From: Bacteroidota bacterium
GTDB taxonomy: Bacteria; Bacteroidota; Ignavibacteria; UBA10030
Direction: 5' to 3'
Length of the DNA: 46,974 nt
Assembly: GCA_016928255.1 (NCBI GenBank)
Contig: JAFGLB010000037.1
Span: 1-46,974 of the forward strand
Part shown: piece after piece, positions 1-46,974 of the stretch
How the letters are laid out: each line of letters starts with the position of its first letter
How positions within the stretch are numbered: position 1 is the first letter of the stretch
Program-made: the position numbers and the translations under genes
The notes under the pieces: generated by a model
Database searches by the model: none
What the model was told of the DNA's origin: nothing
What the model saw: the letters and a program-made list of their open reading frames with translations, nothing else

Positions 1-744
1 AAAGGATTTGCTCTTCGGCAGGGACTGGACTGCACGCTGCAGCGTATACACCAGCCTCTTTTGCCTGTCCGTGCCCGCAGGGTCATGCCTTCTATGAGAC
101 CCGCCAGACGCCTGCGCCCTGGCATGCAAATGAATATGTATACACAACGACGGTTTGAACCAGGTGCGGTGAGGCAGCATCCTGCTCGCCAGCATCAACG
201 GAATACCGTCATGGTATACCTGGCATGCACGGACTAAATCATGATCCGAATATGCCATCAATGCAAGAGGCGCAAGAAAACTCTCGCAGAACTGCCGGTA
301 TGCAATCCAGACATTCTCATCTCCCGTAAAAAAAGAGAGCGTGTCAATCAGCTTCGGCTTGCCGTCTACAAACTGAATGTTAAACGGCGTTGCATCTTTA
401 AGGTTGAACCCGTACAAAAGCGCCAGCTCCTGTATCTTCAGCGTGCACAAAGCTGCATCTTTATACTGTTCAAACGACCATTCATACGGATATGAAATCG
501 GATTTATTTGAAGTGGACGAATAATCAGCGGGTGATGAAGAATGTGCAGGGCAAGTTCCTTCTCTTCTTCATGAGGAATGATAAGCTCCTCTTCCAGCAA
601 AGCGTCATAAAATCCGGTCGATTTCAGCTTCGCATACGTGGCCAGATAGCATTCATTTACCGCACGGTAGACTGTTCCTTGATATTCGAAAACATAACCG
701 TCAACGTCCCGGAATGAAGCCGGATCTTTCTTCATAAAATTCAT
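1..744 (-). CDS. NoeA-like (SAM-dependent methyltransferase family) protein, N-terminal part; runs off the window edge
   Basis: Not in the ORF track because there is no stop in the window. Manual translation gives MNFMKKDPASFRDVDGYVF...ISYPYEWSFEQYKDAALCTL...LKDATPFNIQFVDGKPKLIDTLSF...WIAYRQFCESFLAPLAL, which matches remembered NoeA-family motifs. GGAGG lies upstream; alternative ATG at 735. Confidence 0.75.
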   Translation of the reverse strand, partial: MNFMKKDPASFRDVDGYVFEYQGTVYRAVNECYLATYAKLKSTGFYDALLEEELIIPHEEEKELALHILHHPLIIRPLQINPISYPYEWSFEQYKDAALCTLKIQELALLYGFNLKDATPFNIQFVDGKPKLIDTLSFFTGDENVWIAYRQFCESFLAPLALMAYSDHDLVRACQVYHDGIPLMLASRMLPHRTWFKPSLCIHIHLHARAQASGGSHRRHDPAGTDRQKRLVYTLQRAVQSLPKSKSF

Positions 745-801
745 CCTGCCGGATGCCTCCTGTACAATCTGTTACATAACCCGGCGAGCTTTATTGCCGA
801 T

Positions 802-1785
802 TTATTTCAGTGTCTTGAATTTATTCCGCCAGTCGTTTATTTGCCGGCTGTATTTTTGAATTACTATACAGTAACTTCCCGATAAAAAAAGCGCCAGCAT
901 TATTGAAACAAAAATAATTACAGCTTTTTTCGGATGTTCTTTTTTGGCTGCCGCCCTGCCGTAATCCAGTACGTTTATTATCGGTGTTGTCCTGATTTCT
1001 TCAATTCTTGCCAGCTCATACTGCTTCTTCAATTCTATATACATCGCCGAATTGATCTCTACCTCCCGTATCAGCCTTTCCTGGTTGAGCAGTAATTGAG
1101 GAGAACCGCTTACCACCCGGTTTTTTTCACGGAATATTTTCAGATTATTCTCCGATTTTGCAAGATCAGCTTTTACTTCTTCGAGCCGCGCTTCTATCCA
1201 CTTCCTCTGTTCCAGCGCATTTGTATTTCTCTTTGTGCGTATAAAATCATCCGCTTCGCAAATTATATTGTTTAAAATATCGGCCGATAACCGGGGCTCT
1301 TCTGTTTCGATAGACATTGTCAGGACCGATGTTTTTGCATCCATCGAAATACTGAGCTTTTCACGCAGTGCTTTTTGAGCAACTTCATAATCGCGTTCCG
1401 GAGTATTTTCCTTTATTTTCCAGTACCGTATCAGATCAACCGAATCCTCATACTCATTTGTACGGTATTTTGAATAAATAACATTTCTAAGCACCGACTC
1501 GCTTTTTATGATGGTCGGATACAGTTTGGCGGTCGCCACTTCCCCTCCGATATTCAGTCCCGCAAGAGAAGCAAGATTCGATATGCTCCCAAGCGAAGCA
1601 AGTTTCGATTTGTCCGTATCAGGCAGGAGAATTGCGGTCGATTTGAATGACTCGGGCAGTATGAAACTTATCACTGCCGCCAGTATCGTTATACTCGCTG
1701 TCGCAATAACTATAACTCTTCTCGAACGCCACAGGATGGAGAGGTATTCGAAGTAATCTTTTCGTTTTTTTTCTTCAGTCTGCAA
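802..1785 (-). CDS. Wzz-type polysaccharide chain-length determinant (PCP family, GNVR-like C-terminus)
   Basis: N-terminal TM followed by LPESFKSTAILLP, a coiled-coil centre, and C-terminal INVLD...HPKKAVI plus TM. No tyrosine-kinase domain. TTG start. Confidence 0.85.
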   Translation of the reverse strand: MQTEEKKRKDYFEYLSILWRSRRVIVIATASITILAAVISFILPESFKSTAILLPDTDKSKLASLGSISNLASLAGLNIGGEVATAKLYPTIIKSESVLRNVIYSKYRTNEYEDSVDLIRYWKIKENTPERDYEVAQKALREKLSISMDAKTSVLTMSIETEEPRLSADILNNIICEADDFIRTKRNTNALEQRKWIEARLEEVKADLAKSENNLKIFREKNRVVSGSPQLLLNQERLIREVEINSAMYIELKKQYELARIEEIRTTPIINVLDYGRAAAKKEHPKKAVIIFVSIMLALFLSGSYCIVIQKYSRQINDWRNKFKTLK

Positions 1786-1807
1786 TTTATTGTCGTTTAA
1801 TAATTTT

Positions 1808-1849
1808 GTGATTTGTAATTAGTGATAAGTAATATGTGATTAGTGATTA
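1808..1849. repeat. Six tandem 7-nt units, consensus GTRATWW; overlaps the stop codon of the four-helix-bundle gene
   Basis: GTGATTT GTAATTA GTGATAA GTAATAT GTGATTA GTGATTA read directly from the sequence. Confidence 0.85.
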
Positions 1850-2214
1850 GTTTTTATGCTCTTTATAAGACCACTTAAGAGCATTTCCACTTCTGATAAG
1901 CGCTTATTTATTGTATCGTTTATTTCTTCGTCAATAAAATTCAATTTGTATGATATTTCAATTTGCGAATCTATCTCACTCAGAGAACCCTGTGCCATAT
2001 TCAAAAAATGGATTTTATCTTTTTCGGTCCTTCTTGTTAATCCTTCTGATATATTTGAAGGGACAGAAACAGCAGCACGCTTTAGTTGTGCTTTTAATCC
2101 AAATTCTTCTTCACGCGGAAATCGTTTTGTGATCCCATAAATATATACAATAAGATCAATTGCTTTCGTCCATAATTGTAATTTCTTATGTGGTTTTCGT
2201 CTCTCCAATTCCAT
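1840..2214 (-). CDS. Four helix bundle protein (23S rRNA-IVS protein / S23 / TIGR02436-like family)
   Basis: HKKLQLWTKAIDL...FPREEEFGLKAQLKRAAVSVPSNISEG...FLNMAQGSLSEIDSQ family signature; GGGAG SD upstream; visibly AT-rich. Confidence 0.92.
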   Translation of the reverse strand: MELERRKPHKKLQLWTKAIDLIVYIYGITKRFPREEEFGLKAQLKRAAVSVPSNISEGLTRRTEKDKIHFLNMAQGSLSEIDSQIEISYKLNFIDEEINDTINKRLSEVEMLLSGLIKSIKTNH

Positions 2215-2229
2215 TAACTTTTTCTCCCT

Positions 2230-2320
2230 TCACTTATTACTTATTACCTATCACTTATCACTGTTTACCGTTTACCATTTACCGTTTACTTATCACCAAT
2301 CACTTATAACTAATCACCAC
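2230..2320. repeat. Thirteen tandem 7-nt units (TYACYNN), reverse-complementary to the 1808-1849 array
   Basis: TCACTTA TTACTTA TTACCTA TCACTTA TCACTGT TTACCGT TTACCAT TTACCGT TTACTTA TCACCAA TCACTTA TAACTAA TCACCAC; two more units ACTGTTT at 2351-2364. Confidence 0.9.
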
Positions 2321-2325
2321 TTTTA

Positions 2326-2348
2326 CGAAAGCTGAAGCTTTCGGCTAC
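2326..2348 (-). repeat. GTAG-type REP-like palindrome
   Basis: Minus strand reads GTAGC-CGAAAGC-TTCA-GCTTTCG: a GTAG tetranucleotide followed by a perfect 7-bp stem. Confidence 0.55.
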
Positions 2349-2362
2349 CGACTGTTTACTGT

Positions 2363-4753
2363 TTACTTCGTAATCTGCACAATTCCTATGGTGATAGCAG
2401 CAAGGCTGGCAATGATAGTTGCCCAATCCCGCAGTATTGCAAGGGTTTCTGTTTTAGTTTCAATTTTCTTGGGGACATAAACAGTACTTCCGCCAAGAAT
2501 ATCATTGCTTGAGAAGAGGTAGAACTTATCTTCCCATCGCCTGCCGTTGGGCAGTATCACCACTATCCTGTCTTCGTCGGCTTCATCCGTCATTCCGCCT
2601 GCCTGTTCTATATAATAATCCAGGCTTGCACCTTTTTTATGAACAACTGCGGCCTGAACAAATACTTCTCCCCGCACCTTGACAACTTCCTGTTGAAAAG
2701 AAATCATAATTGAATCGCCGGCAAGCAGTTTGATATTTTCGGAGGATTCAGTGTCGTCAAGCGCTTTTTCAAAATCGATCGGTACTAAACCCGCGTTGTT
2801 CCACTTGCGCACCAGTGTGGATCCTTCCAGGTATGCACCCGGGCGAAGTCCACCTGCTCTGTTGATCAGGCTCGAAAGTCTCTCGTCCTGTTCACTGAGT
2901 GCATAAGAACCGGGATACAGCACATAGCCATGAATTTCGACGACTCTTTGTTTATTGTACTTCGGATTTGAAGGCACCATCAAGTGATCGAAATCCTCCA
3001 GGTAACTCGATTCGCCGTTTTTTTCTTCCCAGTATTCATTTTGAACATTGAATTTTCTGATTGTGCTGAATGAACCTATACGAGTCGTATCGAGCCGCGA
3101 CAGTTCCCATGAATATTTCGAAGCATTTTCGGTAAGCCCTCCGGCCATGACTACCAGATCCGCAATTGTCATATTTTCGTGGCGCGGGTATGTCCCCGGT
3201 TTCCTCACGGCACCTCCCACGCTCACTGTATGTTCCGGAAAGAACTGGCTCTCTTTATATATGACAAGCGAGTCCTCGTTCTTCAGCTCAATATTATTTT
3301 CCGGATCATCCAAGAAAGCGAGACGCGGATTGAAAGAAATTATTTCCCTGCGGAGATTAGCCAGCATACGGAAGAGAGTGCCGCGCTCGGTAAAAGTATT
3401 GCGGTCCAGGCTGTCTGCTTCATACAAAAGGTCTTTTATACGCATTCCCGATTTTAATTGAAATGTCCCGGATTTTTTCACATTGCCTGTTATAATCACC
3501 CGGTTTTCGGGAATTGATCCCACCTGGTAGACAGAAACTATATCGCCGTTCTGTATTTCGAATTTGCTTTCTGCTGCTTCGCGGTATGTATTAAAATGTA
3601 CGTCGAAATCAAGAAAGTTCTGAGAATGTTTTTTTCTTTCATCAAAGGGAATAAGCCGTTCGATATGAATACGTTCGAAATACGCATCGAACCTCAGTCC
3701 TCCCGCGAATCCGATCAGCGTGCCGAGATTTTCATTCTCCTTTATCTCATATATTCCGGGTCTCAGAACGTTGCCGGTTATTGCCGCCCTTGTTCCGACA
3801 GGTTTCACAAATACTATATCGCCATCCTGCAGGTGGATATCCTTGGAATTGTCGGCCCGCAGCGCGTAATCGTAAAAATCAAATACGCCTGCGGTGTTTC
3901 CGCTGCGTACAATCTGAATATTTCTGAGACTTCCGTTAATTGAAGGACCTTCGGAAAGATAGAGAGCATGCAAGGCGGTGGATAATGAAGACAGTGAATA
4001 CCCTCCAGGTTTGCGGACTTCGCCGAGGACAAATATCTGAATGGTCCTGATTTTCGCCAGAGAAACATCCAGGAATGAAGTCGCGCCCCGCCCGCCGTTC
4101 CTGAGACTTGAATATACAGCCGTCATCTGCCTGATCAGTTTATCCTTCAGATTGGGTACTGTTGTACCACCTGCCGAGACGGGGCCTATATCTGGAACCA
4201 GAATATTTCCTTCCCTGTTCACCGGCAGCTGATAGTATAATTTTGTGTCTCCCCACACTGCAATAACAACTTCATCACCCGGGCCCAATGTATAAGACGA
4301 CGGCGTAGCCGCATCTAGAATCGGCTCGAATGTCGATTGGGGATATTGAAAAATCGAATAGCCGAACGGTTTCAGATTTACAGCCGGCGGCCTTTCCGAA
4401 AATCCCGGAACTATGCTGTCGATTTCCATTCTTTCCGCTAATTGATGATCTTTTTTCTCTCCAAACCTTGAATCTTTAAAAGGCCCTGTTTTTTTGTATA
4501 ACGAATCGGCAGCTGACGGATACTGAGAGACAGGATTAAGAAATTCTTCAAGATCAATGTTGTACAGCGACGCCTGTTTAACTGCTTCCTCTCTTGAAAT
4601 TCCAAGTTCCTTAAGCCTTTTTTCCATATCTATCGGGTTCATCTTGTTCAGTGCGGATTTATTATGCGGTTTATTTTGCGCATGCATCTGCCGGGGAAGA
4701 ATTATCAAACCTGTAAGCAGAACAGTAACCAGGAGAATTGAATATTTACTCAT
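2363..4753 (-). CDS. Polysaccharide export protein, Poly_export domain plus multiple SLBB domains (Wza/KpsD-like)
   Basis: Signal peptide, YTLGPGDEVVIAVWG Poly_export motif, repeated V.GEV..PG.Y / AGG SLBB motifs, C-terminal amphipathic helix. Confidence 0.9.
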   Translation of the reverse strand: MSKYSILLVTVLLTGLIILPRQMHAQNKPHNKSALNKMNPIDMEKRLKELGISREEAVKQASLYNIDLEEFLNPVSQYPSAADSLYKKTGPFKDSRFGEKKDHQLAERMEIDSIVPGFSERPPAVNLKPFGYSIFQYPQSTFEPILDAATPSSYTLGPGDEVVIAVWGDTKLYYQLPVNREGNILVPDIGPVSAGGTTVPNLKDKLIRQMTAVYSSLRNGGRGATSFLDVSLAKIRTIQIFVLGEVRKPGGYSLSSLSTALHALYLSEGPSINGSLRNIQIVRSGNTAGVFDFYDYALRADNSKDIHLQDGDIVFVKPVGTRAAITGNVLRPGIYEIKENENLGTLIGFAGGLRFDAYFERIHIERLIPFDERKKHSQNFLDFDVHFNTYREAAESKFEIQNGDIVSVYQVGSIPENRVIITGNVKKSGTFQLKSGMRIKDLLYEADSLDRNTFTERGTLFRMLANLRREIISFNPRLAFLDDPENNIELKNEDSLVIYKESQFFPEHTVSVGGAVRKPGTYPRHENMTIADLVVMAGGLTENASKYSWELSRLDTTRIGSFSTIRKFNVQNEYWEEKNGESSYLEDFDHLMVPSNPKYNKQRVVEIHGYVLYPGSYALSEQDERLSSLINRAGGLRPGAYLEGSTLVRKWNNAGLVPIDFEKALDDTESSENIKLLAGDSIMISFQQEVVKVRGEVFVQAAVVHKKGASLDYYIEQAGGMTDEADEDRIVVILPNGRRWEDKFYLFSSNDILGGSTVYVPKKIETKTETLAILRDWATIIASLAAITIGIVQITK

Positions 4754-4859
4754 AGCGTACCCTTTTGTATCAATCGTCAGTATTCGCTCTCAAAAATAAC
4801 AATATGCAAAATGAATCGGATTTGTATTACTTTTTCAGATTACAGGGATGAGTAATACT

Positions 4860-5369
4860 TCATTTTTCTTTTTTGCTGTTCTTGTTGAAAAAAGATACAA
4901 GTTTTCGCCAGCTGTTATGCATGTCTTCCGAAACAACTTTAACATCCGCAAGAACAGGAAAAAAATTCGTATCCCCATTCCATCTCGGGACAAGATGGAA
5001 ATGAATATGTTCTGCAACGCCGGCCCCTGCCTCTTTCCCGATATTCGCTCCAAAATTGAATCCGTCCGGCTTGCTGGTTTTTTTCAAGACCTGCATACAC
5101 CGAACCACGGTCTTCATAATTTCGATATTCGTTTCGTCGGATAATTTATCCATTGCCGAAGCATGGATATACGGCACTATCATCAAATGGCCGTTATTGT
5201 AGGGATACTTGTTCAGAAGCACAAAACACTTTTTGCCGCGCCAGATAACAAGATTATTTTCGTCATTATCTTCTTTTGCTATCCTGCAAAAAATGCATCC
5301 CTTATTTTTTTTACCGCCCTGGAAGGATTGTATATAGGCCGACCGCCATGGAGAAAACAAGCGCTTCAT
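4860..5369 (-). CDS. HIT family nucleotide hydrolase/phosphorylase (Ap4A phosphorylase-like)
   Basis: LFSPWR, CIFC, LNKYPYNNGHLMIVP, AGAG...HIHFHLVPRW histidine triad. Confidence 0.9.
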   Translation of the reverse strand: MKRLFSPWRSAYIQSFQGGKKNKGCIFCRIAKEDNDENNLVIWRGKKCFVLLNKYPYNNGHLMIVPYIHASAMDKLSDETNIEIMKTVVRCMQVLKKTSKPDGFNFGANIGKEAGAGVAEHIHFHLVPRWNGDTNFFPVLADVKVVSEDMHNSWRKLVSFFNKNSKKEK

Positions 5370-5524
5370 CTTTTCAGTATCTCTTTCATTTCAATTGATT
5401 ACATTAGAAACTGTCTGTAAGACTTTTATTAAATAATGTATCAAACAAAGATATACCAATCAAGATGATATAATCGTTAGTCTTAATCGCATTGGAACTG
5501 TATTTAAACGCTTTTACCCCTGTT

Positions 5525-6460
5525 TTACAGTTCACACTGCATATGAAGTGTGGGTACGAATTCCACAAAATTTCCATAGACATTTCGCGGTTCGATATGG
5601 CTGTGCATCCTGATCCTGCGGTTAATGCCTGACGTATTCCAGACAGCTTCCAGCGCGCTAAGAATATGGTTTGCTACTATTATGTACGTGGCTGTTGTAG
5701 CTATGTCGTAATAATCGTTCGCATCGCCGCGCATTTTGGCATAAGCTTTAAACTGATCGGATACATTTCCCAATCCGCTGTTGGCAATTACATCTGCTCT
5801 TGTAAACCAGCCCGCATCGGCCCATCCGCTGCCGAATTGAGAATATTTTCCTATCATCTCGTAGTACTGCTGGTCGCTGTAGGGCGCGAGTTTATGAGTG
5901 AATCCTGTCGGCTGTATCGACAGGTCGCCGCCGATTTCTTCCTCGATAGTATTTAATTCATCCCACTGAACTCTTTCCCATGGTTGGAGATTAACTTCCG
6001 TTTGATTGATAGCAATATTTTTACTAAAGTTGGCATTTATCCAGCCGGCATACCTGACCACCGACCAGTTTTCATCTGCGTATTTTTTAAAGTCACTTGT
6101 TTTGTCGTCGCCTTTTTTCTCATGCAGGAGATATACAGCCCATAAAACGGCTTCCGCACCCAGGAAAAGCGAACCTTTCAAATATTGTTTTGTATACAGC
6201 TGTCCTGCGCCCGGTATTACAAGCGAGAACAATCCAGCCGTTACAGGCGAGTAGAGTTTTACCTTTACAGTTTTTTTCGCAGAGACAGCGCTGTCCGCTG
6301 CTGCATCGTAATAATTGTCAGCCCGTAAATCACAAATGAGATTTCCAGTCAGAACGAATTCCTTATTTGTTTCTGCCTGACCTGTTTTATACTGGCCGTA
6401 AGCATTGAAAATAATTATTATCAGCCCGATAATTACCAATATAATTATTCGGATGTTCAT
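5525..6460 (-). CDS. Hypothetical membrane/exported protein (DUF5683-like)
   Basis: Signal peptide, SP..AGLFSLVIPGAGQLY motif, hydrophobic segments, conserved-looking QQYYEMIGKY. Confidence 0.6.
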   Translation of the reverse strand: MNIRIIILVIIGLIIIIFNAYGQYKTGQAETNKEFVLTGNLICDLRADNYYDAAADSAVSAKKTVKVKLYSPVTAGLFSLVIPGAGQLYTKQYLKGSLFLGAEAVLWAVYLLHEKKGDDKTSDFKKYADENWSVVRYAGWINANFSKNIAINQTEVNLQPWERVQWDELNTIEEEIGGDLSIQPTGFTHKLAPYSDQQYYEMIGKYSQFGSGWADAGWFTRADVIANSGLGNVSDQFKAYAKMRGDANDYYDIATTATYIIVANHILSALEAVWNTSGINRRIRMHSHIEPRNVYGNFVEFVPTLHMQCEL

Positions 6461-6464
6461 TTTA

Positions 6465-9400
6465 TCACCTCATAAATTGACGTGGTGCCATTGCATTCAA
6501 ATCAAAACCAAACAGAATTCCCAGATAGAACCGCCATTCCCTGCCGTATTGAACGGTCGTTACATTTATATCCCTTACACTTCTTGAAAATTTATCCAGC
6601 CCGTATGCCCCCGAAAAAAATATGCGTGTCGGCATGGTGTAGAAAGAAAATGCTTCCAGCCGGAGTTCAAATCCGATATCTCTTTTCCATTTATCAAAAG
6701 AAGGCATATCGCTTGTCCATGCATCCCCGACATCGTAAAACACGGAACCGTAGAGCTTTTTAAAATACAGCTGAAGAATTCTGAAATTCAATTCAGTGAA
6801 AATCGGGAATCTATAAGTCGCATTTATCGAAACCGACTTGTTGCCTCCGATTGCATAGAACGGGTAGCCCCTCATTCCCACAAACCCACCTGCATAATAA
6901 TCAAAAAACTGGTCCACTGAATCGCCAAGAATTCCCGCGGCATAGACTCCCAGCGTAAGCGTCTGCTTGTCAAGCGGAAGCTGTATATGTTCAGTCCAGT
7001 TTAATTCAAGACGATTCATATTAAATTTATTGTACACAGGAACCCTGAAGCCGTCTTTGTATTCGGCAGAGTCCCTCGGATTGTATTTATTAATATCATA
7101 AAAATATTTCAAAGTGACCAATCGTCCGACCGGATTTATTTCCCTGTCTACCGTTCTCATGATACGGTCGTATTTCAGTTGCAGAGCAAAAGAATTGCCG
7201 ATGAAATAAGTGGAGCGCGTAGCCGGGATCGGCTCCCTGAACAGCGGATGCTTCCAGCTGCCGAAATCCTGGTTATACCTGCTCAGCGCGTACACTATTT
7301 TTGCTTCGCACAGCTCTGAGACAAACTTCTGCTTTAAGGAAATATCGAACTCGAAAAGAGAATAACTCACATCTGTGTAAAAAGTCTGCAGGCCGTACGG
7401 GTGATTCGGATTATTGACATATAGATCAAACGAGATATCCCGTTTTCGGGATATACTGTAAAGCTCGAGTGAAACTACCGGTTCAAGTCCCAGCTGGTAT
7501 AGAAACGGCAATTGCCCCCTGTACTCGGTGATCAGGAAAATATCTCTTTCCCAGTTCCTGTTGATCGCCGCCCCGCCGAAAATATCCATTTTGTTTAAAA
7601 CTTCGGATGATGTAAAATAAATGCCCGGTTTAATTATATCCAGTATATTTTTGCTTTGTGTGTAATCATCAAAACGAATGAACGGCATGAACAAAACATT
7701 CGTGAATACAGGTTTATACGGCCTGACCGAATGCGGGACTGAATCGGCCGGCATTTTTTTAAAAGATATTTCGTCCCTTGCCGATGAATCCGGATACTGC
7801 GGTGCCAAAAAACTTGGTGCGTTGTTTGTAAAAGTACCGTGCATTAAATTTTCTTTATCGGATTCTTTTTGTAGAAGCGCGATTTTATAACCCGAAGATT
7901 TATAACAGGCAAAAATCAGGTTTCCTTTTTTATCCACTGAAGGGAGAAAAGCGCCTCCCAGTACGTTTGTTTCCTGCCTCTCGACACCTGTAACTAAATT
8001 CAGCGAATAAATATTATATATTCCTCCTTTGTTCCATGAATAGTAGAGAATGGAGTCAGAAGCAAAGAAAGGATTACGGCAGTCCCCGCTGTGATTGGAG
8101 ACAGCCAGACCGCTCCCGTCCGAATTGATAAACGCGACCGACTGGTTATGTGCTGTCGAATAGCCGAATGCGGTTTTCTTTCCGTCTGCCGACCAGACTG
8201 GAGTGTAAACCTGTTCTCCGTTTTGAAATCCTGTTATATTTTTAATATTGCTGCCGTCGTTATCGCATATGCCGATATTTGCAGTACCGTCTTTTCCATA
8301 AACGAAAACAAGCTTTCTGCCGTCAGGAGAAATTTTCGGATTGGATGCGCGAAGCCCGTAAGTCAGTCTCTGCTCGTCATCCGCCGATAAATCATATTTG
8401 TAAATATCGCCGTACCCCGACCAGTGCGGATTGTCGAAATCGATTCGCGAATAATAAAGATAACGTCCATCCGGTGAAAACGACAGGGATGAACGCACAC
8501 CTGACTTTATCATTCTGGATTCTTTTGTATTCAGATCATAAATATAAATTCCGCTTAGTGAAAGGTAATCCATGCCTTTGTTGGATACATATGCAATTTT
8601 TGATCCGTCCGGTGAAAACGCAGGGTAAAAATTGCCGAATCCTTCATTCTCTATAATCGTTCCTTCCCTGATCGCTGTGCCCAGGGAATCTTTCATCCTT
8701 TTATACTGATTTATTTTCTCCAGCTTCCATTCATTATAAAGCTGTTCTCCGGTCATGCCCAGAGATTCTTCAATTGCACCATCAATAGTTAATCTTAAAG
8801 GTGCGGAAATTTTTTGTGAAATCTCCTTAAGCTTATCAGCCCCGTATTTTTGAGAAATATACTCTACCAGTGAAAAACCTGAATTATACACGGACTCGTT
8901 GCCCAAACTGTTTTTACCAAACATACCCATTTCTTCCCATTCGAGCGGAGTTCCTTCTAACATATTCATTCGGAGAATCATATCCCTGTGTGAATCCCAA
9001 TAATCATAGTCCAGCGAAGGATTATTGTACTGCGCCGTGCCTTCGGCAAACCACATGGGAATTACGAAGCCGGAAAACGGATACGATGCAATGACATTCG
9101 GGTACCCGTACAGCACGTCCGGCCTTTGTTCATCTTCGTATCCGAGCCATTGCAGATAAATTCCCGGGAACTTACGGCCGAACTTCATTGATTTTTGTAT
9201 TTGTATGATATGAGTAAATTCATGCGTCACTACGTTCAACAACCATGGATGAGTACCTCTTAATTCAAAATCAAGCGAAGGTGCCCAGATTTCAATCTTA
9301 TTATCGTAAAAGTATGCACCACCGTTTGAATAATCATCATGATCCCTTATAATAATGCTTACACGCTGATCCGGTTCATGATCATACAGGCTGGTGACAG

Positions 9401-9638
9401 GTCCGAAAATGCTTTCAGCTGCTTTTGCAGCTTCGCGTGCGGTTCTTTCTGCGCCGTCATGGAAATGGACAAGAAAATGCTCCGTCTCAATTGTCTGCCA
9501 GTTGAGCTCAGGATGAAAAAATTCATCCTGTGCAAAGCATACCGATGAAATTAGAAAAGTAAAAATCAAAATAAAGATAAGTCTATGATTCAAGTTGTCA
9601 CACCGATTTTTGAAAGATTTGTTAAAAACCGCCGGCAT
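6465..9638 (-). CDS. Outer-membrane protein: gluzincin (peptidase MA-like) domain, PD40/TolB-like propeller and Omp85/BamA-type barrel
   Basis: WQTIETEHF, HEFTH plus WFAEG, repeated P.FSPDG motifs, MRGY loop motif and terminal beta strands. Start moved from 9746 to ATG 9638 (or TTG 9593) to avoid overlap with the upstream gene. Confidence 0.75.
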   Translation of the reverse strand: MPAVFNKSFKNRCDNLNHRLIFILIFTFLISSVCFAQDEFFHPELNWQTIETEHFLVHFHDGAERTAREAAKAAESIFGPVTSLYDHEPDQRVSIIIRDHDDYSNGGAYFYDNKIEIWAPSLDFELRGTHPWLLNVVTHEFTHIIQIQKSMKFGRKFPGIYLQWLGYEDEQRPDVLYGYPNVIASYPFSGFVIPMWFAEGTAQYNNPSLDYDYWDSHRDMILRMNMLEGTPLEWEEMGMFGKNSLGNESVYNSGFSLVEYISQKYGADKLKEISQKISAPLRLTIDGAIEESLGMTGEQLYNEWKLEKINQYKRMKDSLGTAIREGTIIENEGFGNFYPAFSPDGSKIAYVSNKGMDYLSLSGIYIYDLNTKESRMIKSGVRSSLSFSPDGRYLYYSRIDFDNPHWSGYGDIYKYDLSADDEQRLTYGLRASNPKISPDGRKLVFVYGKDGTANIGICDNDGSNIKNITGFQNGEQVYTPVWSADGKKTAFGYSTAHNQSVAFINSDGSGLAVSNHSGDCRNPFFASDSILYYSWNKGGIYNIYSLNLVTGVERQETNVLGGAFLPSVDKKGNLIFACYKSSGYKIALLQKESDKENLMHGTFTNNAPSFLAPQYPDSSARDEISFKKMPADSVPHSVRPYKPVFTNVLFMPFIRFDDYTQSKNILDIIKPGIYFTSSEVLNKMDIFGGAAINRNWERDIFLITEYRGQLPFLYQLGLEPVVSLELYSISRKRDISFDLYVNNPNHPYGLQTFYTDVSYSLFEFDISLKQKFVSELCEAKIVYALSRYNQDFGSWKHPLFREPIPATRSTYFIGNSFALQLKYDRIMRTVDREINPVGRLVTLKYFYDINKYNPRDSAEYKDGFRVPVYNKFNMNRLELNWTEHIQLPLDKQTLTLGVYAAGILGDSVDQFFDYYAGGFVGMRGYPFYAIGGNKSVSINATYRFPIFTELNFRILQLYFKKLYGSVFYDVGDAWTSDMPSFDKWKRDIGFELRLEAFSFYTMPTRIFFSGAYGLDKFSRSVRDINVTTVQYGREWRFYLGILFGFDLNAMAPRQFMR

Positions 9639-9640
9639 TT

Positions 9641-12600
9641 CTATTTTACAACGGCAATTTTTATCAGAGCTGTGCTGCTTTGAGCGGCTCCCTTTGCTTC
9701 GACGCGCGCAAGATAAATGCCGCTCTGGATATTTGAAACATGCCATATTATCTCGTTATCCATACCGGCTGTTCCTTTTCCCTTCAACTCTGTTATTTTT
9801 ACACCGGAAAGATCGATAATTGTTATTGTGATATCTGAATTTTCCGATGTATAATAGCGGATATGCGTTAAACTGCCGTAAACCGGATTCGGCCAGTTAT
9901 AAACGCGTGATTTCGGAAAGAACTCGCTGCTGATAGGCCTTGCGACCATTATGCTTGTATCCGCATTCAGGTGCTGCTCGCTTCCTAAGTGCTGGTACCA
10001 GTAAAAGACCCTGCCTGCTGTCGAGGTACCCGTAAGAAACGCATTTAATTCCCCGTCTTCTGTAATAACCGCTATACCTAATTTATTTTGCGGGTACGGA
10101 CTTTCATATAATACCGGCTGCGCTTTTCCGCCTGCCGCCTGGATCGGGAATCCGGTCTGTAATTTTCCATCTCCCTCATGGATCCACATTGCACCATTAT
10201 TTGTCATTAACAGAATTTCCGGCCTGGCATCGCCGTCAAAATCGGCAACTAGCGGTGTACCTGAAAATTCCAGCCCGGCTTTAACGGTTATCGGGAATCC
10301 GTCAAGCATCAGGCCCATGCGGTTAAGAACGACAACCCGGAGTTTTGATTGGATTATTATATCTTTTTCGCCGTCCCCGTCAATATCGGCTACGGCAGTT
10401 TCCTGAATCTCGTCTCCGTCCAAAACAATGTCGAAATTTTTATTTTGCAGAAATCCGTCGAATGAAACAACCCTGGTACCGTTCTTTTCAAATGCGGCAA
10501 TAAAATTACCTTTGGGTGAAACCGCTGCGGCCAGCATCCAGCCGTATGCAGAATTGGGAAGCTCAGCCGAATCCTGCTCGCTGTAGATATAATTTCCAGA
10601 TGTGAAATAGCTGCTCTCTGATGATGATCCCGGAAGAACCGCAATAGACGATACTTCACCCGTGCCCGCGGAACGTCCTGAAATCAGTCTGCCGTCTGCA
10701 CTGTATTTATAGAATCCTTTTTCAGCTCCTACCAGAATATACAACGAATCGAAATTTACAATACACGGAGACGCGGTAATTTTATTCTCTACTACTGCGG
10801 TCGTTAAGACTACTGGATCCCCTGCAGTTGAAATATTAAATATACGAAGAGTATCATCATTGGCGCTTACAGCCATTTCTGTATTGCCGGACAATTTGCA
10901 TACCGCAACACCAAAATCTGATTTTACCGCCGAGATGAGCGGCGAAAATCCGGGTGACAATCCATTGCCGTCATTTTTAAAAGCGTAAATCCCGTTTTCA
11001 GCAGGAATATAAATATGATTTCTGGTTGATGTGGGGTACAAATTGGTGTTCGAGAGTGTCCGGCACAAAGCGGAATCTTTAACCAGCACGCTATTTCCTA
11101 TTTCCACATCTATGGACATGCGTTCGGATCTTTGACTGAAATTATTTATTGCGATCAAACTGGCGGCGCCAGAATGACTATTGCTGTTCGGAAATGAATT
11201 CAGGTCAAAGCTGTTTTTATACAGAAAAGCCGGATTGCCGGAGAACCAGCAGTCGAGCGGACTGCCGTATTCGGTACCTGATTCGTATGAAAGATCTTCA
11301 TATTTCTGCCCGATATCTTTTGATCCGTCCGCTTCCTTCAATTCCACACCGCGATGTTCGATATCTGCATTCACGGTATTTGATTTCAAACCCTCCTTGA
11401 TAACATTCTCATCTATATGCCAAATCAGAATTCCGCCGCCGTCGTATTTATCTGTTGTGTCCGACATTTCACCTATAAGAGCCCAATCATAACTACTTAC
11501 ATCTACTACCGAACCTTTGATGGTGTCGATATCGTAATACTTGAAACCTTTTATATCTTTTTCAAAGTGTACGATCGAGTCGCCGTTCAGGCCGGCAAAT
11601 GTCAGGTAAATGCCTGCTCCGTATGGATTTCTAATTCTATTTTCAACCAGAAAATATTCTGAGTTATTAATCGGAATGCGGTAAATAGTATCTTCTGCGG
11701 CATCGTTTAATCCTACCGCAGGCACTGATAAATTCTGTACAGAATTACCGGCAGTAATCGGAGTTACCCAGCCCAGGAACACTTTTTCCCATGCATTAGG
11801 TTCGGGAGGAAATAATCCGTTATACGCGAAGAAGCCTGCACCGTCCATCAATCCGAATTGGCCTATCCCTGAACGGCCTGTTTTAGTATCGAACAGATCC
11901 GGCAATCGCAGATAACTGCCTATTGAAGCGGCAAATAATCCGTTAATGCTCAGGTTAAGCTTAACACCATCAATTTCTCTTGATTCCGTTTCGGGCAGAA
12001 TAATTGTGTTTTTCACATTACCGTTTACAAGGCCGTTAAATGCAGATTGGTTTAACGCAGCGGCCAGTGCGGTAGAATCCAGATATAAAGACGGAATATC
12101 GAACGGAGCCGGATTATATCCCAGAGAACTTAAAAGATCTATATCGCGCCCTACGCCTGCATGGAAAACAACAAACAAATCGTAATCGGCGAAATTAATT
12201 CCGGAATAACTGCTTTCTGCCGCAATCCAGCTCTCCTGTGCCAGCTCGGCCAGTTTTCTATTGTCTGCCATTGTTGTAGGCGGAGAGTAGCTGGACATAG
12301 TTTTTGCAAGTACAACCCGCTGTCCGAGCAGTTCGCCTTTTACCGTCAGTCTCCCGTCAGATACCTTGCGGAAATAATTCTCGACAAAACGTATTTTATT
12401 TCGAAAATAAACTGAATCATGCGGCGGCGGATCAACCTGCTCCCGTGATCCGGTCATTATGAAGGTACCGTCTCCGGTGGTTTCATCAGTATTATCTGTC
12501 TGGAATTCGACCATCACTGCAAGAATACGAACAGTATCGACCGAATTCGGCAAAATAGAATTGGAAAAAAAAGGGACATCTACACTGCCGAGACGATGAT

Positions 12601-12703
12601 TAATTTTGAATTGTATCTGCCCTTCTACTGAAGAACCGATAAGCAATAAAGCCAACACCCAGTTACGTATCACAGATATTCCTTTTTTTTCCATACAAAG
12701 CAT
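9641..12703 (-). CDS. T9SS cargo: M6 (immune inhibitor A)-like domain with degenerate zinc motif, FG-GAP repeats and C-terminal sorting domain
   Basis: ILAVMVEF, VFHAG, LPDLFD, GLMD, AWEKVFLGW, EYFLVENR, GILIWHID; ADIDGDG/ADFDGD repeats; YNWPNP...SGIYL...IKIAVVK CTD. Confidence 0.8.
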   Translation of the reverse strand: MLCMEKKGISVIRNWVLALLLIGSSVEGQIQFKINHRLGSVDVPFFSNSILPNSVDTVRILAVMVEFQTDNTDETTGDGTFIMTGSREQVDPPPHDSVYFRNKIRFVENYFRKVSDGRLTVKGELLGQRVVLAKTMSSYSPPTTMADNRKLAELAQESWIAAESSYSGINFADYDLFVVFHAGVGRDIDLLSSLGYNPAPFDIPSLYLDSTALAAALNQSAFNGLVNGNVKNTIILPETESREIDGVKLNLSINGLFAASIGSYLRLPDLFDTKTGRSGIGQFGLMDGAGFFAYNGLFPPEPNAWEKVFLGWVTPITAGNSVQNLSVPAVGLNDAAEDTIYRIPINNSEYFLVENRIRNPYGAGIYLTFAGLNGDSIVHFEKDIKGFKYYDIDTIKGSVVDVSSYDWALIGEMSDTTDKYDGGGILIWHIDENVIKEGLKSNTVNADIEHRGVELKEADGSKDIGQKYEDLSYESGTEYGSPLDCWFSGNPAFLYKNSFDLNSFPNSNSHSGAASLIAINNFSQRSERMSIDVEIGNSVLVKDSALCRTLSNTNLYPTSTRNHIYIPAENGIYAFKNDGNGLSPGFSPLISAVKSDFGVAVCKLSGNTEMAVSANDDTLRIFNISTAGDPVVLTTAVVENKITASPCIVNFDSLYILVGAEKGFYKYSADGRLISGRSAGTGEVSSIAVLPGSSSESSYFTSGNYIYSEQDSAELPNSAYGWMLAAAVSPKGNFIAAFEKNGTRVVSFDGFLQNKNFDIVLDGDEIQETAVADIDGDGEKDIIIQSKLRVVVLNRMGLMLDGFPITVKAGLEFSGTPLVADFDGDARPEILLMTNNGAMWIHEGDGKLQTGFPIQAAGGKAQPVLYESPYPQNKLGIAVITEDGELNAFLTGTSTAGRVFYWYQHLGSEQHLNADTSIMVARPISSEFFPKSRVYNWPNPVYGSLTHIRYYTSENSDITITIIDLSGVKITELKGKGTAGMDNEIIWHVSNIQSGIYLARVEAKGAAQSSTALIKIAVVK

Positions 12704-12744
12704 GCAAAATGAAATCTCTTAAAGAATCAGATTCTATCTTATAC

Positions 12745-13830
12745 TTACTCTCCACTGTCCCAGCCTATCGATAATGTGAGGCGTAATGTTCCGTCAAGCG
12801 GCTCTTCGCCTTCAAGTGTGCTGATGTATCCGAAATCGAAGCCGTAGAGGTCATATCTTATTCCCGCACCTACTGTCCAGAATTTTCTGTTGCCTTCACG
12901 AGGATCTTCATAGAAATATCCGGCGCGAACCGCTATCAATTTTGGCGAGCCGTACCAGTATTCCACACCCAGCATAGAATTGAACCTGCGCAATTGTTCG
13001 CTGATATTGCCCTGCGACCAGGTTGTAAAAATTGCTTCATAGAACTCGTCCGATTTGGCATCTCTTCTTCTTACCAACAGCCGGTTTACTTCAGCAGTGA
13101 CAGTAAGGTTGTTATATTCGCTCTGTAATGCTTTATAAGCTACACCGAGACGGAGGCTCATGGGAAGCGGATCCGCCTGTTCTCTATCCACATACGAAAT
13201 ATTAGGTCCGACATTAGCCAGCTTTAAGCCAAAGCTCATAGTAGTGTCAAGAAAATACGGTTTCCAGAGTAAGCCGACATCAAAGCAGAATCCGGAAGCA
13301 GTTCCGCTTCCGACTTCCATTCCTGCTCCCTGGTCGGCAAGATGCGAATAAATAAATCTTGCGGTGGTACCTATTCCAAGCTGATCGCTTATATTAGTAC
13401 TGTATGTAGCCGCAACAGCCAGCTCATAACCGGTAAATTTTCCGATAGGATCAGGTCCCGACGCACTCGTTCTGATAAATTCACCTAGATTTAAATACGT
13501 TAACTGGCCGCCGATAACTCCGTCGAGCATCTCAACAGGCTGTTTATAAGCCACATGTGCTATCCAGATATCGGAAAGGCCGAGGCCGGGAAGCCATTGA
13601 GTGTGAGTTAATGCCAGTTCTGAACCTTGCTGAAAAGCAAGTCCTGCCGGATTCCAGAACACAGCCCAAACATTATCCGCAATTGCCACGCCTGTTTCGC
13701 CCATACCGCCGGCACGTGAATCCGGTATAATAGTAATAAACGGTACAGCCGTAGTCTGCGTCTGTGCTTGCATAGTATTCTGAACAAATAATATGAATAC
13801 AGAGAGAACCGCTATAATCCTTTTTTTCAT
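12745..13830 (-). CDS. porV: Type IX secretion system outer-membrane shuttle PorV
   Basis: TTAVPFITIIPDSRAGGMGE, FWNPAGLAF, WLPGL, NVGPNISY, RAGYFYE...GNRKFWTVGAG; immediately downstream of porU; GGAGG SD. Confidence 0.9.
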   Translation of the reverse strand: MKKRIIAVLSVFILFVQNTMQAQTQTTAVPFITIIPDSRAGGMGETGVAIADNVWAVFWNPAGLAFQQGSELALTHTQWLPGLGLSDIWIAHVAYKQPVEMLDGVIGGQLTYLNLGEFIRTSASGPDPIGKFTGYELAVAATYSTNISDQLGIGTTARFIYSHLADQGAGMEVGSGTASGFCFDVGLLWKPYFLDTTMSFGLKLANVGPNISYVDREQADPLPMSLRLGVAYKALQSEYNNLTVTAEVNRLLVRRRDAKSDEFYEAIFTTWSQGNISEQLRRFNSMLGVEYWYGSPKLIAVRAGYFYEDPREGNRKFWTVGAGIRYDLYGFDFGYISTLEGEEPLDGTLRLTLSIGWDSGE

Positions 13831-13963
13831 TTAAGTGACCTCCAGACTGTTAATTTAAAATGCTTTTCATTTTTCTTATTGATTCATATAATGCAGTTTG
13901 CTAGAAATCTTAGAAAATCAAAAGTAATATCGGGTTTTTAACACCATTTTCGAGAATTCTATT

Positions 13964-14021
13964 GGGCTAAAGCCCGCTCCATTTTGTTTATTCAGTTCCA
14001 CGACCTAAAGGTCGTGGCAAT
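13964..14021. repeat. Pair of TAAA-loop palindromes (REP / IS200-IS605-end-like element)
   Basis: GGGC-TAAA-GCCC (13964-13975) and CCACGACC-TAAA-GGTCGTGG (13998-14017) followed by CAAT. Confidence 0.55.
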
Positions 14022-14090
14022 TCATCTAATGAAAACAATTTATTTTCTCTGCATATTATCAGTATTAATAAAATTTTTCCCCTCGTTTCG

Positions 14091-17000
14091 TTAACGTACT
14101 ACTGCAAGCTTTCCTATTGCTTCGCTTGTATTGCGGCCGTCCAGGGTTCGGGCAATTAATTTATACAGGTAGACGCCATTAGCAATCTCTCCGCCGTCGC
14201 TGTCTCTTCCATCCCAGGGGATCTTCACAGAACGGTCTGTAATATTATAAGCGTTCAGCCTGCCTATCAGCCTTCCTGCTATCGTATAAATTTTTACCTC
14301 GACATCAACCGGGTCAACACCGGTTCTTTGGAAAGTAAATGTGGTGGAGCTTGTAAATGGATTCGGGTAATTTACTACATTGAGCAGGGAGAGGTTATCC
14401 GCAAGCGTTATTGTAAAATAAACCTCTGCTTCCGCCGAATTGTTTTGTATATCCCATGCCTTTACACGAAGAGTGTATTTGCCTTCACCCAGGTCATTCA
14501 ACTGGTACCGCGCTTCGCCGGATTTATATGTATCGTAATCGCTCTGGTAATAGTTAGACAGGTTAATAATACGTTCATCGTTATTTATAGAAGCCGACAG
14601 CTGGTGGCCGACGCCTGCAGCCGATGTATTGATGCCGCTCTCGTCGTAAAATTTCACTATCAGCGTCGGATTGATATTCACGGCATCCCCGGAACGGAAA
14701 TCCAGGTCATTCATATAGACTGAAATTTGAGGCCCCTCGCCGTCGTTATTTGCAGATGCAGCAGAATCAACACCGTTTATCATAATATTTTCAGTATAAC
14801 CTGTCCCGTCAACTGCATCGTTCCATGCATACATCGATATTCTTGACCTGTTTCCGAAAGTGACATCCTTCGGGATCGGAATTGTCGCATTGAATTTTCC
14901 ATCCTGAATAGTCACTCCCCCCCGGTACAACAGACTGCCTTTTTTCTTGAAAATAAATGTTGCACTACCTTCCGTAATCTGGACATCCCTTTGTGAATCG
15001 AAAACCTGCAGTATTCCCTTTCCCTGAAAAGAAGTAACGGGTGTGCCGTCATTCAATCTCATCGAACCCCGAACGGGGACGTGCGCCAGCGATTTCATTT
15101 CCACCAGACTTGTTGCCGGGTGTCCGTTCACGCTGTCGATAGAGGTTACATTCTTCGGTGCAGTCAACCTTAATGTGGGATCGGCAAATAAATGAAACTT
15201 TTGTGCGTTCTCAACATCATCATTGCCTGCACTCGCGAGAATAGTTGATTTAGCATATTTTGAGGCATCACCAAGCCGTGAAGCTCTTCCATTTGCATCT
15301 TTTAAAAACAAATACTCGAAAAAAGCATTATTCAAATTGACATTCCGTGTATTTTGAACTGCACGAGATGCCGCGTATGTTCCAATAGCGCCATTTTCCA
15401 TTGTTACAAGCTGTTCGCCTGAACTTAAGACATTTGGACCGTCGTACTTACTATATGAACAAGTCGCTGCAAATATGAAAGGTAATTTATCCTTATTCTT
15501 AAGTTTAGGAAATTCGTCGTCTTGAACAAATATATGCTCATGCGCCCATAATTGATCGTTTCCATGTCCGATAAAATTCATGAATAACGTTCCCTGATTT
15601 ATCGCTTCAACAATTGCTTTATTCGCATCAGGTTTTCTGCGGCCTGACGCACTGTTTACTGTGGGGTATTCGATGATAAAAATCTTCTTTACTTCAAATT
15701 TCTTTGCCGAATTACTCTCCGCAAATCTTTCTGACGGATGGGTATATATTGCTTCATCGTCTCTTTCCGGCGTCCACCCGTCGTCTGCAACAAATGTCAG
15801 AACATTCCGCCAGGCGGAGGAATCAGCAAACGCATTTGTCTCATATGAAATGATTTTATTGACCACAATCGATGCTTCTTCGGCACTTCTTACCGGAAGA
15901 CGTCCAATCGCGGCAAAATATACATTTACATTCGGATCCAAAAGTACAAATTTATCATCTGTCGGATAACTCGAGTTTACTATATTAAACGACTCTTCCG
16001 GCTCGAACGGCGGAATCCAGTTCTTTTTGCTTGTAGTCTTATTTTTATAGTCAAAATGGCCCCATCCAAAAAGCAGAAAATACTGCGGCGCACCTGTCCA
16101 ATTATCCCGGGTATATCTTACAAATTCACGTATTGCCAGAACATCCGGTATCCCTCCTCCGAATTCACTGTAAATATGATTGATATCCACAACCAATGTG
16201 CGAAGGCTATCGCGTGTTTCCCTGTGTGTTTTCAACTGATTTGCCTGAGTTAAAAATTCAGTCGGTGAGATTATGACAAAATCATACTGCGATTGCGTAT
16301 TATGTAAATTTATCGTGTTATCAATTTTTACCGGCGGAACGGGAGTTTTATACCCGTTCGTACCGATTACAGCAATTTCGCGGACAGTTCTGCTTGCCAG
16401 CTGCACCTGAATCCGGCACATAGTCGGATCAGCTGAATAAAATTTCAATTCCTTAACATTGCCATGCTCTGTGACATCAAATGCACGTACATTTCCTGAA
16501 AAATTGCTGATGTCATATTGTACAATATCGTCGAAACTGTCGTGCGTATGGAAGAACAAGGCATCGTTCACCGCTTCGAAATTCCGGTCATAGAACATTT
16601 CTATCCAATCCAGCCAGGTTTTGGACTCCTGGTTCCCTGTTACCTGGATCTTTATTTCGCCTGCTCCAGTAGTATTCCCCCATGCTGTAAATGATACTTC
16701 TGATGCATAATAATCACTGCTGCCGCCCCTGTTTAAAGTATTTTTCAGTATAGACTGGCCGTTTTCAAAAATTTCCAGATTATCAACATATGAGGAATTG
16801 CGCAAAAATTTGAATTTATACGTCACTTTACTCGATGCCATAAGCCCGTGGAAAGTTCTGTTATATGCTGCTTCATCGGTACCTGAAAAATATTCTCCAG
16901 CCCACCTGCGCCCTGAATTCTGCAGGTTAAATTTTTCCTCTTCAATAAACATTTTTTCCTGGAAGCCTGTAGGTTTTATTGCAGAAGGCGAGACTGCAGA

Positions 17001-18062
17001 TGCAGAGACCGTATCCATCTGTCTGCCGTTACCCTGGTTATATGTAAAGAAATAAAAATTTTTTTCAGAGTAAGGATTGATATAATGCTTAAAGTTGCTG
17101 CTTCCGTCATAGACGTAATTCCAGCCGCTCGTACCGCGTCCGAAGAATATTATATAATCATCAGGATCAAAAACACCATTGCTGTTTTGGTCGCAGACCA
17201 GCCGGGAAATTTCCTCCAGCCCGTTGGGTCTTGGAGTAGTATTATCGTCAGGTATCGCCTGCCCGCCGTTCCCGAACAAGCGGATGGAATTTATATCTGT
17301 AATATTAAGGCCGCTGAAATATGAATATCCCAGTTTGTACATTCCAGTTTCAGTCACGTCGATCCGGTACCAGCTGCCCTGAGTGAGCGGAAAATCTGTT
17401 TTGGCGGATTGTTTATAACTTGCCTTTATCATTTTCTGCAGATGGGCTTTTGAGGGCTTCTCGCCTCTCATCAGGCAAGTCGATTTTAAACCAGCTGGGA
17501 AAGAATTTCTAAAATCGATTCTGACAACGATGCGTGAATAGATCCTTGCCTTTTCTCTATCGACTGCCTGTACGGGGTGCAGAACAAGAGTCCCGACATG
17601 CCCTATACTTGTTTTTCCCACGTTTGTCATTGCTGCAAGTATTTTTTGTTCAGGCGCGTAAGCAGTTCTTTCGAAACTTGAATCATCATAGGTTTCTGAA
17701 TAGCCTAATTCCTTGAGTTCTATAATAGTTGGTTTCGGCAGCAGTTTTACAGAATCTCTGGTCTGGTATTCGCTTGCGATCACTTGAAGCGAGAACCCGT
17801 CCGACGGCAAGAGTAAAAGCAAGGGCCGTATAAAATCCGTTCTTCCGGACGAATCGTACGCAGTTTGACTGCCGTAGAATAGAAACCGGGTAAATACAGT
17901 CCCCTGGTTTCCGGTCACGTATTCGGTTTTAATTTGCGGTGTAAATTCAATGACCAGTGAAGACTGGTCTTCGCTTAAAACACGTATATCGGTCATAAGC
18001 TGTGCATCGACAGCTGTAACTGCGAGTACACAGGCGAAGAAGAGTAAGATTGATTTTTTCAT
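14091..18062 (-). CDS. porU: Type IX secretion system sortase PorU (peptidase C25, gingipain fold)
   Basis: L..GSWYRIDV..TGMYKL, IGRLPV, FVADDG, catalytic FIGHG...WAHE and AATC, D.EGPQI, KAWD..NNS, NYPNPF CTD. Confidence 0.92.
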   Translation of the reverse strand: MKKSILLFFACVLAVTAVDAQLMTDIRVLSEDQSSLVIEFTPQIKTEYVTGNQGTVFTRFLFYGSQTAYDSSGRTDFIRPLLLLLPSDGFSLQVIASEYQTRDSVKLLPKPTIIELKELGYSETYDDSSFERTAYAPEQKILAAMTNVGKTSIGHVGTLVLHPVQAVDREKARIYSRIVVRIDFRNSFPAGLKSTCLMRGEKPSKAHLQKMIKASYKQSAKTDFPLTQGSWYRIDVTETGMYKLGYSYFSGLNITDINSIRLFGNGGQAIPDDNTTPRPNGLEEISRLVCDQNSNGVFDPDDYIIFFGRGTSGWNYVYDGSSNFKHYINPYSEKNFYFFTYNQGNGRQMDTVSASAVSPSAIKPTGFQEKMFIEEEKFNLQNSGRRWAGEYFSGTDEAAYNRTFHGLMASSKVTYKFKFLRNSSYVDNLEIFENGQSILKNTLNRGGSSDYYASEVSFTAWGNTTGAGEIKIQVTGNQESKTWLDWIEMFYDRNFEAVNDALFFHTHDSFDDIVQYDISNFSGNVRAFDVTEHGNVKELKFYSADPTMCRIQVQLASRTVREIAVIGTNGYKTPVPPVKIDNTINLHNTQSQYDFVIISPTEFLTQANQLKTHRETRDSLRTLVVDINHIYSEFGGGIPDVLAIREFVRYTRDNWTGAPQYFLLFGWGHFDYKNKTTSKKNWIPPFEPEESFNIVNSSYPTDDKFVLLDPNVNVYFAAIGRLPVRSAEEASIVVNKIISYETNAFADSSAWRNVLTFVADDGWTPERDDEAIYTHPSERFAESNSAKKFEVKKIFIIEYPTVNSASGRRKPDANKAIVEAINQGTLFMNFIGHGNDQLWAHEHIFVQDDEFPKLKNKDKLPFIFAATCSYSKYDGPNVLSSGEQLVTMENGAIGTYAASRAVQNTRNVNLNNAFFEYLFLKDANGRASRLGDASKYAKSTILASAGNDDVENAQKFHLFADPTLRLTAPKNVTSIDSVNGHPATSLVEMKSLAHVPVRGSMRLNDGTPVTSFQGKGILQVFDSQRDVQITEGSATFIFKKKGSLLYRGGVTIQDGKFNATIPIPKDVTFGNRSRISMYAWNDAVDGTGYTENIMINGVDSAASANNDGEGPQISVYMNDLDFRSGDAVNINPTLIVKFYDESGINTSAAGVGHQLSASINNDERIINLSNYYQSDYDTYKSGEARYQLNDLGEGKYTLRVKAWDIQNNSAEAEVYFTITLADNLSLLNVVNYPNPFTSSTTFTFQRTGVDPVDVEVKIYTIAGRLIGRLNAYNITDRSVKIPWDGRDSDGGEIANGVYLYKLIARTLDGRNTSEAIGKLAVVR

Positions 18063-18106
18063 AAAAAAAAAGCCGATCGAGAAATTTTGGTTATCTCGTT
18101 CGGCTT
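18063..18106 (-). terminator. Intrinsic terminator in the porU leader
   Basis: AAGCCGAACGAGA / TCTCGATCGGCTT stem (12 of 13 bp) followed by a T run that abuts the porU ATG. Confidence 0.75.
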
Positions 18107-18120
18107 AAAATATATGTTAA

Positions 18121-18226
18121 GAGAGCTTCAGCCGAACTTGAATAAGGTTCCTACGGCAAATACAATCCCTAACTTTTTCCACGACAATTTAGGAATGAAC
18201 CTTTATCAAGCCTTCGATAAACTCTC
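18121..18226 (-). ncRNA. Unassigned structured leader RNA (rod-like hairpin of about 106 nt)
   Basis: Nested helices GAGAGTTT/AAGCTCTC, TCGAA/TTCGG, CTTGA/TCAAG, AAGGTTC/GAACCTT, ATTCCTAA/TTAGGGAT; three G-U pairs favour the minus strand. Confidence 0.55.
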
Positions 18227-18251
18227 CATTAATAGTAAGCAACTAGTGATT

Positions 18252-18280
18252 AAGATAATAAACTGATTGAATATTGTCAA
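18252..18280 (-). promoter_or_regulatory. Sigma70-type promoter for the porU leader
   Basis: TTGACA-17 nt-TATCTT on the minus strand. Confidence 0.65.
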
Positions 18281-18343
18281 GCTTGGCCGAAGAATAACAA
18301 TCGTGGTAAAACGCTCAGTGTTATTGATAATTTAAGAATTGTT

Positions 18344-18372
18344 TTGCAGTTGTGGCAATATTTGGGTAAATT
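18344..18372 (+). promoter_or_regulatory. Possible sigma70 promoter for glgA
   Basis: TTGCAG-17 nt-TAAATT; weak match in an AT-rich region. Confidence 0.3.
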
Positions 18373-18406
18373 GTAATATTAATGAATTTATTTACAATCG
18401 GGTGAT

Positions 18407-19888
18407 ATGTCAAAACCACTTAACATTCTATTTGTATCGAGCGAAGTAGAACCATTCGCCAAAACCGGCGGATTAGCCGATGTTTCAAGCGCTCTTCCCA
18501 AAGCGGTAAAAGACCTTGGTCATGAAATCCGCATAATAATGCCGCGTTACAGATTCATAGGCGAGCGCAAGTTCAAGCTGCATGATATTATACGGCTGCA
18601 CGGGATTCCTATTCCGGTTGGAAATTCAACCGAGCTCGGCGACGTAAAGTCGTCATTTATAGACAACTTAAAGGAAAAGGTTCAAGTCTATTTTCTCGAT
18701 AATACAAACTATTTTGGCAGGGACGGCGTTTACCAGAGTCCGACTACAAAAAAAGATTACAAGGACAATGATGAACGTTTCATATTCTTCTGCCGTGGGG
18801 TAATAGAGACGCTGAAGCGCCTTGGCTGGCAGCCTGACATTGTTCACTGCAACGACTGGCAATCGGGACTCATTTCTGCCTACCTGAAAACGATGTTCGC
18901 GGCCGATCCATTTTTCAAATCGATGAAGACTGTTTTTACTATTCATAATATGGGATACCAGGGATCTTTTCCGAAGGAGTCGTTCGTTAAATCAAATTTA
19001 CCAGAGGAGTTATTCCGTACAAACGGCGTTGAAGCTTACGGCAGTTTCAACTTTCTGAAAACCGGGCTGTTTTTCTCTGACTCCATTACAACTGTCAGTG
19101 AAAAATACGTTGAAGAGATCTGTTCATCTCCGGAAATCGGCGCCGGCTTGAACGGACTTTTATCATCCAGGCGTAAAGACCTGCACGGCATACTCAACGG
19201 AATAGACTACCAGATCTGGAATCCAGCCACTGATGAATTTTCATTCCGTAAATATGATGTAAAGTCCATCGAGGCAAAGGTTGATAATAAACGGGCTTTG
19301 CTCGCAAAATTCGGACTGGAATTTTCTGAAAACCGGCCTTTGATCGGGATGATAAGCCGGCTTGCAGACCAGAAAGGATTTGATCTTCTCTTCGATATCA
19401 TGGAAGAGCTTGTAAAACTTGATCTGCAGCTTATAATGCTGGTATCCGGTGATAAAGAATACGAAAAGAAAATTGAAAATATACAGAAGAAGCATTCGAA
19501 ACGAATTGCGGTGGTTATCGGATATGATAATGAAGTTGCACATTTGATTGAAGCCGGAACTGATATGTTCCTCATGCCGTCTAAGTATGAACCTTGCGGA
19601 CTTAACCAGATGTACAGCATGCGCTACGGTACGGTTCCCATAGTACGAGCGATAGGCGGATTGGACGATACTGTTGAAGATTATTCGGGCAGCGGAAAAG
19701 GCACCGGATTTAAATTTGAAAAATATGAATCAAAAGAATTGATGAAAGTTATTCAGCGTGCATTAAAGGTCTTCCAGCAGCCGGAGGAATGGAAACGGCT
19801 TATGCGGAACGGCATGCTTAAGGATTTTTCATGGGAAAATTCTGCACGGAAATACATCAATCTGTACAAAGAACTTATTAAAGCATAA
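18407..19888 (+). CDS. glgA: Glycogen synthase (GT5)
   Basis: SEVEPFAKTGGLADV, HCNDWQ, GILNGID, MPSKYEPCGLNQ, GGLDDTV. Confidence 0.95.
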   Translation: MSKPLNILFVSSEVEPFAKTGGLADVSSALPKAVKDLGHEIRIIMPRYRFIGERKFKLHDIIRLHGIPIPVGNSTELGDVKSSFIDNLKEKVQVYFLDNTNYFGRDGVYQSPTTKKDYKDNDERFIFFCRGVIETLKRLGWQPDIVHCNDWQSGLISAYLKTMFAADPFFKSMKTVFTIHNMGYQGSFPKESFVKSNLPEELFRTNGVEAYGSFNFLKTGLFFSDSITTVSEKYVEEICSSPEIGAGLNGLLSSRRKDLHGILNGIDYQIWNPATDEFSFRKYDVKSIEAKVDNKRALLAKFGLEFSENRPLIGMISRLADQKGFDLLFDIMEELVKLDLQLIMLVSGDKEYEKKIENIQKKHSKRIAVVIGYDNEVAHLIEAGTDMFLMPSKYEPCGLNQMYSMRYGTVPIVRAIGGLDDTVEDYSGSGKGTGFKFEKYESKELMKVIQRALKVFQQPEEWKRLMRNGMLKDFSWENSARKYINLYKELIKA

Positions 19889-20042
19889 TGCATAATACTT
19901 GATGGAACTGACGCCTGTTCCAGCTGCACGGCATCAGAAGCGGCAGTAAGCGTTCCTGCCAGAGAAGCGGCTTTCCATTGTATCAAAATTTTTGGCTGAT
20001 TAATATGCACTGTGCCGGTCTTTTGCTTTTTTACTGATAAAA

Positions 20043-21269
20043 ATGCGAGGAAAAAATTTGAAATTACCCCGTCTCTTACCCCCTTTTTGTATGGCGGTTA
20101 TTCTGTTTTTGTTTTACGGATGCAACGATGGCCCGGATTCAGTCGGTGCAGGAACCCAGCCGTCGGGTGATTTCGGCGTGATTCAGGTCGACACATTATA
20201 CGCAACCGGACACAGCTCGCTTAAAACCCATCTATATTCTTCAACAAGCAAAATATTTATGCTGGGTAAGTACAAATCATACGAGGCTTGGGCCTGCTTA
20301 GGATTCGCTACCTGGCCGGATTCCATGATCGGCGTAACTGTTACAGGCGCGACAATCAGGTTAAGATCCGCTTACCATTTCGGCCGGCCGATGTCTTCTT
20401 TGCCGGTCAATATATATCGTGCGCGCGCAAATTGGTCGGGTACAACACTCACTTTCGATTCTCTCTACTTAAATTCCGCTCCGCAATCTGTCTATGGATA
20501 TTACTATGACATAAACAGCGGTCACTCCGCAACAATCCAGGCAGGCGATACCGATTGGGTCACAATAAGCATCCAGGATACCAGCATGCTTCGCGAATGG
20601 TTTTCGACCAATACCGACACACTGGAATTGAACAGCGGACTGGTGATTCGCCCCGATCCTTCCAATGCGATCAGAGGTTTTTATACTTATTATTCTGCAG
20701 ACACCTCTTATATGCCTGCATTGTATGTAAATTATATAAGTGAAAATGGCATCCAGACTTATGAACACAAAATTAGTTATTCAAGATTCGTTACTACTGC
20801 AGATTATGCGAGCATTGTTTCAGATCCCAAACTGGTTTATATACAGAGCGGAATCTCGTACAGGGGACTGATTTCGTTCGACAGCCTTCTGTCTGTGTGG
20901 CCAGTTTCCATTCATAGAGCCGTGCTCGAAGTGACATTAAATAAAGAAAAATCATCTTCCAGTTTCAGCCCTTTTTCAATTCCTTTTTCGAACGATTCAC
21001 TATATGCTTTTTCTGTCGGACAGGATAGTACAGCCGACGGATCGTACTATGCATTATGCAAGAATACAACGGACAGTTACGGCAATACGGTTTATTCATT
21101 TGAAGCAGCATCACTTGCCAACCTATGGCATAATAATTTTCTAATTCGTAAAGTTACTCTAAGCGGATATTCGGAAAGCACTACATTTGATTTATTTACG
21201 CTGTACGGCGAAGCTGCTGAGAAAAATCTTAGACCGCGAATCATAATAACATATTCTGCCAAACGCTGA
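20043..21269 (+). CDS. Surface lipoprotein, DUF4270-like
   Basis: Lipobox FYG-C followed by acidic NDGPDSVG, beta-rich body, C-terminal RPRIIITYS; position after glycogen synthase as in Bacteroidota. Confidence 0.55.
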   Translation: MRGKNLKLPRLLPPFCMAVILFLFYGCNDGPDSVGAGTQPSGDFGVIQVDTLYATGHSSLKTHLYSSTSKIFMLGKYKSYEAWACLGFATWPDSMIGVTVTGATIRLRSAYHFGRPMSSLPVNIYRARANWSGTTLTFDSLYLNSAPQSVYGYYYDINSGHSATIQAGDTDWVTISIQDTSMLREWFSTNTDTLELNSGLVIRPDPSNAIRGFYTYYSADTSYMPALYVNYISENGIQTYEHKISYSRFVTTADYASIVSDPKLVYIQSGISYRGLISFDSLLSVWPVSIHRAVLEVTLNKEKSSSSFSPFSIPFSNDSLYAFSVGQDSTADGSYYALCKNTTDSYGNTVYSFEAASLANLWHNNFLIRKVTLSGYSESTTFDLFTLYGEAAEKNLRPRIIITYSAKR

Positions 21270-22513
21270 TGAATCATTTTATGAAATATCGCAACATAAT
21301 CATACTTGCTGTATTATCTTTTTTCTGCTGTTCGTATGCAGCAGCGGGCGGGTCTTCTTATTCGAGATACGGATTCGGTGATATACTTCGTTATGGAGAC
21401 AGCCGGATATACTCTATGGGAGGGACGGGTATCGCCCTTTTGGATAATGGAAGCATAAACCTTTTAAATCCCGCCGGTATCAGCCGGATAAACACCACAA
21501 GATTTTCAGCCGGTGCGGAATACAACAGCTTTTCATCAAAAGACGAAAGCGGATCGTCTTCCTATTCTTTCGGCGGCTTTCAAGGCATTGCTTTTGCAAT
21601 TCCCATATCACCTGAAAACGGAGTTGCTATTTCGTTAGATGCCACTCCATACAGCAAAGTGAGTTACTCAATTAACTCTTCGAATCTCGATCCGTTGTCA
21701 GGATCATTCCAGCACCAGACTTTTTACGGCAGCGGCGGACTTTCCTGTCTCGGACTCGGCATTTCCGTTTCGCCTTTCAGCACACTGCATGTAGGCGGAC
21801 GTGCCGGCTATATTTACGGCCGAATAAGACAATATCAAATTTCCACTTTCGACAGCAGCGGCTATTTAAAAACAGAATTCGACCGCTCTATATATCATTC
21901 CGGTTTTGCTTTCAATTTCGGCGCAATATACGAAGGCCTTACAAGGATATTCGATCTCCCTTCAGAAAATCATTTGTATTTCGGCTTCACAATCAGAACA
22001 GCCTGCTCTCTTGATGCCGAAGCCGAAAGAACTTATACCGACACTACTTCAATTGAAAACGGAACTGCCGAAATACCGCTTTCAGCAGGGATCGGATTAT
22101 CATTTTTATATAAAAACAAGTACAGATTTCTTGGAGATATAGTAATTGAAAACTGGGGCGATTTAAAACCTTTTTCTATAGATCCGGCCGAGCTTCGTAA
22201 TTCGTACCGCGCCAGCGCCGGCTTCGAAGCTTTGCCGTCAAGGGGTGCCGACAATTTTTGGAAAAAATTATGTTACCGGGTTGGATTTTTCTATAACTCG
22301 ACTTATTATAAGGTCAATGGAATCGGAATCAACGAATACGGTTTTACAGGCGGAATCGGCCTTCCCCTCGGATATGATTCGTGGTTAAATATCGGAGCAC
22401 AAGCGGGATTCCGTGGTACTACAGATAACAGCCTGCAGAAAGACATGATTGTCCGTCTTTCTGTTGCAATTACAGCCAGTGAACTATGGTTTCTAAAATT
22501 TGATGAAGAGTGA
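21269..22513 (+). CDS. FadL/PorV-like outer-membrane beta-barrel
   Basis: Signal peptide, SSYSRYGFGD..SMGGTGIA..INLLNPA plug motif, alternating beta strands, C-terminal ELWFLK; TGATG overlap with the upstream gene. Confidence 0.75.
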   Translation: MNHFMKYRNIIILAVLSFFCCSYAAAGGSSYSRYGFGDILRYGDSRIYSMGGTGIALLDNGSINLLNPAGISRINTTRFSAGAEYNSFSSKDESGSSSYSFGGFQGIAFAIPISPENGVAISLDATPYSKVSYSINSSNLDPLSGSFQHQTFYGSGGLSCLGLGISVSPFSTLHVGGRAGYIYGRIRQYQISTFDSSGYLKTEFDRSIYHSGFAFNFGAIYEGLTRIFDLPSENHLYFGFTIRTACSLDAEAERTYTDTTSIENGTAEIPLSAGIGLSFLYKNKYRFLGDIVIENWGDLKPFSIDPAELRNSYRASAGFEALPSRGADNFWKKLCYRVGFFYNSTYYKVNGIGINEYGFTGGIGLPLGYDSWLNIGAQAGFRGTTDNSLQKDMIVRLSVAITASELWFLKFDEE

Positions 22514-22959
22514 ATACTATGATAGCTATCGGAAGTGATCATGCAGGATATGAGTACAAGGAGCAATTGAAAAAGCTTCTTGATGAAATGGGCAAATCCT
22601 ATCAGGATTTCGGCACAAACTCGCCGGACTCCGTCGATTACCCTGATATTGCCCGGCTGGTTTCAAAAGCCGTCGTATCCGAAAAATTTATAAGAGGAAT
22701 TCTTATCTGCGGCACAGGAATAGGAATGTCCATCGTGGCAAATAAACACAAAGGGATCAGGGCTGCTGTATGCGAATCCGTTGCTTCAGCAAAACTTTCG
22801 CGCGAGCATAATGATGCAAATATTCTTTGCATCGGTGCACGAACCATAGAATGGGAGAAAGCATCGGAGATCATAAAAATGTTTCTCTCGACTCCTTTTA
22901 GCGGAGGCGAAAGGCACATGTGCAGAATTCAGAAAATTCATTCGTTAACCAATCTGTAG
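22510..22959 (+). CDS. rpiB: Ribose-5-phosphate isomerase B
   Basis: IGSDHAG, DYPD, ICGTGIGMSIVANK, REHNDANILC. Confidence 0.95.
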   Translation: MNTMIAIGSDHAGYEYKEQLKKLLDEMGKSYQDFGTNSPDSVDYPDIARLVSKAVVSEKFIRGILICGTGIGMSIVANKHKGIRAAVCESVASAKLSREHNDANILCIGARTIEWEKASEIIKMFLSTPFSGGERHMCRIQKIHSLTNL

Positions 22960-22993
22960 AATTTGCTAATACTCAAAAAAAAAGAGAATAAAT

Positions 22994-24289
22994 ATGAAAA
23001 ACTTAAAAACAGCAGATCCGGAAGTATTCGCAACAATACAAAATGAAGTGCACAGGCAAAATTCGAAATTGGAACTTATCGCATCGGAAAATTTTGTCAG
23101 CCCTGCCGTTTTGGAAGCTTTAGGCAGTGTAATGACAAATAAATATGCCGAGGGATATCCAGGCAAACGGTATTACGGCGGCTGTGAATTCGTTGACATG
23201 GCTGAGAATATTGCACGCGACCGGGCTAAAAAACTTTTCGGTGCTGAATATGCCAATGTCCAGCCCCATTCAGGCTCACAGGCCAATATGGCTGTTTACT
23301 TCTCTTTTATCAAACCCGGCGATACTGTTTTGGGCATGAATCTTTCGCACGGCGGCCATTTGACACATGGTTCGCCCGTCAACTTCTCAGGCCAGCTTTA
23401 CAGGTTTACAGCTTACGGCGTTTCTAAAGAAACAGGCCGTATCGATTATAATGATGTTGAAGAAATGGCAAAACGCGAAAAACCTAAAATGATAACGGTA
23501 GGAGCAAGTGCTTATTCGCGTAATATCGATTACAAGGCATTTCGAGAAATCGCAGATAAGGTCGGTGCCTTCCTTTTTGCAGATATCGCCCATCCGGCAG
23601 GACTGGTCGCGGCAAAACTTCATAATGACCCGCTTCCATTTTGTCATGTAGTCACGTCGACAACCCACAAAACGCTTCGCGGACCAAGAGGCGGATTAAT
23701 TTTAATCGGCAAAGATTATGAAAATCCATTCGGGCAGGTTGCACCTAAATCCGGCCGAAAGAAGATGATGTCGAAATTGATAGATTCTACTGTTATTCCC
23801 GGAGTCCAGGGCGGCCCTCTTATGCATGTTATTGCAGCGAAGGCAGTCGCATTCGGCGAAAATCTTACTCCTGAATACCATACTTACGCGGAACAAATAA
23901 TCAAAAATGCTAATGCCCTCGCATCTGCATTAATAAAACGGGGCTACAATATCATTTCCGGCGGTACGGACAACCATCTGATGCTTATAGATTTAAGGAA
24001 TAAAAATCTTACCGGAAAAGAGAGCCAGGATGCACTTGATCTTGCGGGTATAACCGTCAATAAGAACGCAGTACCATTTGACGATAAATCACCCCTGATA
24101 ACTAGCGGTATACGGATAGGCACTCCTGCGATGACGACACGCGGTATGAAAGAATCCGAAATGGAGACTATAGCCGGATTTATTGACCGGGCGCTTATTA
24201 ACCGGGCAGATGAAAAAATAATAAAGCAAATCAGTGAAGATGTAAAAACGCTTTGTGCAAAGTTCCCTCTGTATCCTGAACTCACATAG
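22994..24289 (+). CDS. glyA: Serine hydroxymethyltransferase
   Basis: [39 protein letters not shown]. Confidence 0.98.
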
Positions 24290-24297
24290 GATTTTCA

Positions 24298-25092
24298 ATG
24301 GGAATCACCCGGGTAATTCTAGGCAAGATATTTCAATCGGCCGGAAAATCTGCCGGCCAGAAGGAAATGTCTTTCCTGGAACACCTTGACGAACTTCGGT
24401 CCAAAATAATTCATGCAATAATTGGAATTCTTATAGGGACTGCCTTTTGTGTTGTTTTTGCAGATTTTATCGTTCAGACCGCGCTTCTCTCCCCCCTTGA
24501 TTCATACGGACTAAAAACACAGGTACTTTCTCCATACGGAATTGTACTTTTATACATGGAATCTGTGCTGGTCTGCGGCATTATTATCAGCATGCCGTAT
24601 ACGATTTATTGCCTTTGGTCATTTGTTGCACCGGGATTACTCACTAAAGAGCGCCGTTACATTTCAAGAATTGTTTTTTTTACTTCGTTTTGCTTCTTTG
24701 CCGGTGTGGCATTCGGATATTATATAATACTTCCCGCGGCTCTTCAATTTTTTTCCACTTTCCATACGCAGGAAATAAACCTTAATATCGCGCTTGACCG
24801 GTACGTCAGCTTTATGCTTATGCTTCTGCTCGGGGCAGGACTGGTTTTCGAACTGCCGATGATCTCCTATTTTTTATCCAAGATGGGAGTGCTTACTCCC
24901 AAATTCATGCGGAAGTACCGGATACATGCTATAGTGGTGATTTTTATTATTGCCGCATTTGTTACACCGTCTCCTGATATGATAACACAGACTCTTATGG
25001 CTCTGCCTATGATTGTTTTATACGAGGTAAGCATTTTCATTTCCAAGTTTTCTCAAGGAAATTCCTCCACTCTATCGGATGGCTCCGTATGA
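24298..25092 (+). CDS. tatC: Twin-arginine translocase subunit TatC
   Basis: MSFLEHLDELR, FVAPGL...ER, GLVFELP, TPSPD, LYEVSI. Confidence 0.95.
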   Translation: MGITRVILGKIFQSAGKSAGQKEMSFLEHLDELRSKIIHAIIGILIGTAFCVVFADFIVQTALLSPLDSYGLKTQVLSPYGIVLLYMESVLVCGIIISMPYTIYCLWSFVAPGLLTKERRYISRIVFFTSFCFFAGVAFGYYIILPAALQFFSTFHTQEINLNIALDRYVSFMLMLLLGAGLVFELPMISYFLSKMGVLTPKFMRKYRIHAIVVIFIIAAFVTPSPDMITQTLMALPMIVLYEVSIFISKFSQGNSSTLSDGSV

Positions 25093-26084
25093 GTATATTA
25101 AACCTGTCAGACAATCCGCTCGACGCTATCCGCGAACCTGTCAAAGAAGAACTTAAAAAATTCGACGAAGTATTCCGGGAATCTATGAAATCACGGGTCG
25201 CTCTCGTGCACCTGATCACACGCTATATCATGCGGCAAAAAGGCAAGCGCGTTCGTCCTCTTCTGGTGATGCTGAGCGCAAAACTTTGCGGTGAAATAAA
25301 CGACAGTACTTACCGCGCCGCCACGCTTATAGAGCTTCTGCACACCGCCACTTTGGTGCATGACGATGTGGTAGATGATGCGGATACGCGCCGGGGCTTC
25401 GCTTCCATCAATGCTGTATGGAAAAACAAGGTCGCTGTTCTGATGGGCGACTATCTGCTTTCGCGCGGTCTTCTTTTATCCCTGCAGTATAATGACCATT
25501 ATTTTTTAAATTCGACTTCTTTCGCAGTCAAACGGATGAGCGAAGGAGAATTGCTGCAGATACAGAAAAGCAGGCAGTTAAATATAGATGAAGATACTTA
25601 CATAAAAATCATAAGCGATAAAACTGCATCTCTTTTTTCGACATGCACTGATATCGGGGCGGCAAGCACAACGGAAGACACGGATAAAAGGAATTCACTG
25701 AAATTATACGGTGAAAATATCGGACTGGCCTTTCAAATACGCGACGACCTGCTGGATTATCTGGGCAGAAAGACTATTATCGGCAAACCTACCGGCGGCG
25801 ATATTAAAGAAAAGAAAATTACACTGCCTTTAATCTATGCCCTTAACCGGACTGGCAGGAAAGAAGCGAAGCAAGCCCTTCATATGATAAAAAAAGGTGC
25901 AAAACACAGAGATATAGCATGGATAATAGATTTCGTCCGTGCCAACGGCGGGGTAGACTATTCACTCAAGAAAGCCGAAGAATACGCGGCGCGAGCCTGC
26001 GAATGTATTTCCGCTTTTCCTGATTCGCCTGAAAAAAACTCTCTTATGAAATTTGTCCGTTTTGTTATAGAACGCAAAAATTAG
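25089..26084 (+). CDS. Long-chain polyprenyl diphosphate synthase (IspB/HepT-like)
   Basis: GKRVRP, LVHDDVVD..RRG, FQIRDDLLD. Confidence 0.92.
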   Translation: MSILNLSDNPLDAIREPVKEELKKFDEVFRESMKSRVALVHLITRYIMRQKGKRVRPLLVMLSAKLCGEINDSTYRAATLIELLHTATLVHDDVVDDADTRRGFASINAVWKNKVAVLMGDYLLSRGLLLSLQYNDHYFLNSTSFAVKRMSEGELLQIQKSRQLNIDEDTYIKIISDKTASLFSTCTDIGAASTTEDTDKRNSLKLYGENIGLAFQIRDDLLDYLGRKTIIGKPTGGDIKEKKITLPLIYALNRTGRKEAKQALHMIKKGAKHRDIAWIIDFVRANGGVDYSLKKAEEYAARACECISAFPDSPEKNSLMKFVRFVIERKN

Positions 26085-26134
26085 TTCACTTTGCTAATAC
26101 TGTATTTTAATCAGATAAAAAAAAGGATATAAAA

Positions 26135-27517
26135 ATGGCATTGATGGTCAGCATTTCCGGTATTCGCGGCGTTGTCGGCGAGACTCTGACACCTGAGACG
26201 ATAGTAAAGTACGCCTCCGCGTACGCACGCTACTGCAACAGGGGTCATATCATAATAGGAAGAGACGGACGTGTGACCGGCAAGAATATACTGGATATCG
26301 TCGTGTCTACGCTGATCCAGATGGGATGCGATGTGACAGACCTGGGTATATGCCCGACCCCGACAGTTGCCCTGGCTGTCGAGAAAAAGAAAGCATCCGG
26401 CGGTATTTCGATAACCGCAAGCCATAACCCGATTATCTGGAACGGACTGAAATTCTTCGCCTCCACCGGCCTTTTTCTGGATGCCGATGAAAACCGGAAC
26501 TTCTGGAAACTGTCTGAATCAGCCGCCGAATACGTGCCATGGAATAAACAGGGCCGTTATGTTCTTGAAGAATCCTTTCTCGATGAACATATAAAGGAAG
26601 TTCTTTCCCTTTCTTATATCGATATTTCAAAAATAAAATCAAAAAAATTTAAAGTCGTTTTGGATTGCGTCAATGCGGCAGGAGGAATTATAGTACCGCG
26701 CCTTCTTAAAGAATTCAATTGCGAGGTTATACCCATCAGCTGCGAAGTAACCGGAATTTTCTCTCATACACCCGAACCGATACCTGAAAACCTTGCTTCA
26801 CTCTGTTCCGAGGTGTTTAAACAAAAAGCCGATCTCGGCATTGCCGTCGACCCGGATGTCGACCGCCTTGTGCTTATCAACGAAAAAGGCGAGCCGTTTG
26901 GAGAAGAATATACTATTGCATCCTGCACTGAATTCATACTTGAAAAAATATCCGATAAGAATACCCGCCGGCATTCAACCGGGACTCAGCCTTTAAAAAC
27001 CGTTGTGAATCTTTCGACTACGCGCGCTGTTGAAGATATTTCAAAAAAATACGGCGCGTCTGCACTTCGCACTCCTGTAGGCGAAATCAATGTTGCCAAG
27101 AAAATGAAAGAGACAGGTGCGGTAATCGGAGGAGAAGGAAGCGGCGGCGTCATACTGCCCGATGTGCATCTAGGCCGCGATGCAATTGTAGGCATAGCTC
27201 TCGTTCTTCAGCACCTGGCTGAGTTCGGCGGAACACTTTCCGAGCTTAAGGCAGCGCTTCCTCAATACCATATCACTAAAGGCAAAGTGGATCTGGGCAC
27301 ATTGAATCCGGACGCTATTCTGAAAAAACTTGCTGCCGATTATTCAAAGACCAATTCTATAAATACCGACGACGGATTGAAAATTGATTTCCCGGAATCA
27401 TGGGTACATTTAAGAAAATCAAACACAGAGCCGATAATTCGCATCATCGCTGAAGCGCATACAAAACCTGGAGCCGATGAACTTGTGAAAACATTCACTG
27501 CAAAAATACTCGGATAG
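26135..27517 (+). CDS. glmM: Phosphoglucosamine mutase / phosphomannomutase (alpha-D-phosphohexomutase)
   Basis: SISGIRG, TASHNP, DPDVDR, GEGSGG, RKSNTEP. Confidence 0.8.
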   Translation: MALMVSISGIRGVVGETLTPETIVKYASAYARYCNRGHIIIGRDGRVTGKNILDIVVSTLIQMGCDVTDLGICPTPTVALAVEKKKASGGISITASHNPIIWNGLKFFASTGLFLDADENRNFWKLSESAAEYVPWNKQGRYVLEESFLDEHIKEVLSLSYIDISKIKSKKFKVVLDCVNAAGGIIVPRLLKEFNCEVIPISCEVTGIFSHTPEPIPENLASLCSEVFKQKADLGIAVDPDVDRLVLINEKGEPFGEEYTIASCTEFILEKISDKNTRRHSTGTQPLKTVVNLSTTRAVEDISKKYGASALRTPVGEINVAKKMKETGAVIGGEGSGGVILPDVHLGRDAIVGIALVLQHLAEFGGTLSELKAALPQYHITKGKVDLGTLNPDAILKKLAADYSKTNSINTDDGLKIDFPESWVHLRKSNTEPIIRIIAEAHTKPGADELVKTFTAKILG

Positions 27518-27670
27518 AAGAGAAATCCAAAAAATAATTAAGACTTTTTTCTTTTCTTTTTTTTTCTTAGGTTATTGTAAATTGTCTGTACACAGGTATA
27601 TATAATTATAAGCGCCGCGCCGGCCTTCAACGGGCCGACGTTTTTATCCATTTTATCAGACTTTATATCA

Positions 27671-28762
27671 ATGGACTTGTATTCATTGCTCAGGTTATCA
27701 TCTGTACCGCGTATCGGTGCGCAAAAAATTCGTGCACTTATCACCTATTTTAAAACCCCTGAAAATGTCTTCCGTGCATCGGCACGCGAGTTGACGGCCG
27801 TTCCCGGAATAGATAGGAAGCTCGCTTCCAATATTGCCCACTATACCGGCGGCAATAAATACGCAGATGACCAGATGAAACGGCTCAACAGGTCCGGAGG
27901 AAGAATCATTACAGTTTGGGACAAAGAATATCCCGACCTCCTTCGTAGAATTTACGATCCGCCCGCTTTCCTTTTTTTACTGGGAAAATTCAAAGAAACA
28001 GATGCGCGTGCAATCGCCCTTGTCGGCACACGGCATCCTTCTTCATACGGATGCTCAGTGACTGAAAGTATTACTCGAGACCTGTCCAAACAATCGATTT
28101 CTATAGTAAGCGGACTGGCGCGCGGCATCGATACCATTGCTCATCTCGCTGCATTAAAATCCGGGGCCAGAACTATCGCTGTAATCGGTTCGGGACTTGA
28201 CATCCCTTATCCTCCAGAAAATAGAAGGCTTCTGGAAAACATAAGCGAAAAGGGCGCTATAGTTACAGAGTTTCCGATGGGAACCAAACCGGATGCTCCG
28301 AATTTTCCAAGGCGCAACAGAATAATAAGCGGTTTAACTATCGGCACTGTTGTAATTGAATCCGATGAAAACGGCGGCGCAATTATCACGGCAACCACCG
28401 CCCTCGATCAGGACCGCGAAGTATTCGCGGTGCCCGGAAACATAATGGAAAAACGGAGCGCCGGACCTAATAAACTCATCCGCGACGGTCATGCAAAATT
28501 GATTACCTGCGTCGATGATATATTTGCAGAACTCAGAATCCAGTTGCGCCTTTCTCTCGATAAAACAGAAACCAGACCGGCTGTGGAGATGACCACGGAC
28601 GAACAGAGGATATATAATTTGCTCGGTTCTGAACCGGTTCATATCGATAGTCTGGCTGAAAAGGCAATCTCGTCAACCTCCAACGTGCTTGTAACTCTTC
28701 TTTCATTGGAATTTAAAGGCATGGTGTGTCAATTGCCGGGAAAAATGTTTATCCGCTCATAG
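27671..28762 (+). CDS. dprA: DNA-processing protein DprA
   Basis: YPDLL..IYDPP, VGTR, VSGLARGID, FPRRNRIISGL, C-terminal winged helix. Confidence 0.95.
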   Translation: MDLYSLLRLSSVPRIGAQKIRALITYFKTPENVFRASARELTAVPGIDRKLASNIAHYTGGNKYADDQMKRLNRSGGRIITVWDKEYPDLLRRIYDPPAFLFLLGKFKETDARAIALVGTRHPSSYGCSVTESITRDLSKQSISIVSGLARGIDTIAHLAALKSGARTIAVIGSGLDIPYPPENRRLLENISEKGAIVTEFPMGTKPDAPNFPRRNRIISGLTIGTVVIESDENGGAIITATTALDQDREVFAVPGNIMEKRSAGPNKLIRDGHAKLITCVDDIFAELRIQLRLSLDKTETRPAVEMTTDEQRIYNLLGSEPVHIDSLAEKAISSTSNVLVTLLSLEFKGMVCQLPGKMFIRS

Positions 28763-28814
28763 TACCCATCACTTTCCTATAATCAGATTTTTCGCTATAC
28801 TGTATTCAGAGAGA

Positions 28815-29411
28815 TTGGCATACTTTATGATAGACGTTCAAAATATTTACATTGAAGAAAATATCCCGGATGTAAAATTTTCCTGCAATACCGCAATATG
28901 CAAAGGCGCCTGCTGTACCATAGCCGGTGGAAAAGGTGCTCCCCTTCTTGATGAAGAATTAATTATGATTGAGCAGCTTTTCCCAATTATTAAACCATAC
29001 CTTTCTCCGGAGCATATTGATGCGATAATTCAATCAGGCCTTTATGAAGGCGTTCCAGGTTCCTACACAACAATGTGCTTCAACAACAGGGCATGCGTCT
29101 TTGTTTTCTATAAAGACGGCATTGCACGCTGCGCTTTTGAAAAAGCTTTTTTTGAGGGAAAAACTGTATGGCAAAAACCGCTATCCTGCCATCTTTTCCC
29201 CATACGGATTGACAGCGGTATGATTACCAGGCTTAGATACGAGCAAATCTCGGAATGTGACGGTGCACTCCGGTCCGGGTTGAAAAATAATATATATTTA
29301 ACCAGCTTTCTAAAGGAACCTCTAAAGAGAGCATTTGGTTCTAATTGGTACGAAGACTTATTATCCATGTGTGAATCTCGGCGAAAAGAGACCAAAATAA
29401 ATACATTATGA
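28815..29411 (+). CDS. DUF3109 family Cys-rich protein
   Basis: F.C...CKGACC..G..GAPL, CVF, CAFE, KPLSCHLFPIR; alternative ATG at 28827. Confidence 0.8.
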   Translation: MAYFMIDVQNIYIEENIPDVKFSCNTAICKGACCTIAGGKGAPLLDEELIMIEQLFPIIKPYLSPEHIDAIIQSGLYEGVPGSYTTMCFNNRACVFVFYKDGIARCAFEKAFFEGKTVWQKPLSCHLFPIRIDSGMITRLRYEQISECDGALRSGLKNNIYLTSFLKEPLKRAFGSNWYEDLLSMCESRRKETKINTL

Positions 29412-29420
29412 CGCGGCAAG

Positions 29421-30851
29421 ATGATTAATCTTTCACAACAACTAAAATTAGGTCTCAGGCTTACCCCCCAGCAGGTTCAATATTTAAAACTGCTCCAGCT
29501 TCCGACACTTTCACTCGAACAAAGGATAAAACTGGAACTCGAGCTTAATCCTATGCTGGAACTTAATGAGGAGCAGGAGACTCCAGTTGAGCAGGAAGAA
29601 ACAATCGAAGAGCCGGCGGAAAAAGAAGAGAATCAGATTGAAGACAGCTACTCAATTGAAGATTACATTAATGATGATGTTTCCGGATATAAAAGTCCCG
29701 AAGCGTACAAATCCAGCGATGAAGATGATTCATATGAACCTCCGATGCCGACTGCCATACCGCTTTTGGAACGCTTGCTCGGCCAGTTAAAAATGTCTCC
29801 GATAGATGATGACGAGATACTCCTTGCGGAAGAAATTCTGGGCAATATCGACGAAGACGGCTATCTGCACCGCGATTTGAATCTTATTGTACAGGATCTT
29901 AATCTCAGTTACGGACTTAATCTCAGCGCCGAGAAAGCCGGCCAGGTACTCCAGAAAATTCTCCTGCTTGACCCGCCGGGAATCGGAGCGAGGAATCTTC
30001 AGGAATGCCTGATAGCCCAGCTGCACGCAGGTAAATATCCAAATTCCTTAAAAGAGCTGTGTATTAAGGTCTTGACCGTTTATTTCGAAGATTTTAAGCT
30101 TAAACGATATGATAACCTGGAACAGAACCTTTCTATAAGCCGTGAAACGCTGAAAAAGATCATTGATACTATTCAGCATCTGAATCCAAAACCCGGGGAA
30201 GGCGAATTCACAGCACAGGAAAACTATATCACTCCGGATTTCATAGTCGAAAAAGACAACGGCGATTTTATTATAACTCTGAACGACCGCAACATTCCGC
30301 CATTACGCATAAACAACGCTTATAAACAGTTAATGGCGCCAAGAGGCAAAAAAGTCTCCGCTGAAACAAAAGATTTTGTCAAGAAAAAATTCGAAGCCGC
30401 AAAATGGTTCATTGCCTCCATACATCAGAGACGGGAGACTTTAATGAAGGTAATGAGAATTATTGTAGAGAAACAAAGACAATGGTTCGAAGAAGGCGAA
30501 ACATTGAAACCGATGATCTATAAAGATATATCCGAAGTCGTTGGTGTCGATATTTCCACAATCAGCCGGGTCGTTAACAGTAAATATGCGCAAACTGAAT
30601 ACGGGGTCTACCCTCTGCGGTTCTTCTTCACGTCGGGATTGGAATCGGAAAACGGAGAGGATATATCGAACCAGGTAGTAAAACAGCGTGTCAAAGATAT
30701 TATTTCTGCGGAAAATCCGGATAGCCCCTTAAATGACGACAAGATAGCCGAAATATTGAAACAGGAAGGAATTCGAATCGCACGACGCACGGTAGCAAAG
30801 TACCGCGAACAAATCGGACTTCCCATTGCCAGGATGAGAAGAAAGGTTTGA
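29421..30851 (+). CDS. rpoN: RNA polymerase sigma-54 factor
   Basis: Q/L-rich region [21 protein letters not shown], RpoN box [10 protein letters not shown]. Confidence 0.97.
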
Positions 30852-30871
30852 TTCCATCAGGAGAATATTCT

Positions 30872-31411
30872 ATGCAGAATAATAAAATTCAAGCTACAAC
30901 AATTATCGGATTACGGCATAACGGTCAAGTTGCAATCGGAGGCGACGGCCAGGTCACTCTCGGCAATACAGTCATGAAGCAAAAAACAAATAAAATACGC
31001 AGGCTTCATAATGATTCTGTCCTTGTCGGTTTTGCCGGTTCAGCTGCCGATTCATTCAGCCTGCTGGAAAGATTTGAAGAAAAACTCGAACAATATCAGG
31101 GGCAGCTTACACGAGCAGCTGTTGAACTGGCAAAATTATGGCGCACCGATAAGTACCTCAGACAGCTCGAAGCACTGCTGGCCGTTCTCGATAAAGATCA
31201 CGCACTTATTATATCAGGTACCGGCGACGTTATCGAGCCCGACGACGGCATAGTGGCAGTGGGTTCAGGAGGCAGTTACGCGTTGGCGGCTGCACGCATA
31301 TTAATCAAGCACACGAAGTTAGGCACCAAAGAAATTGTACAAGAGTCTTTAAATGCCGCTTCGGATATATGCATATACACAAACAAAAATTTCACAATCG
31401 AAGAGTTATAA
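30872..31411 (+). CDS. hslV: ATP-dependent protease subunit HslV
   Basis: [38 protein letters not shown]; start set at ATG 30872 after an AGGAGA SD. Confidence 0.95.
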
Positions 31412-31416
31412 CAACC

Positions 31417-32802
31417 GTGGCAAAAAAACAAATCCCAATCCCATCAAAAGAACTTACCCCTCGTCAAATTGTGCATGAACTCGACCGGTATATCATCGGC
31501 CAGCATGCGGCAAAAAAAGCGGTTGCTATTGCACTTCGCAACAGGTGGCGGCGGCTCCAGGTAACGGGATCTCTCCGCGAAGATATAATGCCTAACAACA
31601 TTATTCTTATCGGGCCCACGGGCGTAGGCAAGACTGAAATTGCACGGCGTCTCGCGAAGCTCGCTAACGCGCCGTTCCTTAAAGTTGAAGCATCAAAATT
31701 CACGGAAGTCGGCTATGTGGGACGTGATGTCGAATCAATTGTACGTGACCTTACCGAAATTTCAGTTAATATGGTTAAAGCTGAAAAAGCCGCGGAAGTT
31801 GAAAACAAAGCGCGCGAACTGGCAAACGAAAGGCTTCTTGATATCCTGATACCTGTCAACAAGCGGCCGAAAACCTCTGAACCTGCGGTTCCTCCCGCTG
31901 AAACCACGGAGGAAAATGAGAATACACGACAGAAATTCCGCGAGAAGCTGCATTCGGGCGCGCTTGATGAACGAGTTATTGAACTTGAGTTATCTTTTTC
32001 GCAAATGCCGGCAATGCAGGTGATGGGGCCTTTCAGTATGGAGGAAATCGGCGTAAATCTCCAGGAAGTTTTCAGCAATATACTTCCCAAAAAAGAAAAA
32101 CGCCGAAAAGTCACTGTTGCTGAAGCACGCAGGCTTCTGATACAGGAAGAATCACAGAAACTGATAGACATGGAAAAAGTGATTAAAGAAGCCCTGGAGC
32201 GCGTTGAAAATTCCGGTATCGTTTTTATTGATGAGATCGATAAAATTGCAAGTGCACGCGGGCACAGCTCGGGACCCGATGTTTCGCGTGAGGGAGTTCA
32301 ACGCGACCTGCTTCCTATCGTGGAAGGCTCCAGCGTACTAACCAAACATGGTATGGTCAAAACCGACCACGTTCTTTTTATTGCATCGGGAGCATTTCAC
32401 GTAGCTAAACCTTCCGACCTGATTCCCGAAATGCAGGGCCGCTTCCCTATTCGTGTCGAACTTAAAAGTCTTACCGAAGATGATTTTGTAAAAATACTCA
32501 CACTGCCGCAAAATGCCCTTATTAAGCAATATGCCGCATTATTAAATACGGAGGAAATTAATCTATCTTTCAACGATGAAGCAGTGAGAGAGATTGCCAA
32601 AATCGCTTTTGAAGTCAATGATCAGGTAGAGAATATAGGCGCCCGCCGGCTTCACACAATAATCACAACACTACTTGAAGAGATATTGTTTAACTCCCCC
32701 GACGATATTCCTGATCCCAATATCGTAATAACCAAGGAAATCGTTCAGAAAAAATTGAACATGATCGTAAAAAACCGCGATCTTAGCAGGTATATATTAT
32801 AA
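31417..32802 (+). CDS. hslU: ATP-dependent protease ATPase subunit HslU
   Basis: [52 protein letters not shown]; start set at GTG 31417. Confidence 0.96.
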
Positions 32803-32816
32803 ATTACGATTTTTCT

Positions 32817-34235
32817 TTATACCCTGACTTTCATTCCAATAGATAATGAGATCGTCTGAAAACTATTTGGGATGAAAACCGTGCCGAAGTTATCAGATGC
32901 AAAATCAAGACTGAAATTATAAAGATCTATTCCAAATCCAAAACTCCATCTAACTTTATCATCACCGCCGAATGCTATTCCGGTTCGCAGCGGCAGCATA
33001 GAAAGTACATAGTATTCTGTTCCGAGCGAAAAACGGGGCTTTGTTGTATTACCAAGAGATTCATTGAATCCCTGCAAGTAATCAAATGCGATAATAAAAT
33101 TATCAGGCATAAAAAACAATCCTGGAATTTTAGAAGCTTCTGTCTCGAAACCTATACGCAATGCGGAAGGTAATTTTGTCTCGAACGCCTCTCCGGGACG
33201 GGTTTTTCCCTTGGTCATGGTATCCAGGGTATCTTCAAGATGACTGAAATTGCCTGTAATCGCAACCGATTTGCTGTTATAGCTTTCAATAACATTTTTA
33301 TTCCATTTTATTTTACCTATATCCGTAACACTCATAGATGCCCGCATACCGTTTACGAATTCTCCCGAGAACCCGATATCGAAGCCGATTCCTTTACCTA
33401 CAGGGGCAGGAAATAATGCTTGTATAATATTTGGATTTTCATTAGAATTTTCATGCATATAATCGGCACCCGTATGAGTAGTCAAAAAATCAATACTACC
33501 GACAAGCGTATATTGCAACGGATTTAGCTCGTCCGGATAATTGCCAAACGAAGAGGTTTGTCTTATCGATTTAGAAATTCCGAATCCATGCAAAAGCTTA
33601 ACACCAATACCTGTATAAAGAGCATTTAAAAACTCTAAATTTACCGGCAGTTTTCGTCCATATGATAAATTATATTCCCTGTACCACCACGCGTTGGCTT
33701 CGGTTCCGTCAAAAACATATACAGATCCTGCCGGTTCCAGTCCAAACGCAGCCATCCTGAAAAAATCCTTTGATAATTTAACATCCGCCCCGGCATGATC
33801 GATCATACCAAATCCGATTCCGCCTATTATCGGATCCAGAAAAGACGCCCCGAATATCATGACTTCCGCACGAACCCGTGTTACCGGTAAATCGGGCATC
33901 TGATTCAGTATTTTTTCCTTATCTGCAGGTTCAAGGCGCTTTGCCCAGCGTTCGCCGACTGAATCCACTCCGGTAAAATACTCCTTGTATAAATCAAATG
34001 TAAGTATCTCGGTGCTCACACGTGCGCTTGACGGAACCAGGTTAATATTCAAGAATCCTTTATCGGGGATTGAAATATTAGCCGGATTGATACCGACTGC
34101 ATCGATACCTCTTGAAGCCGCATTTATGGTTCTCGCCATTCCTACGCCGCGCGTATTCGACATGTCCCCTGGCATGGCTGTCTGAATCACGAAAGAAATA
34201 ATTGTAAATTCTAATAAGTATAATTTCGATTTCAT
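32817..34235 (-). CDS. Outer-membrane beta-barrel protein (DUF5723-like)
   Basis: Signal peptide, RGVGMA...INPAN plug-like motif, G.GFDIG, S.TDIG.I.W, LP.ALRIG, LPLRTG, terminal beta strand. Confidence 0.65.
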   Translation of the reverse strand: MKSKLYLLEFTIISFVIQTAMPGDMSNTRGVGMARTINAASRGIDAVGINPANISIPDKGFLNINLVPSSARVSTEILTFDLYKEYFTGVDSVGERWAKRLEPADKEKILNQMPDLPVTRVRAEVMIFGASFLDPIIGGIGFGMIDHAGADVKLSKDFFRMAAFGLEPAGSVYVFDGTEANAWWYREYNLSYGRKLPVNLEFLNALYTGIGVKLLHGFGISKSIRQTSSFGNYPDELNPLQYTLVGSIDFLTTHTGADYMHENSNENPNIIQALFPAPVGKGIGFDIGFSGEFVNGMRASMSVTDIGKIKWNKNVIESYNSKSVAITGNFSHLEDTLDTMTKGKTRPGEAFETKLPSALRIGFETEASKIPGLFFMPDNFIIAFDYLQGFNESLGNTTKPRFSLGTEYYVLSMLPLRTGIAFGGDDKVRWSFGFGIDLYNFSLDFASDNFGTVFIPNSFQTISLSIGMKVRV

Positions 34236-34249
34236 TTGCTGCTCTGCCT

Positions 34250-36340
34250 TTACGGTTTATTTATTGTACAGCGAACATTGACAGAAGAACGTATCCGTAT
34301 AAAATCGTTATGCCTGAATTTTACCGGATTTATTCCATTTCCCGTGTTAAAAAACAGCCTTATGCATACTGAATCCGATTCCGCCATTGTATTGACCTCT
34401 TCACCGGTCAGATGAATTGCCATGTTCGAGATCCTCGGGTTCGTCGCATTGCCTAACATATCAACTTCCGAAGCTTTTATAAGCGTATCCGGTAAAATTC
34501 TGAATGTCGTATCGGACAGCGATCTCGTTGAATCCCATTTTAAAAAGCTCATCTGGAATTTCATAGCTATAGGAATTCTGTTTGTAAATTCCAGATTCAT
34601 TGCACCATCTATGATGCTTCGTATTACTGACTGTTCAACATCATCGCTGATTGGATCTTTTTCCACACCCACAACGCTTCCGCTTATAATTGCCAGGTCT
34701 GTCGGGATGCTCACATCCAGCGACGGGTAGACCTTCGAAGTATCGTATATTGTATAGAAATTATTCATGTCTGCCGGCGCATTAAAGACACCACGGACAA
34801 AAAAAGAATCCGGCAGATCCGGGAAAAACTCACCGAAGAAATTGACAAAATTGGAGTATTCCGCGGCGCTGGAATTCTGTGCGATGTTAATGAATGAATT
34901 CTGATGTGCCGGATCGACGGTTCCGTTAAAAATGGATATAGAGCGCGTCTGATTATATTTTGAGTTCTTGGCAACCAGCACAAGATTCTCATAACTGAAT
35001 GGAATATTTTCCCGTGTATACAATCTTAAATTAAGCTGAACATTTCTGAATAATAATCTGGCCCTGACTTTATCGATATCCTTTCCGAGATCATAATCCG
35101 ATTCAAAACCCGAATCAATGTCCTGTGCCATCGGTTCAAACCTGCCGTCCACCCTTTCGGCTGTAAGCGGACGGTCCGGCTGCAGCTGGGCTATCATAAC
35201 ATCGTTCTTGGAAACTTGCTTTTTAACGCCTTCCGAATCGAATATCTCGACATCAACAGAATAATGCAGATGAGTGCCTGTTCCCGTACCTGGAGTTTCA
35301 ATATAAAGCGGCGGCATTGAAACCGGATGCACGTATGTTTCCCCGCCCTGTATTGGTCTGTCGACCCTGTAATTTTCTCCATTTGACCTGTAGAACAATT
35401 CATTAATTCTTATGTGAACTTGTGAATTAATCTGGGAGCCGTTTGTAATGCTGATCAGGAAACTGCCTTCCTTAAAGAATGCTTGCCGTATTACAGTAAC
35501 ATCATCCAATGTGAACGTCCCGTTTGTTATCGGTTGCAGCATCTGATATGATATAACCGCGAAAGCGCTGTCTGCTTTCAGAGGAGAGGATTGAAATGAA
35601 ATAGATATGCCGTCGGATGGAAAGATTGAAATCGGGCCGCTGTATCCTTCAGTATGTATTGTAATAGCATCTGTTGTAAGAATTCCACGAACAAGCTCGT
35701 TATCAAGCGGCGACTGAAGCGATATGGAAGCACCCTGCGATAATATGCCCGGGACTACATATCCGGCTATTCTTACCGTGTCTTCCGGCGATGTCCAATT
35801 ATTGCGTAAAATTATGGGATCAGGAAAACTTATCGGAAATGGAAAATTATTTGTTACAGTCATTGTCAATATACCGGTATTGACTCCAACATAATAGAAT
35901 TCGCTGGTATCTATAAGATCCACCGGTGCTGCTGAATATGTACCCACACCCAGACCGGGCAGGTTTCCTGTAGGAACTCCAAAAGCGGGAGCAGCAATAT
36001 TCTTTGCCGGAAGGACAAAAGGCTCGATATCAAACACACCCAAAGCAGCCGTAGTATCTGTTGCATCCGGTTCATACGTCATCGAGTCAACCTGAACCGG
36101 CTCTGTCGTAAATGAAGTATTATAGAAATACGTACTGTCTGCAGTGTTAAGCAAAAAGACTGTATCCTTTTTCGCAAATTCACTGAAGTATTCTGTCTTA
36201 TCAAGGATCGGAATTGTCAGATGTGTATCATATGTCGGCCCGACCGGTTCAAGCGGGGACTCAATACAGCTGAAAGAGATGAAAGAGACTAAAAGAATTA
36301 GAATGTTTTTTTTGTTTATTCCTGAATTTCTATTTTTCAT
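34250..36340 (-). CDS. Large beta-rich surface lipoprotein, unknown function
   Basis: Start reassigned to MKNRNSG (36340), giving lipobox ISFS-C; P.YDT.LTIPI N-terminal motif; repeated N.FP/N.IP segments. Confidence 0.6.
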   Translation of the reverse strand: MKNRNSGINKKNILILLVSFISFSCIESPLEPVGPTYDTHLTIPILDKTEYFSEFAKKDTVFLLNTADSTYFYNTSFTTEPVQVDSMTYEPDATDTTAALGVFDIEPFVLPAKNIAAPAFGVPTGNLPGLGVGTYSAAPVDLIDTSEFYYVGVNTGILTMTVTNNFPFPISFPDPIILRNNWTSPEDTVRIAGYVVPGILSQGASISLQSPLDNELVRGILTTDAITIHTEGYSGPISIFPSDGISISFQSSPLKADSAFAVISYQMLQPITNGTFTLDDVTVIRQAFFKEGSFLISITNGSQINSQVHIRINELFYRSNGENYRVDRPIQGGETYVHPVSMPPLYIETPGTGTGTHLHYSVDVEIFDSEGVKKQVSKNDVMIAQLQPDRPLTAERVDGRFEPMAQDIDSGFESDYDLGKDIDKVRARLLFRNVQLNLRLYTRENIPFSYENLVLVAKNSKYNQTRSISIFNGTVDPAHQNSFINIAQNSSAAEYSNFVNFFGEFFPDLPDSFFVRGVFNAPADMNNFYTIYDTSKVYPSLDVSIPTDLAIISGSVVGVEKDPISDDVEQSVIRSIIDGAMNLEFTNRIPIAMKFQMSFLKWDSTRSLSDTTFRILPDTLIKASEVDMLGNATNPRISNMAIHLTGEEVNTMAESDSVCIRLFFNTGNGINPVKFRHNDFIRIRSSVNVRCTINKP

Positions 36341-36466
36341 ACTCAACCTTAATATTCTCTTTTTTCTTGAACTAAGACTTAAAAGAATATAGCCACAGCA
36401 TAAAGAATAGTCAATGAATTGAACGGCCGGCAGGTATGCATTCGAGAATAATGTGCGTGCTGTCAC

Positions 36467-36513
36467 AAAAAAAACGGAAGCTGGCTCACAAATCTTATGC
36501 GCCGGCTTCCGTT
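36467..36513 (-). terminator. Intrinsic terminator after the DUF3467 gene
   Basis: AACGGAAGCCGGC / GCCAGCTTCCGTT stem followed by a T run. Confidence 0.7.
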
Positions 36514-36532
36514 GGTAAAAAAATGAATACAG

Positions 36533-36871
36533 TTAGTGAAATTTTTCTTCTTTGTTGGGGGGCTGAAAACCAAACATCGATCCAGCTGAAACATCTCCGG
36601 CAATTTTAATTTCGCCGAATTTCTTTTCAAATTTATCGATATTGTCGCGAAGAGCATTCAGCAGCATTTTTGTATGCTGCGGAGTCATAACAATTCTGGC
36701 ATGAACTTTTGCCTTCGGCACTCCGGGAAGAACCCTGGTAAAATCAACTACAAACTCTGCCGGGGAATGAGTAATAATGGCAAGGTTCGAGTAGATGCCT
36801 TCCGATTCTTTTTCCCCAAGTTCAATATTTATTTGCTGCTGACCAGGTTGATCGCTCATTCGAATTTCCAT
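36533..36871 (-). CDS. DUF3467 family protein
   Basis: INIEL...EGIYSNLAIITHSPAEFVVDF...ARIVMTPQHTK. Confidence 0.85.
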   Translation of the reverse strand: MEIRMSDQPGQQQINIELGEKESEGIYSNLAIITHSPAEFVVDFTRVLPGVPKAKVHARIVMTPQHTKMLLNALRDNIDKFEKKFGEIKIAGDVSAGSMFGFQPPNKEEKFH

Positions 36872-36891
36872 TTCATAATAAAGTTAAATGA

Positions 36892-38334
36892 TTATCTTTT
36901 CATCACCTTGCGTATTTTATCGACTTCATCCAGGTATTTTGTAGCCTGGTCAGCCTTTCCAAGAAGCGCATAAATGGTTCCCATTGATTCCCATACTCTC
37001 GCGTCATCAGTTGTCAACTGAGCCCGCCAGTCGCCGCCTGTCTGTGCAACTGCTTCTTGTGCGATTTTTGTTTTTATTTCCACTACTTTCATCATCCAGG
37101 GCAGAGCAGCTTCAAACTTTTTCTTATAATTCTGACTGTCATCACCCTTCTCCAGCTCTTCCTTCTTCAGCTTTACTCCCCAATTATAATATGTTGCACC
37201 GATATCATAAAATGCATCGCTGAATTCGGGATCGATTTCAATAGATTTATTGAATTCATTAATCGCACCGTCATTGTTGCCGACCATTCTATAGAGAAGG
37301 CCGAGAATATAATGATTCATTTTATTTCCCGGATCATTATTGACCGCCAGTTCAAATGTCTTGGTCGCTTCCTGAATACGGTTCGCTTCGTAATATGCCT
37401 GCAGAAGCAAATTCAGGTTCTCGTTGTCCTTTGGATTTTCAGCTTTTATCTCTTCATGAATCGCAACTGCATTGTTAAAATATCCTTTTGCTTCGAAATA
37501 TTTTGTTGAATCAATTTTTAAATCGATTTTCTTTGTGATTTTCTTATCAACGACCCTGTCGTTTTCCAGGGTTAATGCCAAGCCGTATTTATTATACTTC
37601 CACACGGATTTCCTGCGTTTCCTCTTATCGACCGCCTTGCTGTCCGGCTCTCCCAGCTTTAATTTAACATCGCTCTCATAACTGCCCGTTTCGATATCTT
37701 TTATATTTTTCTGAATTCGCAGCGCATCAGCATTTGCAGATCTAAATTCTTCCTTGCTTTTTAAACCTTGGTTGATAAATAACCTTCCAGCCTGCTTATA
37801 GGCATCTGCATCGCGATCAAACTCCCATATTTTCTTATGAACTGCAATTGCCTTCGCAATATCTCCTTTGTTTTGATAAGCTGGGGCCAGAAAATAATAT
37901 GTTAGTGATGTATCCGGCCATGCTGCTGCCGATTTTTCATATTCTTCTATTGCTTTATCAAGAAGCATTGTAGAATCGCCGGTTGCTCTCTTGAATAAAT
38001 CAGCGCCGTTATTCAGGTGTTTTGCCCATATAGCAAATCTATAATTATAGATCTCAGTATTTTTATCAGCGGTGAGTTTTTCTACTTCACGAAACGCCTT
38101 GTTCATACCTTCATAGTCATTCAATTTTCCGCCTTTTACAGTACCCATGCGAAACCATGCTTCAGCATTTGAAGGATTCTTTTGAAGCTCTTTTTCATAG
38201 AATTCCACAGCACCTTTATAATCCCCGTTTTGTTCTCTTACTTTTCCGGATGTAAAATCTGTCGATCCGCACCCGTGTAAAATAAATCCTGCAATCAGCA
38301 GTACACAAATTAAACCAAAGTATCCTTTTCTCAT
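36892..38334 (-). CDS. TPR-repeat lipoprotein
   Basis: Lipobox LHG-C, multiple TPR units (P.NAEAW..G, DP.FSDAFY..G). Confidence 0.85.
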   Translation of the reverse strand: MRKGYFGLICVLLIAGFILHGCGSTDFTSGKVREQNGDYKGAVEFYEKELQKNPSNAEAWFRMGTVKGGKLNDYEGMNKAFREVEKLTADKNTEIYNYRFAIWAKHLNNGADLFKRATGDSTMLLDKAIEEYEKSAAAWPDTSLTYYFLAPAYQNKGDIAKAIAVHKKIWEFDRDADAYKQAGRLFINQGLKSKEEFRSANADALRIQKNIKDIETGSYESDVKLKLGEPDSKAVDKRKRRKSVWKYNKYGLALTLENDRVVDKKITKKIDLKIDSTKYFEAKGYFNNAVAIHEEIKAENPKDNENLNLLLQAYYEANRIQEATKTFELAVNNDPGNKMNHYILGLLYRMVGNNDGAINEFNKSIEIDPEFSDAFYDIGATYYNWGVKLKKEELEKGDDSQNYKKKFEAALPWMMKVVEIKTKIAQEAVAQTGGDWRAQLTTDDARVWESMGTIYALLGKADQATKYLDEVDKIRKVMKR

Positions 38335-38382
38335 GGAAATTTTCCTTAAAAGTGGTAATTAATTTAATAAGTATGCGGAAAA

Positions 38383-38411
38383 AATATACCAAAAGGTGTC
38401 AGCAGAATCAA
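38383..38411 (-). promoter_or_regulatory. Sigma70-type promoter for the TPR lipoprotein gene
   Basis: TTGATT-17 nt-TATATT with an extended TG motif. Confidence 0.45.
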
Positions 38412-38486
38412 GATGAAATTGAATTTTATCAATTTTATGTATAAAGCCGAAATTATCAGCCTGCCGTGCAAATATCATAAGAAAAT

Positions 38487-38510
38487 AAAAAACCCGGCAT
38501 ATAACCGGGT
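38487..38510 (-). terminator. Intrinsic terminator after the anti-sigma gene
   Basis: ACCCGG-TTATATG-CCGGGT followed by a T run. Confidence 0.6.
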
Positions 38511-38545
38511 AAAAACAAGGTTTTTTTTAAAATTAATTACCTCCG

Positions 38546-39832
38546 CTACCTCGAAATATTTTGCAATGCGGAGTCCTTGGAGTCGCGGATTTCAATAGCG
38601 CTGCCCGGTGATACAGTATGCATAATGCGTTTTCTAACCCTCGGCTGAACCATCAAATGCATCTGCTGCTGGTCAATTTCGTCGGCAGGTACAATAATCT
38701 CGACATTGAAGAATTCTTCGTGACCGAAAGCATTTCCATGCTGCGGGTAAGGAGAAGAATTTCGTAAGCGGTTAAAATCTTTCGACAAAATCCTTTTCAG
38801 CATCGCTTCACGACGCTGCTCTAATGCCCGGACATCTTCACTCATTTGTTTTCTCATACTGTCGAAATCAATTTGAATCTGTGAGTATATCATTGTATCA
38901 GGCGTAATAATAACAAAACGGTTGTCACGCGGCAGCTGAGGTATCCTCTGGAATACCCGGTTTTCAGCTTCAGTAGTGCCGTTTTTCACCGTTACTGTGT
39001 ACGGCGCATCGTTTGCTTCAAGTAAACGTTCAAACTGTACTCTTTGATATGGTTCCAGGCATGCAGCAATATTGGTTACCATCATCTTATTGATATTCGG
39101 CAGGTCGGGTGCTATTGCCATGACATTATTTTCACCGATCAGAACAGACGATTCAATACGTCTGCTGGTCAATTCCAGCAATGAATCAATCAGCCTTTTC
39201 TGTCTGCTTGAGGGTTTTACTTCCGCTATGAAGCGGTCAAATGTTATGGTATTTGCCTTGTTCTTAGAATCCTTAGCAACTTCTATACGATATCCTTTCT
39301 CCGATTGTTTATCCATGCGAAGTTCTGTCTTTGATTTTTCGTCAATAGGAAGAGTGCCTAAAAGCGAAAATTGCAAAGCCCTGTCTTTGTCGATTTTTGA
39401 AAAGAACGGCATTAACTGTCCCTGCATCCTGCCTGAATTCGGTACATCTTCCGAAACCTGAATACCGCCGGTCGACTGATCCGTTTGTTTTATCATATTC
39501 TGATATACGATTGACCCTGCAACTATAAAAACGACCGCAGCGGCAGCAGATAAGGCAGGCATAAATTTCCGTGTAAAAGACGGGGCATTCTGTTTAATCT
39601 GGTTTTGTCTTTCTAATTCAGCCGAGAAACGAGTCCAGAATCCGATGTCCTGAGTTAATTTCTGCTTTGAAGCAAGCAAGTCCTTTAATACCAGCAGATC
39701 CTTCAACCGCTTTCTCGCCGATGCATTTTCTGACAGCATGGCCTCAACTTCTTTTAATTCGTTTTCCGAAAGCCTGCCGTCAACATATTGCGAAAGCAAC
39801 TCATCCATTCGTTGTTCGTTCATTTTTTTCAT
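38546..39832 (-). CDS. Putative transmembrane anti-sigma factor
   Basis: LLSQYVDGRLS...EVEAML anti-sigma domain, single TM, periplasmic domain; 2 nt downstream of the ECF sigma gene. Confidence 0.75.
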   Translation of the reverse strand: MKKMNEQRMDELLSQYVDGRLSENELKEVEAMLSENASARKRLKDLLVLKDLLASKQKLTQDIGFWTRFSAELERQNQIKQNAPSFTRKFMPALSAAAAVVFIVAGSIVYQNMIKQTDQSTGGIQVSEDVPNSGRMQGQLMPFFSKIDKDRALQFSLLGTLPIDEKSKTELRMDKQSEKGYRIEVAKDSKNKANTITFDRFIAEVKPSSRQKRLIDSLLELTSRRIESSVLIGENNVMAIAPDLPNINKMMVTNIAACLEPYQRVQFERLLEANDAPYTVTVKNGTTEAENRVFQRIPQLPRDNRFVIITPDTMIYSQIQIDFDSMRKQMSEDVRALEQRREAMLKRILSKDFNRLRNSSPYPQHGNAFGHEEFFNVEIIVPADEIDQQQMHLMVQPRVRKRIMHTVSPGSAIEIRDSKDSALQNISR

Positions 39833-39834
39833 AT

Positions 39835-40578
39835 TTACACTTCCTCCAATAACGGCTTTAAAGCTTTTCTCAGCATAGAGCGTGCTCTGGAGATTCTTGA
39901 TTTTACTGTACCAAGTTCACAATCCATAACTTTGGCTATTTCTTCGTATGTAAGTCCGTCTATATCCTTTAACACTACGGCGATTCTGAACTTTTCCGGC
40001 AGCGCCTTTAATCCCAGCGATACTAGTTCCTGCGTATCCCTGTCTTCCGGAGGCACAGATATGCGCTTATTAAGTTCATTCTCAATACCTTCATCAAGCG
40101 TTTGAAAAGAAAAAAATCTTCGTATTTTCTTCTTCCGCAGCTCGTCGCGGCTCTTATTTACAGCTATTCTGTAAAGCCAGGTATAAAACGATGCCTCGAA
40201 CCTGAAATGAGGCAATGCCTGATAGGCCTTTATAAAAACTTCCTGGGCGAGATCCTCTATGTAATCACTGTCATGGAAAATGGAAAACAATAAATTCCGG
40301 ATTCTTTCCTGGTGACGTTCGACGAGGAAGCGGTATACTTCTCTATTCCCGTTCTGGAATTGTTTTATCAGTGCTTCGTCATCCATTTCTTTAAGGACTT
40401 CAGCACTTGGTCTGTGTTGAATTTTATCGCTCGTCATTGAACCCGATTCGCCGGTTTTTGTGAATGAAGGTACAAAACTTCTTCCACGAACTCCAATTTC
40501 ATAAGGCTTATTCTTTGACGGCCATCCTGCACCCGGCAGAGGTAGCGCCATGCCTGCTCCTGTCGTTTGTGATTTCAT
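39835..40578 (-). CDS. ECF sigma-70 factor (RpoE/SigW-like)
   Basis: EDLAQEVFIKAY, FYTWLYRIAVN, GLTYEEIA...GTVKSRISRAR; start could be a later Met. Confidence 0.92.
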   Translation of the reverse strand: MKSQTTGAGMALPLPGAGWPSKNKPYEIGVRGRSFVPSFTKTGESGSMTSDKIQHRPSAEVLKEMDDEALIKQFQNGNREVYRFLVERHQERIRNLLFSIFHDSDYIEDLAQEVFIKAYQALPHFRFEASFYTWLYRIAVNKSRDELRKKKIRRFFSFQTLDEGIENELNKRISVPPEDRDTQELVSLGLKALPEKFRIAVVLKDIDGLTYEEIAKVMDCELGTVKSRISRARSMLRKALKPLLEEV

Positions 40579-40641
40579 ATTGCCAATTCTTAAATGCTAT
40601 TAACAAATTCTCAAAATAAACGTCCCTGTAAATTCGTTTAT

Positions 40642-40670
40642 TTAGACGGGGAACAGGCGGATTATGTTCC
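40642..40670 (-). promoter_or_regulatory. SigmaE-type autoregulatory promoter
   Basis: GGAACAT-16 nt-GTCTAA, 63 nt upstream of the ECF gene. Confidence 0.7.
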
Positions 40671-40723
40671 TTTAATAAGCAGGATTGCCTTAGATATGCC
40701 GTACCAGGAAGGATAGAAATAAA

Positions 40724-42025
40724 TCAGTTGCCGGCTTCTTTTAATTCTGAAGCCTTTGTGCGTTTTTCAAATTCATCCCTGAAATTGCGGATTATTGATT
40801 GAACCGGCCAGGCAGCTGCATCGCCCAGCGCACATACAGTATTGCCTTCGATATTATTTGCAATATCCAGCAATAAGTCGATATCTTCACTGCATGCTTC
40901 ATAATTCTGAAAGCGCTTTAAAATTCTGAACATCCAGTTGGTGCCTTCGCGGCATGGCGTGCACTGGCCGCAAGATTCATGATAATAAAATTTTGTAATC
41001 CTTGTGATAACGTCGATCAGATCCGTATCCTCGTCCATAACAATGATGCCTGCTGTTCCGACAGAAGAACCTGCCGACTTCAGGGATTCGGAATCCATAC
41101 AGACGCCTTCAAGCTGATCGCCGCGTAATATCATAGTTGACGAGCCGCCGGGAATGACCGCTTTTATTTTCTTATTTGCAGTCGCGCCTCCTGCCCATTC
41201 GTTAATAATTTCGAGAAGCGGCCTGCCCGTTGGCATTTCAAACACACCGGGATTATTTATATTCCCGCTTACACCGATTAAAATCGGACCCGGATGCCTG
41301 GATGCGCCGATCTTCGAATACCATTCCCATCCATTGTTTATTATCAGCGGGACATTTGAAATTGTTTCTGCGTTGTTTATTGTCGTCGGGCATCCCCACA
41401 GGCCTGATTGCGCCGGAAACGGCGGCTTAACTCTTGGGTACCCGCGTTTTCCTTCGATTGAATTCATCAAAGACGATTCTTCACCGCATATGTAAGCACC
41501 TGCTCCGCGGTGAATTGTTATCTGAGTGGAAAAATCCTTGCCGAGTATATTTTCACCGATAAATCCCTTGGTATATGCATCATCAATTGCTTTCTGCAGC
41601 ATCATAATCCATTTGTTATATTCTCCACGGATATATATATATGCCGATGTTACACCCATCGCGTAGCATGCTATTATTGTTCCTTCTATAAGCAAGTGCG
41701 GATTGTGTTCAAAAATCTGGCGGTCTTTAAACGTTCCCGGTTCAGATTCATCCCCGTTGACGCACAGATATTTCGGCTTATCGGAATTCTTCGGCATAAA
41801 CGACCATTTGAGTCCTGTCGGAAAACATGCACCGCCCCTGCCCCGAAGATTTGATTTCTTCACTTCTTCTATTATCTCTTCCGGCTTCATCTCCAGTGCT
41901 TTTTCCAATGCCCTGTAGCCTCCGCACGAGATGTAATGATCTATCTTATGGAGCTCATTATCGTCCGGAATAATGATCCGTTTCCAGTCATTCAGATGCT
42001 TTTTGTCGGATGGAATAAAATTCAT
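40724..42025 (-). CDS. nuoF: NADH-quinone oxidoreductase subunit F
   Basis: LRGRGGA.FPTG.KW, DESEPGTFKDR, GAGAYICGEES, ESCGQCTPCREG, CALGD. Confidence 0.96.
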   Translation of the reverse strand: MNFIPSDKKHLNDWKRIIIPDDNELHKIDHYISCGGYRALEKALEMKPEEIIEEVKKSNLRGRGGACFPTGLKWSFMPKNSDKPKYLCVNGDESEPGTFKDRQIFEHNPHLLIEGTIIACYAMGVTSAYIYIRGEYNKWIMMLQKAIDDAYTKGFIGENILGKDFSTQITIHRGAGAYICGEESSLMNSIEGKRGYPRVKPPFPAQSGLWGCPTTINNAETISNVPLIINNGWEWYSKIGASRHPGPILIGVSGNINNPGVFEMPTGRPLLEIINEWAGGATANKKIKAVIPGGSSTMILRGDQLEGVCMDSESLKSAGSSVGTAGIIVMDEDTDLIDVITRITKFYYHESCGQCTPCREGTNWMFRILKRFQNYEACSEDIDLLLDIANNIEGNTVCALGDAAAWPVQSIIRNFRDEFEKRTKASELKEAGN

Positions 42026-42486
42026 TTTAATTTTTCAATAAGTTGGTCAACTTTTTCAATAGTAAGGTTTTCATAATACTCATCGCCGACGGCCAGCATC
42101 GGTGCAGTCCCGCAGGAGCCCATGCATTCAGCTTCCGAAAGAGTCCATTTCTGATCCGGTGACGTTTCGCCTGCTTTAATACCGAGGCGCTTTTCTAGGT
42201 GTTCCATAATTTTTGCGGAACCGCGCAGCATACAGGAGACATTCGTGCAAACCTCAATATGATTTTTTCCGGTCTTTTTCCTTTTCAGCATTGTATAGAA
42301 CGTAACAACGCCGAGAATCTGACCAACAGGAATATTCAGCAAAGAAGCCACATACTTCATTGATTCTTCTGAGATATATCCCTCCTGCTTTTGTATCATC
42401 CAGAGTACCGGCAGTATCAAAGCTTCCTTTGTGGGATAGCGCTTCTTTAATTCCTCGACTTTTTTTATGTTTTCTTCTGTCAGCAT
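42022..42486 (-). CDS. nuoE: NADH-quinone oxidoreductase subunit E
   Basis: VTFY, CTNVSC, ECMGSCGTAP 2Fe-2S motif. Confidence 0.95.
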   Translation of the reverse strand: MLTEENIKKVEELKKRYPTKEALILPVLWMIQKQEGYISEESMKYVASLLNIPVGQILGVVTFYTMLKRKKTGKNHIEVCTNVSCMLRGSAKIMEHLEKRLGIKAGETSPDQKWTLSEAECMGSCGTAPMLAVGDEYYENLTIEKVDQLIEKLK

Positions 42487-42545
42487 ATCGAATTATTCCA
42501 AATTCTCCAGCATCAACTTATCAGCCATATAGTGAAAATCTTATT

Positions 42546-43802
42546 CTATTTATCTGCTTCTCCCATCACCGGATCAATACTGCCGATTATGACAACAACA
42601 TCAGAAATCATTGAACCTTTCATTAATAAAGGAAGAGACTGCAGATTAACAAATGACGGCGAGCGAATTTTCATACGCCATGGCTGGCCGTCGCCTTTAC
42701 TGTAAATATAGAACCCTAATTCCCCTTTTGACGACTCTACCGCTTGATAAATTTCGCCGGCTGGAGGATTAATTCCAAAGTTCACAAGCATAAAATCATG
42801 GATTAATTCCTCCATTTTTGTATATATACGCTGTTTCTGCGGCAGGACTTTCTTCGGACTTGGCGAATGTACTTCCCCTGCAGGCATTTTGTCCAGCACT
42901 TGGAGGACGATCTTTCTGCTTTCGCGCATCTCATTCATTCTCACATAATATCGAGCCAGAGCGTCCCCGTCGTTATAAACCGGTATATTAAAATCCAATT
43001 CATTATAAACAAGATATGGATTGTCCCTGCGCAAATCATGCTCGACACCGCAAGCCCGGAGTGAAGGGCCTGTCAGGCCGAGGTCAATTGCCTGCTCGCG
43101 CTTAATATAACCGACACCGTCGAGACGGCCGATAAAAATCGGATTTGTATTGAATAATTTTTCACACTCGTGCAGTTTTTCCGGAAACTCATTAATAAAA
43201 GTCTTGATCAATGCGATCGTTTTGCCGGTGATATCCTGAGCTACTCCGCCTACGCGTGTATAGCTGGTGGTAAAACGTGCGCCCGCTATACGTTCGAAGA
43301 TATCATATAATTTTTCACGCTCCCTGAATGACCACATCCACACTGTCAATGCACCGATTTCGATAGCAACCGAACCAAGAAACACAAGATGCGACGATAT
43401 GCGTGCCAGTTCAGATATCAAAACACGGATATACTGGGCACGGGGTGGACATTCAATGCCTGCAAGCTTCTCAACCGCCAGAACATACGCAGTATTATTC
43501 GATAACGGGCAAAGATAATCCAGCCTGTCCGTATGAGGTATGAATTCATGATATGTGCAATTTTCAGCCAGCTTTTCGTAACCGCGATGCAGATAACCAA
43601 GCTCCGGAACGGTGGCAAGCACAGTTTCACCATCCAGCTTTATGAGCAATCTCAGCACACCATGTGTGGCAGGATGCTGAGGACCCATATTCAGGACCAT
43701 TTCACTCTCGAGCGGATCATTAAATGAAACACTTGTATGTATGTTTTCCAGCGCTTCGAGAATCTTAGTTTTTCGTACAGCGGTTTCTGTTTTCTGATCC
43801 AT
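42546..43802 (-). CDS. nuoD: NADH-quinone oxidoreductase subunit D
   Basis: NMGPQHPATHGVLR, GYLHRG.EK, DRLDY, GELG, D.VMGE.DK. Confidence 0.96.
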   Translation of the reverse strand: MDQKTETAVRKTKILEALENIHTSVSFNDPLESEMVLNMGPQHPATHGVLRLLIKLDGETVLATVPELGYLHRGYEKLAENCTYHEFIPHTDRLDYLCPLSNNTAYVLAVEKLAGIECPPRAQYIRVLISELARISSHLVFLGSVAIEIGALTVWMWSFREREKLYDIFERIAGARFTTSYTRVGGVAQDITGKTIALIKTFINEFPEKLHECEKLFNTNPIFIGRLDGVGYIKREQAIDLGLTGPSLRACGVEHDLRRDNPYLVYNELDFNIPVYNDGDALARYYVRMNEMRESRKIVLQVLDKMPAGEVHSPSPKKVLPQKQRIYTKMEELIHDFMLVNFGINPPAGEIYQAVESSKGELGFYIYSKGDGQPWRMKIRSPSFVNLQSLPLLMKGSMISDVVVIIGSIDPVMGEADK

Positions 43803-43803
43803 T

Positions 43804-44295
43804 TTATTTTTTCGGTAAATTTAATGATCCCGGAATTCCCATCAGCGGGAATTCTTTTCGCAGCGGATGATACTCAAACTCCTCCGGCATATACATTCTG
43901 CGGAGATCAGGGTGCCCCTCAAAAATTATTCCAAACATATCATAAGTCTCGCGCTCGTGCCAGTTGGCGGTTGACCAGACACCTGTAACTGTAGGAACTT
44001 TCGGCTGTTCTTCCTGCGTATATGTCTTCAACCGAATTCTATGCTTATTCTTTAAAGAGTAAAGATTATAAATAACTCCAAATCTGTTTTCCGATGTATT
44101 CATATCAATACCGCAAAGATCGGCAAGAAGATCGAACGCCAGTTCGCCGTCCTCTTTTACAAATCGGCACACTTCGACTATCCGCTCTTTCGGGACTGTA
44201 ACAGTCAACTCTCCCCTGAACTCATTAGCATCTAAAATTACATCAGGGTGACTCGCTTTAAGCTTATTAATAACTTTTTCGTTTTTTTCTTCCAT
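43804..44295 (-). CDS. nuoC: NADH-quinone oxidoreductase subunit C
   Basis: ANWHERETYDMFGI.F.GHPDLRR, HPLRKEFP. Confidence 0.95.
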   Translation of the reverse strand: MEEKNEKVINKLKASHPDVILDANEFRGELTVTVPKERIVEVCRFVKEDGELAFDLLADLCGIDMNTSENRFGVIYNLYSLKNKHRIRLKTYTQEEQPKVPTVTGVWSTANWHERETYDMFGIIFEGHPDLRRMYMPEEFEYHPLRKEFPLMGIPGSLNLPKK

Positions 44296-44333
44296 TGTAA
44301 TACTATGATTTTACTTTGTCTAAAGATCTGTCA

Positions 44334-44864
44334 TCAATCTGCGGTTTTCGGCTGGACATTTCTTTTAAAATCACCGACAAATGCAGGGGCCATTCCTTTG
44401 CTTTCACCTCGCTGCACTTTTTTCTGAAGCAGCATAAGTCCATTTAACAAATTATCCGGCCTTGGAGGGCAGCCGGCCACGTACACATCCACAGGAAGAA
44501 ACAGGTCAATTCCCTGAACTACCGAGTAAGTTCTGTACATACCGCCCGAAGACGTGCAAGCGCCCATCGCGATCACCCATTTGGGTTCAGGCATCTGGTC
44601 ATAAATTCTGCGCACTACTTTAGCCATTTTAAATGTTGTTGTCCCTGCAACAATCATTACATCGCACTGGCGGGGAGTGAACCGCATTACTTCAGATCCG
44701 AATCGTGCAATATCAAACCTCGGCCCTGCGGCGGCCATCATTTCAATCGCACAGCAAGAAATTCCCATAGGCATGGGATAAAGAGAATTCTTTCTAAACC
44801 AGTTTAAAGCATCTTCAATTTTTGTAGCGATATATCCGCCGCCCATACTGCTCTCTAATCCCAT
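44334..44864 (-). CDS. nuoB: NADH-quinone oxidoreductase subunit B
   Basis: [29 protein letters not shown]; start set at MGLES (44864), overlapping the nuoA stop. Confidence 0.95.
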
Positions 44865-45211
44865 TCCAGAGCTCCTTTTCTCCAAACGTAGTAAAAACCC
44901 ACAAGGAGTATAAACACAAAAACAAACATCACGATGAATCCCTGCAGTCCGAGTTCCCTGAACGTAACCGCCCATGGATACATAAAAACGATTTCTATGT
45001 CGAAAATAATGAAGAGGACTGCGACCAAATAATATTTAACAGAAAACCGTTCACGCGCTGTTCTAATAGGATCCATCCCGCTTTCATATGTAGTAAACTT
45101 GTCATCAACATGCCTCTTTGGACCTAATAATTCATTCACTTTTCCCATAAAAAGTCCGAATGCGGCGGCACAGGCAGCCATTAGAAAAATAGGTATATAG
45201 TTTTCTATCAT
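44855..45211 (-). CDS. nuoA: NADH-quinone oxidoreductase subunit A
   Basis: [29 protein letters not shown]. Confidence 0.95.
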
Positions 45212-45305
45212 TTTGAATTTTCTAATTGTTTTAAAATTCTATATATAAATTGCCTAAAAAACAAATAAATCTGCAACAGAACCGGCAAAACAGAATCGGT
45301 ATAAA

Positions 45306-46973
45306 TCATTTTAGTTGAATAATGACTCCTTCCAGAGGCCAGCGAGCGCGTACTTTCAGTGTATCGGATAAATTGCTCATTCTTTCAGAATACTTGAAAG
45401 GGAAAGGATTACCGGGATCGAATACATTGTTTTTATTCCGGTCTTTGAATGCCTGAAGTACATACTGCCCTTCCTTAATAAGGGGAAGAATGAATTGCCC
45501 GGTGGATTTATCTGCTTTAGTGGAATAGCGTAAATCCTGTTTGCCAATCTGCCAGGCAACAACATATAAATCGCCTTCGATGTCCGCGGTATTCAAATCT
45601 GTAACTGTTCCTTCCACACTGCTCATATCTTCTAAGTCAATCGTTTCAAATCTCCATACTTTCGTAGAATCCCTGCCCGTGCTGTCCCTCCAATCCCTGA
45701 TTTGCTGCAATTCAGCACGCAGTGTGTACCATGTTTTGCCGGCAAGTTCTTTCTCAGGCATTATCGAAACAACAGCATCGCTTATTCTCTTTTTTATTGC
45801 CGGAATCGCCTGATTCTTTCCATCCAGAATTGAAATAAAATCAAGTGGAAGGTTTTTTGCTGCGGCGTCAGAGAATGTAAGCGTGAGAACAGGCATTATA
45901 TCAATATTCCTAATGCTGTCTTTTATTGATACAACAGCCATTCTTATCTTTGTATTCACTGCTCTGGATGAACCCTGGAATACCAGTGAATTCGCAAGCG
46001 GATTTATCATGTTTCCCGTTGAATCTGTAACATCTTTGATAAATAACGAATATGCTTTGGCAGAGTCCTGTTTTTCTGTTACTGCAATCATTGATTTCGG
46101 CAGTACAGGATTCTGATAAACAGTTATTAAACCAAGCGATTTCTGGTCGATTGTATCCATAACGACAAATGATTCAGGTTTGACAGATGAAGCAAGAATT
46201 GCCTCGGAAAATTCCGCTATTATATGATTCCTGTCCTGCGCAAATGCTTTAATAAGTCTCGGCCCTGATGTGTCTTCTTTTGCCAGCTGCATAAAAATGC
46301 CTTTTGCCAGAGTATCATCCTGCGTAACCGAAACGGGACCGGATTGCACGCCGTATTCATCGGTTTCTCGATCGTATACTAAATTCCTGTATTCATCACG
46401 CACGGCAAATATTCTGTAGTCAGAAAAAGGAATATAGCGGAGGAAAAAATCCCCGCTTTTCCCTGCCTGTGTAATAAAATCCGGTTTTGCCGACATTGGA
46501 TTCAGCGTGTCCGGATTAATTCCTTCATCCATCTTGTAGGCAAAAATCATCACGCCGGACACATCTTTGCCTTTCATGCTTGGATAGACTATACCCTCGA
46601 TGTTCCCTCGGTCAATATCAGGCCCCGTCGAAAAAGCCATTGTATAAGCTTTTGCCATTTTCGTTAAACCCCTGAACCGGTCTTTAACGTCCGTCCCAAT
46701 ATTTACGACATAAGTTGTGTTTTGCCTGAGCTTTTCCGAAAAAGTAATCTCAACTTCTTTGCCGCTCCAGTCAAATTCCAAATCTCCTACATACGGAGAA
46801 ATAAAGATGGATTCTTCAAGCGTTCGTTCTTCGATATAACGATCGAATTCAATAATTATCCTATCGCCTTTAAAATTCAATGTATTATTGCCGGGATATA
46901 CTGCAATGATTTCCGGGGTGGTCAAGTCCACCGGTCCGCCCTGAGGCGGCTGTTGATTTGCACATCCTGAAAA
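45306..46973 (-). CDS. Ig-like (Big_5-type) domain lipoprotein; 5' end outside the window
   Basis: Frame stays open to the window edge: FSG-CANQQPPQGGPVDLTTP (lipobox plus the CA....P.GGP.D motif of FCB-group Ig-like lipoproteins); D.N.N...D motif near the C-terminus. Confidence 0.8.
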   Translation of the reverse strand, partial: FSGCANQQPPQGGPVDLTTPEIIAVYPGNNTLNFKGDRIIIEFDRYIEERTLEESIFISPYVGDLEFDWSGKEVEITFSEKLRQNTTYVVNIGTDVKDRFRGLTKMAKAYTMAFSTGPDIDRGNIEGIVYPSMKGKDVSGVMIFAYKMDEGINPDTLNPMSAKPDFITQAGKSGDFFLRYIPFSDYRIFAVRDEYRNLVYDRETDEYGVQSGPVSVTQDDTLAKGIFMQLAKEDTSGPRLIKAFAQDRNHIIAEFSEAILASSVKPESFVVMDTIDQKSLGLITVYQNPVLPKSMIAVTEKQDSAKAYSLFIKDVTDSTGNMINPLANSLVFQGSSRAVNTKIRMAVVSIKDSIRNIDIMPVLTLTFSDAAAKNLPLDFISILDGKNQAIPAIKKRISDAVVSIMPEKELAGKTWYTLRAELQQIRDWRDSTGRDSTKVWRFETIDLEDMSSVEGTVTDLNTADIEGDLYVVAWQIGKQDLRYSTKADKSTGQFILPLIKEGQYVLQAFKDRNKNNVFDPGNPFPFKYSERMSNLSDTLKVRARWPLEGVIIQLK

Positions 46974-46974
46974 A

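Follow-up and report, generated by a model that had tools for sequence, protein, structure and literature searches.

An S23p-family gene between complementary heptamer arrays in a polysaccharide-export operon: a candidate intervening-sequence-type cassette in an mRNA spacer

Introduction

What is a gene of the 23S rRNA intervening sequence (IVS) protein family doing between two genes for polysaccharide export, and do the complementary arrays of 7-nt tandem repeats that enclose it form a unit with it? Two older matters meet in this question: we know of no function for S23p/IVS proteins, though they have been recognized since the 1990s, and, to our knowledge, the over-representation of period-7 tandem repeats in many bacteria is likewise without a known cause. 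The locus is from a member of the Bacteroidota (Ignavibacteria, UBA10030), and the window referred to below is the whole stretch analysed, the 46,974 nt of contig JAFGLB010000037.1 (assembly GCA_016928255.1). A first-pass annotation made from the letters alone had pointed to a cassette of IVS type, and its claims are taken up where the relevant results are given.

The locus

Three genes, all on the minus strand in the ORF list, make up the polysaccharide-export junction. A Wza-like exporter of 796 aa (2363-4753; Pfam Poly_export 2.5e-16, SLBB 9.4e-47, SLBB_2 1.3e-31) is followed by a 124-aa gene of the PF05635/TIGR02436 four-helix-bundle family (1840-2214; S23p, the 23S rRNA IVS protein family), and this by a wzz-type chain-length determinant of 327 aa (802-1785; Pfam Wzz 8.7e-12, GNVR 4.9e-07) with a TTG start 54 nt beyond the small gene's stop codon. 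In the sense direction, the exporter stop codon (2363-2365) lies within a short block of distal heptamers (2351-2367, minus strand; AGTAAAC, 2.4 copies by Tandem Repeats Finder and direct reading). The upstream, or 5′, arm proper (2230-2317, minus strand) has 12.6 heptamers of sense consensus RGTRAnn (GTGATAA, GTAAACG, GTAATAA), is purine-rich and C-poor, and its 88 nt come in three adjoining Tandem Repeats Finder rows. Between it and the ATG is a purine-rich spacer (2215-2229, minus strand) whose AAGGGAGA, 9-16 nt 5′ of the start, is on direct reading Shine-Dalgarno-like and may act as such, similar GGGAGA motifs being present upstream of the orthologues. The downstream, or 3′, arm (1808-1851, minus strand; 6.3 heptamers, sense ACTAATC/ACTTATC, forward-strand unit GTGATTA) complements the upstream one and covers the last four codons and stop (1840-1842) of the small gene. 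The inverted arrays first described around the gene are thus recovered by Tandem Repeats Finder, as 6.3 copies on one side and 12.6 plus 2.4 on the other, and they do overlap both stop codons as had been noted. Also borne out is the density of sense-strand stops in the upstream region, which number 9, 6 and 8 in the three frames.

One element of the upstream side has to be set apart. The heptamers at 2230-2317 and 2351-2367 stand as originally described, and the stretch between them (2326-2349, minus strand) is a separate REP-like module, GGTA plus an 18-nt palindrome. It is a genome-wide repeat rather than a cassette-specific feature: 36 copies are present in genome G000 at up to 3 mismatches, and at 1 mismatch there are 33 in G000, 1-4 in six genomes of the same genus and 0 in the other 34. 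It is missing from the orthologous cassettes of relatives. The 18-nt module is nested in heptamer arrays, at times in tandem. An Rfam scan of 1600-2600 with E up to 1 gave 0 matches, and DNA contigs from one sequencing run, probably of the source sample, break at the palindrome and arrays. Two metatranscriptome runs from that study yielded no match to the locus.

The protein

Assignment of the small gene to the IVS protein family, proposed from its translation, holds. PF05635 matches residues 10-114 of 124 (3.7e-35, 120.8 bits, cut-off 33.8) and TIGR02436 matches at 2.4e-34 (117.8 bits, cut-off 24), while by sequence comparison PDB 2GSC (XCC0516), an entry with five chains, matches residues 6-120 (E 5.5e-27) and PDB 2RLD matches at E 1.8e-07. 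The accessible parts of PMC4990558 report the 2GSC homologue as a homopentameric toroid. Purifying selection acts on the ORF, for which comparison with the orthologues in G012 and G015 gives a pN/pS of 0.15-0.16. HMM searches found no known catalytic motif in this helical protein, and no transposase or recombinase at the locus.

The fold predicted from sequence is shared with Avd (bAvd), the accessory protein of diversity-generating retroelements (DGRs), to which PF22296 (E 2e-07) and NF033474 (E 1.4e-10) attest; homology of IVS proteins and Avd is also stated in the available portion of PMC10053308. However, the scores are below the curated cut-offs (31.9 vs 40 and 41.4 vs 80, respectively), and the gene adjoins wza and wzz, neither a reverse transcriptase nor template/variable repeats being found beside it, so that it does not qualify as a DGR accessory Avd.

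Pairing of the arms

The exact matches between the arms that had been quoted, 1822-1832 with 2286-2296 and 1843-1852 with 2308-2317, are correct, and arm pairs of 23-37 nt are 74-81% complementary. As anticipated from these, the predicted fold of 1790-2370 (minus strand) pairs the two arrays in a long stem that encloses the gene (-120.5 kcal/mol, z = -3.26, with 0 of 100 shuffles equalling it), and the energy of the arms by themselves is -35.7 kcal/mol, where 300 shuffles lie at -14.4 ± 3.2 and go no lower than -26.9. The locus therefore has the complementary termini by which an IVS is recognized, pairing in a stem with the ORF in its loop.

Across the family the arms are loosely matched, 231 of 1499 paired positions being mismatched. 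Among these the G·U type is not over-represented relative to the A·C type (52 vs 43, p = 0.41), and so selection at the RNA level on the sense duplex is not demonstrated. Nor are the long-range folds significant at paralogue L001 (z -1.2) or at locus L010 (z +0.6). For comparison among loci an ungapped complement score was used, RNAduplex on 150-nt flanks being too noisy (cognate -58.1 vs non-cognate -48.4, sd 12).

The arms as a property of the family

A check of paralogues and relatives, suggested at the outset, reveals that heptamer arms recur around this family. In Ignavibacteriota/Bacteroidota, 52 of 76 PF05635 loci have flanks complementary above the cut-off (a score of at least 11), comprising 30 of 48 in a first set and 22 of 28 from the wider phylum, as against 18 of 403 control small genes (4.5%) of the present genome. 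Since the sites of most clades are orthologous, these loci do not count as independent cases and movement must be slow. Such arms are thus a rule of the family and go beyond one locus. The 7-nt unit varies with protein clade, and even within this genome four of the five paralogues are flanked by arrays, with a different unit in each. One of the paralogues is between tRNA-His and tRNA-Glu, with its arms paired (fold z -2.9); at gathering thresholds, Rfam finds the two tRNAs and nothing else at four paralogue loci.

The arms are also polar, the AG-containing, C-poor side being that 5′ of the ORF. G exceeds C in the upstream arm of 51 of 57 arm pairs, and AG occurs within 32 of 35 consensus units where 23 are expected, none of 2000 shuffles being as high. 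Neighbours on both sides are co-oriented with the PF05635 gene at 63 of 72 loci, against a baseline of 68%.

Heptamer arrays elsewhere in the genome

Seven is the tandem period that covers most bases in the genome (5116 nt). Merged period-7 arrays of at least 21 nt number 93, are mostly intergenic, and only 6 of them adjoin PF05635 genes; in being intergenic 7-nt tandem arrays of which the genome has many, those at the present locus are STRR-like. Arrays that share the unit type of the cassette are at some 30 other sites without the gene, and inverted arrays with no ORF, i.e. hairpins, are present at C21 and C205. Hence the arrays are not exclusive ends of this cassette. To the question posed in the first-pass annotation, whether arrays occur independently of the gene, the answer is then in part yes. 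At the C21 junction the gene is in none of the 22 relatives' loci for which both neighbours were found, and arrays are present only in the nearest relative; that the hairpin there is a decayed cassette is accordingly not supported. The neighbours of C205 are not paralogous to those of C6. Among small ORFs beside arrays no other cargo family was found, just spurious repeat-spanning ORFs.

With single-linkage clustering, 88 of the 93 arrays were chained into one group, and motif classes were used instead; these are rough, leaving 47 arrays as 'other', some true class-W arrays among them. Each of the recognizable classes W, K, J and Q has one paralogue flanked by arrays of that class. Class-T arrays match almost exclusively at the two flanks of PF05635 genes. 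Class-W arrays are in 8 of 11 genomes with a class-W protein of at least 50% identity and in 7 of 30 without one, a comparison that overstates the link because the genomes are related. G014 has 37 class-W pattern hits with its best class-W protein 38% identical, and G030 has 26 with its best 49% identical.

The exporter-wzz junction in relatives

Comparison of this junction in relatives, likewise suggested at the outset, yields filled sites in some and empty ones in others. A PF05635 gene is between wza and wzz at 5 of 30 loci, and one of the five proteins is just 31% identical and has different repeats. Genus-wide the states are occupied, decayed remnant (G011), unrelated family member, and cleanly empty (G010, a spacer of 20 nt), with G009 having a solo array of 13 units. 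No target-site duplication was definable at the wza-wzz junctions of the relatives compared. From the distribution of these states, the cassette appears to have been acquired within the genus at this junction.

Interpretation

The explanation that best accommodates these features, and to which we give about an even chance, is an IVS-type cassette lodged between the genes of a protein-coding operon rather than in 23S rRNA, with RNA processing proposed by analogy. Its makings are the S23p/PF05635 gene, the purine-rich 5′ array and the complementary pyrimidine-rich 3′ array that frame it. No promoter or terminator signal above chance was found for the cassette, so it is presumably read through and co-transcribed with the operon. 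In the transcript the arms would pair to give a long imperfect duplex, probably forming in vivo also, from which the ORF is looped out. Such a duplex is a likely target for the double-strand RNase, RNase III, by analogy with 23S intervening sequences, and cleavage would give separate exporter, cassette and wzz RNAs, with a potential effect on wza and wzz expression. An RNase III gene is present in 40 of 40 relatives; a search of the present assembly (96% complete) did not recover one.

Other readings merit consideration. The abundance of arrays remote from any PF05635 gene invites the view, which we consider unlikely, that inverted heptamer hairpins are autonomous host repeats, akin to the STRR arrays of cyanobacteria, TAACTGA of Beggiatoaceae and GGGAATC of Xanthomonas and with their own role or dynamics, and that the gene is cargo in some of their loops without being served by them. 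The ORF-less hairpins, the gene's absence from C21 in all relatives compared, the many class-W hits of G014 in a genome where no class-W protein exceeds 38% identity, and the solo array at the G009 junction are all as this would have it, and Xanthomonas, for which the accessible text of PMC4692102 gives 70 convergent heptamer-array pairs, is a parallel. It leaves unexplained why over two-thirds of PF05635 genes are in such loops when so few control genes are, why class-T arrays are almost exclusive to the flanks of these genes, and why there is one flanked paralogue for each recognizable array class. That last correspondence, together with the conserved AG core and 7-nt register, is instead what would be expected if the paralogues act in trans. 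A pentameric S23p ring would then bind cognate single-stranded heptamers genome-wide, perhaps with one AG unit per subunit, and control translation, stability or processing at many spacers, the arrays flanking its own gene serving for autoregulation. The five chains of 2GSC and the toroid reported in PMC4990558 (available text), the co-occurrence of class-W arrays with class-W protein, and purifying selection on the ORF are congenial to this; the lack of a clear cognate protein in G014 and G030, the undispersed class-T arrays, and the kinship that inflates the two-by-two table are not. We regard it as improbable, and the same goes for its more specific form, in which the paralogues are putative ring-shaped binders, each for one AG-containing heptamer class, as RNA or single-stranded DNA.

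Least probable of the readings considered is a mobile element acting at the DNA level, whose arrays would be inverted subterminal repeats that bind its own protein or a host recombinase, much as some transposon ends do, with pairing of importance in double-stranded or hairpin DNA and not in RNA. The use of one unit in inverted arrays, rather than of a precisely co-varying stem, would fit, as would the lack of G·U excess, the tracking of protein clade by repeat unit, and the presence of two unrelated family members at one junction within a genus. Against it, there is no transposase or recombinase at hand and the 124-aa protein is devoid of known catalytic motif; junctions have no visible target duplication, most copies are old and at orthologous positions, and a symmetric DNA element would not be expected to have arms so strongly polar with respect to the ORF and to transcription of the neighbours.

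Relation to known systems

For the favoured explanation, an IVS-type cassette, the closest relatives are the 23S intervening sequences of Coxiella burnetii and Leptospira (PMC4990558, accessible parts), with which it shares protein family, a sense-oriented ORF, an inverted-repeat stem and heptamers 5′ of the ORF. As described there, the Coxiella IVS combines an S23p ORF with a terminal stem of 28 bp that RNase III cuts, as mapped by RACE, and has 2-3 tandem heptamers 5′ of the ORF in strain-variable number; their unit, GACAGAT, is similar to those that paralogue L001 has here, CAGAAT/ACAGAAG. The differences are several. The present cassette occupies the mRNA spacer from wza to wzz, and a paralogue that of two tRNAs, neither being in 23S helices, so a classical 23S IVS insertion does not apply; in 4 relatives the 23S gene measures 3018-3048 nt, the model having 2925 positions, and hence has no ORF-sized insert. 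In place of a near-perfect 28-bp stem there are long degenerate arrays of 44 and 88 nt, selection here maintains the ORF whereas that of Coxiella is decaying, and the RNase III cleavage demonstrated for Coxiella is for the cassette a proposal by analogy.

Intergenic period-7 arrays are also known as STRR in cyanobacteria, TAACTGA in Beggiatoaceae, Cyanobacteria and Bacteroidetes (PMC4679880) and GGGAATC in Xanthomonas (PMC4692102). From the accessible portions of these sources, co-oriented neighbours, frequent abutment of start or stop codons and fast copy-number change between relatives are common to those arrays and to this locus. Here, in contrast, the arrays bracket one gene family with fixed polarity, a link to PF05635 being absent from the available text of both papers (PMC4679880 has no instance of '23S', 'intervening' or 'four helix', and PMC4692102 none of '23S' or 'helix bundle'). 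Beyond the single Coxiella description, none was found in the searchable literature, outside which lie subscription journals and supplements. There is also some likeness to REP/BIME mosaics and to MITEs, in the short palindromes scattered in operon spacers, in arms that resemble terminal inverted repeats, and in the existence of occupied and empty sites. Tandem-heptamer arms, conserved protein-coding cargo, and the lack of a clear target duplication or a transposase distinguish the cassette from these.

Significance

Across one phylum, heptamer arrays that are inverted and polar typically frame the genes of the PF05635 family, and the IVS layout extends past rRNA to the spacers of mRNA and tRNA operons. 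For annotation, a spacer labelled 'hypothetical', or a contig that breaks at arrays of this kind, becomes the sign of a recognizable element. Two puzzles, the function of the S23p/IVS protein and the period-7 repeats, may be joined as one. If the improbable proposal of cognate binders were true, PF05635 proteins would have dozens of operon spacers as targets in trans, and their own arrays as targets in cis, and the 23S IVS, the mRNA- and tRNA-spacer cassettes and the heptamers of cyanobacteria, Beggiatoaceae, Xanthomonas and Bacteroidota would be one system.

Anatomy of the cassette

The repeat-bracketed PF05635 gene is real, and the coordinates and repeat matches quoted for it in the first-pass annotation proved right on sequence, tandem-repeat and inverted-repeat checks. 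The Wza-like polysaccharide exporter gene (wza), the small ORF and the chain-length determinant gene (wzz) are all on the minus strand. In transcript order the exporter (4753..2363) comes first, with two AGTAAAC units (2367..2351) overlapping its TAA stop, followed by a module with an 18-nt palindrome (2349..2326), an upstream array (2317..2230) of 12.6 RGTRAnn heptamers, a spacer rich in purines that contains AAGGGAGA, the 124-aa ORF (2214..1840), a downstream array of 6.3 complementary heptamers (1851..1808) that overlaps the ORF's last codons and stop, and wzz (1785..802), whose TTG start is 22 nt past that array. This start codon (1783-1785) is TTG in the window's own genome (G000) and in relative G015, and ATG in G007, G012 and G010, the last having an empty site; beside the downstream arm, the start region of wzz has been remodelled.

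The ORF product matches PF05635 (E 3.7e-35; Pfam) and TIGR02436 (E 2.4e-34; NCBIfam), the S23p four-helix-bundle family, and scores under the cut-off of the Avd models; its nearest solved structure is XCC0516 (PDB 2GSC, E 5.5e-27). It is under purifying selection (pN/pS 0.15-0.16). The stem that had been expected to loop out the gene is predicted: when 1790-2370 is folded as RNA the two arrays pair (z -3.26, 0 of 100 shuffles as stable), and the arms by themselves give -35.7 kcal/mol versus -14.4 ± 3.2 for 300 shuffles. A search of 1600-2600 for sigma-70-type promoters and intrinsic terminators gave no signal above chance.

The layout as a family property

Period-7 arrays adjoin four of the five PF05635 genes in G000 (3.16 Mb, 224 contigs, 96% complete), each time with a different unit: GTGATAA/GTAAACG in the window, GCAGAAT/ACAGAAG on contig C6, AAGAATK on C182 and GTAAAAT on C89. 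The C182 paralogue (locus C182:254-2842, gene at locus positions 1459-1824) lies between tRNA-His and tRNA-Glu on the same strand (1305-1379 and 1868-1941), with its inverted arms abutting both and pairing with a fold z of -2.9; it is an IVS-like insert within a stable-RNA operon. At two other PF05635 loci the long-range fold is not significant.

Wider comparison used a flank score, the best ungapped complement between 150 nt of upstream sequence and a 150-nt stretch spanning and following the stop codon. A first set of 48 loci was made up of five from G000, 15 of 17 (two partial matches being left out) and 28 of 29 from relatives (one being too close to a contig end). The mean score was 12.1 for cognate flanks versus 7.6 for non-cognate ones, and 30 of the 48 loci reached the non-cognate 95th percentile, as did 22 of 28 further loci across the phylum; among other G000 genes of 90-160 aa only 18 of 403 (4.5%) reached this cut-off score of 11. 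The loci are not independent, the first set representing 22 genomic contexts, or 21 after the left-out locus; by our own tally, 17 of the 21 contain one or more loci that reach the cut-off. Bracketing by inverted arrays, which the first-pass annotation had suggested looking for at paralogues here and in relatives, is a property of the PF05635 gene family, which is present in 39 of 41 relatives (283 matches) and 92 of 121 genomes sampled across the phylum. In the protein tree repeat units track protein clades, but most clades are orthologous positions. Reading of flanking ORFs places the window's clade at varied junctions of sugar-nucleotide and polysaccharide operons, namely wza-wzz, ugd-uxs, ugd-rmlA, gmd-fcl and uxs-gmd, the loci away from wza-wzz being L039-L046, L041/L075, L042/L072 and L066 in relatives and Bacteroidota MAGs.

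Gain, loss and replacement

Across 30 wzz loci in 26 genomes, G000 included, a PF05635 gene lies between wza and wzz at five, one of them being that of G000. Identity to the window protein is 85% in G012, 80% in G015, 54% in G007 and 31% in G003, whose repeat unit also differs from the window's; array length and sequence, in contrast to the ORF, vary even between copies 85% identical. Relative G011 (C13:1-2227, junction at about 727-1043) retains both arrays with the gene reduced to a C-terminal fragment, a decayed cassette, and in G009 an array of 13 units stands alone. Empty sites, which the first-pass annotation had suggested looking for in relatives, do occur: the spacer of G010 is clean, roughly 20 nt long and free of heptamers, and short plain spacers are found in more distant relatives too. 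From this mix of occupied, remnant, solo-array and empty junctions, the empty state seems to be the ancestral one, and the genus seems to have received such a gene independently at least twice.

The palindrome module (2326-2349) is REP-like, comprising GGTA, the 18-nt palindrome and TAAAAG. G000 has 33 copies, six genomes of the genus have one to four each and the other 34 genomes searched have none; about 25 of 36 looser G000 copies are inside heptamer arrays. Since orthologous cassettes are without it, the module is a later insertion into the window's array. Examples are at C171:26186-26321, C188:25378-25506 and C32:23347-23440, once as three tandem copies with period 56, and other palindromes, e.g. 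GGGGCACAATGCATTGTGCCC, often trail it.

Polarity, and arrays without the gene

In 51 of the 57 arm pairs the upstream arm is richer in G than in C, upstream arrays being 40% A, 29% G, 25% T and 6% C. The upstream consensus unit includes AG at 32 of the 35 loci, or in 24 of the 26 distinct units; the expectation is 23 loci, and 0 of 2000 shuffles reach 32. Both neighbours are on the gene's strand at 63 of 72 loci, versus a genome baseline of 68% for gene triples. Asymmetries of this kind suggest that the function is linked to the transcribed strand; the polarity of the arms favours a role in RNA or one coupled to transcription.

Of all tandem periods in G000, period 7 covers the most bases; its 93 merged arrays are mainly intergenic and, between co-oriented neighbours, usually read in the G-rich form on the sense strand. 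Independence from the gene, which the first-pass annotation had considered damaging to a cassette, is seen in G000, where at least 35 arrays at 32 places are of the window's class (W), about 30 of them lying elsewhere without the gene, and for ORF-less hairpins, but not for another class, T, whose pattern matches nearly only both flanks of PF05635 genes (G015, G014, G005, G004, G007 and G012), with 0 matches in G000. The ORF-less hairpins, at C21:2277-2454 (37-nt loop) and C205:1789-1900 (4-nt loop), lie between co-oriented genes. No PF05635 gene is at the C21 junction in any of the 22 relatives' loci that have both neighbour genes, so heptamer hairpins can arise without the ORF; arrays there are present, besides G000, in the nearest relative only. 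At C30:16351-34486 large paralogous ORFs (452-828 aa) stand in tandem, and the same heptamer stretch of 23-34 nt recurs seven times at a distance of about 200-330 nt from their 3' ends; it falls in frame under crude ORF calling, being either coding or a sign of unrecognised gene boundaries.

That PF05635 proteins act in trans on dispersed arrays of their cognate class is improbable, even though every recognisable G000 array class flanks one paralogue. Class-W arrays are present in 8 of 11 genomes with a class-W protein of at least 50% identity versus 7 of 30 without, but these genomes are related to each other, and two genomes are counter-examples: G014 has 37 class-W matches although its best protein is 38% identical, and G030 has 26 although its best is 49% identical.

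Relation to 23S intervening sequences

As described in the accessible text of PMC4990558, the 23S IVS of Coxiella combines a sense-oriented S23p ORF with a terminal stem of 28 bp, which RNase III cuts mid-stem, as shown in vitro and also by RACE; ahead of the ORF stand two to three heptamers in tandem, their number strain-dependent. On that description every part of the window element has its counterpart there; the window element lies in an mRNA spacer rather than 23S rRNA. From this likeness we read the window element as probably the same kind of cassette, an IVS-type element of an mRNA spacer, whose arm duplex would by analogy be a candidate site for a double-strand RNase. An RNase III gene is present as one copy in each of 40 of 40 relatives searched; its absence from searches of G000 (TIGR02191, PF14622) is probably a gap of this 224-contig, 96%-complete assembly. 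Counting against certainty of an RNA duplex, complementarity of the arms is only some 85%, and G·U-type mismatches (52) do not significantly outnumber A·C-type ones (43; p = 0.41); with the two non-folding loci, this means that the role may lie at the RNA or at the DNA level.

Heptamer arrays are on record, in the accessible text of PMC4679880, PMC4692102 and bioRxiv 10.1101/2022.06.06.494920, from cyanobacteria, Beggiatoaceae, some Bacteroidetes and Xanthomonas, the last with 70 inverted pairs (PMC4692102); function is there given as unknown and candidate binders as guesses. PF05635 is similarly termed functionally uncharacterised and Avd-like in what is accessible of PMC10053308 and bioRxiv 10.1101/2024.02.27.582315. 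In the literature searched, with supplements and subscription journals outside its scope, no paper apart from the Coxiella case was found to join the family to flanking heptamer arrays. The window element belongs to a widespread class, apparently undescribed, of IVS-like cassettes that lie outside rRNA.

Follow-up and report, generated by a model that had tools for sequence, protein, structure and literature searches.

A conserved structured leader upstream of the type IX sortase gene porU in Ignavibacteria: a candidate terminator/antiterminator attenuator

[quoted passage not shown] The question arises from a stretch of 46,974 nt, here called the window, for which a first-pass annotation had proposed an attenuator or riboswitch-like leader at this place. 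On the minus strand of the window, porU is followed by porV, whereas glgA (18407-19888) is encoded on the plus strand. The genes and the parts of the leader referred to below are as follows.

14091..18062, minus strand: porU, T9SS sortase, 1323 aa, first gene 3' of the leader (NF033707, 928 bits; Peptidase_C25, 1.4e-88)
12745..13830, minus strand: porV, 361 aa, the gene that follows porU on its strand (matches to NF033709/NF033710 and PF19572)
18275..18280, minus strand: -35-like hexamer TTGACA, promoter motif; a TTGACA-type box also lies 5' of the leader in relatives
18252..18257, minus strand: -10/-7-like box TATCTT; TATCTT(T) is kept in the genus alignment, and TATATTT stands at the equivalent place in other families
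18063..18245, minus strand: predicted leader transcript of ~180 nt; 3' end at the U tract if terminated, 5' end by prediction
18219..18227, minus strand: 5' strand of P1 (GGAGAGUUU), pairing with 18120-18128
18120..18128, minus strand: 3' strand of P1, from the predicted fold and the genus alignment
18206..18217, minus strand: 5' strands of P2a and P2b (UCGA, 2-nt bulge, GCUUGA), part of region 1, the putative anti-antiterminator
18197..18203, minus strand: 5' strand of P3 (AAGGUUC), within the most conserved block UUGNUAAAGGUU; invariant columns
18165..18196, minus strand: P4, an 8-bp hairpin whose apical loop has 16 nt (18188-18173); length and sequence vary among genera
18151..18164, minus strand: J4/3, a 14-nt one-sided bulge; variable, with an extra hairpin in some families
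18132..18150, minus strand: 3' strands of P3, P2b and P2a, region 2; predicted partner either region 1 or the terminator 5' arm
18130..18137, minus strand: putative antiterminator strand GUUCGGCU; 15 of the 16 genus sequences share it exactly, and the other ends in C instead of U
18094..18106, minus strand: terminator 5' arm, region 3; contains AGCCGAAC (18098-18105), invariant in the genus
18070..18082, minus strand: terminator 3' arm, region 4; variable, in contrast to the fixed 5' arm
18063..18071, minus strand: U9 tract, abutting the porU ATG (18062)

The wider surroundings are rich in genes for the cell surface. A gap of 260 bp (13831-14090) separates the porU stop from the porV start, and further same-strand genes (window 802-12703, minus strand) follow 3' of porV: they encode a 1020-aa T9SS cargo protein (Por_Secre_tail, FG-GAP), a 1093-aa PD40-repeat protein, a DUF5683 protein, a HIT-family protein, a Wza-like polysaccharide exporter (SLBB/Poly_export) and a Wzz-like chain-length protein. 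Together with porU and porV they may constitute one long surface-assembly cluster. On the other side, glgA is adjoined by a gene for a 408-aa DNRLRE-domain protein (20043-21269), and the 414-aa open reading frame after it (21269-22513) gave no Pfam match. Three metatranscriptome contig sets of the same study had no match on 17800-18500, which has no bearing either way.

The predicted promoter, TTGACA-17 nt-TATCTT (18280-18252, minus strand), agrees with the consensus at 10 of 12 positions and is found exactly where the first-pass annotation had placed it. The TATCTT box presumably resembles the TAnnTTTG box of Bacteroidota. This likeness draws in part on excerpts of PMC9723704. Downstream of the promoter, a rod of five nested helices (9, 4, 6, 7 and 8 bp) is predicted, and the helices, the 16-nt apical loop and the 14-nt bulge correspond to the earlier description; its length had to be corrected from 106 to 108 nt (18227-18120, minus strand). 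The rod is followed by a hairpin of 12 pairs (-15.8 kcal/mol), 7 + 5 pairs flanking a single A/A mismatch (18106-18094 with 18082-18070) and enclosing an 11-nt loop, and then by U9. By its sequence this is an intrinsic terminator, and both its 12 pairs out of 13 and its U tract, which runs to 18063 and so touches the porU AUG, were described correctly beforehand. A simple terminator scan did not list the hairpin, because it permits loops of 3-8 nt only. The 186-nt stretch as a whole folds with a minimum free energy (MFE) of -53.5 kcal/mol, compared with -37.1 +/- 4.0 kcal/mol for 200 dinucleotide shuffles (z -4.13), none of which was as good. Within this structure, GTTCGGCT at 18137-18130 is an exact 8-nt complement of AGCCGAAC at 18105-18098, just as the first-pass annotation had it.

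None of the known RNA families accounts for this segment. Searches of the whole window with Rfam 15 gave no match at gathering score, and the four matches in E-value mode were all far below cut-off (SpF39 at 21/60 bits and 6A at 19.6/41.2 bits among them), in line with the initial impression that TPP, SAM, cobalamin, c-di-GMP and SRP signatures are lacking. Our literature searches, directed at riboswitches of Ignavibacteria or of porU and at noncoding RNAs, leaders or terminators of the T9SS, turned up no such leader. The main text of PMC11109978 contains no mention of Ignavibacter, Melioribacter, C25, type IX, porU or Chlorobi; supplements of this paper or of other motif catalogues might list the leader. 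Regulation of the T9SS is described at the protein level in the excerpts of PMC9723704, through PorX/PorY and ECF sigma factors, and porU of Flavobacterium psychrophilum appears there among the genes with SM6-type promoters, which are attributed to an ECF-type sigma factor.

The position of the leader relative to porU is kept over long evolutionary distances. Within the genus, BLASTN placed the leader directly 5' of porU in all 15 genomes, with identity down to 70%; for one of them (G006) the BLASTN match covered only 29 nt, and the full leader was obtained via local BLAST and alignments. R1, a covariance model built on the entire leader, returned one true copy in this genome (18063-18229, 167 bits), the sole other match being the terminator read on the opposite strand. 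Across the family, R1 detected it in 73 of 86 genomes and in all but one of the 33 genera (32 of 33), with a single copy in each genome. At each of 14 distant family loci that were fetched the leader lies immediately before porU, and in 11 of these glgA is divergent.

Beyond the family, the models became insensitive, and loci were therefore judged by eye. A second model (R2) found family members but missed the families f2 and f8; it held only 4 base pairs, owing to a poor consensus fold from the tool itself. The third (R3) was built on the structure derived in this analysis and was run with stricter filters. Since R3 missed known positives (0/3 in f8, 0/1 in f5), all counts of the distribution are lower bounds. 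Among 13 weak order-level matches that we examined, eight lie before porU, one before a gene for a Wzx-like flippase followed by porV, one (L158) at a contig end, and three were false (L159, L162 and L165, discarded because all are inside coding sequence). Five porU loci from families without a model match were inspected as well: at four of them the leader was directly recognisable by eye, and at the fifth it stands 5' of a flippase gene that precedes porU. Of the nine families of the order that were sampled, at least seven have the leader (f1, f2, f4, f5, f7, f8 and f9); it was also seen in at least five further families of the class, with related and divergent but still recognisable versions in f21 and f22. 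No leader was seen within 330 nt of porU in the families f13 and f11.

At the class level, 16 R3 matches outside the family were examined, of which 13 lie directly before porU and one before three genes and porU; one was ambiguous (L183) and one (L195) was discarded as false after inspection. The ambiguous leader, on G302:C55, is followed only by matches to the C-terminal sorting-domain region of PorU, not to its N-terminus, and the downstream gene may encode a different T9SS protein. A phylum-level sample of 151 genomes, including this one, yielded no true match outside the class: the only two that fell there were false, one being an ordinary terminator hairpin after a gene (L196) and the other a piece of coding sequence (L198).

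In three lineages other genes come directly after the leader. A gene for a Wzx-like flippase (Polysacc_synt) lies between leader and porU in G027 (L213:2679-3923, family f4), genes for AMP-binding-like, CapA-like (PGA_cap) and flippase proteins do so in G215 (flippase gene at L212:2887-4122), and in G040 (L154:136-1401) a Wzx-like flippase gene separates leader and porV. The leader still occupies the 5' end of the operon in all three. Where it directly precedes porU, the U tract ends 0-25 nt from the start codon across the leaders examined, which leaves no space for a separate porU promoter, so that porU must be transcribed through the terminator.

Conservation of the structure was examined in the genus and in the order. 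The alignment of 16 genus sequences is 80% identical; CAAGUUCGG and AGCCGAAC show no variation in it, and the remaining antiterminator positions (CUGA) differ in at most two of the 16. RNAalifold retained all helices on this alignment, and the P1 column pair 8/112 illustrates the compensatory exchanges (GC:7, UA:7, UG:1, GU:1). Among 51 order-wide sequences, base pairing holds for 80% of the cells, 14 of 24 pairs show changes in both partners, none of 500 shuffles reaches the covariation score and slid controls are at most 53% paired; these figures lean towards the modelled structure, which was derived from the same sequences, and the counts overstate independence because the sequences are related. 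The P3 pairs 36-40 with 169-173 are standard in 45-51 of the 51 sequences, and all five modelled P4 pairs have changes on both sides. The expectation that a genuine RNA structure would be conserved was thus borne out by compensatory changes across the family, the order and much of the class.

The order-wide core consists of a purine-rich P1 strand of GGAG type, a base helix formed by a YUAUAG / UAUCGA element, and a long helix in which the near-invariant block UUGUUAAAGGUU is paired to ACCUUU(A/G)(A/U)C. The interior of the rod varies, from a loop of ~20 nt (f17) up to one or two variable hairpins. Most of the conservation resides inside helices, while loops and bulge are variable, which is untypical of small-molecule aptamers. 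On these grounds the leader is real and conserved, and it is without prior description as an RNA switch in the literature that we found.

A rod and a terminator side by side would not in themselves make a switch. The terminator is unusually conserved in sequence across the order, as (A)GCCGAAUG..., and a script located a hairpin with a U-rich tract in all 54 leaders examined (in L063 and L164 the U tract is non-canonical, and the hairpin was located by a relaxed search). Since the terminator 5' half mimics that of the rod, the rod 3' half can pair with either of the two. When the rod 3' half was paired by RNAduplex with the terminator 5' half plus loop, z was below -2 in 40 of 54 leaders (200 shuffles; mean z -2.97; one row of the set, L155, was mis-cut), and at most five of 200 shuffles were as good in 38 of 54. 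The remaining 14 leaders, with a duplex z above -2, are counter-cases. Together with the exact complement in the window, this is consistent with the mutually exclusive folds suggested by the first-pass annotation.

The complementarity between rod 3' half and terminator 5' arm (2:3 in the numbering used below) is realised by different sequences in different families: AUUCGGU / GCCGAAU plus GCCUUU / AAGGC in f1, CCUUUAACAU / AUGUUAAAGG in f2, UUUGACA / UGUCAGGG in f5 and AGACCUUU / AAAGGUCU in f17. In our view, the upkeep of the complementarity by such varied means argues for an alternative structure that would be in use. For f1, 84.8% of the cells of this helix are paired, as against at most 46.6% when it is slid; one pair switches from A-U (20) to G-C (7), with 12 of 40 cells non-standard in that pair's helix position, and the covariation is modest, as 27 of 500 shuffles reach it. 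The genus of the window keeps only the 8-10 bp part GUUCGGCU(GA) / (UU)AGCCGAAC, and since the pairing is invariant there, covariation cannot test it. The contrast between an invariant terminator 5' arm and a varying 3' arm is as would be expected of a strand with two partners.

Further hints come from lineages with a different design of the 3' part. Leaders of f27 (L181, L182 and L187) and f4 (L213:2380-2620) have no separate hairpin; the U run comes directly after the closing stem P1, so that closure of the sensor would itself make the terminator. In f22 (L209) a helix overlaps the porU start codon, and in f21 (L208) a perfect palindromic helix of ~20 bp takes the place of the UUAAAGG block. 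The expression platforms thus appear to vary between lineages as in riboswitches, and in every variant closure of the sensor is predicted to amount to termination or occlusion.

We consider it probable that the leader is a cis-acting conditional intrinsic terminator with four pairing regions, situated in the 5' UTR of the porU-porV operon. The four are the rod 5' half (1), the rod 3' half (2), the terminator 5' arm (3) and the terminator 3' arm (4). According to this proposal, a closed rod (1:2) would leave region 3 to form the terminator (3:4), and transcription would stop one base before the porU AUG. If the rod were held open, region 2 would instead pair with region 3 (in the window, GUUCGGCU with AGCCGAAC), and read-through into porU and porV would result. 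Such read-through would call for an input that holds region 1 or blocks closure, be it a protein, an RNA or slow folding. Another possibility is that a ligand tunes the speed of rod closure. That termination happens, and that it is conditional, is what we infer from these features. As a leader of the T9SS sortase operon, the role assigned to it in the first-pass annotation, the element is supported by the covariation, its place at the head of the operon, the kept complementarity and the absence of an Rfam match.

The energies indicate which of the two states would prevail. For the full transcript, rod plus terminator has -51.4 kcal/mol versus -39.7 kcal/mol for the forced antiterminator fold, a gap of ~12 kcal/mol; before the terminator 3' arm is made, the values are -37.0 versus -30.4 kcal/mol, a gap of ~7 kcal/mol in favour of the closed rod. 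Given that the rod-plus-terminator state is much more stable, the default is probably OFF, i.e. termination. When the transcripts are truncated, the MFE structure engages most of the terminator arm with upstream sequence in only 11 of 54 leaders, which speaks against the proposal. As to the nature of the input, we would put a protein or a trans-acting RNA first, a small-molecule ligand (a true riboswitch) second and a physical or kinetic signal last, none of the three reaching even chances.

How does this proposal relate to known systems? Classical trp-type attenuators comprise four regions that pair as 1:2, 2:3 and 3:4. The porU leader shares with them three mutually exclusive helices, 1:2, 2:3 and 3:4, followed by a U tract, with the intrinsic terminator just before the first gene, but it has no conserved leader peptide. 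An ATG reading frame of at least 4 codons precedes P3 in only 18 of 54 leaders and ends at P3 in 16 of 54, and the spacer varies in length, so that no leader reading frame is kept. With such a frame in a minority of the 54 leaders and not conserved, ribosome-mediated (leader-peptide) attenuation was ruled out.

Riboswitches with terminator/antiterminator platforms, for example those of the purine and SAM classes, act as transcriptional OFF switches. Like these, the leader has a conserved, covarying and folded 5' UTR domain and a platform fold that excludes part of the sensor fold, the 3' strand of the closing helix being the alternative partner of the terminator 5' arm; differing expression platforms between lineages are a further likeness. 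Unlike these, it has no ligand assignment and belongs to no Rfam 15 family, its conserved nucleotides are largely in helices, and its sensor is no more than a rod, the interior of which may be reduced to a loop, and it is linked to a single operon.

Leaders that depend on a protein or an RNA for antitermination include the BglG/SacY RAT, PyrR, TRAP and T-box systems. They terminate by default and need a factor-dependent refolding for read-through, and the strong bias of the modelled leader towards the OFF state would fit this type best. On the other hand, none of their signature motifs was recognised in the leader, nor did this analysis yield a candidate for the binding protein or RNA. The f27/f4 variants, with P1 directly followed by a U run, recall the terminator-embedded aptamer of the HMP-PP (thiS) riboswitch as it appears in excerpts of PMC6478431; sequence and fold are unrelated as far as these excerpts go, and the copy in the window has a separate terminator hairpin. 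Judged by its sequence features, the leader is probably a cis-regulatory attenuator of the terminator/antiterminator type, a new member of this known kind.

An RNA leader of this kind, present throughout the class before the sortase/shuttle operon, would add a second, RNA-based layer to the control of the T9SS. It is a compact and experimentally tractable orphan-switch candidate, and its natural platform variants suggest the logic (sensor closed = OFF). Gene context gives little clue to the signal, because the leader is linked to a single operon; the only hint to a ligand would be the link to surface glycan and secretion genes. In some lineages the same leader stands before a Wzx-like flippase gene, which connects the expression of the secretion sortase with surface-polysaccharide genes and restricts where the signal is to be sought. 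From this we derive, tentatively, a more specific and rather doubtful possibility: the leader could represent an orphan riboswitch class, the first RNA sensor known for the T9SS, binding a molecule of the cell envelope such as a surface-glycan precursor and coupling porU/porV (and in some lineages the Wzx-like flippase) to its supply.

Two other readings dispense with a switch in cis. The leader might be a constitutive leaky terminator plus a stable 5' rod, which would set a low fixed level of porU/porV or protect the mRNA 5' end, with nothing being sensed. We consider this unlikely. The thermodynamically favoured OFF state and the concentration of conserved positions in helices are in keeping with it, as is the fact that no ligand, protein or leader peptide was identified in this analysis, but an attenuator of fixed strength would not require the terminator 5' arm to keep a conserved second partner or to be invariant in sequence across the class, nor would it account for a complementarity maintained through different sequences per family.

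Quite unlikely, too, is a stand-alone trans-acting small RNA of ~180 nt with promoter and terminator of its own, porU being expressed by leaky read-through. The strong promoter-like site, the canonical terminator and the single copy per genome would suit such a gene, and with the terminated state ~12 kcal/mol more stable, the short transcript is probably abundant. Against it, the element is invariably found at the head of the porU/porV operon and in one orientation, without space for a second promoter, and the terminator 5' half co-varies with the rod 3' half; variants in which a separate terminator is missing or the porU start is overlapped make no sense for an independent gene. The evidence for a role in cis is compatible with an additional role in trans, i.e. 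a dual function of the conditional terminator proposed here.

That the leader is a short 6S-like RNA (a bubble-bearing rod that binds RNA polymerase), as had been offered as an alternative at the outset, is very improbable: the rod shape with its one-sided 14-nt bulge and the lack of RF00013 and RF01685 matches in this genome at E <= 1 would speak for it, but the leader matches neither 6S model, its interior is only a ~20-nt loop in f17, so that no bubble is conserved, and RF00013 matches occur at other loci in four leader-bearing relatives (G047, G020, G080 and G212; 38-47 bits, G212 over the cut-off). One of these loci, whose RF00013 match scores 44.4/46.4 bits in the relative, has a 77%-identical homologue on the minus strand of another contig in this genome (G000:C144:4775-5034, corresponding to L206:1501-1760). 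This copy gave no Rfam match at E <= 1 and is probably the divergent 6S RNA of the lineage.
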